A stretch of 64,000 nucleotides of DNA from an uncultured Bacilli bacterium (GCA_934176955.1 CAKPOS010000001.1:28310-92309); one strand, 5' to 3'. Counted from the first letter of the stretch, positions 1 to 64,000 are shown. Numbers and translations: made by a program. Notes: a model not told the origin generated them from the sequence alone.

Positions 1-23
1 AAGATAACTATCATTTAGAGAAT

Positions 24-848
24 ATGAAGATTTTAGCAGAAAATTATTCGATTAGTTATTATTTATATCCTTTAATGACTAAAAAAGAATATATTCAAGG
101 AAAATTTTATCGTGAAGAAATTCAAGCTTTAATCAAAGCAAATAGTAAATTAAAAGCAAGAGCAATTTATTATTACATTACAAATTGTTCTCTTTCTGTA
201 GAAGAACGAATGGATTTAGATAATGAATTATGGGACAATCAAGTTCCTTTTCGAGCAGTATGGCTTGGTAGAAGGGAAATAGATAATTCAGAAAAGGGGT
301 CTAAAAATCCTAAATATTTAGAAAATTTAGCTTTATTAAATTCTTTAGAAGATAAATATGTTCTTTTTATTGAACGATTATTATCAGATTCTCTTTTACG
401 GAAACAAAATTATCAAGAAAGAGATATTCAAACTTTACTTTCTTTAAATGATGATGAATTATTTTTCGATCTTTTTGAAGTCATGAGTGATAAGAATAGT
501 GCTGCTAGTATTTATCATTTAATGGATATTTCTTTAATTCAAAATACTTCTTCTTATTTTACCCGAAGAATGCTAATTTCTATGGCAACAAATCAAGAAA
601 ATTTAAATAGTAAAAATCATTGGTTTGATATGAATTATGTTGCTTCTCTTGATTTTGATTTGCTTGATTCTAAGATGCAAGCTTTATTACAATATTTATT
701 TTTAACTTCTGAAGGGATAAAAGATAAAGAGAGAATGTCTAAGTTAAAACAAATTCAACCAGAATTTTCGATGGAAAAAATAGATAAGAAAGGATTAAAA
801 CTACCTAAAGGAAAAGTTTTGATGAGAATTAAAAGGTATTTTTTATAA
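24..848 (+). CDS. hypothetical protein, possibly 5'-truncated (frame stays open to the window edge)
   Basis: 274-aa ORF with no stop upstream in frame back to base 3. No recognisable motif. Confidence 0.4.
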   Translation: MKILAENYSISYYLYPLMTKKEYIQGKFYREEIQALIKANSKLKARAIYYYITNCSLSVEERMDLDNELWDNQVPFRAVWLGRREIDNSEKGSKNPKYLENLALLNSLEDKYVLFIERLLSDSLLRKQNYQERDIQTLLSLNDDELFFDLFEVMSDKNSAASIYHLMDISLIQNTSSYFTRRMLISMATNQENLNSKNHWFDMNYVASLDFDLLDSKMQALLQYLFLTSEGIKDKERMSKLKQIQPEFSMEKIDKKGLKLPKGKVLMRIKRYFL

Positions 849-871
849 AAAATACTTAAGGGGAAGAGAGA

Positions 872-1057
872 ATGATTTTAAATATAAGTGGTAGGACAGA
901 TATTGTTTCTTTTATTGATGATTATCGGAATGTTAAAAAGAATGAAAAAACTTTAAAATTTAGACCATTTACGGAGAGAGATTACCAAGAAATAGGTAAA
1001 AATTTTAGTCGGAGTGCTAAAAATAATGGGATTGTTGTTCAGACTTGTTTTGAATAG
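872..1057 (+). CDS. small hypothetical protein (61 aa)
   Basis: ORF preceded by GGGGAAGAGAG RBS-like purine run. No homology recognised. Confidence 0.25.
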   Translation: MILNISGRTDIVSFIDDYRNVKKNEKTLKFRPFTERDYQEIGKNFSRSAKNNGIVVQTCFE

Positions 1058-1312
1058 AGAAATTTAGTGGGGTATGGTTTTGTTAAAGGAGAATGTTTAT
1101 CTCATGAATTTGCTTATCGTTTAACGTGAAAGAAATATCCTGATTGGACCGCTAGAAAAGAAGGAAAAAGTAAAAAATCATATTCAAAAACATATTCTTT
1201 CTTCTTCTTTGTTGGTTGGAAAGTTGGAAGATGATGATGTGATCAAGGTGAGATAATGAAAAGAACAGAATAGAAAGGGAAGCTGTCCACAAAATTCTGA
1301 TGGGATTAGTAG

Positions 1313-1642
1313 ATGGTAGTAAGATTGAACAATTTAGAATTTGATGATCATCAGACAAAAGAGGCAATGTTTGCTTTTCAATGTGATAAATTGGAATGTG
1401 ATTTGCAAAGTAAGTTGTATGATGAAGAAAAATGTGTTGATTTAACTCATCAAGAGGAAAATAAAGTAATGAATAATTCGATAGTTCATCGTTTGCTTGA
1501 TGAGGAAAGTTCATGGTCAGAGATGTGGTTAAAATTTGGACAAGAGATTTATCCTTATGATGAGAATTTTAAATCTGTTTCTGATTATGCTATTGAGCAT
1601 AAAATTCATGAAAAAAGAACCAAAAAACTAAATCATATATAA
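1313..1642 (+). CDS. hypothetical acidic protein (109 aa)
   Basis: More protein-like composition than the overlapping minus-strand ORF 1152..1514. Followed by a bidirectional terminator. Confidence 0.25.
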   Translation: MVVRLNNLEFDDHQTKEAMFAFQCDKLECDLQSKLYDEEKCVDLTHQEENKVMNNSIVHRLLDEESSWSEMWLKFGQEIYPYDENFKSVSDYAIEHKIHEKRTKKLNHI

Positions 1643-1650
1643 CTAAAAAA

Positions 1651-1681
1651 AGATATCATAAGTGGTATCTTTTATTTTGGT
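1651..1681. terminator. bidirectional intrinsic terminator
   Basis: AAGATATC..GGTATCTT stem flanked by an A-run and a T-run, between convergent genes. Confidence 0.5.
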
Positions 1682-2847
1682 TTCTTTTTAGAAAATCCAT
1701 TAAATTTGTATAGAAGGTCATTGATGACTAAATCAAAACTATTTGTATATTCTATAATATTGCCATTATATCCTGTTTTCGTAATTTGATTTTTTGCAAC
1801 AAAAATTGTTCCTAAGTCAAATCTAGAATATCCTTCCATAATTAATTTTTTCATAATCTCCCATTTTATCATAGGAATACTTCGAATACTTTTAAATTCA
1901 TTGGTATAACTTTCTTTAATAAAAGTCACTTCACGATCATTTTTGATAATGCCAACACCAGAGATAATTACACCTTTTGGATATTTTTTTAAAATTTCTG
2001 TTCCGGCAATAAGCTCATTATTATAAGTTGTTAATAAATGGTCAGAAGTCATTTTTCTTTCCAGTAAATTTTTTGTTTTTTGTATTCGTGGGTTTTTTAA
2101 TTTTTGATTTAATCTTTCATTGTTGATTTGTTCTTTCTTAATTAAATAGCGATAATTATTAATATAAGTTTCGGGCATGATTTTTGCTAAATAAAATTCA
2201 AATTGATTACTTTTAGAAGTAAATAATTCCATGATATTTTGATATCTTTCTTTATTCTCTACTAGATTTAAAAAGTCTTGTTTATCTTTTTCTGTTCCTT
2301 GATAAACGGTTATTCCTTTTTTTAAACAGTTATTAATATTTCTTCTTAAACTTCTTTTAAAATTTTGATAGGTAGATTTAATATTTGTTGCTTTTAATAC
2401 CATTTTATATTTTGCAGTATTTGGGATAAAATCATATTCTAATTTTTCAAATTCTTTAATAATTCCGCTGTTATTTTCTTTTAAGATAAAATCACTATCA
2501 TAAACTTGATAATTGATTAAGGGATTGATTCTTAAGTAAATATAATTTAATTTTTTTAAGTAAGATTTTAATTCAGTAGTAAAGCATTTTAATAAATCAA
2601 GATTATAATAATCTAATAAATATCCATTAGGGACATATCCATAGCGATGTTTATTATTAATCTTTTTTTCTAAGATTAAAGTAGCAGCGTGAACGTTATT
2701 CATCTCATCAATTAATCCTAAAAAAAGAGGGGTATATCCATTCATCATTTTTAATTTTGCATACTCAACACTTTGTTTATAATTTCTCTTACTATGTAGA
2801 GTAGAATAGTTCTTAAATTGTAATTCAGATAAGGTAATAATATGCAT
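1672..2847 (-). CDS. FemAB-family peptidoglycan interpeptide-bridge aminoacyltransferase
   Basis: 391 aa. C-terminal pattern YPKGVIISG...SYTNEFKS...YSRFDLG parallels FemX HPEGIYLSG...SSNEFRD...TYDFGG after a central coiled coil. Sits next to ddl. Confidence 0.6.
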   Translation of the reverse strand: MHIITLSELQFKNYSTLHSKRNYKQSVEYAKLKMMNGYTPLFLGLIDEMNNVHAATLILEKKINNKHRYGYVPNGYLLDYYNLDLLKCFTTELKSYLKKLNYIYLRINPLINYQVYDSDFILKENNSGIIKEFEKLEYDFIPNTAKYKMVLKATNIKSTYQNFKRSLRRNINNCLKKGITVYQGTEKDKQDFLNLVENKERYQNIMELFTSKSNQFEFYLAKIMPETYINNYRYLIKKEQINNERLNQKLKNPRIQKTKNLLERKMTSDHLLTTYNNELIAGTEILKKYPKGVIISGVGIIKNDREVTFIKESYTNEFKSIRSIPMIKWEIMKKLIMEGYSRFDLGTIFVAKNQITKTGYNGNIIEYTNSFDLVINDLLYKFNGFSKKKPK

Positions 2848-3019
2848 CTTATTCCTCCTTTGACTTCTTAATTATAGCAATTTTTTTTCTCTTTGTATAG
2901 TCTTTAAATTAACATTTAGTTATTGGTAAGTATTTTTGCTTAAGAAAAAATGTAAACTGAATTGTTTTTCCTTTTCAAAGAAATTTTTTTATATTATACT
3001 AGATTTGTAGGTGATAAAA

Positions 3020-4177
3020 ATGAAATTAAATGTTGGTGTAATTTTTGGGGGGAAAACCGTTGAACATGAGGCCTCTATTTTAACTGCAATTCAAGCTATT
3101 TCTCATATTGACAGTGAAAAATATGAAGTCATTCCCATTTATATTACAAAAGATTTAGAATGGTATACAGGAGGATGTTTAAAGTTTTTAGATACTTTTA
3201 AAGATTTTGATTTAATTAAAAGATATGCAAAAAAAGTAAGATTAATCAATAAAGAAGGAAGATATGTTTTACAGAAAGTTGGAGTAGTTAAGAGTGAGGT
3301 TTGTGAACTTCATTTAGCATTTCCTATGGTTCATGGAGCTAATATGGAAGATGGATCAATTCAAGGTTATTTAAATCTAATTGGTATTCCTTATGTAGGA
3401 AGTAATATTTATTCTTCTGTCATGGCACAAGATAAAGTATTTATGAAACAAGTACTGATAGCAAATGATATTCCTGTTACAAAATTTGTGTGGTTTGGAG
3501 AAAGATTCTATCGAAATAAGAAAGAAGAATTATTCAAACAAATTGATGAATTAAAATATCCTCTTATGATTAAACCTGCTACTTTAGGAGGAAGTGTAGG
3601 AGTAGAAACGATTACACAAAAAGAAGAAATTGATTCTACAATCGAAAGAACTTTTAAATTTGATAGCAAAGTTATTATCGAAGAAAAAATCTCTGATTTA
3701 GTAGAATATAACTGTTCCGTATTATTAACGCCAAATGGAAATATTACTAGTGAAATAGAAGAAATTAAAACCAGTAAAGAAATGATTGAATATGGAGATA
3801 AATTCTTAGTAGGAGAAGCTTTAGAAGATTCTAGTATTGTAAGAACTTGCCCTGCAGATATTTCTGAAAAATTAAGAAAAGAAATTGAAACTTATTCTTT
3901 AGCTGTATTTAAATTACTAAATATGCGAGGAACTGCTCGAATTGATTTCTTATATGATACAAAAAGTAAAAAGTTATACGTTGATGAGGTAAATAGTATT
4001 CCTTGGTGCTTTGCTCATCATTTATGGGAAGCTAGAAATATTTCTTATCGTGAACTTTTAAATGTCATGCTAAAAGATGCTATTTCTGTAGAAGTTAAAC
4101 ATCAAGAAATGACATTAACCCTTTCTTCTGATATTATTAAAAATACAACGAATGCAAAATTAAAGGAGATGAAGTAA
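3020..4177 (+). CDS. ddl: D-alanine--D-alanine ligase
   Basis: N-terminal VGVIFGGKTVEHEASILTA and C-terminal EVNSIPW...W.A..ISYRELL are classic Ddl motifs. AGGTGA RBS 6 nt before ATG 3020, so the GTG at 3011 is inside the RBS. Confidence 0.85.
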   Translation: MKLNVGVIFGGKTVEHEASILTAIQAISHIDSEKYEVIPIYITKDLEWYTGGCLKFLDTFKDFDLIKRYAKKVRLINKEGRYVLQKVGVVKSEVCELHLAFPMVHGANMEDGSIQGYLNLIGIPYVGSNIYSSVMAQDKVFMKQVLIANDIPVTKFVWFGERFYRNKKEELFKQIDELKYPLMIKPATLGGSVGVETITQKEEIDSTIERTFKFDSKVIIEEKISDLVEYNCSVLLTPNGNITSEIEEIKTSKEMIEYGDKFLVGEALEDSSIVRTCPADISEKLRKEIETYSLAVFKLLNMRGTARIDFLYDTKSKKLYVDEVNSIPWCFAHHLWEARNISYRELLNVMLKDAISVEVKHQEMTLTLSSDIIKNTTNAKLKEMK

Positions 4178-4737
4178 TGTACGGATATATTAAAGGGAAA
4201 ATTACAGAAATCGACAGCAATCATGTCATTTTAGAAAATCAAGATATTGGCTATTTAATTTATGTTCCTAATCCTTATTCTTATCGTTTAAATGAAATCG
4301 TAACCATTTATACTTATACTAAAGTAGGAGAAGAAGAGTATACTTTATATGGTTTTCAAACAAGAGAACAAAAAGAACTTTTCTTAAAACTAATCTCAGT
4401 AAAAGGATTAGGCCCTAAAATGGCTTTACCAATTATTGCTACAGGAAGTTTTACCTCTATTGCGGATGCTATTGAAAATAATCATCTAAGTTATTTGAAA
4501 AAATTTCCTAAGATTGGGGATAAAGTAGCAAAACAAATGGTTTTAGACTTAAAAGGAAAATTAAACACGGTCAATACTGGCTTATTTGCCAAAGAAGACT
4601 TTGCTGATGAATTAACAGAAGTATTACTAGGTCTTGGCTATAAACAAGCAGATGTTAAGAAAGTTGCCACAAAAGTAGATGGTAATTTATCTTTAGAAGA
4701 TCAAATTAAAGAAGCTTTAAAATTGATGTTAAAATAA
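4177..4737 (+). CDS. ruvA: Holliday junction DNA helicase subunit RuvA
   Basis: MYGYIKGKITEI... OB fold start. LISVKGLGPKMALPII helix-hairpin-helix. 186 aa. Confidence 0.85.
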   Translation: MYGYIKGKITEIDSNHVILENQDIGYLIYVPNPYSYRLNEIVTIYTYTKVGEEEYTLYGFQTREQKELFLKLISVKGLGPKMALPIIATGSFTSIADAIENNHLSYLKKFPKIGDKVAKQMVLDLKGKLNTVNTGLFAKEDFADELTEVLLGLGYKQADVKKVATKVDGNLSLEDQIKEALKLMLK

Positions 4738-4860
4738 TATTTTTTATTAAAAAAGTTTGTTATAAAAATAATGATAAACTTTTTTTCTTACTTTTTTGGT
4801 AATCCTTTGACACTAAAAAATTATATGCTATAATTGATATAGAATAAAGAGGTGGTTCTT

Positions 4861-6024
4861 TTGGGTAAGTATGATACAATTTTAAAAGTAAAAAAAGAAT
4901 ATCCCAAAAAAATACAGGAAGAACAAACTCATCATCGTCATTTTTCAAAATATGTAATCATTTATCTATTTTCTATTTTCCTTGTTTTAGGAATCAGTTA
5001 TATCGTTTACTATCAAACAGTATTATCTTTTGAAAGTGTATTACAAAATGATTTCTTCATTTTAAAAAAGCAATATACAAATGTTTTTCATCCTATTATT
5101 CCTAAAAATGTTATTTCTTCTTCTAGTTTAGAAGGAACATTTTCTTTAGAAAATACCGTTTATAATTATGGAATTCTAAAAGAAAAAGGAAAAATACAGT
5201 TAGAACTTTCTAACCAAGAAAATTATTTATATTCAAAAATTACTTCACAAGATTATTCTTTAAAATTAGAAAAATTTTCTTCTTATGGATTAGTTTTTGA
5301 ACAAGATATTTTGTATCAAGACTTAATTTCTCGGTTAAAAGCAAAAATCTCTCAAATAAAATCTGCTAAAAATTTATATTTAGAAGGAAATATTCCTATT
5401 GTAGAATTTGCTTTTTCTTTAAATGAAAAAGATATCAACGATGTTTTAGGAAGCAATATTTTAAAAGATCAATATAATATTATTGTCACCATAAAAAATA
5501 ATGCTTTAACCAATGAATTTATTTCTTTTAAAAGTGCAATAACAAACCAGAAAACAGGACAAAGAAGTATTTTAGAATATAAAGATAAAGAAATGATTTA
5601 TGAGGTTAATAAAGCAAAAACATATCGATTCAATATAAAAAATAAGGAAAAAGATTTCCAACTAAGAATTTATAAAAATGGGGAATTATACAGCACTTTC
5701 TTAGGAGAATCTTCAAAATATCAATATACTTATTCTTACCAAGTAATTAATAAAGTATATAATTTAAAATTTATGATTCAAGAAGAAAAAGGAGGATATT
5801 CTTATGAATTAAATTCTAGTATTGAAAAAGAGGGAGTAACTACAGAAAAAGCAGTTAAAGCTGTTTTAAGAAATGGACAAAATGACCTTTTAGAAGAAAG
5901 TACTGCTAAAAGAAGAAATTATCAAAATCTTTCTCAAGAAGAAAAAGAGAAATTTCAAAATGCTTTAAAAGACTTCCTTTCTCCATTAGAAAATCTTATT
6001 CATTATTACAAAAATGATATCTAG
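4861..6024 (+). CDS. hypothetical membrane-anchored protein
   Basis: AGAGGTGG RBS then TTG 4861. Single N-terminal TM helix (YVIIYLFSIFLVLGISYIVYY). No known domain. Confidence 0.45.
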   Translation: MGKYDTILKVKKEYPKKIQEEQTHHRHFSKYVIIYLFSIFLVLGISYIVYYQTVLSFESVLQNDFFILKKQYTNVFHPIIPKNVISSSSLEGTFSLENTVYNYGILKEKGKIQLELSNQENYLYSKITSQDYSLKLEKFSSYGLVFEQDILYQDLISRLKAKISQIKSAKNLYLEGNIPIVEFAFSLNEKDINDVLGSNILKDQYNIIVTIKNNALTNEFISFKSAITNQKTGQRSILEYKDKEMIYEVNKAKTYRFNIKNKEKDFQLRIYKNGELYSTFLGESSKYQYTYSYQVINKVYNLKFMIQEEKGGYSYELNSSIEKEGVTTEKAVKAVLRNGQNDLLEESTAKRRNYQNLSQEEKEKFQNALKDFLSPLENLIHYYKNDI

Positions 6025-6498
6025 TAATTGAATGCACATTACGATTATACTAAATTTTGGGGGGATTTTTCGAAGTAGGGGATCAAGAAGAGGTTTAATG
6101 AAATATAAGTAAAAGCAACCTAATATTCCCCAAATTATGGATAGCTCCAAACAAAGATAACGTCCTAGATGATAAGGCTTTTTAGAATAATCCCATAACC
6201 TTGTTTGAAAGATTTTATAAAGGATAATTCCTCCTAAAAATTCAATTAAACTCATTAAAATTGTACAAGAAATAAAGGTGATGAATAATTTTTTTCCTTT
6301 ATTTCCTTTTGTTTTAGACAAAAAATACTGATCGAGTACATTCAATCCTAAAATACCAAATCCATAAACATAGGTAACTGGTCCATAACAAATTCCGCTA
6401 TGTCTTTTACTTCCTTTTATTTTATAAATTGTACTTTCTAAAAGAAATCCAACTATAGAATAAAAAATTAAACAATTGTAAGAATACATAAATATCAC
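5986..6498 (-). CDS. small polytopic membrane protein (DUF1113 / putative ABC-transporter type IV-like)
   Basis: 170 aa with four hydrophobic segments. Pattern resembles the PF06541 family. Converges on and overlaps the previous gene's 3' end by 39 nt. Confidence 0.4.
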   Translation of the reverse strand: MIFMYSYNCLIFYSIVGFLLESTIYKIKGSKRHSGICYGPVTYVYGFGILGLNVLDQYFLSKTKGNKGKKLFITFISCTILMSLIEFLGGIILYKIFQTRLWDYSKKPYHLGRYLCLELSIIWGILGCFYLYFIKPLLDPLLRKIPPKFSIIVMCIQLLDIIFVIMNKIF

Positions 6499-6568
6499 CT
6501 AACAAAATATTGCGCAAAAAAGAAGAATAATATTCAAAAAATACTATTCTTCTTTTGATTTATTTTCT

Positions 6569-6790
6569 TTATTTTGTTTGATTATAATTAGAACCATTTA
6601 ATTGGTTTTCTCCTAATTTCACTAATCTTTTAGTGATTTCACCACCAACTGATCCGTTAGCTCTAGAAGTAGCATCTGGTCCAAGGTTAACACCAAATTC
6701 GTTAGCGATTTCATACTTCATTCTTTCGATAGCTTGCTTTGCACCTGGAACTACCATTTTGTTATTATTTTGGCTGTTCATTCTGTTCAC
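6569..6790 (-). CDS. alpha/beta-type small acid-soluble spore protein
   Basis: [10 protein letters not shown] and [12 protein letters not shown] are the two SASP alpha/beta signature blocks. 73 aa. Confidence 0.85.
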
Positions 6791-6854
6791 CTCCTACACT
6801 AATAGGTTGTGAACTTTTTACAATTTCATACGAAAAATTCTTTGGTAATTTTTA

Positions 6855-8042
6855 CTAAAATTGATATTTTTTATTTTCTTCGTTTTTATCAATTTTAATC
6901 GTATCTACAGTATCGACAGCTTCCTTTATCATTTCTGGATATGCAATATTTTTTTCATATTCTAAACATTTTTCTAAACTAGGATGAATGACTGGATGCT
7001 TTGGTAAGAAAATTGTACAACAATCTTCATAAGGTAAGATAGATATCTCATAAGTACCAATTTTTTTAGCAATTTCGATAATTTCTAATTTATCTAAACA
7101 AGCTACTGGACGAATAATTGGAACATTTGTTACCTGATTAATCACACACATACTTGGTAAAGTCTGACTCGCAACTTGTCCAACAGATTCTCCATTAATT
7201 AAAATATAAGAATTTGTTTTCTTAATCATTTCTTCCCCAATACGATACATCATTCTTCTCATAATAGTAATCATATAATCAGGATTAATATTTTTGTAAA
7301 TATTTTCTTGAATATTGGTAAAATTAATGATATGCAATTTAATATTAGGTTGATACTTCGAAAGTTCTTTTACTAAATCTTTTACTTTCTTTTTAGCAAG
7401 TTCTGATGTATGAGGAGGAGATTCAAAGTAAAGACATTCAATCTTAATTCCTCTTTTCATCGCCATATATCCAGCAACAGGAGAATCAATTCCTCCTGAT
7501 AGCATTAAAATTCCTTTTCCAGCAACACCAACTGGATATCCACCAGCACCTTCGTAAACTTCTCCATAGAGATAAGAAAATTCTTCACGAATTTCTATTT
7601 TAACGGTATAATCTGGATGATGAACATCTACAGAAATATTAGGAATGTTTTTTAAAATTAGTCCTCCAATTTCACGACTAAATTCCATACTAGAAATAGG
7701 AAAATTTTTATTGCTTCTTTTCGTTTCTACTTTAAAAGTTTTAAAAGAAATCGTTTTTACAATTGTTAAAATATTTTCTTTTAAACTTTCAATATTATTA
7801 TCACTCTGGTAAGCAATAACTATACGATGAATTCCAAAAACATTTTTTAATTTCTCGATTATATTTGGAATTCTCTTTTCATTGATTGGTTCAATAAACA
7901 TTCGAACACGAGTTGCAGTAATTTTTACTTCTTCTTCTTTTAAACTATTTTTAATATTATTTAGTAGAGTTTGAATAAATAAATTTCGATTTTGTTTTTT
8001 TGTAGTTAATTCTCCATATTGTATTAAGATCACTTTTTTCAT
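6855..8042 (-). CDS. thiI: tRNA 4-thiouridine(8) synthase ThiI
   Basis: N-terminal THUMP-type region and PP-loop LMLSGGIDSPVAGY. Confidence 0.9.
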   Translation of the reverse strand: MKKVILIQYGELTTKKQNRNLFIQTLLNNIKNSLKEEEVKITATRVRMFIEPINEKRIPNIIEKLKNVFGIHRIVIAYQSDNNIESLKENILTIVKTISFKTFKVETKRSNKNFPISSMEFSREIGGLILKNIPNISVDVHHPDYTVKIEIREEFSYLYGEVYEGAGGYPVGVAGKGILMLSGGIDSPVAGYMAMKRGIKIECLYFESPPHTSELAKKKVKDLVKELSKYQPNIKLHIINFTNIQENIYKNINPDYMITIMRRMMYRIGEEMIKKTNSYILINGESVGQVASQTLPSMCVINQVTNVPIIRPVACLDKLEIIEIAKKIGTYEISILPYEDCCTIFLPKHPVIHPSLEKCLEYEKNIAYPEMIKEAVDTVDTIKIDKNEENKKYQF

Positions 8043-8125
8043 GAATAAATTCCTTCTTTCGTATATTCATTATAAAAATAAAACAACTATCTGTCAATCA
8101 ATAAAAAAAGACTTTTAGTAAGACA

Positions 8126-8226
8126 AAAACAAAGAGACTGTTCCCCTGCGGACAGTCTCCCAAAAAGAATAAAAAGGGTTGGCTAGTGTGATACTAGCAC
8201 CAATTCATACAAAATTTGAATTGGTG
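8126..8226 (-). ncRNA. candidate small RNA or attenuator-type leader upstream of thiI
   Basis: Minus-strand TTGACA-17-TAGTAT promoter (plus coords 8233-8261), two hairpins, then a GAGACUGU/ACAGUCUC hairpin followed by UUUGUUUUUGUCU. It ends ~84 nt before the thiI start. Confidence 0.3.
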
Positions 8227-8380
8227 ATTTATATACTAATCGATTTGTAGTCATTTGTCAAGCATAAAATGAAAAAAATTTTAAATAGTAACTTTTAAGG
8301 GGGAACTTCTTTCTATATATATGGCTATTATTAATTGTAATAAAGAAAAACTTTTTGTATAATAATAAAGGAGGATGTTT

Positions 8381-8893
8381 ATGGAATTTAATCAAGTTAT
8401 TCAAAAAAGAACAGCAATTCGGAATTTTCAAGAAGACAAAAAAATAGAAAAAGATAAATTATTACAAATATTAGAAGCAGGAAGGATTGCTCCAACAGCT
8501 AAGAATTTGCAACCACAAAAAATTTTAGTTGTTTCGAACAAAAAAAGTCTTGATAAGATAGATAAAGCAACACCTTGCCGTTATCATGCCCCAACTGTTT
8601 TAATTGTTTGTGTAGATAAGAAAAAAGTTTTTTCTCAAAATGGATACTCTACCGCAGAAGTAGATGGCTCTATCGTAGCAACACATATGATGTTAGAAGC
8701 TACTAATTTAGGAATAGATAATATTTGGATTGAAATGTTTGATCGAGATGTTTTAAAAAAAGAATTTTCTTTAAAAGAAGAGTTTCTTCCTATATGTCTA
8801 TTACCAATAGGATATCGAGAAGTTGGCTGCTTAGAAAGTCCTAATCATAAAATAAGAAAAAGTTTAGAAGAAACAGTAATATATGTAGAATAA
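8381..8893 (+). CDS. nitroreductase-family oxidoreductase
   Basis: QKRTAIRNF...AGRIAPTAKNLQPQKILVV is a nitroreductase fold signature. GGAGG RBS is 8 nt from the ATG at 8384; start uncertain among three closely spaced in-frame ATGs (8375/8381/8384). Confidence 0.7.
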   Translation: MEFNQVIQKRTAIRNFQEDKKIEKDKLLQILEAGRIAPTAKNLQPQKILVVSNKKSLDKIDKATPCRYHAPTVLIVCVDKKKVFSQNGYSTAEVDGSIVATHMMLEATNLGIDNIWIEMFDRDVLKKEFSLKEEFLPICLLPIGYREVGCLESPNHKIRKSLEETVIYVE

Positions 8894-8988
8894 AATACAT
8901 CAATTTCTCTTCTCTAAAAAAAGAATAAGTATTTTAGGAAAAATAAAATGAAGTATTTTTTGAAACAAAAAGAAATCAAAATTAAGAA

Positions 8989-9017
8989 TTGACTTCTAGT
9001 ACTCTTTATACTATAAT
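8989..9017 (+). promoter_or_regulatory. sigma-A type promoter for the pheST leader
   Basis: TTGACT-17 nt-TATAAT. Confidence 0.6.
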
Positions 9018-9023
9018 ACTAAT

Positions 9024-9245
9024 TGTATTAAAGAAAGCGATAATAAAGAAAGTAGTAATATGAAAAAATAGAGATGCAAAGAGAGTTTATGTAGGTGAGA
9101 GTTAAACCATTTCTATCATATGAATTCACTCTTTTAGTTTTCTATGGATTACCTCATTATCGGTAAATAAGTGTATAGTTATTCTATAAAGAAAGGTGGT
9201 ACCACGGATTTATATTCGTCCTTTAGTCCCACCTTTCTTTTTTTT
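9024..9245 (+). promoter_or_regulatory. T-box riboswitch leader (Phe) with intrinsic terminator
   Basis: Conserved T-box AAAGAAAGGTGGTACCACGG at 9188-9207. Terminator stem GAAAGGTGG/CCACCTTTC plus a U8 run at 9191-9245. Confidence 0.75.
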
Positions 9246-9253
9246 AAGGAGGA

Positions 9254-9541
9254 ATGATGAAAAATCATGTCGAATATTTATTAAAGTATATTAGTAATGA
9301 TGCTTATCAAAAGCTTTTAAAGAAAAAAGGTTATCAAATAGAAGAGATAGCTCAGAATCGAAGAGATGTCGAACTAAATATTCGCTATTTAATAAGATTA
9401 GGCGTTAAAAATGTTGATTATGTTGTAATAGAAAGAATTGATGACTTACTTTTATCTCATCATGACTTTATCAAGAAGATCAATCAATATTTGGATAAGA
9501 CATCTAAAGAGGATTTTGTGAATATGTTAGAAAATAGTTAA
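9254..9541 (+). CDS. small hypothetical protein between the T-box and pheS
   Basis: 95-aa ORF with AAGGAGG RBS, inside the pheST leader-operon. Confidence 0.45.
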   Translation: MMKNHVEYLLKYISNDAYQKLLKKKGYQIEEIAQNRRDVELNIRYLIRLGVKNVDYVVIERIDDLLLSHHDFIKKINQYLDKTSKEDFVNMLENS

Positions 9542-9562
9542 GTAAAGATGGAGGATTTAAAA

Positions 9563-10609
9563 ATGGAGAAAATAGAAGAATTAAAAAAGAAAATTAATTA
9601 TGATTTTGAAACTGTTATTCATTTAGAGGAATTGAATGAATTGAAAGTAAAATACTTAGGGAAAAAAGGACTAATTAGTGAGCTTAATGCTACGATAAAA
9701 GATTTACCAAATGAAGAGAAAAAAAGTTTTGGTCAGGCAATGAATGAAGTAAAGACTCTTTTCCAAGAAAAATATCTTTCTTTAAAAGAAAAATTAGAAC
9801 AGGAAAGGATTAATGAAAAATTAGAAAGTGAAAGAATTGATATTACGCTTCCTTCTACTAAAGTAAGAAGAGGAAGTAAGCATCCAATGAGTCTTGCTAT
9901 TGAAGAAATCGAAGATTTATTTGTTTCTATGGGCTATGATGTTGTATCTGGACCAGAGTTAGAAAGTGATGAATATTGTTTTGAGCGATTAAACTTACCA
10001 AAAGGACATCCCGCTAGAGATATGCAAGATAGCTTTTATATTACTAAAGATTATTTACTTCGAACACAAACTTCTTCTGTTCAAGCAAGATATATGATGA
10101 AAAAGCAAGGGAAAGAACCTATTCGTATTATTGTTCCTGGAAAAACTTATCGTCGTGAAGATGACGCTACTCATGCTCCTCAATTTTCACAAATCGAAGG
10201 TCTAGTTATTGATAAGAAAGAAAACCATGTTTCTTTAGCAGACTTAAAAGGAACTTTAGAAGTATTTGCTAGACATATGCTAGGAGATAATTTGGAATTA
10301 AGGTTTAGGCCAAGTTATTTTCCATTTACGGAACCTTCTTATGAAGTAGATGTAACTTGCTTTAAATGTCATGGAAAGGGATGTAATTTATGTAAGCAAA
10401 TAGGTTGGATTGAAGTCTTTGCGGCTGGTATGGTTCATCCCAATGTTTTAAGAATGAATGGCTATGATCCTGATGTTTGGGGAGGATTTGCTTTTGGTCC
10501 TGGTTGGGATAGAATTACTATGTTTAGGTATGGAATTCCTGATATTCGTTTAATGTATCAAAATGATATTCGTTTTTTACAAGAATTTGATAGAAAGGAT
10601 GGGGAATAA
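9563..10609 (+). CDS. pheS: phenylalanine--tRNA ligase alpha subunit
   Basis: Class II aaRS motifs (FRPSYFPFTEPS, GWIEVFAAGMVHPNV). GGAGG RBS 8 nt before ATG 9563; alternative ATG at 9548. Confidence 0.9.
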   Translation: MEKIEELKKKINYDFETVIHLEELNELKVKYLGKKGLISELNATIKDLPNEEKKSFGQAMNEVKTLFQEKYLSLKEKLEQERINEKLESERIDITLPSTKVRRGSKHPMSLAIEEIEDLFVSMGYDVVSGPELESDEYCFERLNLPKGHPARDMQDSFYITKDYLLRTQTSSVQARYMMKKQGKEPIRIIVPGKTYRREDDATHAPQFSQIEGLVIDKKENHVSLADLKGTLEVFARHMLGDNLELRFRPSYFPFTEPSYEVDVTCFKCHGKGCNLCKQIGWIEVFAAGMVHPNVLRMNGYDPDVWGGFAFGPGWDRITMFRYGIPDIRLMYQNDIRFLQEFDRKDGE

Positions 10610-10610
10610 A

Positions 10611-12983
10611 ATGATATTATCTAGAAATTTTATTAAAGATTATATTGATCTTGATGAGAAGAAAACAATTCAAGAAATTGCTGAAGATATGGTAAGAGTA
10701 GGCAATGAATATGATTCTTGTGGTCCAGTTATTTCAGCTACTTCTTTAGTTATAGGTGAAGTACTAGAGGTAAAGATGCATCCTGATAGTGATCATTTAC
10801 ATTTATGTAAGGTAAATATAGGAAAAGAAGTTTTAGATATTGTTTGTGGTGCTCCTAATGTAAGAGAAGGGTTAAAAGTTATTGTTGCAAAAGATGGCGC
10901 TATATTACCTGGTGGAGTAATTAAAAAAGGAGTCATTCGTGGTTGTGTTTCTAATGGAATGCTTTGTTCTATTAAAGAATTAGGATTAGATAATAAATTT
11001 TTATTAAAAGAAGATATTGAAGGAATAGCAGAATTAGGAGAAGATGCTATAGTTGGAGAAGATCCTATTCATTATTTAGGATTAGATGATGAAGTTATTG
11101 ATTTTGAATTAACGGCTAATCGTGGTGATGAACTTAGTATGTTAGGTCTTGCTTATGAACTTGGAGCAATCTATTCTTTAAAAGTAAAAGATATTGATAC
11201 TTCTTATTCTCCTATTTTAGAGAAAGATAATAACTTTTCTATCGATATTAAAACTAACCGTTGTTCTCTTTATTTAGCTAAAAAAGTAAAAGATGTTCAA
11301 ATTAAAGAAAGTCCTAAATTCATTAAAAATAGACTAATTGCTTGTGGAATAAGACCAATTAATAATGTTGTTGATATTTCTAATTATGTTATGTTAGAAA
11401 CGGGACAACCTCTTCATTTTTATGATGCTACCTGTCTTGGAAATAAATTAATCGTTCGAGATGCAGTAGATGGTGAGCATTTAAAGACTTTAGATGGACA
11501 AGATAGAATATTAGCAAAAGAAGATATTGTGATTGCTAATGAAAAAGAAGTTGTTGGACTTGCTGGAGTCATGGGAGGATTTAATACAGAAGTTTCTAAT
11601 GACACAACTTCTATTATTATTGAATCTGCTATCTTTGATGCTGTTAGTGTAAGAAAAACTAGTAAGAAAATATTAAGGAGTGAAGCATCCAATCGTTTTG
11701 AAAAAGGACTTGACCCAAAGAGAACTTATATGGCAATGGATAGAGCTTGTCATTTATTAGAAAAATATGCAAATGGTAAAATTTATTCTTCTTCTTATTC
11801 TTATGATAAAACTACTTCTTTAGATAAAAAAATTACCATTACAACTTCCGACATTAATACTGTTCTTGGGACAGATATTTGTCAGAAAGAAATCATCGAT
11901 GTCTTCAATCGATTAGGATTTGTTACTAAAGTAGAAAACGATGCAATGATAGTATCTGTTCCTTCAAGAAGACTAGATATTACGATTAAAGAAGATTTAG
12001 TTGAAGAAGTAGGACGAATTTATGGGATTAATAATATTCAAGGAAAACTTCCTAATCTTCCCGTTAAAGCAGGAAGCTATGATAAAACCACTAGATTTAT
12101 TCGGAATAAAATGGTTGATTTAGGCCTTAATGAAGTATTAACGCAAATCTTTTTACCCGATAATATGACTCATCAATACACCACAGATACATTTGAAACC
12201 GTAATGTTACTTGATCCTTTATCTGTAGAAAAGAATGCTTTAAGATATTCTTTACTTCCTAGTTTAATGAAAGTTTATCAATATAATAAATCTAGAAATT
12301 TAAATGACATTTCTATCTTTGAAATGGCAAAAGGATTTTATTTAAAAAATAATACTTATGGAGAAGAATACAAATTAGCTATTGTTATGTCTGGAGAATA
12401 TTATCTTGGTTTAAATCAAACAAAAAAAGTTGATTTTTATATCATAAAAGGGCTTATTGAAGAATTATTACATTCTTTGGGTTATGAAAATCGCTATCGT
12501 TTTGTTAAGGGAGATTTCCCTGATGAATTTCATCCAGGTCAAAGTGCTTATATTGAAGTAGCTGGTAAAAGAATAGGTATCCTTGGGAAACTTCATCCAA
12601 ATGTTGTATTAGATGATGTTTATGTAGCAGAAATTTCTTTAGATAAATTATTTCAAAATAAAACAGGAAAAAATAAATATAAAGAATTAAATAAGTACCC
12701 AAGTATTAAGAAAGATTTTGCCGTTATTTTAGATAAAAGTATTTTAGCTGATGATATTGTTAAAGTGATTAAAAAGGCTGGAGGAAAAAAATTAACAGAT
12801 ATTCAAGTATTTGATGTTTATATTGGAAAAAATATTGAAGAAGATAAAAAATCAATTGCCTTTTCACTAACATTTGAAGATTATACTAAAACATTAACTG
12901 ATGAAGAAGTAACAATGTTATTTGAAAAAGTTATTCATGAGGTAATAGAAAAATATCATGCTGTTTTAAGAGACCATGATTAA
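10611..12983 (+). CDS. pheT: phenylalanine--tRNA ligase beta subunit
   Basis: 790 aa with tRNA-binding, B3/B4 and FDX-ACB-like regions. GGGGA RBS then ATG 10611, right after the pheS stop. Confidence 0.9.
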   Translation: MILSRNFIKDYIDLDEKKTIQEIAEDMVRVGNEYDSCGPVISATSLVIGEVLEVKMHPDSDHLHLCKVNIGKEVLDIVCGAPNVREGLKVIVAKDGAILPGGVIKKGVIRGCVSNGMLCSIKELGLDNKFLLKEDIEGIAELGEDAIVGEDPIHYLGLDDEVIDFELTANRGDELSMLGLAYELGAIYSLKVKDIDTSYSPILEKDNNFSIDIKTNRCSLYLAKKVKDVQIKESPKFIKNRLIACGIRPINNVVDISNYVMLETGQPLHFYDATCLGNKLIVRDAVDGEHLKTLDGQDRILAKEDIVIANEKEVVGLAGVMGGFNTEVSNDTTSIIIESAIFDAVSVRKTSKKILRSEASNRFEKGLDPKRTYMAMDRACHLLEKYANGKIYSSSYSYDKTTSLDKKITITTSDINTVLGTDICQKEIIDVFNRLGFVTKVENDAMIVSVPSRRLDITIKEDLVEEVGRIYGINNIQGKLPNLPVKAGSYDKTTRFIRNKMVDLGLNEVLTQIFLPDNMTHQYTTDTFETVMLLDPLSVEKNALRYSLLPSLMKVYQYNKSRNLNDISIFEMAKGFYLKNNTYGEEYKLAIVMSGEYYLGLNQTKKVDFYIIKGLIEELLHSLGYENRYRFVKGDFPDEFHPGQSAYIEVAGKRIGILGKLHPNVVLDDVYVAEISLDKLFQNKTGKNKYKELNKYPSIKKDFAVILDKSILADDIVKVIKKAGGKKLTDIQVFDVYIGKNIEEDKKSIAFSLTFEDYTKTLTDEEVTMLFEKVIHEVIEKYHAVLRDHD

Positions 12984-13003
12984 TGAAAAGAGGGAGAAGA
13001 AAA

Positions 13004-14092
13004 ATGAAAGAAATTATGTTAACAGGAGATAGGCCTACAGGGAGATTACATTTAGGACATTATGTTGGCTCTTTAAAAAGAAGAGTTGAATTACAAAATA
13101 GTGGGGAATTCTCTAAAATTTTTATTGAAATTGCAGATGCACAAGCAATTACGGATAATGCTTATCATATGGAAAAGGTTAGAGAAAACATTATCGAAGT
13201 TGCCTTAGACTATCTATCTGTTGGAATTGACCCTAAAAAAAGTACTATTTTTGTTCAGTCTCAAATTCCTGAACTTTGTGAATTTACTTTTTATTATTTA
13301 AATCTAGTGACATTATCTAGATTAGAGAGAAATCCTACAATTAAAGAAGAAATTAAATTAAGAAATTTTGAAAATAGTATTCCTGCAGGATTCTTAATTT
13401 ATCCTGTTAGTCAAGCTGCTGATATCACTGCTTTTAAAGCCAACATTATTCCTGTTGGAGAGGATCAATTGCCAATGATTGAGCAAACAAGAGAAATTGT
13501 TCGCAGCGTTAATCGCCTTTATGGAGAAGTTTTAGTTGAACCAAAAGCAGTTTTACCTGAAGTTGAGATTTGTAATCGCCTACCTGGTTTAGATGGTAAA
13601 GCTAAAATGAGTAAATCTTTGGGAAATTGTATTTATTTATCTGATGAGCCGAAAGTTATTGAAGAAAAAGTAATGAGTATGTATACCGATCCTACGCATA
13701 TTAAAATTACTGATCCAGGACACATAGAAGGAAATGTTGTCTTTACTTACTTAGATGCTTTTTGTAAATCAGATGATTTTTCAAAATATTTACCAGAATA
13801 TCAAGATTTAGATGATTTGAAAAAACATTATCAACAAGGTGGAGTAGGAGATAGAACAATTAAAAAATTCTTAAATGCTATTCTTCAAGCAGAACTTGCT
13901 CCTATTCGTGAAAGAAGAAAAGAATACGAAAAGAATATTGATGCAGTTTATCAAATATTGGAAGAAGGAAGTAAGAAAGCTAGAGAAGTCGCACAACAGA
14001 CAATGATGGAATTTAAAGAAGCTATGCGGATTTGCTATTTTTCCGATAAAGAATTAATTTCTCGTCAAAAAGAAAAGTATCAACAAAATTAG
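13004..14092 (+). CDS. trpS: tryptophan--tRNA ligase
   Basis: TGDRPTGRLHLGHYVGSLKRRVELQ parallels B. subtilis TrpS [25 protein letters not shown]. KMSKS motif present. GGGAG RBS before ATG 13004. Confidence 0.8.
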   Translation: MKEIMLTGDRPTGRLHLGHYVGSLKRRVELQNSGEFSKIFIEIADAQAITDNAYHMEKVRENIIEVALDYLSVGIDPKKSTIFVQSQIPELCEFTFYYLNLVTLSRLERNPTIKEEIKLRNFENSIPAGFLIYPVSQAADITAFKANIIPVGEDQLPMIEQTREIVRSVNRLYGEVLVEPKAVLPEVEICNRLPGLDGKAKMSKSLGNCIYLSDEPKVIEEKVMSMYTDPTHIKITDPGHIEGNVVFTYLDAFCKSDDFSKYLPEYQDLDDLKKHYQQGGVGDRTIKKFLNAILQAELAPIRERRKEYEKNIDAVYQILEEGSKKAREVAQQTMMEFKEAMRICYFSDKELISRQKEKYQQN

Positions 14093-14116
14093 GACATCAG
14101 TTTTAAGATAAAAAGT

Positions 14117-15597
14117 GGTTCTTCGAATTTGAGGGGACCTAGAAAAAATTAGTTCAAAATAATTGGACTAATTTTTTTGAGATAAAAAAAAGACATTGAT
14201 ACACTTCTTTGATACAATGTTTATAGACCAAAAAAATACAAAGTATGAGGTGTTGTCAATGTCTATAATTAATTCTATATTAAAAATGCTAAATATGAAA
14301 GATAAAAATTTCATTTTTAATGAAAATTTTATAACAGAAAGAAAAATTCAAGAAAAAAGATGTTTAGTAATATTAGGATATTTAAAAAATGAATTTGAAT
14401 GTTGTCCTTGTTGTGGTTGCTTAAATGAAAATACTATTATCAAAAAAGGAACTAAAAAATCTTTGATAAAAATTAATAAACATGCTGAATTAATAACATA
14501 TTTAAATTTAAGTAAACAACGATATCAATGTAAAAATTGCAATAAAAAATTTTACGCAAAAACTGATGAAGTAAATTATAGATGTCATATCAGTAATCAA
14601 GTAAAATTGGCTATTTTAAATTGCGCTAAGGAAATGATGCCTAAAAGTTTAATTGCTAGACTTTACAATGTTTCTGATAATACAGTTCAAAAAGTTTTTG
14701 ATAGTGTATTTTATAATGATACTGTTTATAAGACATTTTTACCTAAAGCAATTTGTATTGATGAATTCACCTTCAAGAAGAAAACGTATGCTTTTAATAT
14801 TTGTAATGCTAGAAATGGAAAAACTATCGATTTAGTATTAGACAGAACCACTAATAATTTAGATAAATATTTTTCTCATTGTACCGAAAAAGCAAGAAAA
14901 AGAGTTAAATTTGTTGTTATGGATATGTATAGTCCATATATTGATTTAATCAAAAAATGGTTTCCTAATGCTAAAATCATAATAGATTTATTTCATATAG
15001 TTCAACTACTTACCAAGAGTTTAAATAAAACTAGGATTAATGTAATGAATCAAAATAAAGATGACAGTACTAAATTTAAAAGATATTGGAGATTAATTTT
15101 GAAATCAAGATTTGATTTGGACACTAGTTGTTGGAAAAAATTTAGATGTTTTAAAAATTTAATGACAGAAGTAGATGTTGTCGACTATTTGTTGAGTAAA
15201 GATAAGTTCTTTGAAAATTCATATGATTTATATCAAGATATTTTGTATCATTTGCAACATCGAGATTATAAAGGTTTTAGTCAAGTTATTAATCAAAAAT
15301 ATAAAGATATTTCTAAGCAACTTCAAACCACATTAAATACATTGAGAAAATATTCTAAATACATAAAGAATACTTTAGAATATTCATACAGTAATGGTGT
15401 AATGGAAAGAAATAATAATACATGTAAACTAATAAAAAGAATATCATTTGGTTTTAGAAATTTTAGAAATATGAAATCACGAATAATGATAATAACAAAT
15501 ATATTTCGAAAAGATAAAAGGGAATATCATACAAAGTACAGTATTCCCAAATATACGTATAACTAATTATTCTAGGTCCCCTCAAATTCGAAGAACC
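14117..15597 (+). mobile_element. ISL3-family insertion sequence (1481 bp) with perfect 28-bp terminal inverted repeats
   Basis: IRL GGTTCTTCGAATTTGAGGGGACCTAGAA at 14117-14144 is the exact reverse complement of 15570-15597. No direct target duplication. Confidence 0.85.
14259..15566 (+). CDS. ISL3-family transposase
   Basis: N-terminal Cys-rich zinc ribbon (CCPCCGC...CKNCNK), ICIDEF, and C-terminal NGVMERNNNTCKLIKRISFGFRNFRN. GAGGTG RBS before ATG 14259; ORF-track start 14196 lies upstream. Confidence 0.85.
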   Translation: MSIINSILKMLNMKDKNFIFNENFITERKIQEKRCLVILGYLKNEFECCPCCGCLNENTIIKKGTKKSLIKINKHAELITYLNLSKQRYQCKNCNKKFYAKTDEVNYRCHISNQVKLAILNCAKEMMPKSLIARLYNVSDNTVQKVFDSVFYNDTVYKTFLPKAICIDEFTFKKKTYAFNICNARNGKTIDLVLDRTTNNLDKYFSHCTEKARKRVKFVVMDMYSPYIDLIKKWFPNAKIIIDLFHIVQLLTKSLNKTRINVMNQNKDDSTKFKRYWRLILKSRFDLDTSCWKKFRCFKNLMTEVDVVDYLLSKDKFFENSYDLYQDILYHLQHRDYKGFSQVINQKYKDISKQLQTTLNTLRKYSKYIKNTLEYSYSNGVMERNNNTCKLIKRISFGFRNFRNMKSRIMIITNIFRKDKREYHTKYSIPKYTYN

Positions 15598-15846
15598 GTT
15601 CTTTATCTTAAAAAAGCCAAGCAAGACGATGGGTTCCCTTCAAAGCTACTCCACAAAAAAACACCCAACGGGTGTTAAATTTTCAAATGGAGCGAATAAA
15701 CAGCAAGTTACGAACCAAGTTCTCTTTCTAAAATAATTATATATGAATTATTATTAAATTTCAATGGTAGTATAGAAAGATTTCAATATTTATTATATAA
15801 TATATACACATGAAGTCTTAAATATATAAATGATTGGAGGAACTTA

Positions 15847-16878
15847 ATGAGTAATGAATTAATAAATAATGATAACGAAATAAATAATATTTTTGATAAT
15901 ATCAAAGATTTAGTTATAAATAGTAGAAACAAAGTTTATCAGACTGTAAATACTGAAATGCTTAGCTTATACTGGAATATAGGAAAAGCAATTATGGAAA
16001 TACAACAAGGTGATGAAAGAGCAAGTTATGGGGATGCTGTTTTAGAAAAGTTATCAGAAAAATTAACTAATGAATTTGGAAAAGGATTTTCCAAGAAAAA
16101 TTTAGAAAGAATGAGAAAATTTTATATATGTTTTCCAATTGCGACAACACTGTCGTCGCAATTGAGTTGGTCACATTATTTAGAGTTAATTAAAATAGAA
16201 GAAGAACAAAAAAGAAATTTTTACTTAAATGAATGCATTAACTCTAGATGGAGTGTTAGAGAACTTCAAAGGTAAAGAGATTCACTACTTTATGAAAGAT
16301 TAACTTTATCTGCAGATAAGGAAAAAATATTAGAACTATCTGAAAAAGGACAAATATTAAAAACAAGTAAAGATTTAGTAAAAGATCCTTTTGTATTAGA
16401 ATTTTTAGATATAAAAGAAAATACTGATTATTTAGAATCAGATTTAGAAAAGAATATTATAGAGCATTTAAAAGAGTTTTTGTTAGAATTAGGAAAAGGA
16501 TTTAGCTATGTTGGAAATCAAGTAAGATTAACATTAGAAGAAGATCATTTTTATCCTGATTTAGTTTTTTATAATAGACTTTTAAAATGCTTTGTAATTC
16601 TTGATTTAAAAATAGGAAAAGTATCTCATCAAGATATAGGGCAAATGCAAATGTATGTTAATTATTATGATAGAGAAATAAAACAAAGTGATGAAAATTC
16701 AACAGTAGGAATATTGCTTTCGACAAATAAAAATGAAACTGTTGTAAAATATACATTACCTGAAGATAATAAGACAATCTTTTCCTCAGAATATAAATTA
16801 CATATGCCAACAGAACAAGAATTAATTAGTGCTGTTGAAGAAGAAAAGAAAAATTTTGAATTAAACGATGAAATTTAA
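15847..16878 (+). pseudogene. DUF1016/YhcG-family PD-(D/E)XK nuclease gene with an in-frame premature stop
   Basis: N-terminal part (YWNIGKAI...LSWSHY...WSVRELQR) and C-terminal part (SLLYERL...GKGFSYVGNQ...YPDLVFYNRLLKCFVILDLKIGK) are in the same reading frame. A single TAA at 16273-16275 separates them. Confidence 0.7.
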
Positions 16879-16961
16879 TTATGACGAATATGCCATAATT
16901 AACAGTCAAACATCTTTAATTAATTATATCAAAAAATGGTAGAAGAATGGAGTTAATGTAC

Positions 16962-18389
16962 ATGAAGATAGGAATAGATATAGATAATGTAATATCAAAC
17001 TTTAATGATACTTTATTAAATGAATATTTATTGCATGATAAAGATTTAAGAAATTCTGGCATTATAAATGAAAATGCTGAATATATAAGAAAAGGAATGT
17101 TTGAATGGACTGAAGATGAAGAAACAAATTTTTATAAAAGTAATATAGAAAGAATAGCAAAAAAATTAGAAGTTATTGCTGGTGCCAAAGAATATATAGA
17201 TAAACTTCATGAGGATGGTCATTTTATTTATATTATTACAGGTAGAGATAATGGAGAATATACAGAGCCTTATAATATGACAAAAAAGTGGCTTGATAAT
17301 AAAGGTATTTATTATGACGATTTAATTTTAACAGATGCTTATGATAAACATGCAAAAGCTGAAAAATGCATAGAACTTAATATTGATATTATGATTGATG
17401 ATTCTGTTCGTATATGTAGTGATTGTATTGAAAATGGAATAACAACAATTTTAATGGATACACCATATAATAGATATTCTAATATACAAAGAGTCAAAAG
17501 GTGGAAAGAGTTCTATGACTATGTTTCAAGTTATAAAAATAATAAACTTAATATAATATTAGATACAGATACATATAACGAATGTGATGATCAATTTGCG
17601 CTAACTTATTTATTAAAAAATCAAGACAAATTTAATATTGAGGCAATAACAGTAGCCCCTTATTCACATCAATCTAGGAATGTATCAGTAAGAGAAGGTC
17701 AGGAATTAAGTTATAATGAAATTTTAAAAATATGTAAATGGTTAAACCTTAATATAAGTAATAAAGTATTCAAAGGTTCAATGAATTATATACAAAATGG
17801 ATATAATGAAACTAATGATGCAGTAAACAAGATAATTGAAATCGCACTAAAAAATGACAAAACTTATATATTAGGAATAGGTGCTATTACCAATATTGCG
17901 CTAGCTTTAAAAAAGGAGCCTAAAATAATAAATAAAATAGAAATTATTTGGTTAGGTGGAAATGAACTAGGATATAAAGATAATTTGGAATATAATTTTA
18001 AACAAGATATTGAAGCAGTAAAAATAGTATTCAATTCAAAAGTAAAAATTACAATATTGCCATGCAAAAATGTTGTATCTAATTTGAAAATAGATATTAA
18101 TACTCTAAAAAATAATTTAGAAAACAAATCAGAATTGTGCAATTACTTAATTGAAAGATTTTATGATGATGGATATCATGGTGTACAAGAATCAAGAGTA
18201 ATTTGGGATATATCAGTAATAGCTTATATGATAAATAAAAATTGGTTTGAAACAAAAGAAATTAACTGTCCAAAAATAAATAATGATACTTCTTATAAAC
18301 CTACTAATAATAAACGTATGATTACTTTTGTTACTAAATTAGATAGAGATAAAATATATAAGGATTTATTTAAAAAGTCGGGAGAATAA
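16962..18389 (+). CDS. fusion protein: HAD-type 5'(3')-deoxyribonucleotidase domain plus inosine-uridine-preferring nucleoside hydrolase domain
   Basis: N-terminal KIGIDIDNVISNF (NT5C/HAD-like), paralogous to the gene at 24666. C-terminal ILDTDTYNECDDQFAL matches the IUNH DxDxxxDD N-terminal motif. Alternative start 16947. Confidence 0.6.
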   Translation: MKIGIDIDNVISNFNDTLLNEYLLHDKDLRNSGIINENAEYIRKGMFEWTEDEETNFYKSNIERIAKKLEVIAGAKEYIDKLHEDGHFIYIITGRDNGEYTEPYNMTKKWLDNKGIYYDDLILTDAYDKHAKAEKCIELNIDIMIDDSVRICSDCIENGITTILMDTPYNRYSNIQRVKRWKEFYDYVSSYKNNKLNIILDTDTYNECDDQFALTYLLKNQDKFNIEAITVAPYSHQSRNVSVREGQELSYNEILKICKWLNLNISNKVFKGSMNYIQNGYNETNDAVNKIIEIALKNDKTYILGIGAITNIALALKKEPKIINKIEIIWLGGNELGYKDNLEYNFKQDIEAVKIVFNSKVKITILPCKNVVSNLKIDINTLKNNLENKSELCNYLIERFYDDGYHGVQESRVIWDISVIAYMINKNWFETKEINCPKINNDTSYKPTNNKRMITFVTKLDRDKIYKDLFKKSGE

Positions 18390-18391
18390 AG

Positions 18392-19012
18392 ATGAAATTA
18401 ACAAGTATTGAAGCAAGGAAACTATTAGAGATAGAAAGACAAAAAACAAAAGATGATAGATGGATTGATCATTGTTTGTGTGTTGGAAATAGTGCTGGAA
18501 GAATTGCTGAAGCACTAAATAAAAAAGGTATTAATGTAGATATTGATAAAGCAATAGCGTTTGGATATATTCATGATATAGGTAAAAAATTTAATGAGCA
18601 TGGCGGTGTATTTCCTCATGCTATAAATGGTTATAATTATATAAAAAGTCTTGGGTATGATGAAGAATATGCAGGAATTTGTATTAAACATTCTTTTTTA
18701 AATAATGACATAGATTGTATATCAAATGATAGAGATGAAACAGATAAGTCTAATTCACATTACAATTTTGTAAAAGAATATATAAAAAATAAATATAGTT
18801 TAGAAGAAAAAATAATCAATCTTTGTGATTTAATGTGTACTACTAAAACATTAACTGTTGAAAAAAGAATGGTAGATTTATTACTAAGACATGGTGTATT
18901 TAAAAAAACATATTATCATATTGAAGAAACAATGAAATTAAAAGAATATTTTGATAATTTACTAGGATATAATTTGTATAACTTATTTCCAGAAATAAAA
19001 GAAAATTTATAA
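18392..19012 (+). CDS. HDIG-domain metal-dependent phosphohydrolase
   Basis: H..H...HDIGK signature (IDHCLCVGN...GYIHDIGKK). GGGAGA RBS. Start is 2 nt after the preceding stop. Confidence 0.6.
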   Translation: MKLTSIEARKLLEIERQKTKDDRWIDHCLCVGNSAGRIAEALNKKGINVDIDKAIAFGYIHDIGKKFNEHGGVFPHAINGYNYIKSLGYDEEYAGICIKHSFLNNDIDCISNDRDETDKSNSHYNFVKEYIKNKYSLEEKIINLCDLMCTTKTLTVEKRMVDLLLRHGVFKKTYYHIEETMKLKEYFDNLLGYNLYNLFPEIKENL

Positions 19013-19128
19013 AAGGGATTGGTAATTTCCCATAATCGAATTTGTACAGGAGTACAAATTCAGTGCTGGCTAGACAAAAATATTACTCCCAAATTAAGGA
19101 AAATATAAAAAGAGGATTAAATTATTTT

Positions 19129-19362
19129 GGTTCTTCGAATTTGAGGGGACCTAGAAAAAATTAGTTCAAAATAATTGGACTAATTTTTTTGAGATAAAAA
19201 AAAGACATTGATACACTTCTTTGATACAATGTTTATAGACCAAAAAAATACAAAGTATGAGGTGTTGTCAATGTCTATAATTAATTCTATATTAAAAATG
19301 CTAAATATGAAAGATAAAAATTTCATTTTTAATGAAAATTTTATAACAGAAAGAAAAATTCA
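19129..19362 (+). mobile_element. truncated second copy of the ISL3-family IS (left end only)
   Basis: 234 bp identical to 14117-14350 (IRL plus the transposase 5' region), then abrupt divergence. The left flank differs from the full copy's. Confidence 0.85.
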
Positions 19363-19480
19363 GTGAACACTCCAAGTTACGTGTTTGCTTTTTAATTTGC
19401 CAATTTATTTTATTTAAGAAAAAATAAAATGAAGTATTTTAATGGACTAAAGAAGAAAGAATTCTCATAATTTTTATTAG

Positions 19481-20557
19481 GTGATCATTTTGAGAAAAGT
19501 AGCTTTGTTTTGTATTCTATTTTTTTCTTTTTTAAACTTTAGTAATGCATCAACTTCAAGTGCCCATGAATATGTTCTAATGGATATGAAAAGTGGAAGA
19601 GTACTCAAAGGAAAAAATTATAACTCTCCCGTTTTAATTGCTTCGATAACGAAAATTATGTCATGTTTACTTGCTGTTGAATCGAAAAAATTAGATGAAA
19701 CTGTTATGGTTAGCGATATTATTAAAAAATCGTATGGTTCAGGAATTTATATTGAAGTAGGGGAAGAAATAACATTAAGAGATTTACTATATGGTTTGAT
19801 GCTTCGCTCTGGAAATGATGCTGCTTTGATGGTGGCAGAATATGTAGGAAAAGATGTTGATAATTTTGTTTCAATGATGAATAAAAAAGCGAAATCGATT
19901 GGTATGCTTCATACTACTTTTGTTAATCCTAGTGGATTAGATAATACCGATTCTGGAAATTATTCTACTGCATATGATATGGCTTTATTAACAAGATACG
20001 CTATGCAATATGAAGATTATCGAAAAATTGTAAGTACCAAAAAACATATCGTGAAAACTAATAAAAAGACCTATGTGTGGCATAATAAAAATAAACTTTT
20101 AAATGAAAAATATATAACAGGAGGAAAAACTGGTTATACAAAAAAGGCAAAAAGAACATTAGTTAGTACTGCTTCTTATCAAAATCAAGATATGATTGTT
20201 GTTACTTTAAATGACAGTGATGATTGGAATACACATAAAGGATTGTATCAATATGCTTTTGAGAATTATACTGCATACTTAATTTTAAAAAAGAAAAATT
20301 TTGCCGTCGTAGGAGAGAAATATTACCACAAAAGGGGAGAGTTATACATTAAGAATGATATTTATCTTCCCTTTAAAGAAGATGAATTAAAAAAAATTGT
20401 TGCTAGAATTGTGTTAAAGAAAAAAAGTAGGGTTAAGAATAATGAAAAAGTAGGAAAGTATTCTATTTATTTAGATCAAAAACTTTTATATCAAGAAGAT
20501 ATTTATTTAAGAAAAACGAAGAAAAATACTTCTCTTTTGAAAAGGAGTATGATTTAA
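19481..20557 (+). CDS. dacB: D-alanyl-D-alanine carboxypeptidase (PBP5*/DacB-type, sporulation)
   Basis: SxxK (ASITKIM), SGN (LRSGNDAAL) and KTG (GGKTGYT) motifs. Signal peptide. Followed by spmA and spmB. AGGTGA RBS favours TTG 19490 as the start. Confidence 0.8.
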   Translation: MIILRKVALFCILFFSFLNFSNASTSSAHEYVLMDMKSGRVLKGKNYNSPVLIASITKIMSCLLAVESKKLDETVMVSDIIKKSYGSGIYIEVGEEITLRDLLYGLMLRSGNDAALMVAEYVGKDVDNFVSMMNKKAKSIGMLHTTFVNPSGLDNTDSGNYSTAYDMALLTRYAMQYEDYRKIVSTKKHIVKTNKKTYVWHNKNKLLNEKYITGGKTGYTKKAKRTLVSTASYQNQDMIVVTLNDSDDWNTHKGLYQYAFENYTAYLILKKKNFAVVGEKYYHKRGELYIKNDIYLPFKEDELKKIVARIVLKKKSRVKNNEKVGKYSIYLDQKLLYQEDIYLRKTKKNTSLLKRSMI

Positions 20558-21135
20558 TGATTAACTTTATTTTTACTTTTTTTCTGTTAGGGGGAATTAT
20601 TTATTCTTTTTTTACTGGAAATACTTTAAGCGTTAATGAAAGTCTAATTCAGTCTGGAGAAACGGCGATTTCTATGATTCTTAAAATTATTCCTTTACTT
20701 TGTCTTTGGCTAGGGGTCATGAAAATTGCTTCCTTAAGTGGATTACTTTCTAAATTATCTTTAGTTGTTGCTAAGATTATTGGTCCTTTATTTCCTGAAT
20801 TAAAAAAAGGAGAAGAAGCATTATCTTATATTGCTACAAATATTGTGATGAATATTTTTGGATTAGGAAATGCGGCTACACCATTTGGGTTAAAAGCATT
20901 TGAAAGACTTCAAGAAATTAATCCCAAAAAAGAAGAAGCCTCAAGGAGTATGATTACTTTACTTGTGATGAATACTGCTTCTGTAACATTAATTCCTACT
21001 ACAGTAATTAGTTTTAGAAGAATGTATCATTCGAATCAACCAACAGAAATATTAATTCCTTGCATGATAGCCACTATTTTATCTTGTTTATTCGGTCTTT
21101 TAGTTGATCGAATCTTTGCTAAATATTGGAAATAG
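20557..21135 (+). CDS. spmA: spore maturation protein A
   Basis: Polytopic membrane protein of the nucleoside-recognition/Gate family, in the dacB-spmA-spmB arrangement. Confidence 0.7.
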   Translation: MINFIFTFFLLGGIIYSFFTGNTLSVNESLIQSGETAISMILKIIPLLCLWLGVMKIASLSGLLSKLSLVVAKIIGPLFPELKKGEEALSYIATNIVMNIFGLGNAATPFGLKAFERLQEINPKKEEASRSMITLLVMNTASVTLIPTTVISFRRMYHSNQPTEILIPCMIATILSCLFGLLVDRIFAKYWK

Positions 21136-21149
21136 GAAAGGAGAATATC

Positions 21150-21659
21150 ATGAATTTGATTATTCCAGGAATCGTTTTCTTTATTGTTTTTTATGGCTTT
21201 TGTAAGAAAATAAATATTTATGATGCCTTTATTGATGGGGTAAAAGAAGGATTATCCATGGCTTTAAAGATATTTCCTACTATGTTTGCGATGGTTGTAT
21301 CGATTGATGTTTTGATAAAAAGTAATGCTTTACAAGCTTTCGTTATTTTAATAGAACCTCTTTGCATTAAATTATCTATTCCCAAAGAGATATTACCATT
21401 AGCTTTCGTAAGACCAATTTCTGGAAGTTCTTCTTTAATCTTAATGGGTGATTTATTAAAAACTTATGGTCCAGACTCTTTTATTGGAAGAATTGCTTCT
21501 TTAATTCAAGGAAGTACAGATACAACCCTCTATATTATTGGACTATATTTTTCTTCTATTGGTATCAAAAAAATTAAATATTCTTTACTCGTTGGTCTTC
21601 TTGCTGATTTATTTGCTATTATTTTATCTATTTTAGTCATTTCTTTCTTTTTTTCCTGA
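21150..21659 (+). CDS. spmB: spore maturation protein B
   Basis: Paralogous membrane protein after spmA. AAAGGAGAA RBS then ATG 21150. Confidence 0.7.
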   Translation: MNLIIPGIVFFIVFYGFCKKINIYDAFIDGVKEGLSMALKIFPTMFAMVVSIDVLIKSNALQAFVILIEPLCIKLSIPKEILPLAFVRPISGSSSLILMGDLLKTYGPDSFIGRIASLIQGSTDTTLYIIGLYFSSIGIKKIKYSLLVGLLADLFAIILSILVISFFFS

Positions 21660-22075
21660 ACAATACTGATGATTAATTTTTCTTATCTTTATTGCTTGAA
21701 AATGGAGAAAAGAAAAAAAGCCTTAATTTAGACTTTTTTTGCATGAATTATTTTCATTCATATTGGAAGAATTCTCATTACAAGAATTAGCACCACTCAT
21801 ATTTTTCTGGCTATTATTCTTGTTGTTTGAGTTTTTAGAACTTTTGTTTTTTCCCATTTTTCATCACCCATTATTATTATGGAGAAGGAAAGAATAAATA
21901 TGTATTTTTTTCTTTGGTGTTATTTTCCAGTTTTAAGTATTTTAAAACAGTATGTTTTTCTTTCTTATGGATACAATAAAAATAAAAAAATTCTCTGATA
22001 AACAAGGAATAACGAAAAAAATTTAATTTTTTTCTTCAATTAGCATAAAAAGTTAAATTAAATTGAAAAAAATAC

Positions 22076-22104
22076 TTGAATAATAAAAAAAAGTGTTGTA
22101 TAAT
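22076..22104 (+). promoter_or_regulatory. promoter for tRNA-Arg
   Basis: TTGAAT-17 nt-TATAAT, about 29 nt upstream of the tRNA. Confidence 0.5.
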
Positions 22105-22132
22105 TAGTTTGCATTTGTTGAGAAGAAGTACT

Positions 22133-22209
22133 GTCTCCGTAGCTCAGTTGGATAGAGCAATCGCCTTCTAAGCGATCGGTCAGGTGTTCGAATCACCTCG
22201 GGGACACCA
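22133..22209 (+). tRNA. tRNA-Arg (anticodon TCT), CCA encoded
   Basis: Cloverleaf: acceptor GTCTCCG/CGGGGAC, D-arm GCTC-AGTTGGATA-GAGC, anticodon stem ATCGC/GCGAT with loop CTTCTAA, T-arm AGGTG-TTCGAAT-CACCT, then ACCA. Confidence 0.85.
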
Positions 22210-22219
22210 TGTTGAATTT

Positions 22220-22246
22220 AACCCTTATTAAATAAGGGTTTTTTTA
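22220..22246 (+). terminator. intrinsic terminator after tRNA-Arg
   Basis: AACCCTTATTAAATAAGGGTT hairpin followed by T7. Confidence 0.6.
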
Positions 22247-22651
22247 TGCTTAAATCATTTTTAACATCAATTTGATAAAATAACTGTTTTTTTTGCTTGA
22301 ATTTGGGGTTTAGAAATTGATTTTTCCTATGAATTGTGGTATATTTATGTCGAGAAAAGAAGGGAGAGTTATGGTTGAAAAAGTAATTACAGATAGAAAT
22401 TTAATTTATAAGATTACGAGGAGAAAAGATAAAAAATTAATTATTCACTATAATTTAAAAAATAAACGAGCTTGGTTCCAAACGGATAGTATGTTTAAAA
22501 GAAAAGCTATTGATATTAATCGAGTAATTTCCTTATAGAGGAAGAAATATCAATTCTATCATAATTCTAAGGAAAAGAGGTTAGTTTTTCTTCAGTATTT
22601 TTTAAAAGTAAATTTTCTGTTAATAATTCATAAGAAAAGGAATAAAAACGA

Positions 22652-22680
22652 TTGACAAGCAGTGATAAAAGTGCTAGAAT
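22652..22680 (+). promoter_or_regulatory. promoter of the surface-protein gene
   Basis: TTGACA-17 nt-TAGAAT. The ORF-track 'start' at 22652 is actually the -35 box. Confidence 0.55.
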
Positions 22681-22708
22681 ATACGGTCAAAAGAAGGGGG
22701 AATATGAA

Positions 22709-24559
22709 ATGAAAAATATTCTAAAAAATAAAATTTTAAAATTTTTCTTGGTATTTGTAGCTTGCTTTTCTATTCATTCTGTTTATGCAGAAAGTGTTGC
22801 TTCTAGTCTTAGAATGACTTATCGAAGTGCTAGTACACCAATAGCATTTCCTGCAACATTCCATGTTAAGAAAACTACTGGTGGAAAATATGCTTATTGT
22901 GCTCATTATGCTAAACACCCACCAGAAAAAAGTATTGCTTATACAAAAGGAAGTTTAATTAAAGATAATGGAATGAACTATATTTTAAATGAAGCGTACG
23001 ATGCAAATAGTGATAATTCATTCTTTGTCTATCAAACAGCTTTATGGATTTATATGATTGATAAAGGAATTATGCCTGGTCCATATTATGATATTACTGT
23101 TTTTAAAACAAATATTAATCATAATAATTCTGCTACTGCTACTAAGATAAAAAAATTAGTTGCTAACGCAAAAAAAGCCTCTGCTAATGATACATCTAAT
23201 CCTAGTATTTCAATGGATGCTACTGGTGTTAAATTTACTCTTAGCAGTGATGGAACAACTTATGTTTCTTCACCAATTACAGTAAAAAGTTCTACTGGTA
23301 GCTATAAAGTTACTTTAACTTCTGCTCCAAGTGGTTCTACTTATTCTAAAGACGGAAATAAGATTTATATCAAAGTTCCTAAAAGTTCTGTAACTTCTAC
23401 TAATACACCTGTTTACTTTAAAGTAAGTACTTCTAAAAATACTTATCGTTCTTATTACTATACTCCTAGCAATAATAGTTATCAAAAAATGATTATTACT
23501 TATAAAACTCCAGCAAAAGCTGAATCTTCTGCTAACTTATCTATTCGTAGCAATGCTTCTATCGAGGTTCTTAAGACTGATGCTGATGGTAAAGCTTTAA
23601 GTGGTGCAACTTTACAAGTAAAAAATTCTAGAGGTACAGTTATTGATACTTGGACTACTGATGGTCAAAAACATAAAATTTCTAATTTATCTAGTGGTAC
23701 TTATATTTTAAGTGAAACTGCTGCTCCTAAGGGATATAAATTAAGCACAGAAACAGTTAAATTCACAGTAGATGCTACTGGTAAAGTAAAAGATTCTTCT
23801 GGTAATGTCATTTCTCTTATTACTTTTAAGAATGAGAAAATGTCTGTAAAAATTAGTAAACAAGATGTTGCTAATAGTAGTGAAGTCCCTGGCGCTAAAT
23901 TAGTTATTAAAAATAGTGAAGGAAAAGAAATTATTCAATGGACTTCTTCAAATAAACCATATATTATTAGAGGACTTGCCGCTGGTACTTACACTTTAAC
24001 GGAAACAATGGCTCCAGATGGATACACAAAAAGTGAAGAATCTATTACTTTTAAAATTGGTACTGATGGAAAAGTTTATAATGCTGATGGAAAAGTAATT
24101 GATCAAGTGATTATGTACAATAAGAAAACTTCAACTCCTGGTGGAGTATCTATTAGCAAACAAGATGCTACTACAGGAAAAGAATTACCTGGTGCAACAT
24201 TAGTTGTTAAAGATTATGATGGAAAACAAATTGATACTTGGGTATCTACTGATACTCCTCACTTAATTGAAAACTTAAAAGCAGGTATTTATACTTTAAC
24301 AGAAACAATTGCTCCTAATGGATATATTTTATCTACAGAAACAGTAACCTTTACGGTTAAAGATGATGGTAGCGTTACTAAGGTAGTAATGTATAATTCT
24401 CCAAGCACTAAAGATCTTCCTTCAGGAAATGGAGGAGAAGAAGTTCCTGTAGAAAATACTGGTTCTTATAAAACAATTACCTCAACCGTTATTGGTTCAT
24501 TAATTATTCTAGCAGGAGGAATTACCTTATTTAAAACTTCAAAAAGAAAAGATAAATAA
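22709..24559 (+). CDS. cell-surface protein with signal peptide, three or more Cna-B/SpaA-type (prealbumin-like) repeats and a C-terminal sorting signal
   Basis: AAGGGGGA RBS then ATG 22709. Signal peptide ending SVYA. Repeated ...DADGKxLxGAxLxVKN..G..IDTWTS....H.I.NL..GTYxLTETxAP.GY.... C-terminus is LPSGN...VENTG followed by a hydrophobic helix and a KRKDK tail. Confidence 0.7.
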   Translation: MKNILKNKILKFFLVFVACFSIHSVYAESVASSLRMTYRSASTPIAFPATFHVKKTTGGKYAYCAHYAKHPPEKSIAYTKGSLIKDNGMNYILNEAYDANSDNSFFVYQTALWIYMIDKGIMPGPYYDITVFKTNINHNNSATATKIKKLVANAKKASANDTSNPSISMDATGVKFTLSSDGTTYVSSPITVKSSTGSYKVTLTSAPSGSTYSKDGNKIYIKVPKSSVTSTNTPVYFKVSTSKNTYRSYYYTPSNNSYQKMIITYKTPAKAESSANLSIRSNASIEVLKTDADGKALSGATLQVKNSRGTVIDTWTTDGQKHKISNLSSGTYILSETAAPKGYKLSTETVKFTVDATGKVKDSSGNVISLITFKNEKMSVKISKQDVANSSEVPGAKLVIKNSEGKEIIQWTSSNKPYIIRGLAAGTYTLTETMAPDGYTKSEESITFKIGTDGKVYNADGKVIDQVIMYNKKTSTPGGVSISKQDATTGKELPGATLVVKDYDGKQIDTWVSTDTPHLIENLKAGIYTLTETIAPNGYILSTETVTFTVKDDGSVTKVVMYNSPSTKDLPSGNGGEEVPVENTGSYKTITSTVIGSLIILAGGITLFKTSKRKDK

Positions 24560-24665
24560 AGATAAGAGTTGAAAAGACTTTTATCTTTTTCTTTTTTTTG
24601 TGTTAATTTTCTTTTCAAAGAAAATCATTTATGATACAATGATATAGATAGTAAAGGAGGATGTG

Positions 24666-25259
24666 ATGAGAATAGGTGTTGATATTGATGGAGTACTAAA
24701 TGATATTGGACAATGGCACTATTCCTGTGGTTTTAAATTTTGCATTGATAATCACATTCGAAGAGGATTTCATCCTCATGAATATATGATAGAGCATCAG
24801 TTTGAATTAACAGATGAAGAAAATTATAAATTTTGGAGAGAGTATATTTTTGATTTGATGGTTTCCATTCCTACTAGACCATATGCTGGGAATATTTTGA
24901 AACTTTTAAAAGAAATGGGACATGAAATTGTAATTTTAACTGCAAGAGATAATCGCTATTTAACCAATCAGTATGCCAATACAATGAATTTTTATGTTGA
25001 AGAATGGCTACATAAAAATAATATTCCTTATGATGAAATTATTGCAGGTCCTGGGAAAAAGAAAGATAAGTGTATAAAGCACAAACTAGATATTATGATT
25101 GAAGATAAGGCAAGCAATGTTTTAGAAATTAGTGATATTATTCCTGTATTATGTTTTGATGCGCCTTATAATTTAAAAATAGAAAAAAATCATGTTCATC
25201 GTGTATATAGTTGGTATCAAATTTATCAGTATTTTCTTGAAAATGGTAAAGAGGAGTAA
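24666..25259 (+). CDS. HAD-type 5'(3')-deoxyribonucleotidase-like protein
   Basis: MRIGVDIDGVLND start and overall NT5C-family pattern. Paralogous to the N-terminal domain of the 16962 fusion. Confidence 0.55.
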   Translation: MRIGVDIDGVLNDIGQWHYSCGFKFCIDNHIRRGFHPHEYMIEHQFELTDEENYKFWREYIFDLMVSIPTRPYAGNILKLLKEMGHEIVILTARDNRYLTNQYANTMNFYVEEWLHKNNIPYDEIIAGPGKKKDKCIKHKLDIMIEDKASNVLEISDIIPVLCFDAPYNLKIEKNHVHRVYSWYQIYQYFLENGKEE

Positions 25260-25690
25260 TGATGAGATACTTAGGACTAGATTTAGGAAGCAAAACATTA
25301 GGAATTGCGATTAGTGATCCTAGTAATACCATTGCTTCTGTACTAAAAACACTTCGTTTTTCTGATGAAGATTACCAATCTTTAATCGAACCATTAAAAG
25401 AAATTGTAAATGAAAATAAAATACAACAAATAGTTTTAGGATATCCCTTAAATATGAATGGTACTGTTGGTATGCGTGCAGAAATATGCCTAAACTTTAA
25501 AAAAATGCTAGAAGAACAATTAGATGTTTCTGTTGTTATGGAAGATGAACGATTAACTTCTGTTATTTCTAATCAAATATTAATTCAAGCAGATTTATCC
25601 AGAAAAAAAAGAAAAAAGAAAGTAGATGGATTAGCTGCTCAAATCATTTTACAAAGTTATTTAGATAGGAAAGGTGGAATAAAAAAATGA
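25259..25690 (+). CDS. ruvX: Holliday junction resolvase-like RNase RuvX (YqgF)
   Basis: MRYLGLDLGSKTLGIAISD is the canonical YqgF N-terminus. 143 aa. Confidence 0.85.
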   Translation: MMRYLGLDLGSKTLGIAISDPSNTIASVLKTLRFSDEDYQSLIEPLKEIVNENKIQQIVLGYPLNMNGTVGMRAEICLNFKKMLEEQLDVSVVMEDERLTSVISNQILIQADLSRKKRKKKVDGLAAQIILQSYLDRKGGIKK

Positions 25691-25959
25691 AAGATAAAAA
25701 TGTTTTTCAAGTTTTAGATGAAAATGGAAAGGAAGTTACCTGCGAAGTATTGTTTGTTTTTGATTCAGAAGAAACAAAGAAAAGTTATATTGTATATACC
25801 GATAATACAACGGATGATGCTGGAAATATTCGCGTATATGCCTCTATTTTCGATCCTAACGCTGAAAATATGGAACTTATGCCAATTGAATCCGATAGAG
25901 AATGGAAAATTGTAGAAACAATTTTAGAATCAATTCAAGAAGAAAATATGAATCAATAG
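25687..25959 (+). CDS. DUF1292 (YrzB-like) protein
   Basis: 90 aa, acidic. Conserved position downstream of ruvX in Firmicutes. Confidence 0.6.
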   Translation: MKDKNVFQVLDENGKEVTCEVLFVFDSEETKKSYIVYTDNTTDDAGNIRVYASIFDPNAENMELMPIESDREWKIVETILESIQEENMNQ

Positions 25960-25977
25960 ATAGTTGATGAATTTTTA

Positions 25978-27048
25978 ATGAAATTTTTTCATAATATTTA
26001 TCTAGCAATTCTTTTTTTCTTGTTCAGTTTATTTCTTTTTTCTTTTTCTATTTTTCATTATAATTTAGGTGCTGTTTCTAATCAACAAGAAAAGAAGAGG
26101 GTAGTTATTGAACAAGGAGGAATTGAAAAAATTGCAAATACTTTATATCAAGAAGGATTGATTCGCGATAAACTTTCTTTTATGATTTATATCAAGTTAT
26201 CAGGAAATAATAATTTAAAGGCGGCAACTTATTCTTTATCCCCAGATATGGGAGTTGAAAAAATCGTTCAACTTTTATCAGAAGGAAAAGGGGAAGATAC
26301 TAGTCAAAAAAAAGTTACCTTTAAAGAAGGATTAAATATTCGACAAATTGCTGAGGTTATTGCAGAAAATACTACTCATTCTACAGAAGAAGTTTATCAA
26401 ACATTAGAAGATGAAACTTATTTAAAGAGTTTAATTGATCGGTATTGGTTTTTAACTGATGATATTTTAAATCCAAATATTTATTACTCTTTAGAAGGGT
26501 ATTTATATCCAGATACTTATAACTTTTCATCAGAAAATGTCGAAGTAACGAAAATATTTGAAGTAATGCTATCAGAAACAGAGAAAAAGTTAGAAAAAAT
26601 AAAAGATAAAATTCAAGCTAGTGATTTATCTATTCATGAAATCTTTACATTAGCTTCTATCATAGAACTTGAAGGAAATACTTTAGAAGATAAAGAAGGT
26701 ATTGTTGGCGTATTTCGTAATCGCTTGAATAGTCAAATGAATTTAGGTAGTGATGTTACTACTTACTATGGATTAAAACTTAATATAGGTGAAAGAGATT
26801 TATATTCTAGTGAAGTAAGTGCTTGTAATTCCTATAATACGCGGTGTAGTACTTTTAAAACATTACCTGTTTCTCCTATTTGTAATCCTTCAATGGAGTC
26901 TTTTGAAGCAGTTGTCGAGGCTAAAAGCAATGATTATTTCTATTTTGTTGCTGATAAAAATAAGAAGATTTATTTTAGTAGGACTTTAAAAGAACACACG
27001 GCAATGATTAAAGAATTAAAAGAAAAGAAATTATGGCTAGAATACTAG
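25978..27048 (+). CDS. mltG: endolytic murein transglycosylase MltG (YceG family)
   Basis: N-terminal TM helix, YLYPDTY motif, C-terminal LPVSPICNP. Sits in the ruvX-DUF1292-mltG synteny. Confidence 0.8.
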   Translation: MKFFHNIYLAILFFLFSLFLFSFSIFHYNLGAVSNQQEKKRVVIEQGGIEKIANTLYQEGLIRDKLSFMIYIKLSGNNNLKAATYSLSPDMGVEKIVQLLSEGKGEDTSQKKVTFKEGLNIRQIAEVIAENTTHSTEEVYQTLEDETYLKSLIDRYWFLTDDILNPNIYYSLEGYLYPDTYNFSSENVEVTKIFEVMLSETEKKLEKIKDKIQASDLSIHEIFTLASIIELEGNTLEDKEGIVGVFRNRLNSQMNLGSDVTTYYGLKLNIGERDLYSSEVSACNSYNTRCSTFKTLPVSPICNPSMESFEAVVEAKSNDYFYFVADKNKKIYFSRTLKEHTAMIKELKEKKLWLEY

Positions 27049-27342
27049 CTTTTTTCTTTTGCTTTTTTTTACTAAAATACTTCTTTAGAATTTTTCTATA
27101 ATATTAAAACAATACTGCCTTTAAGAACTTTGTTTTTTGATAAGAATTTTTATTTTTTTCATTAAATTCTTTTCTATAGAAAAAATTTTAATCGTTAAAT
27201 TTCTGCTTCAGTATTAAAAGTATGAAAAATAAATTTATTGTCGTTTTTTGAAAATTTTTTTCTATTTCAAAGTAGTTAATTTTCTTGCTAGTCATTTTTA
27301 GATTTGCTATACTTAATTTGTAAAATAGAAGAGGTGATAATT

Positions 27343-29970
27343 TTGAAATATGTTTATGCTTTTCATGAAGGAAATAAAGACATGCGTGAATTACTAGGTG
27401 GTAAGGGTGCTAATCTTGCTGAAATGACGAAGATTGGTCTACCTGTTCCTCGTGGGTTTACCGTAACTACAGAAGCATGTAATCAGTATTATGCTGATGG
27501 AAAATGTATTAGTGAAGAAATCAAAAATGAAGTTTTTTCTCAACTAAAAGGATTAGAGGAAATTACAAATAAAAAAATAGGTGATTTAGAAAAACCGTTA
27601 TTGGTTTCTGTAAGAAGTGGAGCTAGAGCTTCTATGCCAGGAATGATGGATACAGTTCTTAATTTAGGAATTAATGATGAAGTAGCAGAAAGTATGGCTC
27701 GTCGTACAGGAAATAAGAGATTTGTATACGATTCTTATCGTCGTTTTATTATGATGTTTGCTGATGTTGTTAAAGGATATTCTAAAAATTCATTTGAAAG
27801 AGTTTTGGATGAATATAAAAAAGATAAAGGAGTTCGATATGATACTGATTTAGATGCAGAAGATATGTTTAAAATTACTGAAAAATTTAAATCAATCTAT
27901 CAGGAGCTTTCTTCTGAAGAATTTCCACAAGATCCTAAACTTCAATTAATTGAAGCTATTACTGCTGTTTTTCGTTCTTGGAATAATGAAAGAGCTATTA
28001 TTTATCGTAAAATGAATGATATTCCTTCTTCTTGGGGAACTGCTGTTAATGTTCAAGAAATGGTATATGGAAACATGGGAGATAATTGTGGTACTGGTGT
28101 TGCCTTTACTAGAAATCCTGCTACGGGAGAAAAGAAGTTATTTGGAGAATATTTAATTAATGCTCAAGGAGAAGATGTTGTTGCAGGAGTTCGTACACCA
28201 GAAGATATAGCTACTTTACAAGAAAAAATGCCTCATGTTTATGAAGAATTTGTTCAAACAACGCAAATACTAGAGAATCATTATAAAGATATGCAGGATA
28301 TGGAATTTACTATTGAAAATGGTAAGTTATATATGCTTCAAACGAGAAGTGGAAAGCGTACTGCAGAAGCAGCTATTCGTATTGCAGTAGAAATGGTAGA
28401 AGAAGGAAAAATCACGAAAGAAGAAGCCTTAATGCGAGTTGATGCTAAAAGTCTAGATCAATTATTACACAAAGCATTTGATCAAGAAGCGCTAAAGAAT
28501 GCTACTGTGATTGCTAGTGGTCTTGCTGCATCTCCTGGAGCAGGTGCTGGAGCAATTTATTTTAGTGCAGAAGATGTTTCAAAAGCACACAAAAACGGAA
28601 TTGATGCCATTTTAGTTCGTTTAGAAACTTCTCCAGAAGATATCCAAGGAATGAATGATGCTAGAGGTGTTTTAACGGTTCGAGGAGGAATGACTTCTCA
28701 CGCTGCTGTTGTTGCTCGCGGAATGGGAAGATGCTGTGTATGTGGCTGTGGAGAGTTAATCATTAATGAAACAGAAAAAACGTTAACTACAAAAGAAGGA
28801 AAAGTTTATCATGAAGGAGATTGTATCTCTTTAGATGGTAGTACAGGTAAAGTATATGAAGGAATAATTTCCTCTGTAGAACCTACTATTAGTGGTATTT
28901 TTGAAACCTTTATGAAATGGGCAGATAATACTAGAAAATTAGGGGTTAGAGCAAATGCTGACAATCCAAGAGATGCTATGCAAGCTATAAAGTTTGGCGC
29001 TGAAGGGATTGGATTATGTCGTACAGAACATATGTTCTTTGAAAAAAACAGAATTTTTGCTGTAAGGCAAATGATTGTTTCCCAAACTGTAGGGCAAAGA
29101 CAAAAAGCACTAGATAAAATTCTTCCTATGCAAAGAGATGATTTTGAAAAAATGTTTACAGTATTAGAAGGAAAACCAATGATTATTCGTTATTTGGACC
29201 CACCATTGCACGAATTTCTTCCTCATACGGATGAAGAGATTAAAGATTTAGCGCAAGAACTTGGAATGTCATTTGAAGCATTAAAAGATAGAGTAGTTTC
29301 TTTAAAGGAATTTAATCCCATGATGGGACACCGTGGCTGTCGATTAGCCATTACTTATCCAGAGATTGCCGAAATGCAAACAAGAGCAGTGATTGAAGCA
29401 GCAATTCATGTTGCTGAAAAAGGAATTCCTGTTCAACCAGAAATTATGATTCCTTTAGTAGGAGATATTAAAGAACTTCAATATGTCAAAGATATCGTTA
29501 ATAAAATAGCTAAGCAATTAATTGAAGAACATCATAGCAATGTTACTTATCAAGTTGGTACAATGATTGAAGTGCCAAGAGCAGCAATTCTTGCCGATGA
29601 AATTGCCAAAGAAGCAGAATTCTTCAGCTTTGGTACAAATGACTTAACACAGTTAACTTTCGGATTCTCAAGAGATGATGCTGGAAAATTCCTAAATGAT
29701 TATTATCAAAAACAAATCTTTGAAAATGATCCGTTTGCTAAAATTGATCAACACGGAGTTGGTCAATTGGTAGAAATTGCTGCAAATAAAGGAAGAAGCG
29801 TTAGAAAAGATATCTCCTTAGGAATTTGTGGAGAACATGGTGGAGACCCTAGTTCAATAGAATTTTGTCATCGTATTGGTTTAAATTATGTTTCTTGCTC
29901 ACCATTTAGAGTTCCTATTGCCAGATTAGCAGCAGCTCAAGCAGCAATCAAATCTGGGGATAGAAAGTAA
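27343..29970 (+). CDS. ppdK: pyruvate, phosphate dikinase
   Basis: N-terminal ATP-grasp (GGKGANLAEM), central phospho-His domain (GGMTSHAAVVARG), C-terminal PEP-utilising TIM barrel. GAGGTGA RBS then TTG 27343. Confidence 0.9.
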   Translation: MKYVYAFHEGNKDMRELLGGKGANLAEMTKIGLPVPRGFTVTTEACNQYYADGKCISEEIKNEVFSQLKGLEEITNKKIGDLEKPLLVSVRSGARASMPGMMDTVLNLGINDEVAESMARRTGNKRFVYDSYRRFIMMFADVVKGYSKNSFERVLDEYKKDKGVRYDTDLDAEDMFKITEKFKSIYQELSSEEFPQDPKLQLIEAITAVFRSWNNERAIIYRKMNDIPSSWGTAVNVQEMVYGNMGDNCGTGVAFTRNPATGEKKLFGEYLINAQGEDVVAGVRTPEDIATLQEKMPHVYEEFVQTTQILENHYKDMQDMEFTIENGKLYMLQTRSGKRTAEAAIRIAVEMVEEGKITKEEALMRVDAKSLDQLLHKAFDQEALKNATVIASGLAASPGAGAGAIYFSAEDVSKAHKNGIDAILVRLETSPEDIQGMNDARGVLTVRGGMTSHAAVVARGMGRCCVCGCGELIINETEKTLTTKEGKVYHEGDCISLDGSTGKVYEGIISSVEPTISGIFETFMKWADNTRKLGVRANADNPRDAMQAIKFGAEGIGLCRTEHMFFEKNRIFAVRQMIVSQTVGQRQKALDKILPMQRDDFEKMFTVLEGKPMIIRYLDPPLHEFLPHTDEEIKDLAQELGMSFEALKDRVVSLKEFNPMMGHRGCRLAITYPEIAEMQTRAVIEAAIHVAEKGIPVQPEIMIPLVGDIKELQYVKDIVNKIAKQLIEEHHSNVTYQVGTMIEVPRAAILADEIAKEAEFFSFGTNDLTQLTFGFSRDDAGKFLNDYYQKQIFENDPFAKIDQHGVGQLVEIAANKGRSVRKDISLGICGEHGGDPSSIEFCHRIGLNYVSCSPFRVPIARLAAAQAAIKSGDRK

Positions 29971-30238
29971 TTTTATCAAAAGTGATAATTAAGTTAAAAG
30001 TAAATATTTTAACATTAAAATTATTAATTAATTAAATATTAATAATTATAGTAAAAAGGCTTTTTAAAAGATTGGAATTAATACTATACCAGTATATTTC
30101 AATCTTTTTTAAAACAACCCAATAAAATAAAAATCGTTATAAATCATTCCAATTTATTCTTTCTATAGCTTTAAAAAAATGAATGACTTTTCGAAAAAAA
30201 ATTGATATAATAATAAGTAAAAAAAGCAGGAGAATAGC

Positions 30239-31177
30239 ATGACTAAACAAATCAATTTTGAAAATAACTTATCCAATGTTATATCAATTTTTGAAGGCAA
30301 GTTGCATTATAATAGTGAATTTTCTAGAATATATTCATTTACTACTGAAAATATAGCAGGATATATAGATTATTTCGATTTAAATAACAAAAATTTATTA
30401 ACTATAGGTTCTTCTGGTGACCAAATATTAAATGCTTTTTATAACGGTGCTAGAGACATTACTTTATTTGACATAAACGAATATGCTAAGTATTATGTTT
30501 ATTTAAAAATTTCAGCAATATCATCATTATCATATCAAGAATTTATTTTATTTTTCTTTCGACATAATCATCATCCTTTTAAAAAAAATAAATATATGTT
30601 TTCTCAAGAAATATTTAATAAAATAAAAAATAATCTAAGACAGTTTGACTATGAATCTTATTTGTTTTTTGATGAATTATTTTCTTTATATTCACCCGAT
30701 AAAATAAGAGATGAATTATTTAACGATGATGAAGATAGAACAGTTGTAATAAAGGGAATGAATAAATATTTACAAGATGAGCAATCTTATAACAAAATTA
30801 AAGCAATAATAAAAAAAATACACTTTGAATATCAATGTGGTAATATTTTTGAAGATAACATTAATGGTAATTTTGATAACATATTTCTATCCAATTTATG
30901 TTCTATAACCAGTTTAGAAAACTTAAAAACACTATTACAAAAATTAGATAAAAATAATTTAAATAGTAAAGGTAGTGTTCTATTTGGATATCTATGGAAC
31001 ATATCTTTTAATAGTAAAAATTATCAAAATAATTGGAAAGATATCTATAAAATACCAATTGTAAAAGAATTTTTTAGAGATTACATTAGTCAATATTATC
31101 CTATTGCAGGGCCAAGAGATATTTTACGAAAAGAGGATACAAAAAGTGATTTAATTTTAGTATATAGAAAAAAATAG
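30239..31177 (+). CDS. hypothetical protein, weak resemblance to DUF3419/BtaA-like SAM-dependent fold
   Basis: LLTIGSSGDQILNAFYNGARDITLFDINEYAKYYVYLKISAI resembles the DUF3419 N-terminal block. Flanked by long AT-rich intergenic regions. Confidence 0.3.
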   Translation: MTKQINFENNLSNVISIFEGKLHYNSEFSRIYSFTTENIAGYIDYFDLNNKNLLTIGSSGDQILNAFYNGARDITLFDINEYAKYYVYLKISAISSLSYQEFILFFFRHNHHPFKKNKYMFSQEIFNKIKNNLRQFDYESYLFFDELFSLYSPDKIRDELFNDDEDRTVVIKGMNKYLQDEQSYNKIKAIIKKIHFEYQCGNIFEDNINGNFDNIFLSNLCSITSLENLKTLLQKLDKNNLNSKGSVLFGYLWNISFNSKNYQNNWKDIYKIPIVKEFFRDYISQYYPIAGPRDILRKEDTKSDLILVYRKK

Positions 31178-31411
31178 TAAGATTCTAAACCATTTTTAAA
31201 GATATTAAAAAATATAAAGATGAATTGTTTTAATCTAAACATATCAAAATATTTCATAAACTAAATCAAATTCATATAAAAAGCTAAATTATTTTTTCCC
31301 AATGTTGTTTTAATCTTTTATTTCCTAATATAGCTTCACAAACCTAGTGTTAATATTTTTAATTATTCCTTTTATCTATAAGTATTTTATTTTCATAATT
31401 AACCATAGGTA

Positions 31412-31440
31412 TTGACAAAAACAAGGATAAGTGTTATAAT
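31412..31440 (+). promoter_or_regulatory. consensus sigma-A promoter
   Basis: TTGACA-17 nt-TATAAT about 45 nt upstream of the 31484 gene. Confidence 0.55.
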
Positions 31441-31483
31441 TTTGATACTGGTTGATGAATAGCATATAAAGGGGGAGAAAAAA

Positions 31484-31903
31484 ATGAAAAATTCTTATGT
31501 GATTGAATATTTAAATGAAAATGAATTTAGAAAAAAAGAAAGAGCAGTAAAAAAATATAACATGCTAGCGTATAAAAAATTAATTTTTGAATTTTATCCT
31601 AACTTTAGAGATGGTAAATTTGATGGAGTAATTAATTCAAAAAATACAGGAGAAGGAATTATTAAATACGATTTAAAATTACCTACAGATCCTACGTTTG
31701 CCAAAGTTTATCATGATATTGTCCTACATTATACGGTTTATGAAAAGCAAAAAATAGTGATGCTAAATAATATTACTCCTGAGGATATTTTAATGGAAGG
31801 ACATCAAAAAGAACTTAATACATATAAAGGAGTACCTATTTCAAAATCTCATGCTGAAAAAGATATGTTCAAGATTAATTTATTAAATATGTTAGGAAAA
31901 TAA
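31484..31903 (+). CDS. hypothetical protein (139 aa)
   Basis: GGGGGAGAAA RBS and a strong promoter. No recognisable domain. Confidence 0.4.
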   Translation: MKNSYVIEYLNENEFRKKERAVKKYNMLAYKKLIFEFYPNFRDGKFDGVINSKNTGEGIIKYDLKLPTDPTFAKVYHDIVLHYTVYEKQKIVMLNNITPEDILMEGHQKELNTYKGVPISKSHAEKDMFKINLLNMLGK

Positions 31904-31943
31904 TTTATTGCTTATCTTTTTGTTGATTGAGTAGTAGAAAAGA

Positions 31944-32471
31944 GTGAATAGTTTGAATAACAGTTTAGATAATATTTTTAATGATCGTGGTTATTTGTTT
32001 ATCGTTGAAGATATCTTAAATAATCAATATTTTACTGAAATAAAAAGATGTAAACATCATGGGATGAATCGTCTTGATCATTCCCTTAGAGTTTCTTATT
32101 ATTCTTATTTGTTAGCAAAAAAATTAGGACTTAATGCTGTAGAGATTGCAAGAGGGGGATTATTACATGACTTTTTTGTTACAGAAGATTTAAGTGCTAG
32201 AAAGCAAAGATTTAGTATGTTCTTTCATCCTTATGTTTCATTAAAGAATGCTTCTTATTATTTTGATTTAACGGATAGGGAGAAAGATATTATTATCACT
32301 CATATGTTTCCTAGTTTACCACATAGGATTCCTAGATATATGGAAAGTTGGATTGTCAGTTTGGTTGATAAAATAGTTGCTACTTATGAATTTTACTGTT
32401 CTTATGGCAAGAATTATGTTTATAAATTATCTAATATGTATGTTATATTACTAATATTATTTAGGTGGTAG
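31944..32471 (+). CDS. HD-domain phosphohydrolase
   Basis: HHGMNRLDHSLRV...GGLLHDF gives the H..H...HD metal-binding motif. Confidence 0.6.
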   Translation: MNSLNNSLDNIFNDRGYLFIVEDILNNQYFTEIKRCKHHGMNRLDHSLRVSYYSYLLAKKLGLNAVEIARGGLLHDFFVTEDLSARKQRFSMFFHPYVSLKNASYYFDLTDREKDIIITHMFPSLPHRIPRYMESWIVSLVDKIVATYEFYCSYGKNYVYKLSNMYVILLILFRW

Positions 32472-32520
32472 AGTTAACTATTTTTTTAGTTAATTCTTTT
32501 TTTATTAAGGAGGATTATGG

Positions 32521-33420
32521 ATGAAAGTTATTGTTATTACTGGTCCTACAGGAGTAGGAAAAACAAAATTATCAATTTCTATTGCCAAAAAATATCATGG
32601 AGAAATTATTAATGCTGATGCTATGCAAGTATATAAAGATTTAAATATAGGTACAGCAAAAATTACAGAAGAAGAAAAAGAAGGAGTTTTTCATCATTTA
32701 TTTGATATCAAGAATGTTTCGGAAGAATATTCAATTTATGATTATCAAAAAGATTGTCGAAAAAAAATAGAAGAAATTTTTCAAAGAGGACATGTCCCTA
32801 TTTTAGTTGGAGGAACAGGCTTATATATTAAATCTGCCCTTTATGACTATCATTTTTCTTCTCATGAACAAGAAAAAAGAGAAAAATATGAAGACAAATC
32901 TTTATCAGAGTTAAATCAAATTTTAAAAGAAATCGATCCAAAAGGTGCATCAAGTATTGATTGTTATAATAAAAGAAGAGTGATTAATGCTATTATTTAT
33001 TATCAAGAAAATGGAAAATCTATTGTAACTAACCAAACGAATCAACTTCTTTATGATAGTATCTTTATTGGCCTTACTACAAATCGAGAAAATTTATATC
33101 AAATCATTAACAAACGAGTAGATAAAATGATAGATAATGGTCTTATTGAAGAAGCAAAAAGTTTTTATGAAAAAAAGATTTTTTCTAAGCCTTTATTAGG
33201 AGGAATTGGTTATAAAGAGTTGTATTCTTATTTTGAAGGAAAAATTTCTGATGTGGAGGCAATTGATTTGATTAAAAGAAATTCTAGACGATATGCCAAG
33301 AGACAGTATACTTTTTTTAGAAATCAATTAGATATTCAGTGGTTTTCTACTAACTATGAAAACTTTTCAAAGACAGTAGAAGAAGTATCTTCTTATCTTA
33401 ATGATAGGATAGTAAAATAG
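32521..33420 (+). CDS. miaA: tRNA dimethylallyltransferase
   Basis: P-loop VIVITGPTGVGKT and the NADAMQVYKDLNIGTAKIT block. Confidence 0.9.
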   Translation: MKVIVITGPTGVGKTKLSISIAKKYHGEIINADAMQVYKDLNIGTAKITEEEKEGVFHHLFDIKNVSEEYSIYDYQKDCRKKIEEIFQRGHVPILVGGTGLYIKSALYDYHFSSHEQEKREKYEDKSLSELNQILKEIDPKGASSIDCYNKRRVINAIIYYQENGKSIVTNQTNQLLYDSIFIGLTTNRENLYQIINKRVDKMIDNGLIEEAKSFYEKKIFSKPLLGGIGYKELYSYFEGKISDVEAIDLIKRNSRRYAKRQYTFFRNQLDIQWFSTNYENFSKTVEEVSSYLNDRIVK

Positions 33421-33523
33421 TTATTTTTTTGTTATAATAGAGTTGATTTTTTACAAACTTAAAATACTTATTGAGATGGAAGTAAAATTTAAGTATTTTT
33501 GTAAATAAAGAAAAGAGGTTTTT

Positions 33524-34600
33524 ATGAAAAAGGTAGTTATTGGGATGAGTGGTGGCGTAGATAGTTCTGTTGCTGCTTTATTATTAAAAAAACAAGGTTA
33601 TGAAGTCATTGGTTTATTTATGCGAAACTGGGATAGTTCTATTAATAATGATTATTTAGGTAACCCTAATTTAGATCATTCTATTTGTCCTCAAGAAGAA
33701 GATTATAATGATGCTAAGGCTGTATGTGAAAAATTAGAAATTCCTTTACATCGTGTTGATTTTGTAAAAGAATATTGGGATTATGTTTTTACTTACTTCT
33801 TAGATGAATTAAAAAAGGGAAGAACGCCAAATCCTGATGTTATGTGTAATAAATATATTAAATTTGATTTATTTATCAAAGAAGCTTTGAAGTTGGGGGC
33901 TGATTATATTGCTACAGGACATTATGCTAGAATAAAAGATGGAAAGTTACTTAGAGCGGTAGATTTAAATAAAGATCAAACTTATTTTTTAGCTTATGTT
34001 AATCGTGAAAAATTCTCTAATGTATTATTCCCTATTGGAGATTTAGAAAAACCTATGGTAAGAAAAATAGCTGAAGAGAATGGATTGATTACTGCAAAAA
34101 AGAAGGACTCTACAGGAATATGTTTTATTGGAGAAAGAAACTTTACCCAGTTTTTAGAGAATTATTTACCTAATCAACCTGGAGATATTATTGATATTGA
34201 TACAAAAGAAAAGGTTGGAGAACATATTGGTTTAATGTATTATACCATTGGACAGAGAAGGGGACTTCATTTAGGAGGACATCATGAAAAAAGCTATGTT
34301 GCATTAAAAGATTTAGAACATAATATTTTATATGTTGCTAGTGGAAATGAAAATTGCTATTTATATTCTAATAAAGCAATTATTGAAGATTTTAACTTTT
34401 TAACAGATGATCGTCCCAAAAAATGTACATGTAAGTTTAGATATCGTTCTCATGATGTAGAAATTCAAGTTACTTATTTAGAAAATGGTGATTTAGAGTT
34501 ACATTATGACCAGGCAAAGGCTGTAACTCCAGGACAATTTTGTTGTTTATATCAAAATGATGTATGTTTAGGTGGGGGAATTATTAAAGAAGTATTTTAA
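33524..34600 (+). CDS. mnmA: tRNA-specific 2-thiouridylase MnmA
   Basis: PP-loop VVIGMSGGVDSSVAA and catalytic cysteines in conserved context. Confidence 0.9.
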   Translation: MKKVVIGMSGGVDSSVAALLLKKQGYEVIGLFMRNWDSSINNDYLGNPNLDHSICPQEEDYNDAKAVCEKLEIPLHRVDFVKEYWDYVFTYFLDELKKGRTPNPDVMCNKYIKFDLFIKEALKLGADYIATGHYARIKDGKLLRAVDLNKDQTYFLAYVNREKFSNVLFPIGDLEKPMVRKIAEENGLITAKKKDSTGICFIGERNFTQFLENYLPNQPGDIIDIDTKEKVGEHIGLMYYTIGQRRGLHLGGHHEKSYVALKDLEHNILYVASGNENCYLYSNKAIIEDFNFLTDDRPKKCTCKFRYRSHDVEIQVTYLENGDLELHYDQAKAVTPGQFCCLYQNDVCLGGGIIKEVF

Positions 34601-34667
34601 TTTTACTTGACATTTTACTTGACATAATCTGTAAACATGATAAAATAGAATTAGAGAGGGATGGAAT

Positions 34668-35450
34668 ATGAATACTGTTGATAAAATTAATTTAATTTTA
34701 AAAAAAACAAATATCTCTAAAGTTAATTTGGCAAAATATTTAGGCGTTTCTAGACAAATGGTATATAATTATTTAGATAGTGATGATTTAAATAAGATGC
34801 CTGCTGAAAAGTGTCAATTGTTGTTTAATTTATTAGAAGTAAGAAGCTGTGAAGATATTGTAAATAAAGAACTTACTGATGAATATTTACAATCTGTTTC
34901 TAATAAAGTTTTTAATTATAAAAAAATTCCTTCAAAGAAAGAAGAAGTGATTGAACTTTCTGGATTAAAGAAAGAAGAACAAGAAATTATATCTGATATT
35001 GTTTTTCTTTTAAAAGAAATGTTAAATGAAAATAAAACGAAAGAGAGTTATATTACTTTAAAGTATTTATATCATTTTATTCAGTCATTGGCAAATATGA
35101 AGGAAGCAAAATATATATTAGGATACATTGCCAAAAATAATGGTTATTTAAAATATAATGTGTATGATTTTAATGAAGAAAATCAATTTATTTTTGAAAG
35201 CATTATGTATTCTGCAATGACTTTATATACAAATGGTGGCGCTTCAAGAAGTAAGTTAGCCGAATCACATCGTAGATGGGAAGCAGAATTAGAGAGAAAA
35301 AATGAAGAGAAATTAAGTCGTACACAGGAATTGAATACTGCTAAAGTACAAGCACTAAGAGAACTTGGATATACAGAGATTAATGAAAGAAATGCTAGTG
35401 AAGTGTTTGATAAGATAGCAGAAATTCAATCTAGAAATGATAAGTATTAA
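34668..35450 (+). CDS. XRE-family helix-turn-helix protein with a long C-terminal extension
   Basis: HTH ISKVNLAKYLGVSRQMVYNY near the N-terminus. 260 aa. Sits immediately upstream of the cas locus. Confidence 0.55.
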   Translation: MNTVDKINLILKKTNISKVNLAKYLGVSRQMVYNYLDSDDLNKMPAEKCQLLFNLLEVRSCEDIVNKELTDEYLQSVSNKVFNYKKIPSKKEEVIELSGLKKEEQEIISDIVFLLKEMLNENKTKESYITLKYLYHFIQSLANMKEAKYILGYIAKNNGYLKYNVYDFNEENQFIFESIMYSAMTLYTNGGASRSKLAESHRRWEAELERKNEEKLSRTQELNTAKVQALRELGYTEINERNASEVFDKIAEIQSRNDKY

Positions 35451-36054
35451 ATCGTTAGGATGATATTATTCATGAATCTTATTTTCTTACCATTTAAAAT
35501 TTTATTTGCTATTATCTTTTTTCCTTTTAAGATTGTTTTTAAACTGCTTGGAATTCGATGATAACATTGAGCAAATACTGATTCTTCGAAATTCAGTAGA
35601 CCTAACAAAAAGTATTCGTTATAAATTAACTTAATATTTATTTGAATTTTTTTAAAAATGATTTAGTTTTTTTAAATTTTAAGAAATAAAATATGATAAA
35701 ATCATGTCTAAAATTTAGATGTGATTTTTTAAACTCACCGAATTTCAAAGAACCCAAATACTGAAAACCATATCTAATTTTTTAGGTGTGGTTTTTGATT
35801 CCTTTGTATTAAAAATTTATCATTATTTCTTTATTTTGATTTTAATAAATTTATTATCAGATAAAAATAATTAAGTATTTTAAATAAGAAATAATATAAT
35901 GTTTAGTTTTTTAATACAAAGTTCTCTTTTTTGTACAATCAAAATATTTTACGCGATCAATTTTAAATGAAGAGAAGACTTTTCGATAGAAATTTGGTAC
36001 AATGAATTTAGGTAGTAAAAATATAATAAATTAATTAAGAAAGTAGGAAAAATA

Positions 36055-39000
36055 GTGAAAAAAGAAAATTATATTTTAGGATTAGATATTGGAATATCGT
36101 CTGTAGGTTGGGGATTATTAGCTTTAGATGAGAAAAATCAACCTTATAAGATTATTGATGTAGGAAGTCGAATCTTTTCTCCTGGAGAAGTAGAAAAAAC
36201 AGGAGATAGCAGGGCTAAAGAAAGAAGAGAAAAAAGAGGAATTAGGAGAAATATTAGAAGAAAAGAATTTCGACTTGATCGGGTAAGAAATCTATTATAT
36301 GAAGAAGGCTATTTAAAGGGAAATGTAACTAGTAATATTGTTTCAATAAAAAATGAAGAATTATCATTGTTATTTAATCATATGATTTGTCAATATTATC
36401 TTAATAAGAATACTAATCCTTATCGTTTGAAAGTAGAAGCGTTAGATAGAAAGCTAACAAATGAAGAATTATCAATAATATTAGTACATTATGCAAAGAA
36501 GAGAGGATATAAATCTAATCGTGAAGAAGCATCGGAAAATGATTCTGGGAAGGTATTAAGCGCTATTAAAGAAAATGAGAAAATAATGAATGAACATCAT
36601 TATCGTACTATTTCTGAAATGTACATAAAAGATGAAAAATTTAAAAATAAAATCAAAAATAGTCCTGGAGATTATAAGATTTCTGTAACGAATGAAATGT
36701 ATTTAGAAGAAATCAACAAAGTACTCGACAGTCAAATAAAATTTGGAGTAATTACTGATACTTTTAAAGATAAATACTTAGAAATATATAATTCTAGAAG
36801 AAGTTATGCTAAAGGACCTGGAGGCAATTCTCCTTATGGTGGGGATTTAATTGAAAGAATGACTGGAAAATGTAATTTTGATGGGAATCTGAGGGCACCT
36901 AAAAGAGCTTTTTCTTCAGAATTATATGTTGCATTAACAAAGTTAGTTAATCTAAAGTATAAAATTAATGATGGAGAATATAAAAGATTATCTAAAGAAG
37001 AAATCAGTTATATGATAGAAAAAGCTAAAGAAAAGAAAACAACAACATATAAGGATTTGATAAAAGTAATTGGAGAGGAAAATATAGAATTTAAAGAGTT
37101 ATCTCTATCTAAAAAAGAATATGGGAAATTAATTGAAAATTTAAAGAAAAAATTAAATATTGGAAAAGATAAAAAAGTGATTATTCATGAATTATCTAAT
37201 GAAGAGAAAGAGATTTACAATCAATTATATCATAATCAATTATATGATAAAACGTTAATAGAATTAAAAGGTTATCATGTATTAAAAGATAGTATAATAA
37301 AAGCTTATAGTAAAGATATTTGGGAAAAGGTTAAAGATAATGTAGAATTATTAGATGAACTTGCATTATATTGTACAAATTATAAAGTTGATGAAGACAT
37401 ACTAAATAAAATTAAAGAATCAGAAAATATAGATAATATATTTGAAGATATTCACTTTGTAGAATTGTTACCTAACTTTAAAGATCATTTAATGTTATCT
37501 ACAGAATTAATAAGAAAATTAATTCCTATTATGCTTGAAGGTAGTACATATGATAAGGCTATGGAAGAAATTGGATACAATCATTCTGATATAAACGGTG
37601 ATAAGGAAAAGAAAGATTTGTTAGTCCCTGTATGCGTTGATAGTAATATTACTAACCAAAGAGTAATTCGTTCTCTTACTCAAACTAGAAAAGTAATTAA
37701 TTCAATTATTAAAAAGTATGGAACTCCTAAAATTATTAATATAGAAACAGCTAGAGAACTTGCTAAAACTAGACAAGAAAGAAATGAAATAGCAAAAAAC
37801 AATGTAGAAAAGCAAGCTGAAAATGATAAAATTAAAAACCAATTAGTAGAATTAGGTTTATTTTCAAATCTTGATAAGATATCGAGTAATGACTTATTAA
37901 AGTATAAATTATGGAAAGAGCAAAATGAATTTTGTGGTTATAGCATGAAAAAAATATCGATTGAAGATTTATTTCAAAATAATATAGTTCAAATTGACCA
38001 CATATTACCTTATTCAAGAACTTATAATGATAGTTATTTTAACAAAACATTAGTATATACCAAAGAAAATCAAGAAAAAGGAAATAAGACACCATTTGAA
38101 TGGTTTGGTAAAACAGAAAAATGGGATGCATATGAAACATATATTAATCATTTGATGATATCTCAAAAGAAAAAAGATAATTATTTATTAAAGAAATTAG
38201 ATTTTGAGATGGAAAGAGAAATGAGAAATCAGAATCTTAATGATACTAAATATATTAGTAGAGAGTTATCTTCTTTAATTAAAGCATATTTAAATGTTGA
38301 AAAAGTAAATATGTATCCAGGTGCTATTACTTCTAAATTAAGAGCAAGATGGGGATTTAATCGACTTACTCATAGTTATTTATCAAAAACTTATAGATTA
38401 CCGGATGAGATGAAAAAAGATATTAATAAAGATAGAGATAATCATCTACATCATGCAATGGATGCTTTAGTAATCGCTTCTATAACACCATCATTACAAC
38501 AAAAGATAACGTTATATGAGAAGTTTAGTAGATATATTGATGGATTAACTGAATTACAAATTAAAAATATTCCATATATAAAGATAGATGATTCTGAAGG
38601 TCAATATTATAATGATAATACTGGTGAAATAGAAACTATTGATATAAAGGACTACATTAAAGAACAATTAGCAAATAATAATATATATTATAATAAGCAT
38701 AATATTAGTAAGTTAGAATTTCCACTTCCATATGAGGGATTTGATGAAGAAGCAAAGTTAAGAGTATACGAACAAGATTTAGACACTTTAAAATGGAATC
38801 TTCAATCATATAACACATACACAAAAAAAGATATAGAATCATTACATACATTAATACCATCTATTGCAAAATCTAAAATATCAGGTAAAATGCATGAAGA
38901 AACTTACTATGGAATAAAAGAATTTGGTAAAAATGAAGATAAAAAAGTATATAAGACTTTAAGGACACCTATTGAAAAGGTTAAAAGAAAAGACTTAGAA

Positions 39001-39690
39001 AATATTCCAGATAAATCGGGAGGTTCTAAAGAAATTTATGAAACTTTAGTAGAATGGTTTGGTGATTATGAAGTAGGAGAAGAAGTACTTAAAGCTAATG
39101 GAAATAAATATCCAGTATCTAAAAATGATAAAGAGCATAAAGAAATTAGAAAATTAAAATTATATAGTGAATATAAAAATACTGGCCACATGATTAATCA
39201 TAGTAATGTAGAAAAAGGTGGAATATATAGAGTTGATATATTTAAATCTAAAGATCAAGATGATGATAAATTATACTTTGCTGCTTATGATATATTGGAA
39301 ATAAAAAAAATTAATACATTAAGAGAAAAAAAGATGACAGATGATACCTTTACTATAAAATTAGATTATGGTCAAGGAAAAAATAATAGAATAATTTCGT
39401 ATACTGATATTGTAAATCATTATGATTTGTATCTTATTTTAAATAAAAATGATTTAATAAAAGTGATTACAAAGGATGGAAAAGAAAGCGTTGCTTATGT
39501 TGTTGGATGTTCTAGTGGAATGTTTGAAGTAAAAAGTAAATTAGGTGATGGATATGATATTATCGTTAATAGTTTTAATGAAAATAATATATTTAATAAG
39601 CAAAGAAAGCAATATGCAATAACTGTTTCTACAATTAAAAAAGTTAAAAAATTATCCATTAGTGTACTAGGAGAGATAAGTGGGTTATAG
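36055..39690 (+). CDS. cas9: type II CRISPR-associated endonuclease Cas9 (1211 aa)
   Basis: RuvC-I ILGLDIGISSVGWGLL, HNH block IDHILPYSRTYNDSYFNKTLVYTKENQEKGNKTPFEW, RuvC-III HHAMDALVIA. AGGAAAAATA RBS then GTG start. Confidence 0.92.
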   Translation: MKKENYILGLDIGISSVGWGLLALDEKNQPYKIIDVGSRIFSPGEVEKTGDSRAKERREKRGIRRNIRRKEFRLDRVRNLLYEEGYLKGNVTSNIVSIKNEELSLLFNHMICQYYLNKNTNPYRLKVEALDRKLTNEELSIILVHYAKKRGYKSNREEASENDSGKVLSAIKENEKIMNEHHYRTISEMYIKDEKFKNKIKNSPGDYKISVTNEMYLEEINKVLDSQIKFGVITDTFKDKYLEIYNSRRSYAKGPGGNSPYGGDLIERMTGKCNFDGNLRAPKRAFSSELYVALTKLVNLKYKINDGEYKRLSKEEISYMIEKAKEKKTTTYKDLIKVIGEENIEFKELSLSKKEYGKLIENLKKKLNIGKDKKVIIHELSNEEKEIYNQLYHNQLYDKTLIELKGYHVLKDSIIKAYSKDIWEKVKDNVELLDELALYCTNYKVDEDILNKIKESENIDNIFEDIHFVELLPNFKDHLMLSTELIRKLIPIMLEGSTYDKAMEEIGYNHSDINGDKEKKDLLVPVCVDSNITNQRVIRSLTQTRKVINSIIKKYGTPKIINIETARELAKTRQERNEIAKNNVEKQAENDKIKNQLVELGLFSNLDKISSNDLLKYKLWKEQNEFCGYSMKKISIEDLFQNNIVQIDHILPYSRTYNDSYFNKTLVYTKENQEKGNKTPFEWFGKTEKWDAYETYINHLMISQKKKDNYLLKKLDFEMEREMRNQNLNDTKYISRELSSLIKAYLNVEKVNMYPGAITSKLRARWGFNRLTHSYLSKTYRLPDEMKKDINKDRDNHLHHAMDALVIASITPSLQQKITLYEKFSRYIDGLTELQIKNIPYIKIDDSEGQYYNDNTGEIETIDIKDYIKEQLANNNIYYNKHNISKLEFPLPYEGFDEEAKLRVYEQDLDTLKWNLQSYNTYTKKDIESLHTLIPSIAKSKISGKMHEETYYGIKEFGKNEDKKVYKTLRTPIEKVKRKDLENIPDKSGGSKEIYETLVEWFGDYEVGEEVLKANGNKYPVSKNDKEHKEIRKLKLYSEYKNTGHMINHSNVEKGGIYRVDIFKSKDQDDDKLYFAAYDILEIKKINTLREKKMTDDTFTIKLDYGQGKNNRIISYTDIVNHYDLYLILNKNDLIKVITKDGKESVAYVVGCSSGMFEVKSKLGDGYDIIVNSFNENNIFNKQRKQYAITVSTIKKVKKLSISVLGEISGL

Positions 39691-40570
39691 GCAGGTTATT
39701 ATCAAAAAAAGTGAAAAATTACACTTTAAAGACAATCAATTAGTTATTGATAAAGAAGAAAATAGTACTAAAGTGCCTTTGGAAGATATAAGTTATATTT
39801 TAATTGAAGATTCAACAACTATTCTTACGACTAGATTACTTGCTGAATTAGGAAAAAATGCCATATCATTAATTGTATGTGATGAAAAATTTGAACCTAC
39901 GTCGATAATGTATCCCTATAATTATCATTTTAAACAATTAGATGTTTTTACCAATCAATTAGAAATTGATGATAGCATTAAAAATGAATTTTGGAATCAA
40001 ATAGTTAAGAGAAAAATTGAAAATAGTATTAGAGTATTGGAAATGACTTCCAAAGAAGAGTTTCCAATCTCTAAACTAAATGAATATATTAATGAAGTAA
40101 TAGATGGTGATTCAAAAAATAGGGAAGGATTAGCTGCAAAAATGTATTTTCGTAGTTTATTTGGAAGTGATTTTATAAGATTTTATGATGATAATATAAA
40201 TGCTGCTTTAAATTATGGATATACTATAATTGCAAGTGCTATTATCAGAAATTTAGCTGTATATGGACTAAATACTTATTTAGGAATTCATCATAGTTCT
40301 AAGATAAATAATTTTAATTTAGCATATGATTTTTTAGAACCATATCGATCTGTAGTTGATAAATTTATATATGATAATAAAGATGATATTGTATTACCAT
40401 TGTCTTTTGAATTTAGAAAGAAATTAATAAATTTACTAAATAAAGAAGTATTACACCAAAATAAAAAATATACTATTGAATATAGTATAGGATTATTAAT
40501 AAAAAGCTATATAAAATCTTTTTCTACTGGTGAAATAAAATTAGATTTACCTAGTATTATATATGAATAA
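39680..40570 (+). CDS. cas1: CRISPR-associated endonuclease Cas1 (type II)
   Basis: GYRQVIIKKSEKLHFKDNQLVI parallels type II Cas1 [22 protein letters not shown]. GTG start overlaps the cas9 stop by 11 nt. Confidence 0.85.
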   Translation: MGYRQVIIKKSEKLHFKDNQLVIDKEENSTKVPLEDISYILIEDSTTILTTRLLAELGKNAISLIVCDEKFEPTSIMYPYNYHFKQLDVFTNQLEIDDSIKNEFWNQIVKRKIENSIRVLEMTSKEEFPISKLNEYINEVIDGDSKNREGLAAKMYFRSLFGSDFIRFYDDNINAALNYGYTIIASAIIRNLAVYGLNTYLGIHHSSKINNFNLAYDFLEPYRSVVDKFIYDNKDDIVLPLSFEFRKKLINLLNKEVLHQNKKYTIEYSIGLLIKSYIKSFSTGEIKLDLPSIIYE

Positions 40571-40886
40571 TAGATTTATGAGAGTAATTGTAATGTTTGA
40601 TTTACCAGTAATTACAGAAAAAGAGAAAAAAATAGCTACTAAATTTAGAAAATATTTATTAGATGATGGTTTTGTCATGATGCAATATTCTGTTTATTCT
40701 AGAATCTGTAAAAATAATGACGATTTAAATAAGCATATAAAAAGATTAAAAATAAACGCTCCTAAAACTGGGAATATTCGACTACTTCAAATAACAGAAA
40801 ATCAATATAACAATATGATTATGTTTTCAGGTACAAAGTCGGTGGAAGAAGAAATTTCTATAGAAAATTTATTGATATTTGAATAA
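40563..40886 (+). CDS. cas2: CRISPR-associated endoribonuclease Cas2
   Basis: 107 aa, MRVIVMFDLPV...QYSVYSRI pattern. Overlaps the cas1 end by 8 nt. Confidence 0.8.
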   Translation: MNNRFMRVIVMFDLPVITEKEKKIATKFRKYLLDDGFVMMQYSVYSRICKNNDDLNKHIKRLKINAPKTGNIRLLQITENQYNNMIMFSGTKSVEEEISIENLLIFE

Positions 40887-40912
40887 AAAAAACAGGTATA
40901 AACCTGTTTTTT
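40887..40912. terminator. bidirectional intrinsic terminator shared by cas2 and the minus-strand tracrRNA
   Basis: AAAAAACAGGT-ATA-AACCTGTTTTTTT: perfect hairpin with an A-run on one side and a T-run on the other. Confidence 0.65.
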
Positions 40913-41001
40913 TGATCTTTAAGGTTAGATCAAACCTAAGGCATTATGCCTTATTACAGAAACCTGTAAACTTTTAGTAATGTATGTCCAATCTTTCAGG
41001 A
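40887..41001 (-). ncRNA. tracrRNA (about 115 nt) encoded antisense to the cas operon
   Basis: Minus-strand anti-repeat ACAUACAUUACUAAAAGUUUACAGGUUUCUGUAA is complementary, with a few mismatches and wobbles, to the array repeat. It is followed by UAAGGCAUAAUGCCUUA (nexus-like hairpin), a second hairpin, and the terminator. A TTGACT-17-TACAAT promoter sits just upstream. Confidence 0.65.
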
Positions 41002-41008
41002 CAATTTA

Positions 41009-41037
41009 ATTGTATCGTATTTTATTCTTTTAGTCAA
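41009..41037 (-). promoter_or_regulatory. tracrRNA promoter embedded in the 3' end of the csn2-like gene
   Basis: Minus strand TTGACT(41032-41037)-17 nt-TACAAT(41009-41014). The -35 overlaps the last codons and stop (ATT GAC TAA) of the csn2-like ORF. Confidence 0.55.
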
Positions 41038-42079
41038 TGAATTTATTTAATATTTCTAAAAAAAGATTTTGAGTTTCTTTGTTGTCACAAATAATATATT
41101 CACAAGTAATATTTTTAGGTTTATGTAATACAATTTTAATACTATCAGAATTTAATATTTTACTAATTTGATTAGAATATTTATTAATAATATTTTCTTT
41201 AATTTTTATTATTTCTTCAGTAGTGATTAATGATTCATTATTTATATAAAAATCATCAAATAATATAGTACTATTGCTTTTATTATATTCTGTTTTTAAT
41301 ATGTAATTTTTAATTGCTTCATCGATGATATTAAAGTTAATTATTTTGTCTGTTATTTTATATATATTATAATTATTGATATTAATATACTCAAATATAT
41401 TATTACAACTGCTTAATATGAAATGACAATTTTCGTTAGATAGATTATCAATAGTATTTAGTAAATTAATAATTTCATTAGTATTCAAATATACATCGAA
41501 ATTATTAATAATAATTATTGTTGGTTGGTTATCAATTTTTTTAATATCTAAAAAATATAATTGATATAATAGTTTTCTTTTCATTGATTTAGAAATAATA
41601 CTATCATTAAGCAAAACATCATCAATATAAATATTAGTAAATTTATCTATAATAGAATTAATATCAGGTATCTCTATTTGAAATGATATATTACTATCAC
41701 TTTTTTTATTTATTTTTCTATCTAGTAAATTATTTACTTTTTCATCTATTACATCAAATATTTCGTTGGTATATTTAACAATTTTTTCTTCATTAATTTT
41801 ATTAATAACATCATTGTAAATTATTTGTTTTAAAGTATTATTTTTAGTAAATTTAAATTCATTAGTAAAATCATTTTCTTCATTAATACTTATAATATTA
41901 AAATTTTTACTATTATAAGTATTTCCATTTATTAATATATTTTTATTTTTCCCAAGCAAACAATTATTTAATGTATTAATTACTTTATTTTTGTAATTGC
42001 TATTTTTCCCGAAGAAAATTAAGTTTTTATCTAATTTAATTATATTTGGTTGATTATCAATGCTTATAACAATTTCCAT
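41030..42079 (-). CDS. Csn2-like protein (long Csn2 subfamily?), in inverted orientation relative to cas9-cas1-cas2
   Basis: 349 aa, within the ~350-aa range of long Csn2. N-terminal IFFGKNSNYKNKVINTLNNCLLGKNK and C-proximal IIIINNFDVYL...CHFILSSCNNIFEYI follow the Csn2 pattern (from memory: IVGQNNELKYY..GGKK and LIVLKNIDGF...LTFILFPSDQGYL). Sits between cas2 and the array. A 1-kb ORF is highly non-random in ~25% GC DNA. Confidence 0.5.
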   Translation of the reverse strand: MEIVISIDNQPNIIKLDKNLIFFGKNSNYKNKVINTLNNCLLGKNKNILINGNTYNSKNFNIISINEENDFTNEFKFTKNNTLKQIIYNDVINKINEEKIVKYTNEIFDVIDEKVNNLLDRKINKKSDSNISFQIEIPDINSIIDKFTNIYIDDVLLNDSIISKSMKRKLLYQLYFLDIKKIDNQPTIIIINNFDVYLNTNEIINLLNTIDNLSNENCHFILSSCNNIFEYININNYNIYKITDKIINFNIIDEAIKNYILKTEYNKSNSTILFDDFYINNESLITTEEIIKIKENIINKYSNQISKILNSDSIKIVLHKPKNITCEYIICDNKETQNLFLEILNKFID

Positions 42080-42200
42080 TTTTATTATTACCTCAACACA
42101 ATTGTATCAAATATATTTAAAATAATCTATATGTTGGTGTTAATATTTTTTTAAATTCAATATTGTATATTTTTTCTATAAATGATATAATTTATTTGAG
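42080..42200 (+). promoter_or_regulatory. CRISPR leader with extended -10 promoter
   Basis: AT-rich. TGATATAAT at 42183-42191 about 10 nt before the first repeat. Also holds the divergent promoter/RBS of the csn2-like gene. Confidence 0.5.
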
Positions 42201-42968
42201 GTTACAGGACCCTGTTAATTTTTAGTAATGTATAACAAGTTATTATAGTAAATGTTATTATACTACGTTACAGGACCCTGTTAATTTTTAGTAATGTATA
42301 ACAGGAACATGTTGAGTTATATCAACAAGTAAGTTACAGGACCCTGTTAATTTTTAGTAATGTATAACTAAACTAAATGAATTCAAGGGTTTACAAAGGT
42401 TACAGGACCCTGTTAATTTTTAGTAATGTATAACAGCTTGTTTAACTATCTCTTTTGATAATGGTTACAGGACCCTGTTAATTTTTAGTAATGTATAACT
42501 TAAAATGAACGAAAAAAGAGAAAGAATAGGTTACAGGACCCTGTTAATTTTTAGTAATGTATAACTGTTCACAACGTTTTACAATATACACAGCAGTTAC
42601 AGGACCCTGTTAATTTTTAGTAATGTATAACTAGAAGAAATTTAAAAGATAGGTAATTTACGTTACAGGACCCTGTTAATTTTTAGTAATGTATAACATG
42701 GGGTAAAAGTGGAGAATTTGTAAGCAAGTTACAGGACCCTGTTAATTTTTAGTAATGTATAACCACTTCAATTAAAATTGAAAGAGAGGTAAAGTTACAG
42801 GACCCTGTTAATTTTTAGTAATGTATAACTTTTGATAATATAAGTGATTATTTGTATAAGTTACAGGACCCTGTTAATTTTTAGTAATGTATAACTATCA
42901 CAAATAAGGCTAGTAATGTAAGTAAGTTACAGGACCCTGTTAATTTTTAGTAATTAGTAATGTATAAC
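42201..42968 (+). CRISPR. CRISPR array, 12 repeats / 11 spacers, repeat GTTACAGGACCCTGTTAATTTTTAGTAATGTATAAC (36 nt)
   Basis: Eleven identical repeats start at 42201, 42267, 42333, 42399, 42464, 42530, 42596, 42662, 42728, 42794, 42860. Spacers are 30 nt except spacer 4 (29 nt). The terminal repeat 42926-42968 carries a 7-nt TAGTAAT duplication. Confidence 0.95.
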
Positions 42969-43447
42969 ATAATGACAAGATTAATACAAAAAAACTTAAA
43001 TTTTAACGAAATATCAAGATGAACTAAAGAAAATGCAAATAACACACCCACCTATATTACCAAAACAAAAGTTAAAACAGAAATAAGTGTAAACTTAATT
43101 TTTAATAGAGAAGGGGAGAGTGAAAAAAATTCAAGTCCCCTATTTTATATAATAAAAAGTAATTATTTATTGTTATCAAAGTTATCAAAATATAAAATAT
43201 ATTTACCTATATAAAATATTCTATAATAAAATAACGTTATTTATTAAATAAAATTAAAATTATTTAATTCATTTAATTTATAATTTTTTGAATTTATATT
43301 TAATTTTATTTTGAATTATTGTTATTTAAATTCTTTTTAAAAGCTTTAAATTTATCAAAAAAGTTTTATATATAATTAGTTAGATTTTAAATAAAAAAAT
43401 AAACTAAAATTAAAGTTTAGATTTTAAAATTTAATTTGAAATTAAAA

Positions 43448-43650
43448 AGTTGGATAATTATCCATCTCAAGTTAAATTTTAGAGAAATAAAAATGGAATC
43501 GAAAATCAAAAAGATGAATGATTGTACAACTCAAGTTAAATTTAAGTCAAGTAAAATTTAACTTGAGAATTAAAAAATTGGATAACTATCCATCTCAATT
43601 TAAATTTTTTTTAATTTAGATCTCTAAATTTAATTTGAGTTGATGAATGA
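43448..43650. repeat. cluster of nested direct/inverted repeats with DnaA-box-like palindromes in an ORF-free region
   Basis: TTGGATAATTATCCATCTCAAGTTAAATTT (43450-43479) and TTGGATAACTATCCATCTCAATTTAAATTT (43578-43607). Between them is the palindrome CTCAAGTTAAATTT...AAATTTAACTTGAG. CAACTCAAGTTAAATTT (43527) and its inverted partner (43627-43645) are flanked by direct GATGAATGAT copies. Confidence 0.5.
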
Positions 43651-43978
43651 TGATGATTTATTCAATTCAAACTTTATTAATTTATGTAATTATGTAATAA
43701 TGTATTAATTAATTGAAAATAATATATAGTAGTTTATAATTTATAAAACTTATATATTGATTAATTCATTCATTATAAACTTTGAAAAAAATGTTTAGTA
43801 TAGCTATAAATTTATCTTAAAAATTCTATTTTTGTTAGTTCCTATAATTTATATTATGTAAACTTCTGTATCTAAAATAGAAAGAAAACCCTTATATTAT
43901 AAGGGCCTATTCCATTATTTTAGTTTCATTTTTAATTCTTAAATCTTAATTCAATATCAGTATTTTTTGTTCATCATT

Positions 43979-46528
43979 TTATTTTAATTTTTCTTTTAAC
44001 TCATATAATAAATTTAAAGCTTTTAAAGGGGTTAATTCTAGAACGTTTGTTTGTTTTAAGATTTCTTCAACTTCGCTTTTTTCAGTTATTTTTTGAGAAA
44101 TAACATCTAGTGGTAAACTTGTTTGAATAGCAATTTCTTTTTTACTTGGATCGTTATTTTCATAAGCTGCTAATATTTCAGATGCTCTACTTAACACTTC
44201 GTTTGGTAATCCTGCTAATTTAGCAACATTAATTCCATAACTTTTGTCGACACTACCATCTTTTACTTTGTGTAAAAAGATGATATTTTCTCCATCTTCT
44301 GACGCAGATACATGTTTATTTTTTAAGTGCTTTAACTCTTTTTCTAATTTAGTTAATTCATGATAATGCGTTGAAAATAACGTTTTACAACCAATTGTAT
44401 TGTTTACATATTCTAATATTGCTTGTGCTAGACTCATTCCATCATAAGTAGCAGTTCCCCTACCCAATTCATCGAATAAAATCAGACTACTTTTGGTAGC
44501 ATTTTTTAAAGCGTGTGTAGCCTCAATCATCTCAACCATGAAAGTAGATTCTCCACTGACTAAGTCATCACTGGCACCTATTCTTGTGAATATTTGGTCG
44601 AATATTGGCATTTTTGCTTCTTTTGCAGGGACAAAACATCCTATTTGGGACATAATAGCAATTATTCCTAATTGTCTCATATAAGTACTTTTTCCAGCCA
44701 TATTAGGGCCTGTAATTAATAGTGTATATACACCGTTATCCATTACAATATCATTAGGAACATATTCTCCTTTAATTACTCTTTCTACTACAGGATGTCT
44801 TGATTCTATTAATTTTAAGCTATGATCTAATGTTAAAGTTGGTCTTACATAATTATATCTTTCACTCACTGAGGCAAAGCTTTGTAAAACATCTATTTCG
44901 CTAATTGTTTTAGCAATTTTTTGTAATTTAGGAATATATTTTTTGATTTTATCTCTAATTTCGATAAATAGTTCATATTCTAAATTAATGATTTTTTCTT
45001 CTGCACTTAGAATTAAATCTTCTTTTTCTTTTAAAAGAGGAGTAATAAATCTTTCACAATTTGTTAAAGTTTGCTTTCTAATATAACCCATATCCTCTCG
45101 AATTAGTCCTAAGTTACTTTTAGATATTTCAATGTAATAACCAAATACTTTATTAAATCCTATTTTTAAATTTTTTATTCCTGTTCTTTCTTTTTCTTCT
45201 AATTCGAATTTGCTGATGAAGTCCTTTCCCCCACTTCTTAATTCTTTTAGTTCATCTAATTCACTGGAGTAACCTTTTTTGATTAAATATCCTTCTTTTA
45301 AGGTAATAGGGGGTTCTTCATAAATGGCTGCTTCTAGGAGGTCATATAAGTCTGATAAGGGGTTGATGTCACTATAAAACTTTATTTCTTTTAACATTTC
45401 TGCAATGATAGGTAATACTTTTAGGGAATTTTTTAATTGAATTAAATCTCTTCCATTGGCATTTCCTAAAGCTATTCTTCCACTTAATCTTTCTAAGTCA
45501 TAAATTTCATATAAATTTTTTCTTAAATCTTCTGCTAAGATAAATTCTTCGATTAATTTGCTGACAACTTCATGCCTTTTTTCAATGGGTTTCTTTTCTT
45601 TTAATGGAGCTTCAATCCATTGTTTTAATTTTCGACTTCCCATGGCTGTTTTAGTATTATCCAAAAGCCATAGTAAAGAGTAATTTCTATCTTTTAAACG
45701 AAGACTTTCTGTTAATTCTAGATTTCTTTTGGTATGAATATCCATCTTTAAGAAATTGTCAGTTTCATTAATGATTACTTTTTGTAAGTGACCTAAGCTT
45801 CTTTTTTGATTGATAACTAAATAATATAGTAAATGTTTAATCGAATTGATATAGCGACTATCGGTAATCCCCTTATAGCAGAATTTATATTCTTCTGTTT
45901 CAAGAATGTTATTTACCAATGTTACAGTTAAGTGATATTGTTCTTTTAGTAAATGAATAATATTAGAATTTACTAATTTGTTAATAATTACTTCTCTTAA
46001 TCCAAAAGATAAGATATCGTTAATTAATTTATCATCATCATGAGGAATGATTTCAGCATATAATTCTCCAGTTGTAATATCTGTATAGACAATAGAATAG
46101 CAATATTCATAATCATAGATGCTCCCAATATAATTATTTGTTTTTTCATCTAAGCTATTAGAACTAATAATGGTTCCTGAAGAAATCACTTCTGTAACAT
46201 CTCTTTTAACAATTCCTTTGGCAGATTTTGGATCTTCTAATTGTTCACAAATAGCCACTTTAAATCCTTGTTTAATTAGTTTATCAACATAAATATCTAC
46301 TGCGTGATGAGGAACGCCACACATGGGTACTCTTTCTTCTAAGCCAGCATTTCTTCCTGTTAGTGTTAATTCTAGGGCATGAGAGACGACTTCAGCATCT
46401 TCAAAGAACATTTCATAGAAATCTCCTAAGCGATATAATAAGATTACATCGGGATATTTGTCCTTTAATTCAACATAATGCCTCATCATAGGGGCTAATT
46501 TTGTTCTATCAATTTCACTTATTTTCAT
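43979..46528 (-). CDS. mutS: DNA mismatch repair protein MutS
   Basis: N-terminal mismatch-binding MMRHYVELKDKYPDVILLYRLGDFYEMF. Walker A GPNMAGKSTYMRQ. 849 aa. A CCCTTATATTATAAGGG terminator lies downstream on the minus strand. Confidence 0.9.
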   Translation of the reverse strand: MKISEIDRTKLAPMMRHYVELKDKYPDVILLYRLGDFYEMFFEDAEVVSHALELTLTGRNAGLEERVPMCGVPHHAVDIYVDKLIKQGFKVAICEQLEDPKSAKGIVKRDVTEVISSGTIISSNSLDEKTNNYIGSIYDYEYCYSIVYTDITTGELYAEIIPHDDDKLINDILSFGLREVIINKLVNSNIIHLLKEQYHLTVTLVNNILETEEYKFCYKGITDSRYINSIKHLLYYLVINQKRSLGHLQKVIINETDNFLKMDIHTKRNLELTESLRLKDRNYSLLWLLDNTKTAMGSRKLKQWIEAPLKEKKPIEKRHEVVSKLIEEFILAEDLRKNLYEIYDLERLSGRIALGNANGRDLIQLKNSLKVLPIIAEMLKEIKFYSDINPLSDLYDLLEAAIYEEPPITLKEGYLIKKGYSSELDELKELRSGGKDFISKFELEEKERTGIKNLKIGFNKVFGYYIEISKSNLGLIREDMGYIRKQTLTNCERFITPLLKEKEDLILSAEEKIINLEYELFIEIRDKIKKYIPKLQKIAKTISEIDVLQSFASVSERYNYVRPTLTLDHSLKLIESRHPVVERVIKGEYVPNDIVMDNGVYTLLITGPNMAGKSTYMRQLGIIAIMSQIGCFVPAKEAKMPIFDQIFTRIGASDDLVSGESTFMVEMIEATHALKNATKSSLILFDELGRGTATYDGMSLAQAILEYVNNTIGCKTLFSTHYHELTKLEKELKHLKNKHVSASEDGENIIFLHKVKDGSVDKSYGINVAKLAGLPNEVLSRASEILAAYENNDPSKKEIAIQTSLPLDVISQKITEKSEVEEILKQTNVLELTPLKALNLLYELKEKLK

Positions 46529-46678
46529 TTTACTTCACCTTTTCTTGCTTAATAAGTATACCAAAAAAAATAGGAATTCGTGATGTTTTTAATTTGTTGT
46601 TTACAAAAAATACTGATAGAATTCTTTTCTATTGACCAAGAAAAAAGCTTGGGATATGATTCCTAAGCTTTTCACCAT

Positions 46679-47911
46679 TTATTTCATTAAATCAATTGCT
46701 TTTCTTACTTTAATATCATATTTAACAGAGTCTTCTCCACCAAGTGAAGATTTTACATCTTCTTCTGTCATATTGTATTTCTTTGCTAAGTCTTTGATTT
46801 GTTCGTCAGCTTCTTTTTCATCAGCTTCAATTTGTTCTTCCCTGATGATAGCGTTTAATAAGTAACTATTTTTAAGTCTTGTTTCTGCTTCTTTTTTCAT
46901 GTGGTCAACAATATCTTCTTTCGTTGTTCCTGCATATTTTAAGTATAATTCTTCTGTAATTCCTTGAGCAGACATATGACTCATGAAATCATTGTACATT
47001 GCTTCTGCTTCCGCTTCGATGATTTCTTCATCTAATTCGATAGTCATATTACTAACAGCTTTTTCTAATAAAGCATCAACATATTTCTTTTCTGCTTCTT
47101 CTTCTTTTTGTGCTTTGATTTCTTCTTTCATTTTCTTTTCTAAATCTTCTTTAGTTTTTACTTCTTCCATACCTAAATCTTCAAAGAAATTTTTATCTAA
47201 TTCTGGTACTTCTTTTGTTTTGATTTCATTTACTTTTACTTTGAATACAACTTCTTTACCTGCTAGAGATTTTTCTTGGTATTCTTCTGGGAAAGTTAGG
47301 GTTAAATCTTTTTCTTCTCCTTTTTTCATTCCAATAATTCCTTCTTCAAATCCAGGAATGAAAGAATGGCTTCCAATTTCTAGAGAATAATTTTCTCCTT
47401 TTCCTCCGTCGAAAGCAACATCGTCTTTAAATCCTTCAAAGTCGATAACTGCGATATCTCCTTCTTCCACTGTTCCTTCTTCTTTGATAACAAGTTCAGT
47501 ATAATTCTTTAATAATTCATTAATTTTTTGTTGTACTTCTTCTTTTGATACTTTAACATTTTCTTTTTTTACTTCTAGGTTTTTATATTCTCCTAATGTT
47601 ACAGTTGGTTCTAAGATGAAAGAGAAATTTACTTCTAATTCATCGTCATTTACTTTTACTACATCAATTTTTGGTTCTAAAATAGGTAAGATTTTTCCTT
47701 CGGTTAAGATTCTTTTGTATTCTTGATCAATTAAGATATCTGCTGCTTCCATAACAATTTGACCAGGGAAATTTCTTTCAAAGATATTTCTTGGTGCTTT
47801 TCCTTTACGGAATCCATCTACTTTATATTTTGGACTAATTTTTTTGAAAGCTTGATCTTTTGCTTTTTCCCAATCTTCTTTTTGTGCTTTGTAATTTACT
47901 ACTTTTTTCAT
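46679..47911 (-). CDS. tig: trigger factor
   Basis: GFRKGKAPRNIFE ribosome-binding motif, FKBP-like central domain, acidic C-terminus. 410 aa. Confidence 0.85.
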   Translation of the reverse strand: MKKVVNYKAQKEDWEKAKDQAFKKISPKYKVDGFRKGKAPRNIFERNFPGQIVMEAADILIDQEYKRILTEGKILPILEPKIDVVKVNDDELEVNFSFILEPTVTLGEYKNLEVKKENVKVSKEEVQQKINELLKNYTELVIKEEGTVEEGDIAVIDFEGFKDDVAFDGGKGENYSLEIGSHSFIPGFEEGIIGMKKGEEKDLTLTFPEEYQEKSLAGKEVVFKVKVNEIKTKEVPELDKNFFEDLGMEEVKTKEDLEKKMKEEIKAQKEEEAEKKYVDALLEKAVSNMTIELDEEIIEAEAEAMYNDFMSHMSAQGITEELYLKYAGTTKEDIVDHMKKEAETRLKNSYLLNAIIREEQIEADEKEADEQIKDLAKKYNMTEEDVKSSLGGEDSVKYDIKVRKAIDLMK

Positions 47912-47931
47912 TTTTTCCTCCTAAGTATTTT

Positions 47932-48408
47932 TTATAATATTTCTACTACTTTTACATTGTACGTTCCGTTTGGACTTTCTACAGCACGAACATCTCCTGC
48001 TTTAGCATTCATAATTGCTTTAGCAAGTGGAGATTCGTTTGAAATTTTATTATTGGATGGATCAGCTTCTTTTGATCCAACAATCATGTATTCTTCTGTA
48101 TCGTCGTCATCTTCTTCGATATATTCGATTTTTACTGTAGAACCAAGACATACAGCATCTGTTGAATTTTTTTCAATGATGTGTGCGTTTTCCATTATCT
48201 TTTCTAGTTCTTGTATTCTTCCTTCTACTTGTGCTTGTTCATTTCTAGCCGCATCATAATCAGCGTTTTCGGATAAATCTCCTAATGCTCTTGCTTCTTT
48301 TAATGCCTTAATGACAGCGGGTCTTTTGACATTTTTTAAATCATTTAATTCTGTTTCTAATTCTAAAAAACCTTGATCGGTTAAATATACTTTTTCACTA
48401 TTTTTCAT
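47932..48408 (-). CDS. greA: transcription elongation factor GreA
   Basis: 158 aa. YLTDQGFLELETELNDLK...GDLSENADYDAARNEQA coiled-coil plus FKBP-like C-terminus. Confidence 0.85.
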   Translation of the reverse strand: MKNSEKVYLTDQGFLELETELNDLKNVKRPAVIKALKEARALGDLSENADYDAARNEQAQVEGRIQELEKIMENAHIIEKNSTDAVCLGSTVKIEYIEEDDDDTEEYMIVGSKEADPSNNKISNESPLAKAIMNAKAGDVRAVESPNGTYNVKVVEIL

Positions 48409-48480
48409 TATGTAATCCTCCTCAACTATTTCAAAATTTTACTATAAAATACATCTTTTGTCAAGAAAAAAATAGAGATT

Positions 48481-49869
48481 CTATTCGGTTATATCATTGA
48501 CAATTTTTTTAAAAATATCCCCTCTTTGGTAAGCATTTTTGAACATATCAAAACTAGCGCTTGCAGGGGAAAATAATACGACTTCTCCTTTTACTGATAT
48601 GCGATTGGCAACATCAATAGCACTTTCTAAATCATCTAGGACATAGATTTGTAAAGTATTATTTCCTTGTTTCTTTTTTTCTTCCATTACAGCATCATAA
48701 ATTTTATCTTTAGTTTGGCCAAATAATACTAATTTAGAAACTTTCTCTAAGATTGGTTTTGCTAATGGAGTATAAGGAATATTTTTGTCACTTCCTCCAG
48801 CGATTAAGACAATTTTTTCAGAGAAAGCATATAAGCCTCCTAAACATTTGTCTGGTGTTGTGCTAGCAGAATCATTATACCATTTTACTCCATTTATCTC
48901 TCTTACAAATTCTAGTCTATGTGGTACACTTTTAATTGTTTTTACTAAAGTTTCGATTTTAGTTAAGTCTGGTAAAAATTCTTTGGTGGCATTTAAGGCA
49001 GCACAAATGTTTAAATAGTTGTGTTTTCCTTTTAACATTAAATTATTAGTATCTATTACTTTTTCTTCATTATAGTAGATTTTATCTTCTTTTAAATAAA
49101 AGCCATCTTTTATTTCTTGATTGCTAAAGAAAGATACTTGACTTTTTGCTTCTTTGGAAAAGTTTTTCACGATTTCATCATCATGATTTAAAACTAATTT
49201 ATTGTTTATTCTTTGATTTTTAAAGATATATTTTTTGGCATGAATATATTCTTCATAACTTCCGTGTACATCTAAATGATCAGGAGAAATATTGGTAATT
49301 ACTGCAATATCAGGAGAAACTGGCATTTCCATTAATTGAAAGCTAGATAATTCTAGAACAACAATATCTTCTTTTTTCATGTTTTCAATTTGATTAAAGA
49401 GAGGTGTGCCTATGTTTCCTCCAGTAAAGACATGATAACCTAATTCTTTTAATATATGGGTAATGATAGTTGTTGTTGTTGTTTTTCCTTTGCTACCCGT
49501 GATTCCTATTGTTTTACATGGGGCATAGCGAATGACTTCTTCTATTTCACTAGTAATAATAGCCCCCCTACTTTTTTCTTTTCTTAGGTAAGGATTATTA
49601 GGTAGAAAGCTTGGACTTCTGAAGATGATGTCAAAGTGGTTTAATCTTTCTAAGTATTCTTTGCCTAAAGATGTTTTTAAAATTCCTTTTTGAATTAACT
49701 TTTGAATTTCTTCATTTAAATTTTCTTCTTCTTTTTGGTCAAATAAAGTCAAATCACAGTTCAGTGATACTAATTTTTGAATTAAAGGAATATTGCTGAC
49801 GCCTGCCCCAATGATGGCAATTTTTTGTTTGGTTAAATTTTTTAAAAATTCTTGGAATGTTTCGTTCAT
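48481..49869 (-). CDS. murD: UDP-N-acetylmuramoylalanine--D-glutamate ligase
   Basis: IAIIGAGVSN Rossmann start. Mur-ligase P-loop GITGSKGKTTTTTII. 462 aa. Confidence 0.85.
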   Translation of the reverse strand: MNETFQEFLKNLTKQKIAIIGAGVSNIPLIQKLVSLNCDLTLFDQKEEENLNEEIQKLIQKGILKTSLGKEYLERLNHFDIIFRSPSFLPNNPYLRKEKSRGAIITSEIEEVIRYAPCKTIGITGSKGKTTTTTIITHILKELGYHVFTGGNIGTPLFNQIENMKKEDIVVLELSSFQLMEMPVSPDIAVITNISPDHLDVHGSYEEYIHAKKYIFKNQRINNKLVLNHDDEIVKNFSKEAKSQVSFFSNQEIKDGFYLKEDKIYYNEEKVIDTNNLMLKGKHNYLNICAALNATKEFLPDLTKIETLVKTIKSVPHRLEFVREINGVKWYNDSASTTPDKCLGGLYAFSEKIVLIAGGSDKNIPYTPLAKPILEKVSKLVLFGQTKDKIYDAVMEEKKKQGNNTLQIYVLDDLESAIDVANRISVKGEVVLFSPASASFDMFKNAYQRGDIFKKIVNDITE

Positions 49870-49903
49870 TTTTGCACTTCCGTTTCTATAATACTTAATT
49901 TTT

Positions 49904-50227
49904 TTAAACTTTATATATATCTCTTATGATGGAGATAGGGATATATTCATTGTCAATAGTAATTAAATTATTTTGATTTCTAGCCACAATTCTTTTTTTG
50001 ATGGTTTCTGTATCTGTAATAATTTCTACATCTGCTTTATAGACAAAATCTTTTTCTTTAAAAATCTGCTCAATTTTTTGATCAATAGAAATTGAAGAAT
50101 ACTTATTTTGTCTTAATTCATTATTTTTATGATTTTCCATACTATTATAAACTTTTTGTATACTATTTACGGTTTTATTTATTTTATTGTGATACATTTT
50201 GGGTAATTCTTTATTCATGTTTTTCAC
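49904..50227 (-). CDS. hypothetical small protein (107 aa) downstream of the AAA+ gene
   Basis: ORF 54 nt after the AAA+ gene stop, possibly cotranscribed. No recognisable domain. Confidence 0.35.
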   Translation of the reverse strand: MKNMNKELPKMYHNKINKTVNSIQKVYNSMENHKNNELRQNKYSSISIDQKIEQIFKEKDFVYKADVEIITDTETIKKRIVARNQNNLITIDNEYIPISIIRDIYKV

Positions 50228-50281
50228 CTCATTTCATTTTATGAGGATTTCTATTGAATATACATGAAAAAGAAATATCTG

Positions 50282-51697
50282 CTAGATAATTTCTTTCTTT
50301 TCTAGAATATATCCTTTAGGATTTTCTTGATTCTTTTTCTTTAATGTTAGACTTTTATATGCTGCTGGTTCTTGACTAATTTTAGCAAATGGTTCAATAA
50401 AAAGACTATCTACACAGCCAATTAAAGCTCTTGCTCCTGTATCTTTTTTGATAGCTTCTTTGGCTAAATCTTGATAAACTTCTTCATCAATTTGTAATTT
50501 TATTTTTAGTTCATTTAAGATTTTTGTTTTAGATTGAATTGTTGTATTATGAGGATTTTTTAAAATTTGAATTAAATTTTTTTCTGTTAATGGATTTAGT
50601 TCAATGATATTAGGAAGTCTACCAATTAATTCTTTTTTGATTCCATATTGATATAAATCTTCTGTGGTAATTGGTTCTTTCTGTTTTATTAATGATTCTT
50701 TTTGTTGAAATCCTATTGTTTTTTTCTTTTCTTCTTTCTTTTTCCGTAGTCCAGTGAAAGCTCCTGAAGCAATTACGGTAATGTTTTTAGTACTTAAGGT
50801 AACATAATTAGGAAATAAAACATCTCCTAAATTAATTCTGTATTCTCCATCTTCTAAAAGTTTTAAGAGTTCATCTTGGATAGATGCTGTTCCTATTTGG
50901 GCATTAGCTTCTATGGTTGTACTAGCTTTTTTATCAATTTCATCTACAAAAATAATTCCTCTACTAGCTTTTGCAATATTATTATTTGCTTTTTCAATGA
51001 GTTGCTTTAAAATATCTTCGATATTTCCTCCTTGATATCCTGATGCTGTTAGTGATGTAGCATCTGTGATTACGGTAGGAACATTCAAACTTTTAGCAAT
51101 ATTTCTAATAATCTCTGTTTTTCCTACTCCTGTTGGTCCAATCAGTAAAATATTATTTTTTACTTCACTTTTAGAATTTTGCCATAGGATAGAAATAATA
51201 TCATCAATTGCTTTATCTTGACCAATGATTTTATCTTTTAGCTTAGTAACTAATTTTTTTGCATCAAATAATTCATTTCTTTTTAAAATTCTTTTGGCAA
51301 GATCAATATCTGGTTCTGTTATACAATAAGAATTAGACGATGTTAAAATATGTAACTCAACATTTTCATAATCTCCAACTTTAGGAATACAAAATCGATA
51401 TTTAAAATTTGATGTCGTTTCAAAATAGCTAAGAGCATAGTTTTTAATATATTCTTTGGGATATTTTTTGATTAATTTTTGATCTTCTTTTGGGATAACA
51501 ATATTTTGTCGAAGTCCATAACCATAGTTTTGTTCTAAATCTAACATGTAATTATATTTTTTTCCACTTATTGTAATGAATTCTTCTGTTGTTTCATCTT
51601 TTCTTCCAACAACAACATGATGAGGAGTATAAATAAATATTCCATTAGCATTTTTCTTCTTCTTAAAAATAATAGCTACTTCTAAATTAGTTTTCAT
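50282..51697 (-). CDS. ClpX/HslU-clade AAA+ ATPase with an unrecognised ~180-aa N-terminal domain
   Basis: Walker A ILLIGPTGVGKTEIIRNIAK (HslU-like GVGKTEI). DATSLTASGYQGGNIEDIL and Walker B GIIFVDEIDKK present. No ClpX zinc-ribbon. Overlaps the aspS stop by 11 nt. Confidence 0.6.
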   Translation of the reverse strand: MKTNLEVAIIFKKKKNANGIFIYTPHHVVVGRKDETTEEFITISGKKYNYMLDLEQNYGYGLRQNIVIPKEDQKLIKKYPKEYIKNYALSYFETTSNFKYRFCIPKVGDYENVELHILTSSNSYCITEPDIDLAKRILKRNELFDAKKLVTKLKDKIIGQDKAIDDIISILWQNSKSEVKNNILLIGPTGVGKTEIIRNIAKSLNVPTVITDATSLTASGYQGGNIEDILKQLIEKANNNIAKASRGIIFVDEIDKKASTTIEANAQIGTASIQDELLKLLEDGEYRINLGDVLFPNYVTLSTKNITVIASGAFTGLRKKKEEKKKTIGFQQKESLIKQKEPITTEDLYQYGIKKELIGRLPNIIELNPLTEKNLIQILKNPHNTTIQSKTKILNELKIKLQIDEEVYQDLAKEAIKKDTGARALIGCVDSLFIEPFAKISQEPAAYKSLTLKKKNQENPKGYILEKKEII

Positions 51698-53447
51698 TTT
51701 TCTTCTCTTCTTTCAACTGTAACCCTAATTCTTCTAATTGTTTTTCTGATACAACATTTGGAGCTTCTGTTAATAGACATGAGGCACTTGCTGTTTTAGG
51801 GAATGCTATAACATCTCTGATGTTGTCTGTTTCAGTGAGTAACATAGTTAATCTATCTAATCCTAAAGCAAATCCTCCATGTGGTGGTGTTCCATATTTG
51901 AATGCTTCCATTAGAAATCCAAATTTTTCTTTGGCTTCTTCATCAGTAAAGCCTAGTGCTTCAAACATAATTTTTTGGGTATCTTGATTATGAATACGAA
52001 TTGAGCCTCCTCCTGCTTCATAACCATTGATAACAATATCATATGCCTTAGCGTAGCAATTGGCTTTGTCTGTTAGTAATTTATCAATATCTTCATCTTT
52101 TGGTGCCGTAAATGGATGATGACAAGCTACATATCTATTTTCTTGTTCACTATATTCAAATACTGGGAAATCAGTTATAAATAACATCTGATATTCTTTA
52201 TTGTTAATCATTTGATTATCTTTTGCTAATTTACATCTAAGGGCACCTAAGCTTGTTTTTACTATGTTGTATACTCCACTAATGATAAATACAATATCAT
52301 TCTTTTCTAAATTTAATTGACTTTTTAAAGTACTGATTTCTTCTTCGTTTAAGTTTTTAACAATGCTTCCTGATAAAGTATCTTCTACTTTAATGTAAGC
52401 AAGACCAGTTGCTTTATAAGTTTTTACGAAGTCTGTTAATTTATCAATTTCTTTTCTTGAATATTTATCGGCTTTATTTTTTAATACTAAAGCATTAATG
52501 ATTCCTTTTTCTTCGATTACTTTTTTTAAGAATTCTATGGAAGTATTGTTAAAAATAGAAGTAATCTCTTGAATTGGCATTTCATATCTTAGATCTGGTT
52601 TATCACTACCATAATTTTTTATTGCATCATTGTATTTCATTCTTTTTAGTGGTAATTTGATTTCTACTTGTTTCATTTCTTTAAATACTTTTGCAATTAA
52701 TTTTTCAATTACATTCATGACATCAAATTCATCAACGAAGCTTAGTTCAACATCAACTTGAGTAAATTCTGGTTGGCGGTCTGCTCTTAAGTCTTCATCA
52801 CGGAAACATTTCGCAATTTGATAATACTTTTCGAAGCCACTTACCATTAATAATTGTTTTAAAATTTGAGGAGATTGTGGTAAGGCATAAAAGTTTCCTT
52901 TATTGATACGACTAGGGACTAAGTAGTCTCTTGCTCCTTCTGGAGTTGAACGACATAAAACTGGAGTTTCTATATCAATAAATCCTTCTGTATCCAAAAA
53001 ATTTCTAATACATCTTGTAATTTTTGCTCTTGTCATTATTTTATCTTTCAAGCTTTGTCTTCTTAAATCTAAGTAACGATATTTTAATCTAGTATCTTCT
53101 AGAGCATTGGTATCATCTTTAATTTCAAAAGGAGTTTCTATAGAAGTATTAATTATCTCTAATTCTTGAATATCGATTTCTATTTCTCCTGTTTTGATAT
53201 TAGGGTTAACTTTTTCTCTTTTTTGAACTGTACCAATTACTTTAATGACATATTCATTTTTTAAACGACTTGCTATTTCATATGCCTTATTTTCTGGACG
53301 AATGGTTAATTGAATAATTCCACTTCTATCTCTTAAATCGATGAATATGACTCCTCCTAGGTCTCTTTTCTTTTGAACCCAGCCATATAATTCTAGGGTT
53401 TGTCCAATATTTTCTTTAGTAATGGTATTGTTTTCTATTGTTTTCAT
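51687..53447 (-). CDS. aspS: aspartate--tRNA ligase
   Basis: N-terminal OB fold (TLELYGWVQKKRDLGGVIFIDLRD), class II motifs, bacterial insertion domain. AAGGAAAATA RBS before ATG at 53447. Confidence 0.9.
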   Translation of the reverse strand: MKTIENNTITKENIGQTLELYGWVQKKRDLGGVIFIDLRDRSGIIQLTIRPENKAYEIASRLKNEYVIKVIGTVQKREKVNPNIKTGEIEIDIQELEIINTSIETPFEIKDDTNALEDTRLKYRYLDLRRQSLKDKIMTRAKITRCIRNFLDTEGFIDIETPVLCRSTPEGARDYLVPSRINKGNFYALPQSPQILKQLLMVSGFEKYYQIAKCFRDEDLRADRQPEFTQVDVELSFVDEFDVMNVIEKLIAKVFKEMKQVEIKLPLKRMKYNDAIKNYGSDKPDLRYEMPIQEITSIFNNTSIEFLKKVIEEKGIINALVLKNKADKYSRKEIDKLTDFVKTYKATGLAYIKVEDTLSGSIVKNLNEEEISTLKSQLNLEKNDIVFIISGVYNIVKTSLGALRCKLAKDNQMINNKEYQMLFITDFPVFEYSEQENRYVACHHPFTAPKDEDIDKLLTDKANCYAKAYDIVINGYEAGGGSIRIHNQDTQKIMFEALGFTDEEAKEKFGFLMEAFKYGTPPHGGFALGLDRLTMLLTETDNIRDVIAFPKTASASCLLTEAPNVVSEKQLEELGLQLKEEKKNEN

Positions 53448-53459
53448 TATTTTCCTTCT

Positions 53460-53650
53460 TTCTAATAAAAAGCGCACAAAAGAAATAAAGATAAAGACGA
53501 GATTTCTCCCGCGGTGCCACTTTATTTCACTTATTGTGCTCTTTTTTTGATAACGGGACTGTCCCCGATTTGTTTTAATTTCCTATCTTGTCACATTATA
53601 GGTCAACAAATAAATATATATGCATTATAGCATAAAATGAAATAGATAGT
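53460..53650 (-). promoter_or_regulatory. T-box riboswitch leader upstream of aspS
   Basis: Minus-strand AAAGTGGCACCGCGGGAG T-box core (plus coords 53503-53520). Terminator arms AGAGCACAA/TTGTGCGCT followed by a U-run. Extended -10 TGCTATAAT around 53637-53645. Confidence 0.6.
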
Positions 53651-53695
53651 TTGTTTTTAACATAGAAGTAATTTATTCTCTTAGCAGATAATAAA

Positions 53696-54931
53696 CTATG
53701 TTTTATCTATTAAAGCCATTATTGCGTTTTTAATCGCAATCTTTCCATAGTTATAAGTTAGAGAACCTTGCTGATAGGCAATGTATGGTTCTCTTAATGG
53801 ACCATCACAAGATAATTCAATTGATGAACCTTGAGTAAATGTTCCTGCTGCCATAATCACTTGATCTTGATATCCTGGCATATCCCAAGGAATTGGTTTT
53901 ACATTAGCATCTATTGGACTTGATGCTTGGATTGCTTGGCAGTAGGCAATTAATTTTTCTTTATCGTGAAAAATAATATTTTGAACAATATCGGCTCTTT
54001 TTTCTTGATATTTTGGTTCTGTTTCATAACCTATTTTTTCTAGTAGATAGCTTGTTAAAATGGCTGTTTTTATTGCTGAATTTACAACTGATGGTGCTAA
54101 ATATAATCCTAGTAAAAATTGTTTATTTAGTCCTAAAGATGGTCCTACTTCTCTTCCCTCTCCTGGTACATTTAATCTTTCAGCACATAACTTAATTAAA
54201 TCTTTTCTTCCTGTAATATAAGCTCCGTTTGATGCCATTCCTGCTCCTAAATTTTTGATTAATGATCCTACTGCTAAGTCTGCTCCTACTTCGATTGGTT
54301 CTTTGGTATCAACAAATTCACAGTAGCAATTATCGACCATAATAATGACTTCTTGATCAACTTCTCTAATTTGTTTAATTCCTTCTTCTAAATCTTCAAT
54401 TAAAATACTTTTTCTAGTGGAGTATCCTTTACTTCTTTGAATTTCAATTAATTTTATTTTTTTCTCTTTCAGTACTTTTTTGATTTCTGGAATATTAAAA
54501 TGATTATCGATTAAATCAATTTGCTGATAGTTTATTCCATAAGATTTTAAAGAACTATCATTTTCTTGAATGCCTATTACCTCTTCTAGGGTATCATATG
54601 GTTTTCCTGTTATAGATAATAAAGTATCTCCTGGTCTTAGGCAAGCAAATAATGCTGTCGTTAAGGCGTGAGTACCAGAGATGAATTGGCTTCTGACTAA
54701 AGAATCTTCACTTTTAAAAATATCAGAATATACTTTTTCAATGGTATCTCTTCCTAAATCACTATACCCATATCCTGTTGTCATATTAAAACAAGTTTCA
54801 TTAACATTATTTTCTTTAAATGCTTTTAATACTTTTATAGAATTTTCTTCTTCTATTTTGTCATATTTGTAGTAAATATCTTTTAAATTCATTTCTGCTT
54901 CTTGCATTAAGTTTTCTATTTTTTCTTTCAT
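53696..54931 (-). CDS. PLP-dependent YnbB-family (aluminium-resistance / Cys-Met-metabolism-like) protein
   Basis: GYGYSDLGRDTIEKVYSDIF...VRSQFISGTHALTTALFACLRPGDTLLSITGKPYDTLEEVIG matches the YnbB/PF06838 conserved block. Confidence 0.6.
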   Translation of the reverse strand: MKEKIENLMQEAEMNLKDIYYKYDKIEEENSIKVLKAFKENNVNETCFNMTTGYGYSDLGRDTIEKVYSDIFKSEDSLVRSQFISGTHALTTALFACLRPGDTLLSITGKPYDTLEEVIGIQENDSSLKSYGINYQQIDLIDNHFNIPEIKKVLKEKKIKLIEIQRSKGYSTRKSILIEDLEEGIKQIREVDQEVIIMVDNCYCEFVDTKEPIEVGADLAVGSLIKNLGAGMASNGAYITGRKDLIKLCAERLNVPGEGREVGPSLGLNKQFLLGLYLAPSVVNSAIKTAILTSYLLEKIGYETEPKYQEKRADIVQNIIFHDKEKLIAYCQAIQASSPIDANVKPIPWDMPGYQDQVIMAAGTFTQGSSIELSCDGPLREPYIAYQQGSLTYNYGKIAIKNAIMALIDKT

Positions 54932-54944
54932 ATTGTGACCTTCT

Positions 54945-55214
54945 TTATAAAATATTTGTAAATAAGTAATATAAAATTATTCCTCCTAGAACAATTCCTA
55001 GGGCTACTTCTATTAAAGTTGAAGTAAGAAGACTAAGAATAATATAGAGAATTAGTGATATTAAAGAAATTGGTGTTAGATAATTTAAGCAAGTAATTAA
55101 TATATTTAATATACTAGGGATATTAATAGAAAATAATTGTATTGCTAAAGTGAGGATAATTAGCATAGTTTCAACAATAATGATTTTTTTTAAAATAAAT
55201 TTTGCTGTTTTCAT
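54945..55214 (-). CDS. small hydrophobic membrane protein (89 aa)
   Basis: Two or three TM segments. Abuts proS. Confidence 0.3.
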   Translation of the reverse strand: MKTAKFILKKIIIVETMLIILTLAIQLFSINIPSILNILITCLNYLTPISLISLILYIILSLLTSTLIEVALGIVLGGIILYYLFTNIL

Positions 55215-56644
55215 TAATATTGGATTCCCCAGATAACGAGATGTTTAGCTGGTTTACCACAGCATACACAAACTTCATCAATAGGTTTTTCTTCTTCCAT
55301 GATACATCTAGATTTACAGCCCTTTATTTCTTTGATTTTTTCTTCACATTTCTCTTCCCCACACCACATGGCTTTAATAAAACCTGGTTGTGTATTTAGA
55401 ATATTTTCGATATCTTTTAAGTTATGCGCTTCAAAAGTTAAACTTTTTCTTCTTTCTAATGCTTTTTTATACATATCATTTTGGATTGTTTCTAATAGAG
55501 TTTTTGTATATTTAACGATATCCATTTCGGATAAGGTTTCGGTTAATTTTTCTCTTGTATCTCTTCTTGCAAATGTGATTTGATTATTTTCTAAGTCTCT
55601 CTCCCCTATTTCAATACGAATAGGGATTCCATTTACTTCTGCTTCTGCAAATTTGAATCCAGGAGATTTTTCCGTATTATCGATATAAGTTATAATATCG
55701 TTTTGCTGTAATTTTTCTTGAATTTCTAATGCTAAGTTTGTTACTTTTTCATTTTTTCCAATAGGAATAATTACCACTTGTTTCGGTGCAATTCTTGGTG
55801 GTAAAACTAATCCATAATCATCAGAATGAACCATAATTAGTCCACCTATCATTCTTGTTGTTGTTCCCCAAGAGGTTTGGTAAGGATATTCCTCTTTGTT
55901 TTCTTTGTTGGTAAATTTAACATTATATGCTTTGGTAAATTTTTGTCCGAAATAATGGCTAGTTCCTGATTGTAGAGCAACGCCATTATACATTAAGGCT
56001 TCGTTGGTTAAAGTATATTCTGCTCCTGCAAATTTTTCTTTTTCTGTTTTTTTTCCTTTTATGGAAGGAATCGCTAAAATTTCATTATGGAACCAATGAT
56101 AAACATCCATCATTTTTGCTGTTTCTGCTTCTGCTTCTTCTTTTGTAGAATGAATCGTATGTCCTTCTTGCCATAAAAATTCACGACTTCTTAAAAATGG
56201 TCTTGTTTCTTTCTCCCATCTTAATACATTACACCACTGATTATATAGTTTTGGTAAATCTCGATGAGAAGATATATGTGTTGCATAATAGTCACAAAAT
56301 AATGTTTCACTAGTTGGTCTTATACATAATCTTTCTTCTAGTTTCTTTTGTCCTCCTTCTGTTACCCAAGCAACTTCTGGTGCAAAGCCATTTACTAAAT
56401 CACTTTCCTTTTTTAGTAAATTTTCTGGAATAAGTAGGGGCATTTGACAGTTAATGTGTCCTAATTTTTTAAATTCTTTATCTAATATAGATTGCATTTT
56501 CTCCCATATTGCATATCCGTTTGGTTCGATTACTATACATCCTTTTACTGATGAATAATCTGCTAAGTGAGCTGCTCTAACAACGTCTGTATACCATTTG
56601 GCAAAATCGATATCTCTACTAGTAATTGCTTTATTTTTTGGCAT
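55214..56644 (-). CDS. proS: proline--tRNA ligase (archaeal/eukaryote-like type)
   Basis: 476 aa. N-terminal DFAKWYTDVV. Class II motifs. C-terminal zinc-binding CxxC...CxxC. Confidence 0.9.
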   Translation of the reverse strand: MPKNKAITSRDIDFAKWYTDVVRAAHLADYSSVKGCIVIEPNGYAIWEKMQSILDKEFKKLGHINCQMPLLIPENLLKKESDLVNGFAPEVAWVTEGGQKKLEERLCIRPTSETLFCDYYATHISSHRDLPKLYNQWCNVLRWEKETRPFLRSREFLWQEGHTIHSTKEEAEAETAKMMDVYHWFHNEILAIPSIKGKKTEKEKFAGAEYTLTNEALMYNGVALQSGTSHYFGQKFTKAYNVKFTNKENKEEYPYQTSWGTTTRMIGGLIMVHSDDYGLVLPPRIAPKQVVIIPIGKNEKVTNLALEIQEKLQQNDIITYIDNTEKSPGFKFAEAEVNGIPIRIEIGERDLENNQITFARRDTREKLTETLSEMDIVKYTKTLLETIQNDMYKKALERRKSLTFEAHNLKDIENILNTQPGFIKAMWCGEEKCEEKIKEIKGCKSRCIMEEEKPIDEVCVCCGKPAKHLVIWGIQY

Positions 56645-56757
56645 TTTATCTCCTCTTTTCTTTATGTGTTTTTATTATACTATAAAAGAATCAAAAAAAA
56701 AAGAGTTTCTCTTCCTTTTAAATTACTGATAATACAAAACTTATGATATACCAGTTC

Positions 56758-58272
56758 TTAATCTTTTTTCTTTTTTAAAACTATAGAAGAATCAACCGCT
56801 ATCTCAATAGCTTCATCAAGCATTTGATTAATATTTTCTTTATAAATTAATAATGCCTTTTTAGTAATCTCCCTAACTTCATCTAATTCTATTCCTAAAA
56901 AGTTAGCTATTGCTTCAGTAGTAAAGTATTTTTCATCTACATATCCTAACTTCAAACAAACTATTATTGCCTCTTTAGGAGTAAACAATTTTAATATTTC
57001 ATCAAATTTTGGAGATCTCATTAATTTTAAAACATTTAAATAATCTTCTTTTTCCATCTTAGTCCCCTCATTACCTAAATTTATTTTTGATTCTTTCGCA
57101 ATTTGCGAACTAGAACTTAATTGAACAATTTCTGCATCTGTTCTTTCTTCTACCATAGAAGAGATATTTATATTTGAATCTTCCTGTTGCTTTTTATCAT
57201 ATTCTTTTCCTTTTTTCCTTGAATTAAAAAGTAACTTTTTCATTTTAGGAATTAAACTATTATAAAATTTTCTTGTTTCCTCTTTTCCCCATGTTGAGGA
57301 AATAATCGGATTATCTAAATCCTTACCATACCTTAATTCAATTAAATTCTTTTCATCTTCTGTTAACTTGACTAACATAACATCAATTTCATCTCTAGAA
57401 TATTCTTTCAAATATTCATATATTGTTTTTATTTTTCTCTGTTTCATTTTTTTAACAGACCTTTCTTCAATAATTTTATTTTTTCGATACCTCATCATTT
57501 CACTTTGACCAACAGATTCCTTTTCCTGTTGAAAATCTATTGTAGAAGAAGTCGTAGATACTTGTAATGGAAGTTGACCAGACACCTCATCTATCAAATG
57601 ATTACTAGATAATCCATTAATCTCTATTATGCCACTTTTCCTTAACTGTTCCCCTATCTTTGATATATTCTTTGTTATTATTCTTGATACATATGATTGA
57701 GAAATATTAAACTTTTCTGCAATTTCTTTTTGATTATATGCATGATCCCCAATAAATCCAAAATAAAGCAAAACAATATCCCTATTTGGAAGTGGTAATT
57801 GATAAACAACTTCTCTTATTTCAGCAAAAAATTCCCTTTTTTCATAATCTGAGACAAAATCAGAACCTTCATCTGCTAAAACATCTTCCAACTTTAGTTG
57901 ATTTCCCGATTGATCTGTTGTAATTAGACTCTCTAAACTTTTATCTAAAGTAAACTTTTTTGTTTTCTTTAAAAACATTAATATTTCATTATCAATGCAC
58001 TTAGCTGCATAAGTAGAAAATTTAAATTTTAAATCAATATTAAATGTATCCACACTCTTGATTAATCCTATTAATCCAACCGAAAACAATTCCTCTAAAT
58101 CCGTATAATGAGAAAATTTTGTATTTACTTCGTTTAAAACTAAAAGAATATTATGATAAATGATTTTCTCTCTTGCTTTCACATCTCCATTATTCATTTC
58201 CTTAAAATAATGATATAATTCTTCCTTTTCAAATGACTTTGGAAATCTTGAACTAATATATAATTTTCCCAA
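56758..58272 (-). CDS. SigE/SigK-family sigma factor with a ~270-aa C-terminal extension containing two extra region-4-like repeats
   Basis: Region 2 STYAAKCIDNEILMFLKK. First region 4 LPLPNRDIVLLYFGF...QKEIAEKFNISQSYVSRI. Extra modules LTEDEKNLIELRYG and FTPKEAIIVCLKLGY...EAIANFLGIELDEVREITKKAL. Confidence 0.7.
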   Translation of the reverse strand: MGKLYISSRFPKSFEKEELYHYFKEMNNGDVKAREKIIYHNILLVLNEVNTKFSHYTDLEELFSVGLIGLIKSVDTFNIDLKFKFSTYAAKCIDNEILMFLKKTKKFTLDKSLESLITTDQSGNQLKLEDVLADEGSDFVSDYEKREFFAEIREVVYQLPLPNRDIVLLYFGFIGDHAYNQKEIAEKFNISQSYVSRIITKNISKIGEQLRKSGIIEINGLSSNHLIDEVSGQLPLQVSTTSSTIDFQQEKESVGQSEMMRYRKNKIIEERSVKKMKQRKIKTIYEYLKEYSRDEIDVMLVKLTEDEKNLIELRYGKDLDNPIISSTWGKEETRKFYNSLIPKMKKLLFNSRKKGKEYDKKQQEDSNINISSMVEERTDAEIVQLSSSSQIAKESKINLGNEGTKMEKEDYLNVLKLMRSPKFDEILKLFTPKEAIIVCLKLGYVDEKYFTTEAIANFLGIELDEVREITKKALLIYKENINQMLDEAIEIAVDSSIVLKKKKD

Positions 58273-58394
58273 TTATCTCTCCTACTTTCTAAAAGTAACT
58301 TTTAATTTTTTTCAATAAAGAAAATACTTATTTAAATCACTAGTAATGTTAAATAACAAAACTAGCACAAAGCAATTATATTACTAAATTATTC

Positions 58395-59249
58395 TCATAA
58401 TTTCTTACTTTTTCTTTTAGCAACTATTCTTTCCTCTATTATACAATTATCTTGAACACCATTATTCTGATAACCAGATTCCATTTCTTGTTGAACATTC
58501 ACCACTGAAACACCAGACGATAATTGACTAGACTCTATGTTTTCTATGTTCCCATTAATCATTCCTGTTGTCTCTATCAAGCCAAATTTCTTTAATTGTA
58601 ATTCTATTTTTTTCACATTTCTTATGATCACTCTCGATATATATGATTGAGAAACATTAAACTTTTCTGCAATTTCTTTTTGCATATATGTATGATCATC
58701 GATAAACCCAAAATAAAGCAAAATAATTTCTCTATCACGTTCTGGTAACTGATAAACAATTTTTCTAATTTCATCACAAACAACTTTTTTCTCATATTCT
58801 GAAGCAATATCAGTTTTCTTATCTACTAAAACATCCATTAATATTTGCACATTTCCAAATTTATCTTCCATTCCTACTGGCACATCCAAACTTTCATCTA
58901 AAATAAACTTTTTCCTTTTTTTCAAAAACATTAAAATTTCATTATCAATGCACTTAGCTGCATAAGTAGAAAATTTAAAATTTAAATCAATATTAAATGT
59001 ATCCACACTTTTGATTAATCCTACTAATCCGACAGAAACTAATTCTTCTAAATCAGAATTTTGAGAAAATTTTAATCTCACCTCATTTAAAACTAATCGA
59101 ATATTATGCTGGATAAAATTATCTCTTGCTTGTTCTCTACAATATCTTCCCTCTCTAAAATAATATTCAATCTCTTCATCACTTAACGGTTCCAATAAGT
59201 CCGAAGTAATAAATATGTTTTTCATTTGAAATTTATTTAATATTTTCAT
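58395..59249 (-). CDS. SigE/SigK-family sporulation-type sigma factor (284 aa)
   Basis: LVGLIKSVDTFNIDLNFKFSTYAAKCIDNEILMFLKK is near-identical to the neighbouring gene. Region 4 LPERDREIILLYFGF...QKEIAEKFNVSQSYISRV. Confidence 0.75.
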   Translation of the reverse strand: MKILNKFQMKNIFITSDLLEPLSDEEIEYYFREGRYCREQARDNFIQHNIRLVLNEVRLKFSQNSDLEELVSVGLVGLIKSVDTFNIDLNFKFSTYAAKCIDNEILMFLKKRKKFILDESLDVPVGMEDKFGNVQILMDVLVDKKTDIASEYEKKVVCDEIRKIVYQLPERDREIILLYFGFIDDHTYMQKEIAEKFNVSQSYISRVIIRNVKKIELQLKKFGLIETTGMINGNIENIESSQLSSGVSVVNVQQEMESGYQNNGVQDNCIIEERIVAKRKSKKL

Positions 59250-59406
59250 TATTTCCCCCCTCTTTTAAAACTAAATTTTAAAAAGTATACTTATAATACC
59301 ACCTTTTCCTATGATTTACAACTCTTTTTTTAAATTCATAACTAAAAAAAGAGTTGAATACTCTATCCAGAATATGCAACTCTTTATAACAAAAAATATT
59401 TCTTCC

Positions 59407-59838
59407 TCAAGATAAATAATTATCTTTAATAATTCTTACAAACTTTGGTCCCGTCTTAAGTACTAGAATAATTCCTAAAACAGTAGCAATATATCCAATA
59501 TATCCACTTCTTTTATTTCCTACAGATTCTGGAGATAGAAAATCATAATACAAAGTCATTTTATCTCCTATATTTACATCTTTTTCATAATTATCAATTG
59601 TAGCATTATAATTATTATTATTAGCAATATAAGATAAATTTACAGCTCTTTTTTCAACATTTCCATCAGCCGTTTTAGCAATAGTTACCCCTGCTACGGT
59701 TCCTTCTGCACTAATAACTTTTAATTTAAAATTTTCTGTTTTTAAAAGTAATATTCCAAATACTGTTAATACAGTTCCTACAATACAAAGAACCATAATA
59801 GGAATATTTAATTCTTCTTTTTTTCTCTGTTTTCCCAT
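59407..59838 (-). CDS. DUF3592-like membrane protein
   Basis: N- and C-terminal TM helices flank a soluble beta-rich segment. 143 aa. Confidence 0.4.
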   Translation of the reverse strand: MGKQRKKEELNIPIMVLCIVGTVLTVFGILLLKTENFKLKVISAEGTVAGVTIAKTADGNVEKRAVNLSYIANNNNYNATIDNYEKDVNIGDKMTLYYDFLSPESVGNKRSGYIGYIATVLGIILVLKTGPKFVRIIKDNYLS

Positions 59839-59958
59839 CTTATTCTCCTCCTATTTTAAGTATAGCAAAACTTAAGAAAAAAAACAATCTAATTTTTAGT
59901 TTTCTTCCATAATTTTAGGATTAATTCTATAGAAGTATTTTTCGTTCATAAAAAAACT

Positions 59959-61008
59959 TTATGAATTGGTAGGAATTTTTAATGTTTGCCCTATTTGTAA
60001 TAGATTTGTGTTTAAATTGTTTAAATTTTTAATTTTATCTACTGTTGTGTTATATTTTTTGGCAATACTGTATAAACTATCTCCACTTACTACTTTATAA
60101 TTTATTGTGTTATTGGAAGAATTACTTTTAATTTTTAGAATCTGTCCTATTTGCAGTAAGTTAGAATTTAAGTTATTTAATTTTTTTAAGCTGTCTACTG
60201 TAGTGTTATATTTCTTGGCAATACTATATAGACTATCTCCTTTTTGTACAGTATAAGAAATATTTTTAATTGAATCAGTTGTTGAAGTATTTTTAGGTAG
60301 TTTTAATACTTGACCAATACTTAGATTATTGGTAGAAAGATTATTTAATGTTTTTAAATCATTTACACTAGTGTTATATTTTTTAGCAATACTATACAAA
60401 CTATCTCCTTTTTTAACGATATAATAATTATTATTAATTGGAGTATAAGGTACTTTTAGGTAAGTTGCTAAGGCAATAACAATTGCTTCTCCTATATTTT
60501 CTAGATTATTTTTTAAATAAGAGGCTTCTTTTTCATTATCAATATTTCCATAATAGATAATTATACTTTCATTATTAGCAGTATCTCTAATTAATTTATT
60601 ATAATCTTTTGATGTATCACTAGGTAACCTTCTTTGATAGTATTTTTCTACTTTTAAACCAATTTTTTCAAGATTTTCTTGAACTAATTTAGCAAGAGTA
60701 TTGCTATTTCTTAAGGAATAGATAATTTCAGCATTTTTTCCCCCTGTCGTTAAGGCATTTGAAATAACAATAACATTATTTCCTTTTCCATAAGTGGATT
60801 GAATTTTTTTTACCCGATCATCAATTGAAAGAGTATCATCTTTATCTCTTGTTAGATAAGTTTTAATATTTAAGTCTTTTAATCTTTTATAAATATATTT
60901 ACTTAAGTCTAGGTTATAGTTTTTTTCAATGATGCCATGAATATTACTTCCAATGTCCTCTCCTCCTCGATAAGGATCGATGATTACTTTCTTTTCTATT
61001 CTTTCCAT
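59959..61008 (-). CDS. N-acetylmuramoyl-L-alanine amidase (Amidase_3) with three C-terminal LysM repeats
   Basis: IDPYRGGEDIGS...LTRDKDDTLSIDDRVKKIQS amidase_3 N-terminus. Three copies of Y.V..GDSLYSIAKKYNT.V..LK.LNNL..N.L.IGQ.LK.P, which also appear as three ~130-bp tandem DNA repeats. Confidence 0.8.
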   Translation of the reverse strand: MERIEKKVIIDPYRGGEDIGSNIHGIIEKNYNLDLSKYIYKRLKDLNIKTYLTRDKDDTLSIDDRVKKIQSTYGKGNNVIVISNALTTGGKNAEIIYSLRNSNTLAKLVQENLEKIGLKVEKYYQRRLPSDTSKDYNKLIRDTANNESIIIYYGNIDNEKEASYLKNNLENIGEAIVIALATYLKVPYTPINNNYYIVKKGDSLYSIAKKYNTSVNDLKTLNNLSTNNLSIGQVLKLPKNTSTTDSIKNISYTVQKGDSLYSIAKKYNTTVDSLKKLNNLNSNLLQIGQILKIKSNSSNNTINYKVVSGDSLYSIAKKYNTTVDKIKNLNNLNTNLLQIGQTLKIPTNS

Positions 61009-61056
61009 AAAATATCACCTAGTTTATTTTATGTTTTTTAGTTAATTTTGGTTTGT

Positions 61057-61998
61057 TTATTCTATTTTAAAACTAGTTTCATCTAAAAAAAGATAGTTTT
61101 CGTGATATTTCAATTCTCTTACTAAACGAAATAGAGCATCATCTTTGGCTTTGGCCTCTAACATAATATCAACATCTTGATTTTTTTGTTTTAGAATGTT
61201 TAAAAATTGAATAAAAGAATTGGTATCAATATAGTCATTATGGGCTCGGTATTCTCTTTTGTTTTTAGGAGAACTAAAATGTATTTTTGGTGTCATTCCT
61301 TTTTTCTTCCAAGTGAGAAAGATATCGTTTAAGTAAGTGAACAATTCTTTGGATGTGGGATTGCATTGATGATGATGATAGTCTAAGACAACTGGAATAT
61401 TTAACTTTTTAGCTAGAAATAAACAATCTTCTATGTTAAATACTTTATCATCATTTTCTATGGCGATAATTTCTTTTAAATGATTGGGAAGGTTTTCAAA
61501 GGTATGAATAAAACGGGATAAAGAATTAGTTTTACCAAATGCATTACTTCCTATGTGAAGGAGAATAATTTTATCTTGAATATCTAATATTTTGAGTAAT
61601 TGGTAATGATATTCTAATATGTTAATTGTTGATGTGATTACTTCTTTTTTTACACTATTTAAGACACAATACTGATTGGGATGGAAATCTACTCTTATTT
61701 TACTTTTCTGAAGAATTGAAGTTATTTTTTTATAGTAAGGAAGGAATTTTTCTAAATAATCAAAAGAAACATTGGGATGTGTTGCTAAGGGGATTATATT
61801 AGAAGAGATTCGATAAAAATGAATATGATTTTTATCGTTATAGATTAATGTTTGATAAAGAGCTTCTAAATTAGAAATAATAATTCTCTCTAATTTTTCT
61901 TGGTCTTTTTCTTGTACCCATGTAGTATAAGAATAAGGAGTTGAAGTAGATTCCTTTATCGATTTACTTATTGCAACGTAGCCTAATCTTATTATCAT
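61057..61998 (-). CDS. uvsE: UV damage endonuclease UvdE
   Basis: MIIRLGYVAISKSI start and TIM-barrel UVDE pattern. 313 aa. Confidence 0.7.
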   Translation of the reverse strand: MIIRLGYVAISKSIKESTSTPYSYTTWVQEKDQEKLERIIISNLEALYQTLIYNDKNHIHFYRISSNIIPLATHPNVSFDYLEKFLPYYKKITSILQKSKIRVDFHPNQYCVLNSVKKEVITSTINILEYHYQLLKILDIQDKIILLHIGSNAFGKTNSLSRFIHTFENLPNHLKEIIAIENDDKVFNIEDCLFLAKKLNIPVVLDYHHHQCNPTSKELFTYLNDIFLTWKKKGMTPKIHFSSPKNKREYRAHNDYIDTNSFIQFLNILKQKNQDVDIMLEAKAKDDALFRLVRELKYHENYLFLDETSFKIE

Positions 61999-62123
61999 TT
62001 TTTCTTCACCTATATTTATTATGATAATCTTTTTTTCTCTCTATGCTAAAAATTCGCGTAATTTAATACTACTAATTAAGACTAAAAAAAGCATAGATTT
62101 ATCTATAATCCTATAGACTAAAT

Positions 62124-62420
62124 CTATACTAAAAACTTTATTTTTTTACTCTTACTTTCTTTTTTTTGTTTCAATATTGAATCTAAAGAACAATTTATTT
62201 TTTCTTTACATTGTGATATTTCATTATTACAAGTATTATTAACAACTTGAACTTGACTAAAATTATCTCTCTTTTTAAAAGCCTTAAATTTTTTTTGATA
62301 AAAACTATTTTTACTTTTTCTAATAATTTTCCCATGTTTTTTAATATCTGCATCCGAATATCCAAACTGCTGTAATCGCTTTATTTCTCTAATAACTACT
62401 TTTTCATTATCATTCATCAA
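62124..62420 (-). CDS. hypothetical basic protein (98 aa)
   Basis: Lys-rich ORF, no domain recognised. Confidence 0.3.
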   Translation of the reverse strand: MMNDNEKVVIREIKRLQQFGYSDADIKKHGKIIRKSKNSFYQKKFKAFKKRDNFSQVQVVNNTCNNEISQCKEKINCSLDSILKQKKESKSKKIKFLV

Positions 62421-62494
62421 AAAACCTCATTTCTTCATTTCCTTTTATTATATCTTAATTTTTCTTTATTGCAACAAAAAAGAAATACGTCTTA

Positions 62495-63394
62495 TTATTT
62501 CTTTTGGTCTTCTTTAGGAAAATAATCTAATATTAATTTATCAGTGATAAATAGATAATCATAAAAAGTTCTAATTTTTTGGCATAGTTCTAATTCATTA
62601 GTATTAAAATCAATTTTTTGAGGAATGGAGATAAGAGCAGAGAAAAGTATTTTTTCTTCTTTTAACATAGGATAATGCATTTCATAAGTATGAAGAAGAC
62701 TACAAAAATCAAAGATTTGATAATAATTTTGATAAAAATTGACTAAGTCATAGATAGGGATATCTTTTTTACTTTTATTCCAGCTAATTAAGTAAGGCTT
62801 TTGTTCAAGTAAGTAATGTTCTAATTTTAGATTGTTATGAATTTGCGTTATACGAACTCTTTTCTTTTCAGAAATGATTTGATACCATTTATCGATTTGA
62901 TTTTTGGAATAATTTAGCGCTAAAAATAGTTTAGAGATATTTCTAATAAAAAGATAAGAAGCTGGAGACATATACTCTTCTCTTTCGATAAGTTCTGTAA
63001 TATCTTGATAATAATTTATTAAATATTCAATTCTATTCTTTGTATTTTCATAAAGTTCTTTGTAAGTATTTTCGTCAATTTCTTTATAAAAAGTTGTTTT
63101 GCTGTGAAGAAGTGTAATTAATTTCATGATATCATTAGCTTTTTCTTCTTGTTGTAAGGGAACATCTTCGATATAACGATAAATATCATAGTTTTTGGTT
63201 TGATAAAGAATTTCTGGGAAATAATCAAAAGATCTAGACTTTAAATATTTATATAAAGGGCCTAGATCATGTTCTTTTTTTTTGATGACAAATATTTCTT
63301 TCTCAGTTTCTATCATGCGAATATTGTTTTTGATGGTTATTTTTTTTGTGATGATATGATTATTTGTGAATAATTCTCGAATTTCTTTATTCAT
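62495..63394 (-). CDS. CotS/YsxE-family spore-coat kinase-like protein
   Basis: IHNNLKLEHYLL resembles the CotS-family catalytic-loop region. Sits downstream of a SpoVID-like gene, as in B. subtilis spoVID-ysxE. Confidence 0.5.
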   Translation of the reverse strand: MNKEIRELFTNNHIITKKITIKNNIRMIETEKEIFVIKKKEHDLGPLYKYLKSRSFDYFPEILYQTKNYDIYRYIEDVPLQQEEKANDIMKLITLLHSKTTFYKEIDENTYKELYENTKNRIEYLINYYQDITELIEREEYMSPASYLFIRNISKLFLALNYSKNQIDKWYQIISEKKRVRITQIHNNLKLEHYLLEQKPYLISWNKSKKDIPIYDLVNFYQNYYQIFDFCSLLHTYEMHYPMLKEEKILFSALISIPQKIDFNTNELELCQKIRTFYDYLFITDKLILDYFPKEDQKK

Positions 63395-63995
63395 TTTTAT
63401 TGGGAATAATTAGTTTAGTACCAGGTTTTATTTCTTCTAAATTGTTATATAAGCTTATGGTTTCTTTGTCAATATGATATTTTTCCATAATACTATCAAT
63501 CGTATCTTGTTCTTTTACAATATAGACATAATAAGTAATATAAGTATCAGAATTATCAATATTTTCAAATAAATTAAATTCTTGTTTAGTCATTTGCTTT
63601 TGATGATTATCTTCAAAAATTATAGTATCTTTTGGAGGAGGCATAATCTCAGGAATGATTTTCTCTTCTCTTTCTTCTTTTTCTTGTGGTTTATTTTCTG
63701 GTTCTGGGAAGAAAGAAGTATCTATTTTTTCTTCATCAAGAGAAGGAATTTCAATGGTCATTTCTTCTTTTTCTTTCTCTTCTTCTTTTAGAGGTAAAAC
63801 AATTTCTTCTTCTTTCTCTTTTTCTCCTTCGATATAAAGATCGATATTGACTTGGAGAGATTCATTATTGACTACTTCATAATAAAAATTATCAATATCA
63901 ATACTTAAAGTAGAAGGAATATATTTGCTATCTAGTTCAATATCAAAGGGAATCTTGAAGTTAAAATTCTCCCTGTTGATGGAAGCTTCTGTCAT
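63387..63995 (-). CDS. SpoVID-like sporulation protein with a C-terminal LysM domain
   Basis: C-terminal LysM YIVKEQDTIDSIMEKYHIDKETISLYNNLEEIKPGTKLIIP. Glu/Lys-rich middle. N-terminal block TLSIDIDNFYYEV. Start ATG at 63995, close to the window edge. Confidence 0.4.
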   Translation of the reverse strand: MTEASINRENFNFKIPFDIELDSKYIPSTLSIDIDNFYYEVVNNESLQVNIDLYIEGEKEKEEEIVLPLKEEEKEKEEMTIEIPSLDEEKIDTSFFPEPENKPQEKEEREEKIIPEIMPPPKDTIIFEDNHQKQMTKQEFNLFENIDNSDTYITYYVYIVKEQDTIDSIMEKYHIDKETISLYNNLEEIKPGTKLIIPNKNE

Positions 63996-64000
63996 TTTAT

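Follow-up and report, generated by a model that had tools for sequence, protein, structure and literature searches.

Few bacterial proteins have been studied as thoroughly as sigma factors, and the C-terminal regulatory extensions described for them are known mainly from ECF sigma factors. These include the ECF41 and ECF42 groups, SigJ and fusions with SnoaL_2 or TPR domains, in all of which the extension acts in cis. Primary sigma factors carry a regulatory appendage of a different kind, region 1.1, an acidic, flexibly tethered autoinhibitory domain that does not read DNA. The fusion of a sigma core to a self-modulating C-terminal domain, instead of reliance on a separate anti-sigma factor, is exemplified by one ECF protein (PMC7730460).

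The locus considered here lies in a window of 64,000 nt, this being the whole stretch of DNA that was analysed. It consists of two SigK/E-like sigma paralogues of group 3, arranged in tandem and specific to their lineage, in an uncultured low-GC Firmicute from the human gut, probably a member of the Bacilli. The initial annotation recognised two tandem sigma-70-family genes on one strand, both encoding the FSTYAAKCIDNEILMFLKK signature, and the ORF calls agree; it had the order of transcription reversed, however, as on the minus strand the 284-aa gene is transcribed first and the 504-aa gene is the second, downstream copy. The locus comprises:

59407..59838, minus strand: predicted membrane protein of 143 aa, immediately upstream of the sigma pair (ORF)
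58395..59249, minus strand: tail-less SigK/E-like sigma gene, 284 aa, ATG start (ORF and translation)
58273..58394, minus strand: spacer between the sigma genes, 122 nt, with a 7-bp inverted repeat, TAGTAAT...ATTACTA (sequence)
56758..58272, minus strand: tailed sigma gene, 504 aa, TTG start in the ribosome-binding context AGGAG-N7-TTG (ORF)

A terminator scan detected no intrinsic terminator in the spacer, and scanning the locus for promoters and terminators returned 15 promoter-like sites, against 20.1 expected by chance, and none of the latter. Inspection by eye revealed no SigK/E-type -10 sequence (CATA...TA) upstream of either gene, and Rfam gave no match across 54000-62000. The membrane protein matches no NCBIfam family; very close relatives (L015 and L016) have its gene beside the sigma gene and other lineages do not, so that its link to the pair is uncertain. 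A spoVID-like/ysxE-like gene pair 3-5 kb upstream is a point of similarity with SigK and SigE. A search for spoIIGA, sigG or another gene for pro-sigma processing found none among the neighbours, the adjoining genes being that for the membrane protein and proS, and across the eight lineages compared there was neither a conserved neighbouring gene nor a conserved protease gene nearby.

Membership of the sigma-70 family is clear for both proteins: Pfam Sigma70_r2 and Sigma70_r4 score 37.2 and 53 bits in the 504-aa protein and 47.5 and 34.7 bits in its 284-aa paralogue (cut-offs about 24), and TIGR02937 scores 89.1 and 75.5 bits respectively (cut-off 42.9). The best-scoring subfamily models for both are SigK and then SigE, the former aligning residues 8-212 of the 504-aa protein with profile positions 26-230 of 235, and the region-2.4 motif is nearly the same as that of SigK and SigE. 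This upholds the type originally proposed, though the scores lie far under the cut-offs: for SigK (TIGR02846 and NF004471), 165.5 and 173.5 bits in the 504-aa protein and 160.1 and 167.2 bits in the 284-aa protein, against 298.65 and 252; for SigE (TIGR02835 and NF006158), 136 and 146.5 bits against 348.6 and 339. Models of SigF, SigG and SigB score far lower (72-74 bits against 321-457), their best-scoring stretch not reaching beyond region 2, and the locus lacks the gene order spoIIGA-sigE-sigG, so neither protein is SigG-like and this is not a sigE-sigG pair, as had been recognised at the outset. Nor is either an ECF sigma factor with a C-terminal extension, as the core matches group-3 models over its full length, region 3 included, rather than having the sigma2-sigma4 organisation of that class; in some relatives the corresponding core is RpoD-like.

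Neither ORF can be extended upstream, and both proteins lack an N-terminal pro-sequence. The family's N-terminus, F-I-x-x-x-L-P-x-P-L-S, aligns with the mature N-terminus of Bacillus subtilis SigK and SigE. Some clostridial SigK proteins likewise have no pro-sequence. The nearest named proteins come from 'Bacilli bacterium' MAGs, while related MAGs encode proteins that NCBI names SigK but whose identity is only about 40%; a scan of genome contigs with the 504-aa protein returned just two distant region-2 matches, in a Clostridia MAG and a TM6 MAG. Given the scores under the SigK and SigE cut-offs, the lack of a pro-sequence and the lack of a spoIIGA neighbour, the sequences do not establish either protein as a sporulation sigma factor.

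What sets the 504-aa protein apart from SigK and SigE, besides these differences, is its C-terminal tail. The long extension reported after a complete region 4 is indeed present and amounts to about 290 aa, arranged as two modules, m1 and m2, separated and preceded by linkers and followed by a basic C-terminus:

57631..58227, minus strand: sigma core, residues 16-214, divided into sigma2 (16-106), sigma3 (107-160) and sigma4 (161-214) (Pfam r2 and r4 matches, SigK subfamily model, pLDDT)
57439..57630, minus strand: linker 1, residues 215-278, predicted to be disordered (pLDDT below 50 for residues 220-278)
57217..57438, minus strand: module m1, residues 279-352, KTIYEYL...LTEDEKNLIELRYGKDLDNP...KFYNSLIPKMKKLL (hhalign, Pfam, AlphaFold)
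57064..57216, minus strand: linker 2, residues 353-403, of low complexity and predicted to be disordered (pLDDT 30-34)
56788..57063, minus strand: module m2, residues 404-495 (hhalign, PDB profile search, Foldseek)
56758..56787, minus strand: basic C-terminus SIVLKKKKD and stop codon (tail alignment)

AlphaFold predicts confident folds for sigma2 and sigma4 (pLDDT 87-95) and for both tail modules (85-96 in m1), and the tail alignment shows a C-terminal 'L-x-K-K'-like motif to be recurrent across related tails. The full-length model has a pTM of 0.29 and no confident contact between tail and sigma core, the tool giving no PAE.

Two additional region-4 modules had been claimed; m2 stands as a full domain, while m1 corresponds to the region-4.1 half only. 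Compared by hhalign with the family's own region 4, m1 gives a probability of 85% (E 6.5e-6) over 28 columns, all within that half, and its Pfam matches are similarly partial, covering profile positions 1-22 of 50 in Sigma70_r4 and 1-27 in r4_2; the gathering score is reached only when summed over repeats in proteins with multiple m1 copies. In the AlphaFold model of m1 the helix pair of 4.1 is retained, as is a long helix at the C-terminal end, and a loop takes the place of the first helix of the helix-turn-helix (HTH). Rather than a complete region-4 domain with its HTH, m1 thus appears, from profiles and predicted structure, to be a degenerate derivative in which that motif has been lost. 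NCBIfam also matched m1 weakly to the C-terminal domain of MG284/MPN403, at 27 bits where the cut-off is 37.3, but this led nowhere.

For m2, three independent methods indicate that the region-4 fold is complete and of the RpoD type: an hhalign comparison with region 4 of the family itself (probability 96%, E 2.6e-9, 60 columns), a PDB profile search (1tty_A, RpoD region 4, E 1.6e-7) and Foldseek, in which the top matches are all sigma-A region 4 (1.4 A rmsd to 1ku3 over 55 columns, with values of 1.1-1.8 A over 53-59 columns across region-4 chains). The module shares with region 4 of RpoD and SigA (PDB 1ku3, 1tty and 1rio) both the fold and the signature L-S-x-K-E...L-x-L-G-Y-x-D-G-K, but differs from it in being a second, C-terminal copy that follows a functional region 4, in having a conserved C-terminal helix extension, YKENINxFID, and in being acidic, with the Arg and Gln contacts to the -35 element lost. 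Its net charge in the 504-aa protein is -5 (pI 4.8) and averages -3.9 across the family (pI 4.9), against +4.2 (pI 9.3) for the family's own region 4; m1 is mildly basic, with a family mean of +1.5 and a pI of 9.2 in the 504-aa protein. At the equivalents of R584, E585, R586, R588 and Q589 (E. coli numbering), the -35 contact residues of RpoD, the m2 family consensus is E/E/V/E/I and the 504-aa protein has L/D/E/R/E, with Glu at the preceding Thr position, retaining only the R588 equivalent (the Arg in VREIT). The consensus recognition helix is E-E-E-V-I-E-T-T-K-K, against T-R-E-R-I-R-Q-I-E in RpoD, and is not a basic helix with -35 contacts. Because m1 has no HTH and m2 is acidic, with most contact residues gone, the 504-aa protein does not appear to be a sigma factor with three -35 readers, contrary to what had been envisaged.

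These relationships emerge only when profiles are used, as the single sequence is insufficient for significant region-4 matches: applied to the two tail halves, Pfam gave only sub-threshold hits to Sigma70_r4, r4_2 and r3 (E 0.007-0.18; region 4, E 0.035-0.18). The region-4 matches expected in the extension thus come from family profiles and not from single-sequence Pfam, and hhalign, the PDB profile search and Foldseek agree with the proposed derivation of the tail from region 4. A search of the 504-aa protein and its tail with Pfam and NCBIfam recognised no anti-sigma domain, only sigma-type, HTH and chance-level matches, although an anti-sigma domain of a new fold is still conceivable. Likewise, the tail has no SnoaL or TPR domain, its matches being of region-4 type, and no transmembrane segment or known localisation domain was found in it.

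The tail belongs to a large family, defined here as [sigma]-(m1)n-m2: after the sigma core come one or more m1 and then a final m2, with disordered linkers between. The 504-aa protein has this organisation, and an HMM of the tail, made solely from proteins that had been called without any sigma part, matches its residues 278-503 at 276.8 bits. An exhaustive profile search, clustered at 50% identity, yielded 1,751 clusters at E <= 1e-3, 1,130 at E <= 1e-10 and 506 at E <= 1e-30. The number of m1 repeats ranges from 0 to about 20 among relatives, with the longest arrays having 16-20 and arrays of up to 20 modules being near neutral in charge on average; one member of 1,607 aa has the same length in 11 variant sequences on separate assembled contigs. 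Tails occur on SigK/E-like, RpoD-like (P0128, L005 and P0044) and minimal (P0143) sigma bodies, which argues for a function independent of sigma class, and in one array (L008) tailed and tail-less sigma factors are mixed. Within the 504-aa species cluster the proportion of variable sites is 4.3% in m2 and 6.8% in m1, against 14-15% in sigma2 and sigma4 and 14-17% in the linkers; similarly, identity across homologues is 45-72% in the modules and 3-33% in the linkers (3-27% in linker 1, against 50-72% in the modules, when tailed homologues are compared, and 4-33% in linker 2). Judged by such comparisons the modules are no less strongly conserved than the sigma core, and the profiles indicate that m1 and m2 both descend from sigma region 4. 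The family differs from the extended ECF proteins not only in its core but in having, as its tail, region-4 derivatives on long disordered linkers that can be repeated to about 20.

No Pfam or NCBIfam model for the tail was found, nor did a literature search find a paper on this architecture of degenerate region-4 copies fused to complete sigma cores. A phage origin of the tail was considered and rejected, the tail profile having no relative in 2.9 million viral contigs. Searching BFVD with the tail fold returned only generic region-4 proteins (E about 7e-3, 17-18% identity); the top viral fold matches are the small stand-alone 'Sigma70_r4 domain' proteins of phages and Firmicutes, the likeness being one of fold only. 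The idea that 'stand-alone tail' proteins represent a separable partner was withdrawn in part, as at least two of them derive from fused genes, as artefacts or as frameshift variants: a run of N within an RpoD-like-(m1)n-m2 gene gave rise to one, and a single extra A in an A8 tract to another. Tail loss might occur through slippage at such poly-A tracts.

The two paralogues had been described as near-identical, about 90% identical over regions 2-3 and recently duplicated, yet overall they share 54-55% protein and 70% DNA identity. The high figure holds only for residues 63-112 of the 504-aa protein (regions 2.2-2.4), as located by sliding-window identity:

57937..58086, minus strand: near-identical patch in the 504-aa gene, with its counterpart in the 284-aa gene at 58890-59039

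Here DNA identity is 92-96%, protein identity 90-97% and 87% of third codon positions are identical. Region 2.4 is the same in both proteins, and the region-4.2 recognition helices are nearly so (SQSYVSRII and SQSYISRVI). The patch is probably a tract of gene conversion or recombination, which accounts better than recent duplication for so short a near-identical stretch between genes that are 55% identical overall; a hybrid protein (P0270) exists that switches from 284-type to 504-type sequence within it. With this hybrid set aside, a neighbour-joining tree places the two sigma domains as mutual closest relatives, and the next neighbours are a mixture of tailed, sigma-m2 and tail-less proteins.

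The 284-aa protein consists of sigma2, sigma3 and sigma4 followed by about 60 extra residues, the non-canonical C-terminus to which attention had been drawn. These are homologous to linker 1, the alignment reaching residue 281 of the 504-aa protein and ending at the m1 boundary, and orthologues in related strains are of 274-285 aa. As the nearest non-orthologous matches of the 284-aa protein are mostly tailed, this homology suggests that the gene lost its tail through truncation exactly at that boundary. Loss of the whole tailed gene has also occurred: in strains with 94-99% identical flanking DNA it is cleanly deleted, and in the relative L015 the spacer is 87% conserved and the last 15 codons remain, as IAVDSSIVLKKEKD and the stop codon. 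The tail must therefore be dispensable, at least in those strains.

It might be argued that the long ORF is itself the product of faulty assembly, two genes fused into one or a functionless pseudogene left over from repeat shuffling, given that some 'stand-alone tail' proteins are artefacts and that close strains lack the gene. This is very improbable. The exact 504-aa sequence is present on 6 contigs and belongs to a 23-member cluster, eleven distinct 504-aa variants fall in its cluster at 90% identity, and an architecture census classified dozens of homologues as sharing the tailed arrangement, which together refute the sequencing-error fusion raised as a caution in the initial annotation. 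Furthermore, no other part of the protein varies as little as the modules, and the architecture is common to more than 1,100 clusters. The 504-aa ORF is genuine.

The most likely function of the tail, as judged by inference, is protein-protein regulation of sigma or RNA polymerase. Our best explanation of the locus, to which we give a probability of roughly one half, is that of tailed and tail-less paralogues in which the tail is a regulatory appendage that contacts proteins and does not read DNA. The promoters to which the two proteins direct RNA polymerase would be shared or would overlap. The modules would retain the class-independent protein-binding surface of region 4, namely the groove in which the beta-flap tip helix and regulators directed at region 4 bind, and could serve as tethered decoys or extra anchors, modulating the engagement of sigma with core polymerase or a partner; a single sigma specificity would then come in two forms in the organism, regulated when tailed and unregulated when tail-less. 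Region 1.1 of primary sigma factors offers a functional analogy, as an acidic tethered domain that m2 may resemble in regulating DNA or core binding, although it differs in fold and lies at the opposite terminus, and entry of m2 into the DNA channel is not implied. Some observations weigh against the explanation: in these data a conserved flap-binding groove is not separable from a conserved hydrophobic core, the Arg in VREIT and the mildly basic m1 leave some nucleic-acid contact possible, the low pTM accompanies an absence of confident tail-core contacts, and close strains have deleted the tailed gene.

That residual basic character raises the question of whether m1 and m2 instead make contact with the DNA that lies upstream of the -35 element, either through an extended promoter element or through non-specific wrapping, which would alter promoter specificity or stabilise complexes at AT-rich promoters, in keeping with the specificity switch suggested in the initial annotation. 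The full HTH fold of m2, its one retained Arg at an RpoD contact position, the basic m1 (pI 9.2) and extreme C-terminus (LKKKK) and linkers long enough to permit upstream reach are all compatible with such binding; it is nevertheless rather unlikely, as m2 is acidic family-wide, with a glutamate-rich consensus in place of the RpoD recognition helix, and m1 is without the first HTH helix and near neutral on average in arrays. The same linkers could be substrates for proteolysis, the tail acting as a C-terminal pro-domain or as the fused anti-sigma that the initial annotation also considered, keeping sigma inactive or tethered until a protease cuts; the product would approximate to the 284-aa paralogue and the tail would substitute for the N-terminal pro-sequence of SigE and SigK. 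Consistent with this, both proteins begin at the position of the mature N-terminus of SigK and SigE with no upstream extension, linker 1 is about 60 aa and predicted to be disordered, the 284-aa protein ends exactly at the m1 boundary, and tailed and tail-less forms repeatedly coexist. We consider it doubtful, since a conserved protease gene is lacking nearby, the tail matches none of the anti-sigma families, no docking on sigma2 or sigma4 is predicted, and the presence of the same tail on RpoD-like sigma factors and of arrays of 10-20 m1 is hard to fit to a simple pro-peptide. Long arrays of variable repeat number on flexible linkers are typical of multivalent scaffolds, and the modules may bind one another or a cellular structure, clustering holoenzymes or placing them at the membrane, septum or forespore. 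The conserved basic C-terminal motif would suit this role, but it too is improbable, distinctly so, in view of the lack of a transmembrane segment, known localisation domain or conserved neighbouring gene.

Returning to the regulatory appendage, a broader and only tentative proposal, which we hold to be possible without thinking it probable, is that (m1)n-m2 constitutes a new mode of sigma regulation. Region-4 decoys would compete for, or multiply, contacts with the beta-flap or with regulators, and changes in repeat number, along with loss and gain of tails by recombination, would tune sigma-core affinity, retention or polymerase clustering in at least three sigma classes across an uncultured radiation of gut Firmicutes.

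The family also carries a warning for annotation, as such genes would be annotated as 'SigK' or 'sigma-70 family', and any that are split or truncated would be called as separate genes. The locus itself offers a naturally occurring pair, one protein tailed and the other tail-less, that share region 2.4 and have a near-identical region-4.2 helix, and strains without the tailed copy exist. Should the tail indeed be a decoy for region-4 contacts, or an anchor for them, it would represent a new principle of sigma factor regulation, in a compact and testable system.

The two sigma factor genes lie in tandem on the minus strand of the window:

58395-59249, minus strand: gene for the 284-aa sigma factor, an ORF with an ATG start
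56758-58272, minus strand: gene for the 504-aa sigma factor, an ORF with a TTG start

On this strand it is the 284-aa gene that is transcribed first, rather than the 504-aa copy, which the initial annotation had placed upstream. A strong ribosome-binding site serves the 284-aa gene, which lies beyond a hairpin that follows the preceding gene; the TTG start of the 504-aa gene is seven bases past an AGGAG motif, and a terminator scan found no recognisable terminator in the 122-nt spacer between the two. Each protein scores above threshold for Sigma70_r2 and Sigma70_r4 in Pfam, and the top NCBIfam models for both are SigK followed by SigE, aligned across the whole sigma core with scores far under the curated cut-offs (for example, 173.5 vs 252 bits for the SigK subfamily model). 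As first read from the sequence, both carry the sporulation sigma signature FSTYAAKCIDNEILMFLKK and neither is SigG-like, the NCBIfam SigF and SigG models scoring only ~72-74 bits with their best stretch restricted to region 2. The nearest named proteins to the pair come from 'Bacilli bacterium' MAGs, where the SigK named by PGAP is only 40% identical.

The long reading frame is not two genes fused by an error near 57550, because the exact 504-aa sequence is encoded by six contigs and 11 of the 23 members of its 90% cluster are distinct full-length 504-aa variants from separate assemblies. An alignment of 61 proteins matching a search with residues 248-504 resolves its C-terminal tail into two conserved modules, here termed m1 and m2, with variable low-complexity linkers between:

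Residues 279-352 of the 504-aa protein: m1, consensus KLQTIYEYFxxYTKEQIDEMLxKLSEEExxLIxLRYGxDLxNP...KFYGxLIPKMKRLL
Residues 404-495 of the 504-aa protein: m2, consensus KxDYxKxLELLRTPxFxQMLxxLSxKEAIIISLKLGYVDGKYFSTxSIAxFLGIExxEVIExTKKxLLLYKENINxFID

When AlphaFold2 was supplied with the tail alignment, both modules were confidently folded (block pLDDT 83-97) and the linker was disordered. The full-length model resembles beads on a string (pTM 0.29; pLDDT < 50 across residues 220-278 and 357-403), with no inter-domain signal.

Searched as a single sequence, the tail gave no significant region 4 match in Pfam (E 0.035-0.18), but profile comparison did recover this relationship, across a full region 4 for m2 and the first half only for m1. 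The m2 alignment matched the family's own region 4 with a probability of 96% in hhalign (E 2.6e-9, 60 columns), the control regions 2 and 3 giving no match. An m2 profile search of PDB sequences found RpoD/SigA region 4 (1tty_A, E 1.6e-7; T. thermophilus SigA, 2.2e-7), and all top Foldseek matches in the PDB were to sigma-A region 4 (1ku3, rmsd 1.4 A over 55 columns; 6ono_D, 1.1 A over 53 columns). By profile and predicted fold, m2 is clearly a full region 4. The equivalent hhalign match of m1 (probability 85%, E 6.5e-6) extends over 28 columns; Pfam aligns it only to positions 1-22 of r4 and 1-27 of r4_2, with the gathering score exceeded only by summing many repeats in proteins with multiple m1 modules, and its AlphaFold2 model has a loop where the first helix of the helix-turn-helix would stand. 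Hence m1 matches the first half of region 4 only.

The mean net charge of the m2 family is -3.9 (pI 4.9), against +4.2 (pI 9.3) for the genuine region 4 of these proteins, and its consensus reads E-E-E-V-I-E-T at the positions of RpoD T-R-E-R-I-R-Q, among which the m2 of the window keeps a single Arg; judged by charge and residues, m2 is not a normal -35 reader. The view that the tail is built from two region 4 derivatives therefore stands, but that of three -35-recognition modules is unsupported, given the half-match and incomplete helix-turn-helix of m1, and the acidity and replaced contact residues of m2. Sequence variation shows constraint on both modules at least equal to that on the sigma core:

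Conservation of segments of the 504-aa protein (share of sites that vary in the species cluster; identity to distant homologues with a tail)
m2: 4.3%; 45-65%
m1: 6.8%; 50-72%
sigma2: 14%; 49-63%
sigma4: 15%; 39-63%
linkers: 14-17%; 3-33%

The 504-aa protein represents the minimal form in a large sigma factor family whose C-terminal tails derive from region 4. Searched exhaustively with a profile, 1.84 billion cluster representatives yielded 1,751 tail-family proteins at E <= 1e-3, 1,130 at E <= 1e-10 and 506 at E <= 1e-30. A census with module HMMs, made on the best 150 of these matches together with earlier ones, found the grammar [sigma]-(m1)n-m2 across the classified proteins, where n is the number of m1 repeats. 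The commonest full-length form is sigma-m1-m2; others are sigma-m1, sigma-m2, sigma-(m1)2-7-m2 and arrays extending to at least 16 m1 modules. The largest include P0128 (1,415 aa), in which an RpoD-like sigma precedes about ten m1 modules and a single m2, P0143 (1,607 aa), a minimal sigma with about twenty m1-like repeats and one m2, and the similarly built P0252 (1,862 aa). Such giants are not assembly artefacts, since P0143 was seen at exactly 1,607 aa in 11 variant sequences on separate assembled contigs. At least three kinds of sigma body bear the tail, namely SigK/E-like, RpoD-like (P0128, also L005 and P0044) and minimal, so that its occurrence is independent of sigma class. Pfam and NCBIfam yielded no model for the tail, and a literature search no paper on it or on the family, which is more general than the initial annotation supposed.

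Several apparent stand-alone m1-m2 proteins were rejected as artefacts or variants of fused genes. At locus L005, a run of N breaks an RpoD-like-(m1)n-m2 gene. At L004 (1989-2017), sigma and tail ORFs share a 29-nt overlap and would be fused by the loss of one A from an A8 tract; three other members of the 90% cluster have the gene as a continuous 497-aa ORF. The A8 variant may reflect a sequencing error in the homopolymer, phase variation, or transcriptional slippage that gives tailed and tail-less isoforms. Contigs L008 (3353-8003) and L009 harbour five sigma domains in four adjacent genes: a 250-aa sigma, a 618-aa sigma-m1-sigma-m1 double sigma in a single ORF, a 432-aa sigma-m1-m2 and a 228-aa sigma, all four with a similar basic end motif (NTLKRSK-like). 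Two complete sigma cores in one polypeptide are unusual. These arrays thus show that tandem duplication, fusion and tail loss recur in this radiation. No neighbouring gene was conserved across the examined lineages of the family. On L012 (1-6227), a phage-type integrase, thyX, and genes for a thymidylate kinase and an FtsK/DUF87 ATPase are neighbours of P0016, a tailed sigma of 408 aa; mobile elements may therefore carry some members, although a profile search of 2.9 million viral contigs found no tail relative.

The pair in the window had been considered a recent duplication, ~90% identical across regions 2-3. BLASTP instead aligns the two proteins at 54% identity across 282 residues, and, compared codon by codon, the genes are 70% identical in DNA and 55% in protein. 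Protein identity rises to 90-97% only in residues 63-112 of the 504-aa protein (regions 2.2-2.4), with third codon positions 87% identical inside this tract and 33-77% outside it:

57937-58086, minus strand: tract within the 504-aa gene, 92-96% identical in DNA to its counterpart
58890-59039, minus strand: counterpart within the 284-aa gene

The duplication is therefore not recent but an older one with a single homogenised tract. The initial observation holds, though overstated in the identity of the pair and in counting three DNA-reading modules. The database protein P0270, from a 1.4-kb contig, is of the 284-aa type up to the tract and thereafter identical to the 504-aa protein, the switch falling inside the tract; it is either a real recombinant of the tandem paralogues or an assembly chimera, and in both cases indicates that exchange occurs within the tract.

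The alignment of the two proteins runs on past region 4 through ~60 weakly conserved residues to the 284-aa stop codon, which coincides exactly with the start of m1 (IIEERIVAKRKSKKL* vs IIEERSVKKMKQRKI|KTIYEY). With the P0270 hybrid set aside, the two sigma domains are mutually closest in a neighbour-joining tree, their next neighbours including tailed, sigma-m2 and tail-less proteins. Related strains carry 274-285-aa orthologues of the 284-aa protein, whose best non-orthologous matches are mostly tailed proteins of 441-497 aa. The tree, these matches and the linker 1-like C-terminus of the 284-aa protein suggest that a tailed gene was duplicated in situ and the upstream copy then lost its tail.

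Other strains have lost the tailed copy. L015 and L016, with flanking DNA 94-98.6% identical to the window, have the gene order 143-aa gene, tail-less sigma, proS; compared with window positions 56805-58290, both (L015 at 3402-3799) keep the spacer that precedes the 504-aa gene, together with the final 15 codons of that gene (IAVDSSIVLKKEKD*), the remainder being absent. The tailed copy has thus been cleanly deleted, and is dispensable, in these strains. In L015, a serine recombinase gene upstream replaces the amidase/uvdE region of the window.

The window is chromosomal DNA that carries the housekeeping genes mutS, tig, greA, murD, aspS, proS, pheST, ddl and ppdK. Upstream of the sigma pair are two overlapping genes:

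62495-63995, minus strand: spoVID-like (202 aa) and ysxE-like (299 aa) genes

Their order is that of spoVID-ysxE in B. subtilis, but both score well under NCBIfam cut-offs (25 vs 170 and 94 vs 264 bits). The pair is weak evidence for spore formation, and sporulation by the organism is plausible but unproven. Elsewhere, a type II CRISPR-Cas locus (36055-40570 and 42201-42954) encodes Cas9 (1,211 aa, with HNH and RuvC_III domains) and Cas1, with an array of ~11 copies of the 36-nt repeat GTTACAGGACCCTGTTAATTTTTAGTAATGTATAAC and ~30-nt spacers ~1.6 kb beyond. A 471-aa ClpX-like AAA+ protein (50282-51697, minus strand) matches ClpX models only from residue 137-140 and falls short of the cut-off (215 vs 359 bits), its N-terminal ~135 aa, which replace the usual N-terminal region, having no listed NCBIfam match. 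An ISL3-family transposase (14196-15566) lies between tRNA synthetase and nucleoside-metabolism genes, and a 635-aa protein with three SpaA/prealbumin-fold domains (22652-24559) is probably a Gram-positive surface protein or pilin-like adhesin.

The 504-aa protein combines a complete sigma core with two folded, strongly conserved modules that derive from region 4, have lost its DNA-reading features and are carried on disordered linkers. Region 2.4 is identical in the 284-aa and 504-aa proteins and the region 4.2 recognition helix nearly so (SQSYVSRII vs SQSYISRVI), the 284-aa protein lacking the tail. As to function, we infer that the two sigma factors would use the same or overlapping promoters and that the tail may act through protein-protein contacts. 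From established holoenzyme structure, the only region 4 interactions that depend on neither DNA sequence nor sigma class are those with the beta-flap tip helix and with regulators directed at region 4, which leads us to favour the hypothesis that the tail serves as a tethered decoy or extra anchor for these contacts. A role in extra DNA binding is weakened by the charge and the loss of contact residues. An attractive alternative, a C-terminal pro-domain or fused anti-sigma, would fit the resemblance of the 284-aa form to a 'processed' product, but finds no supporting protease or docking evidence; a multivalent scaffold is a further rival to the decoy or anchor. For the family, the locus provides a tailed member paired with a natural tail-less paralogue.
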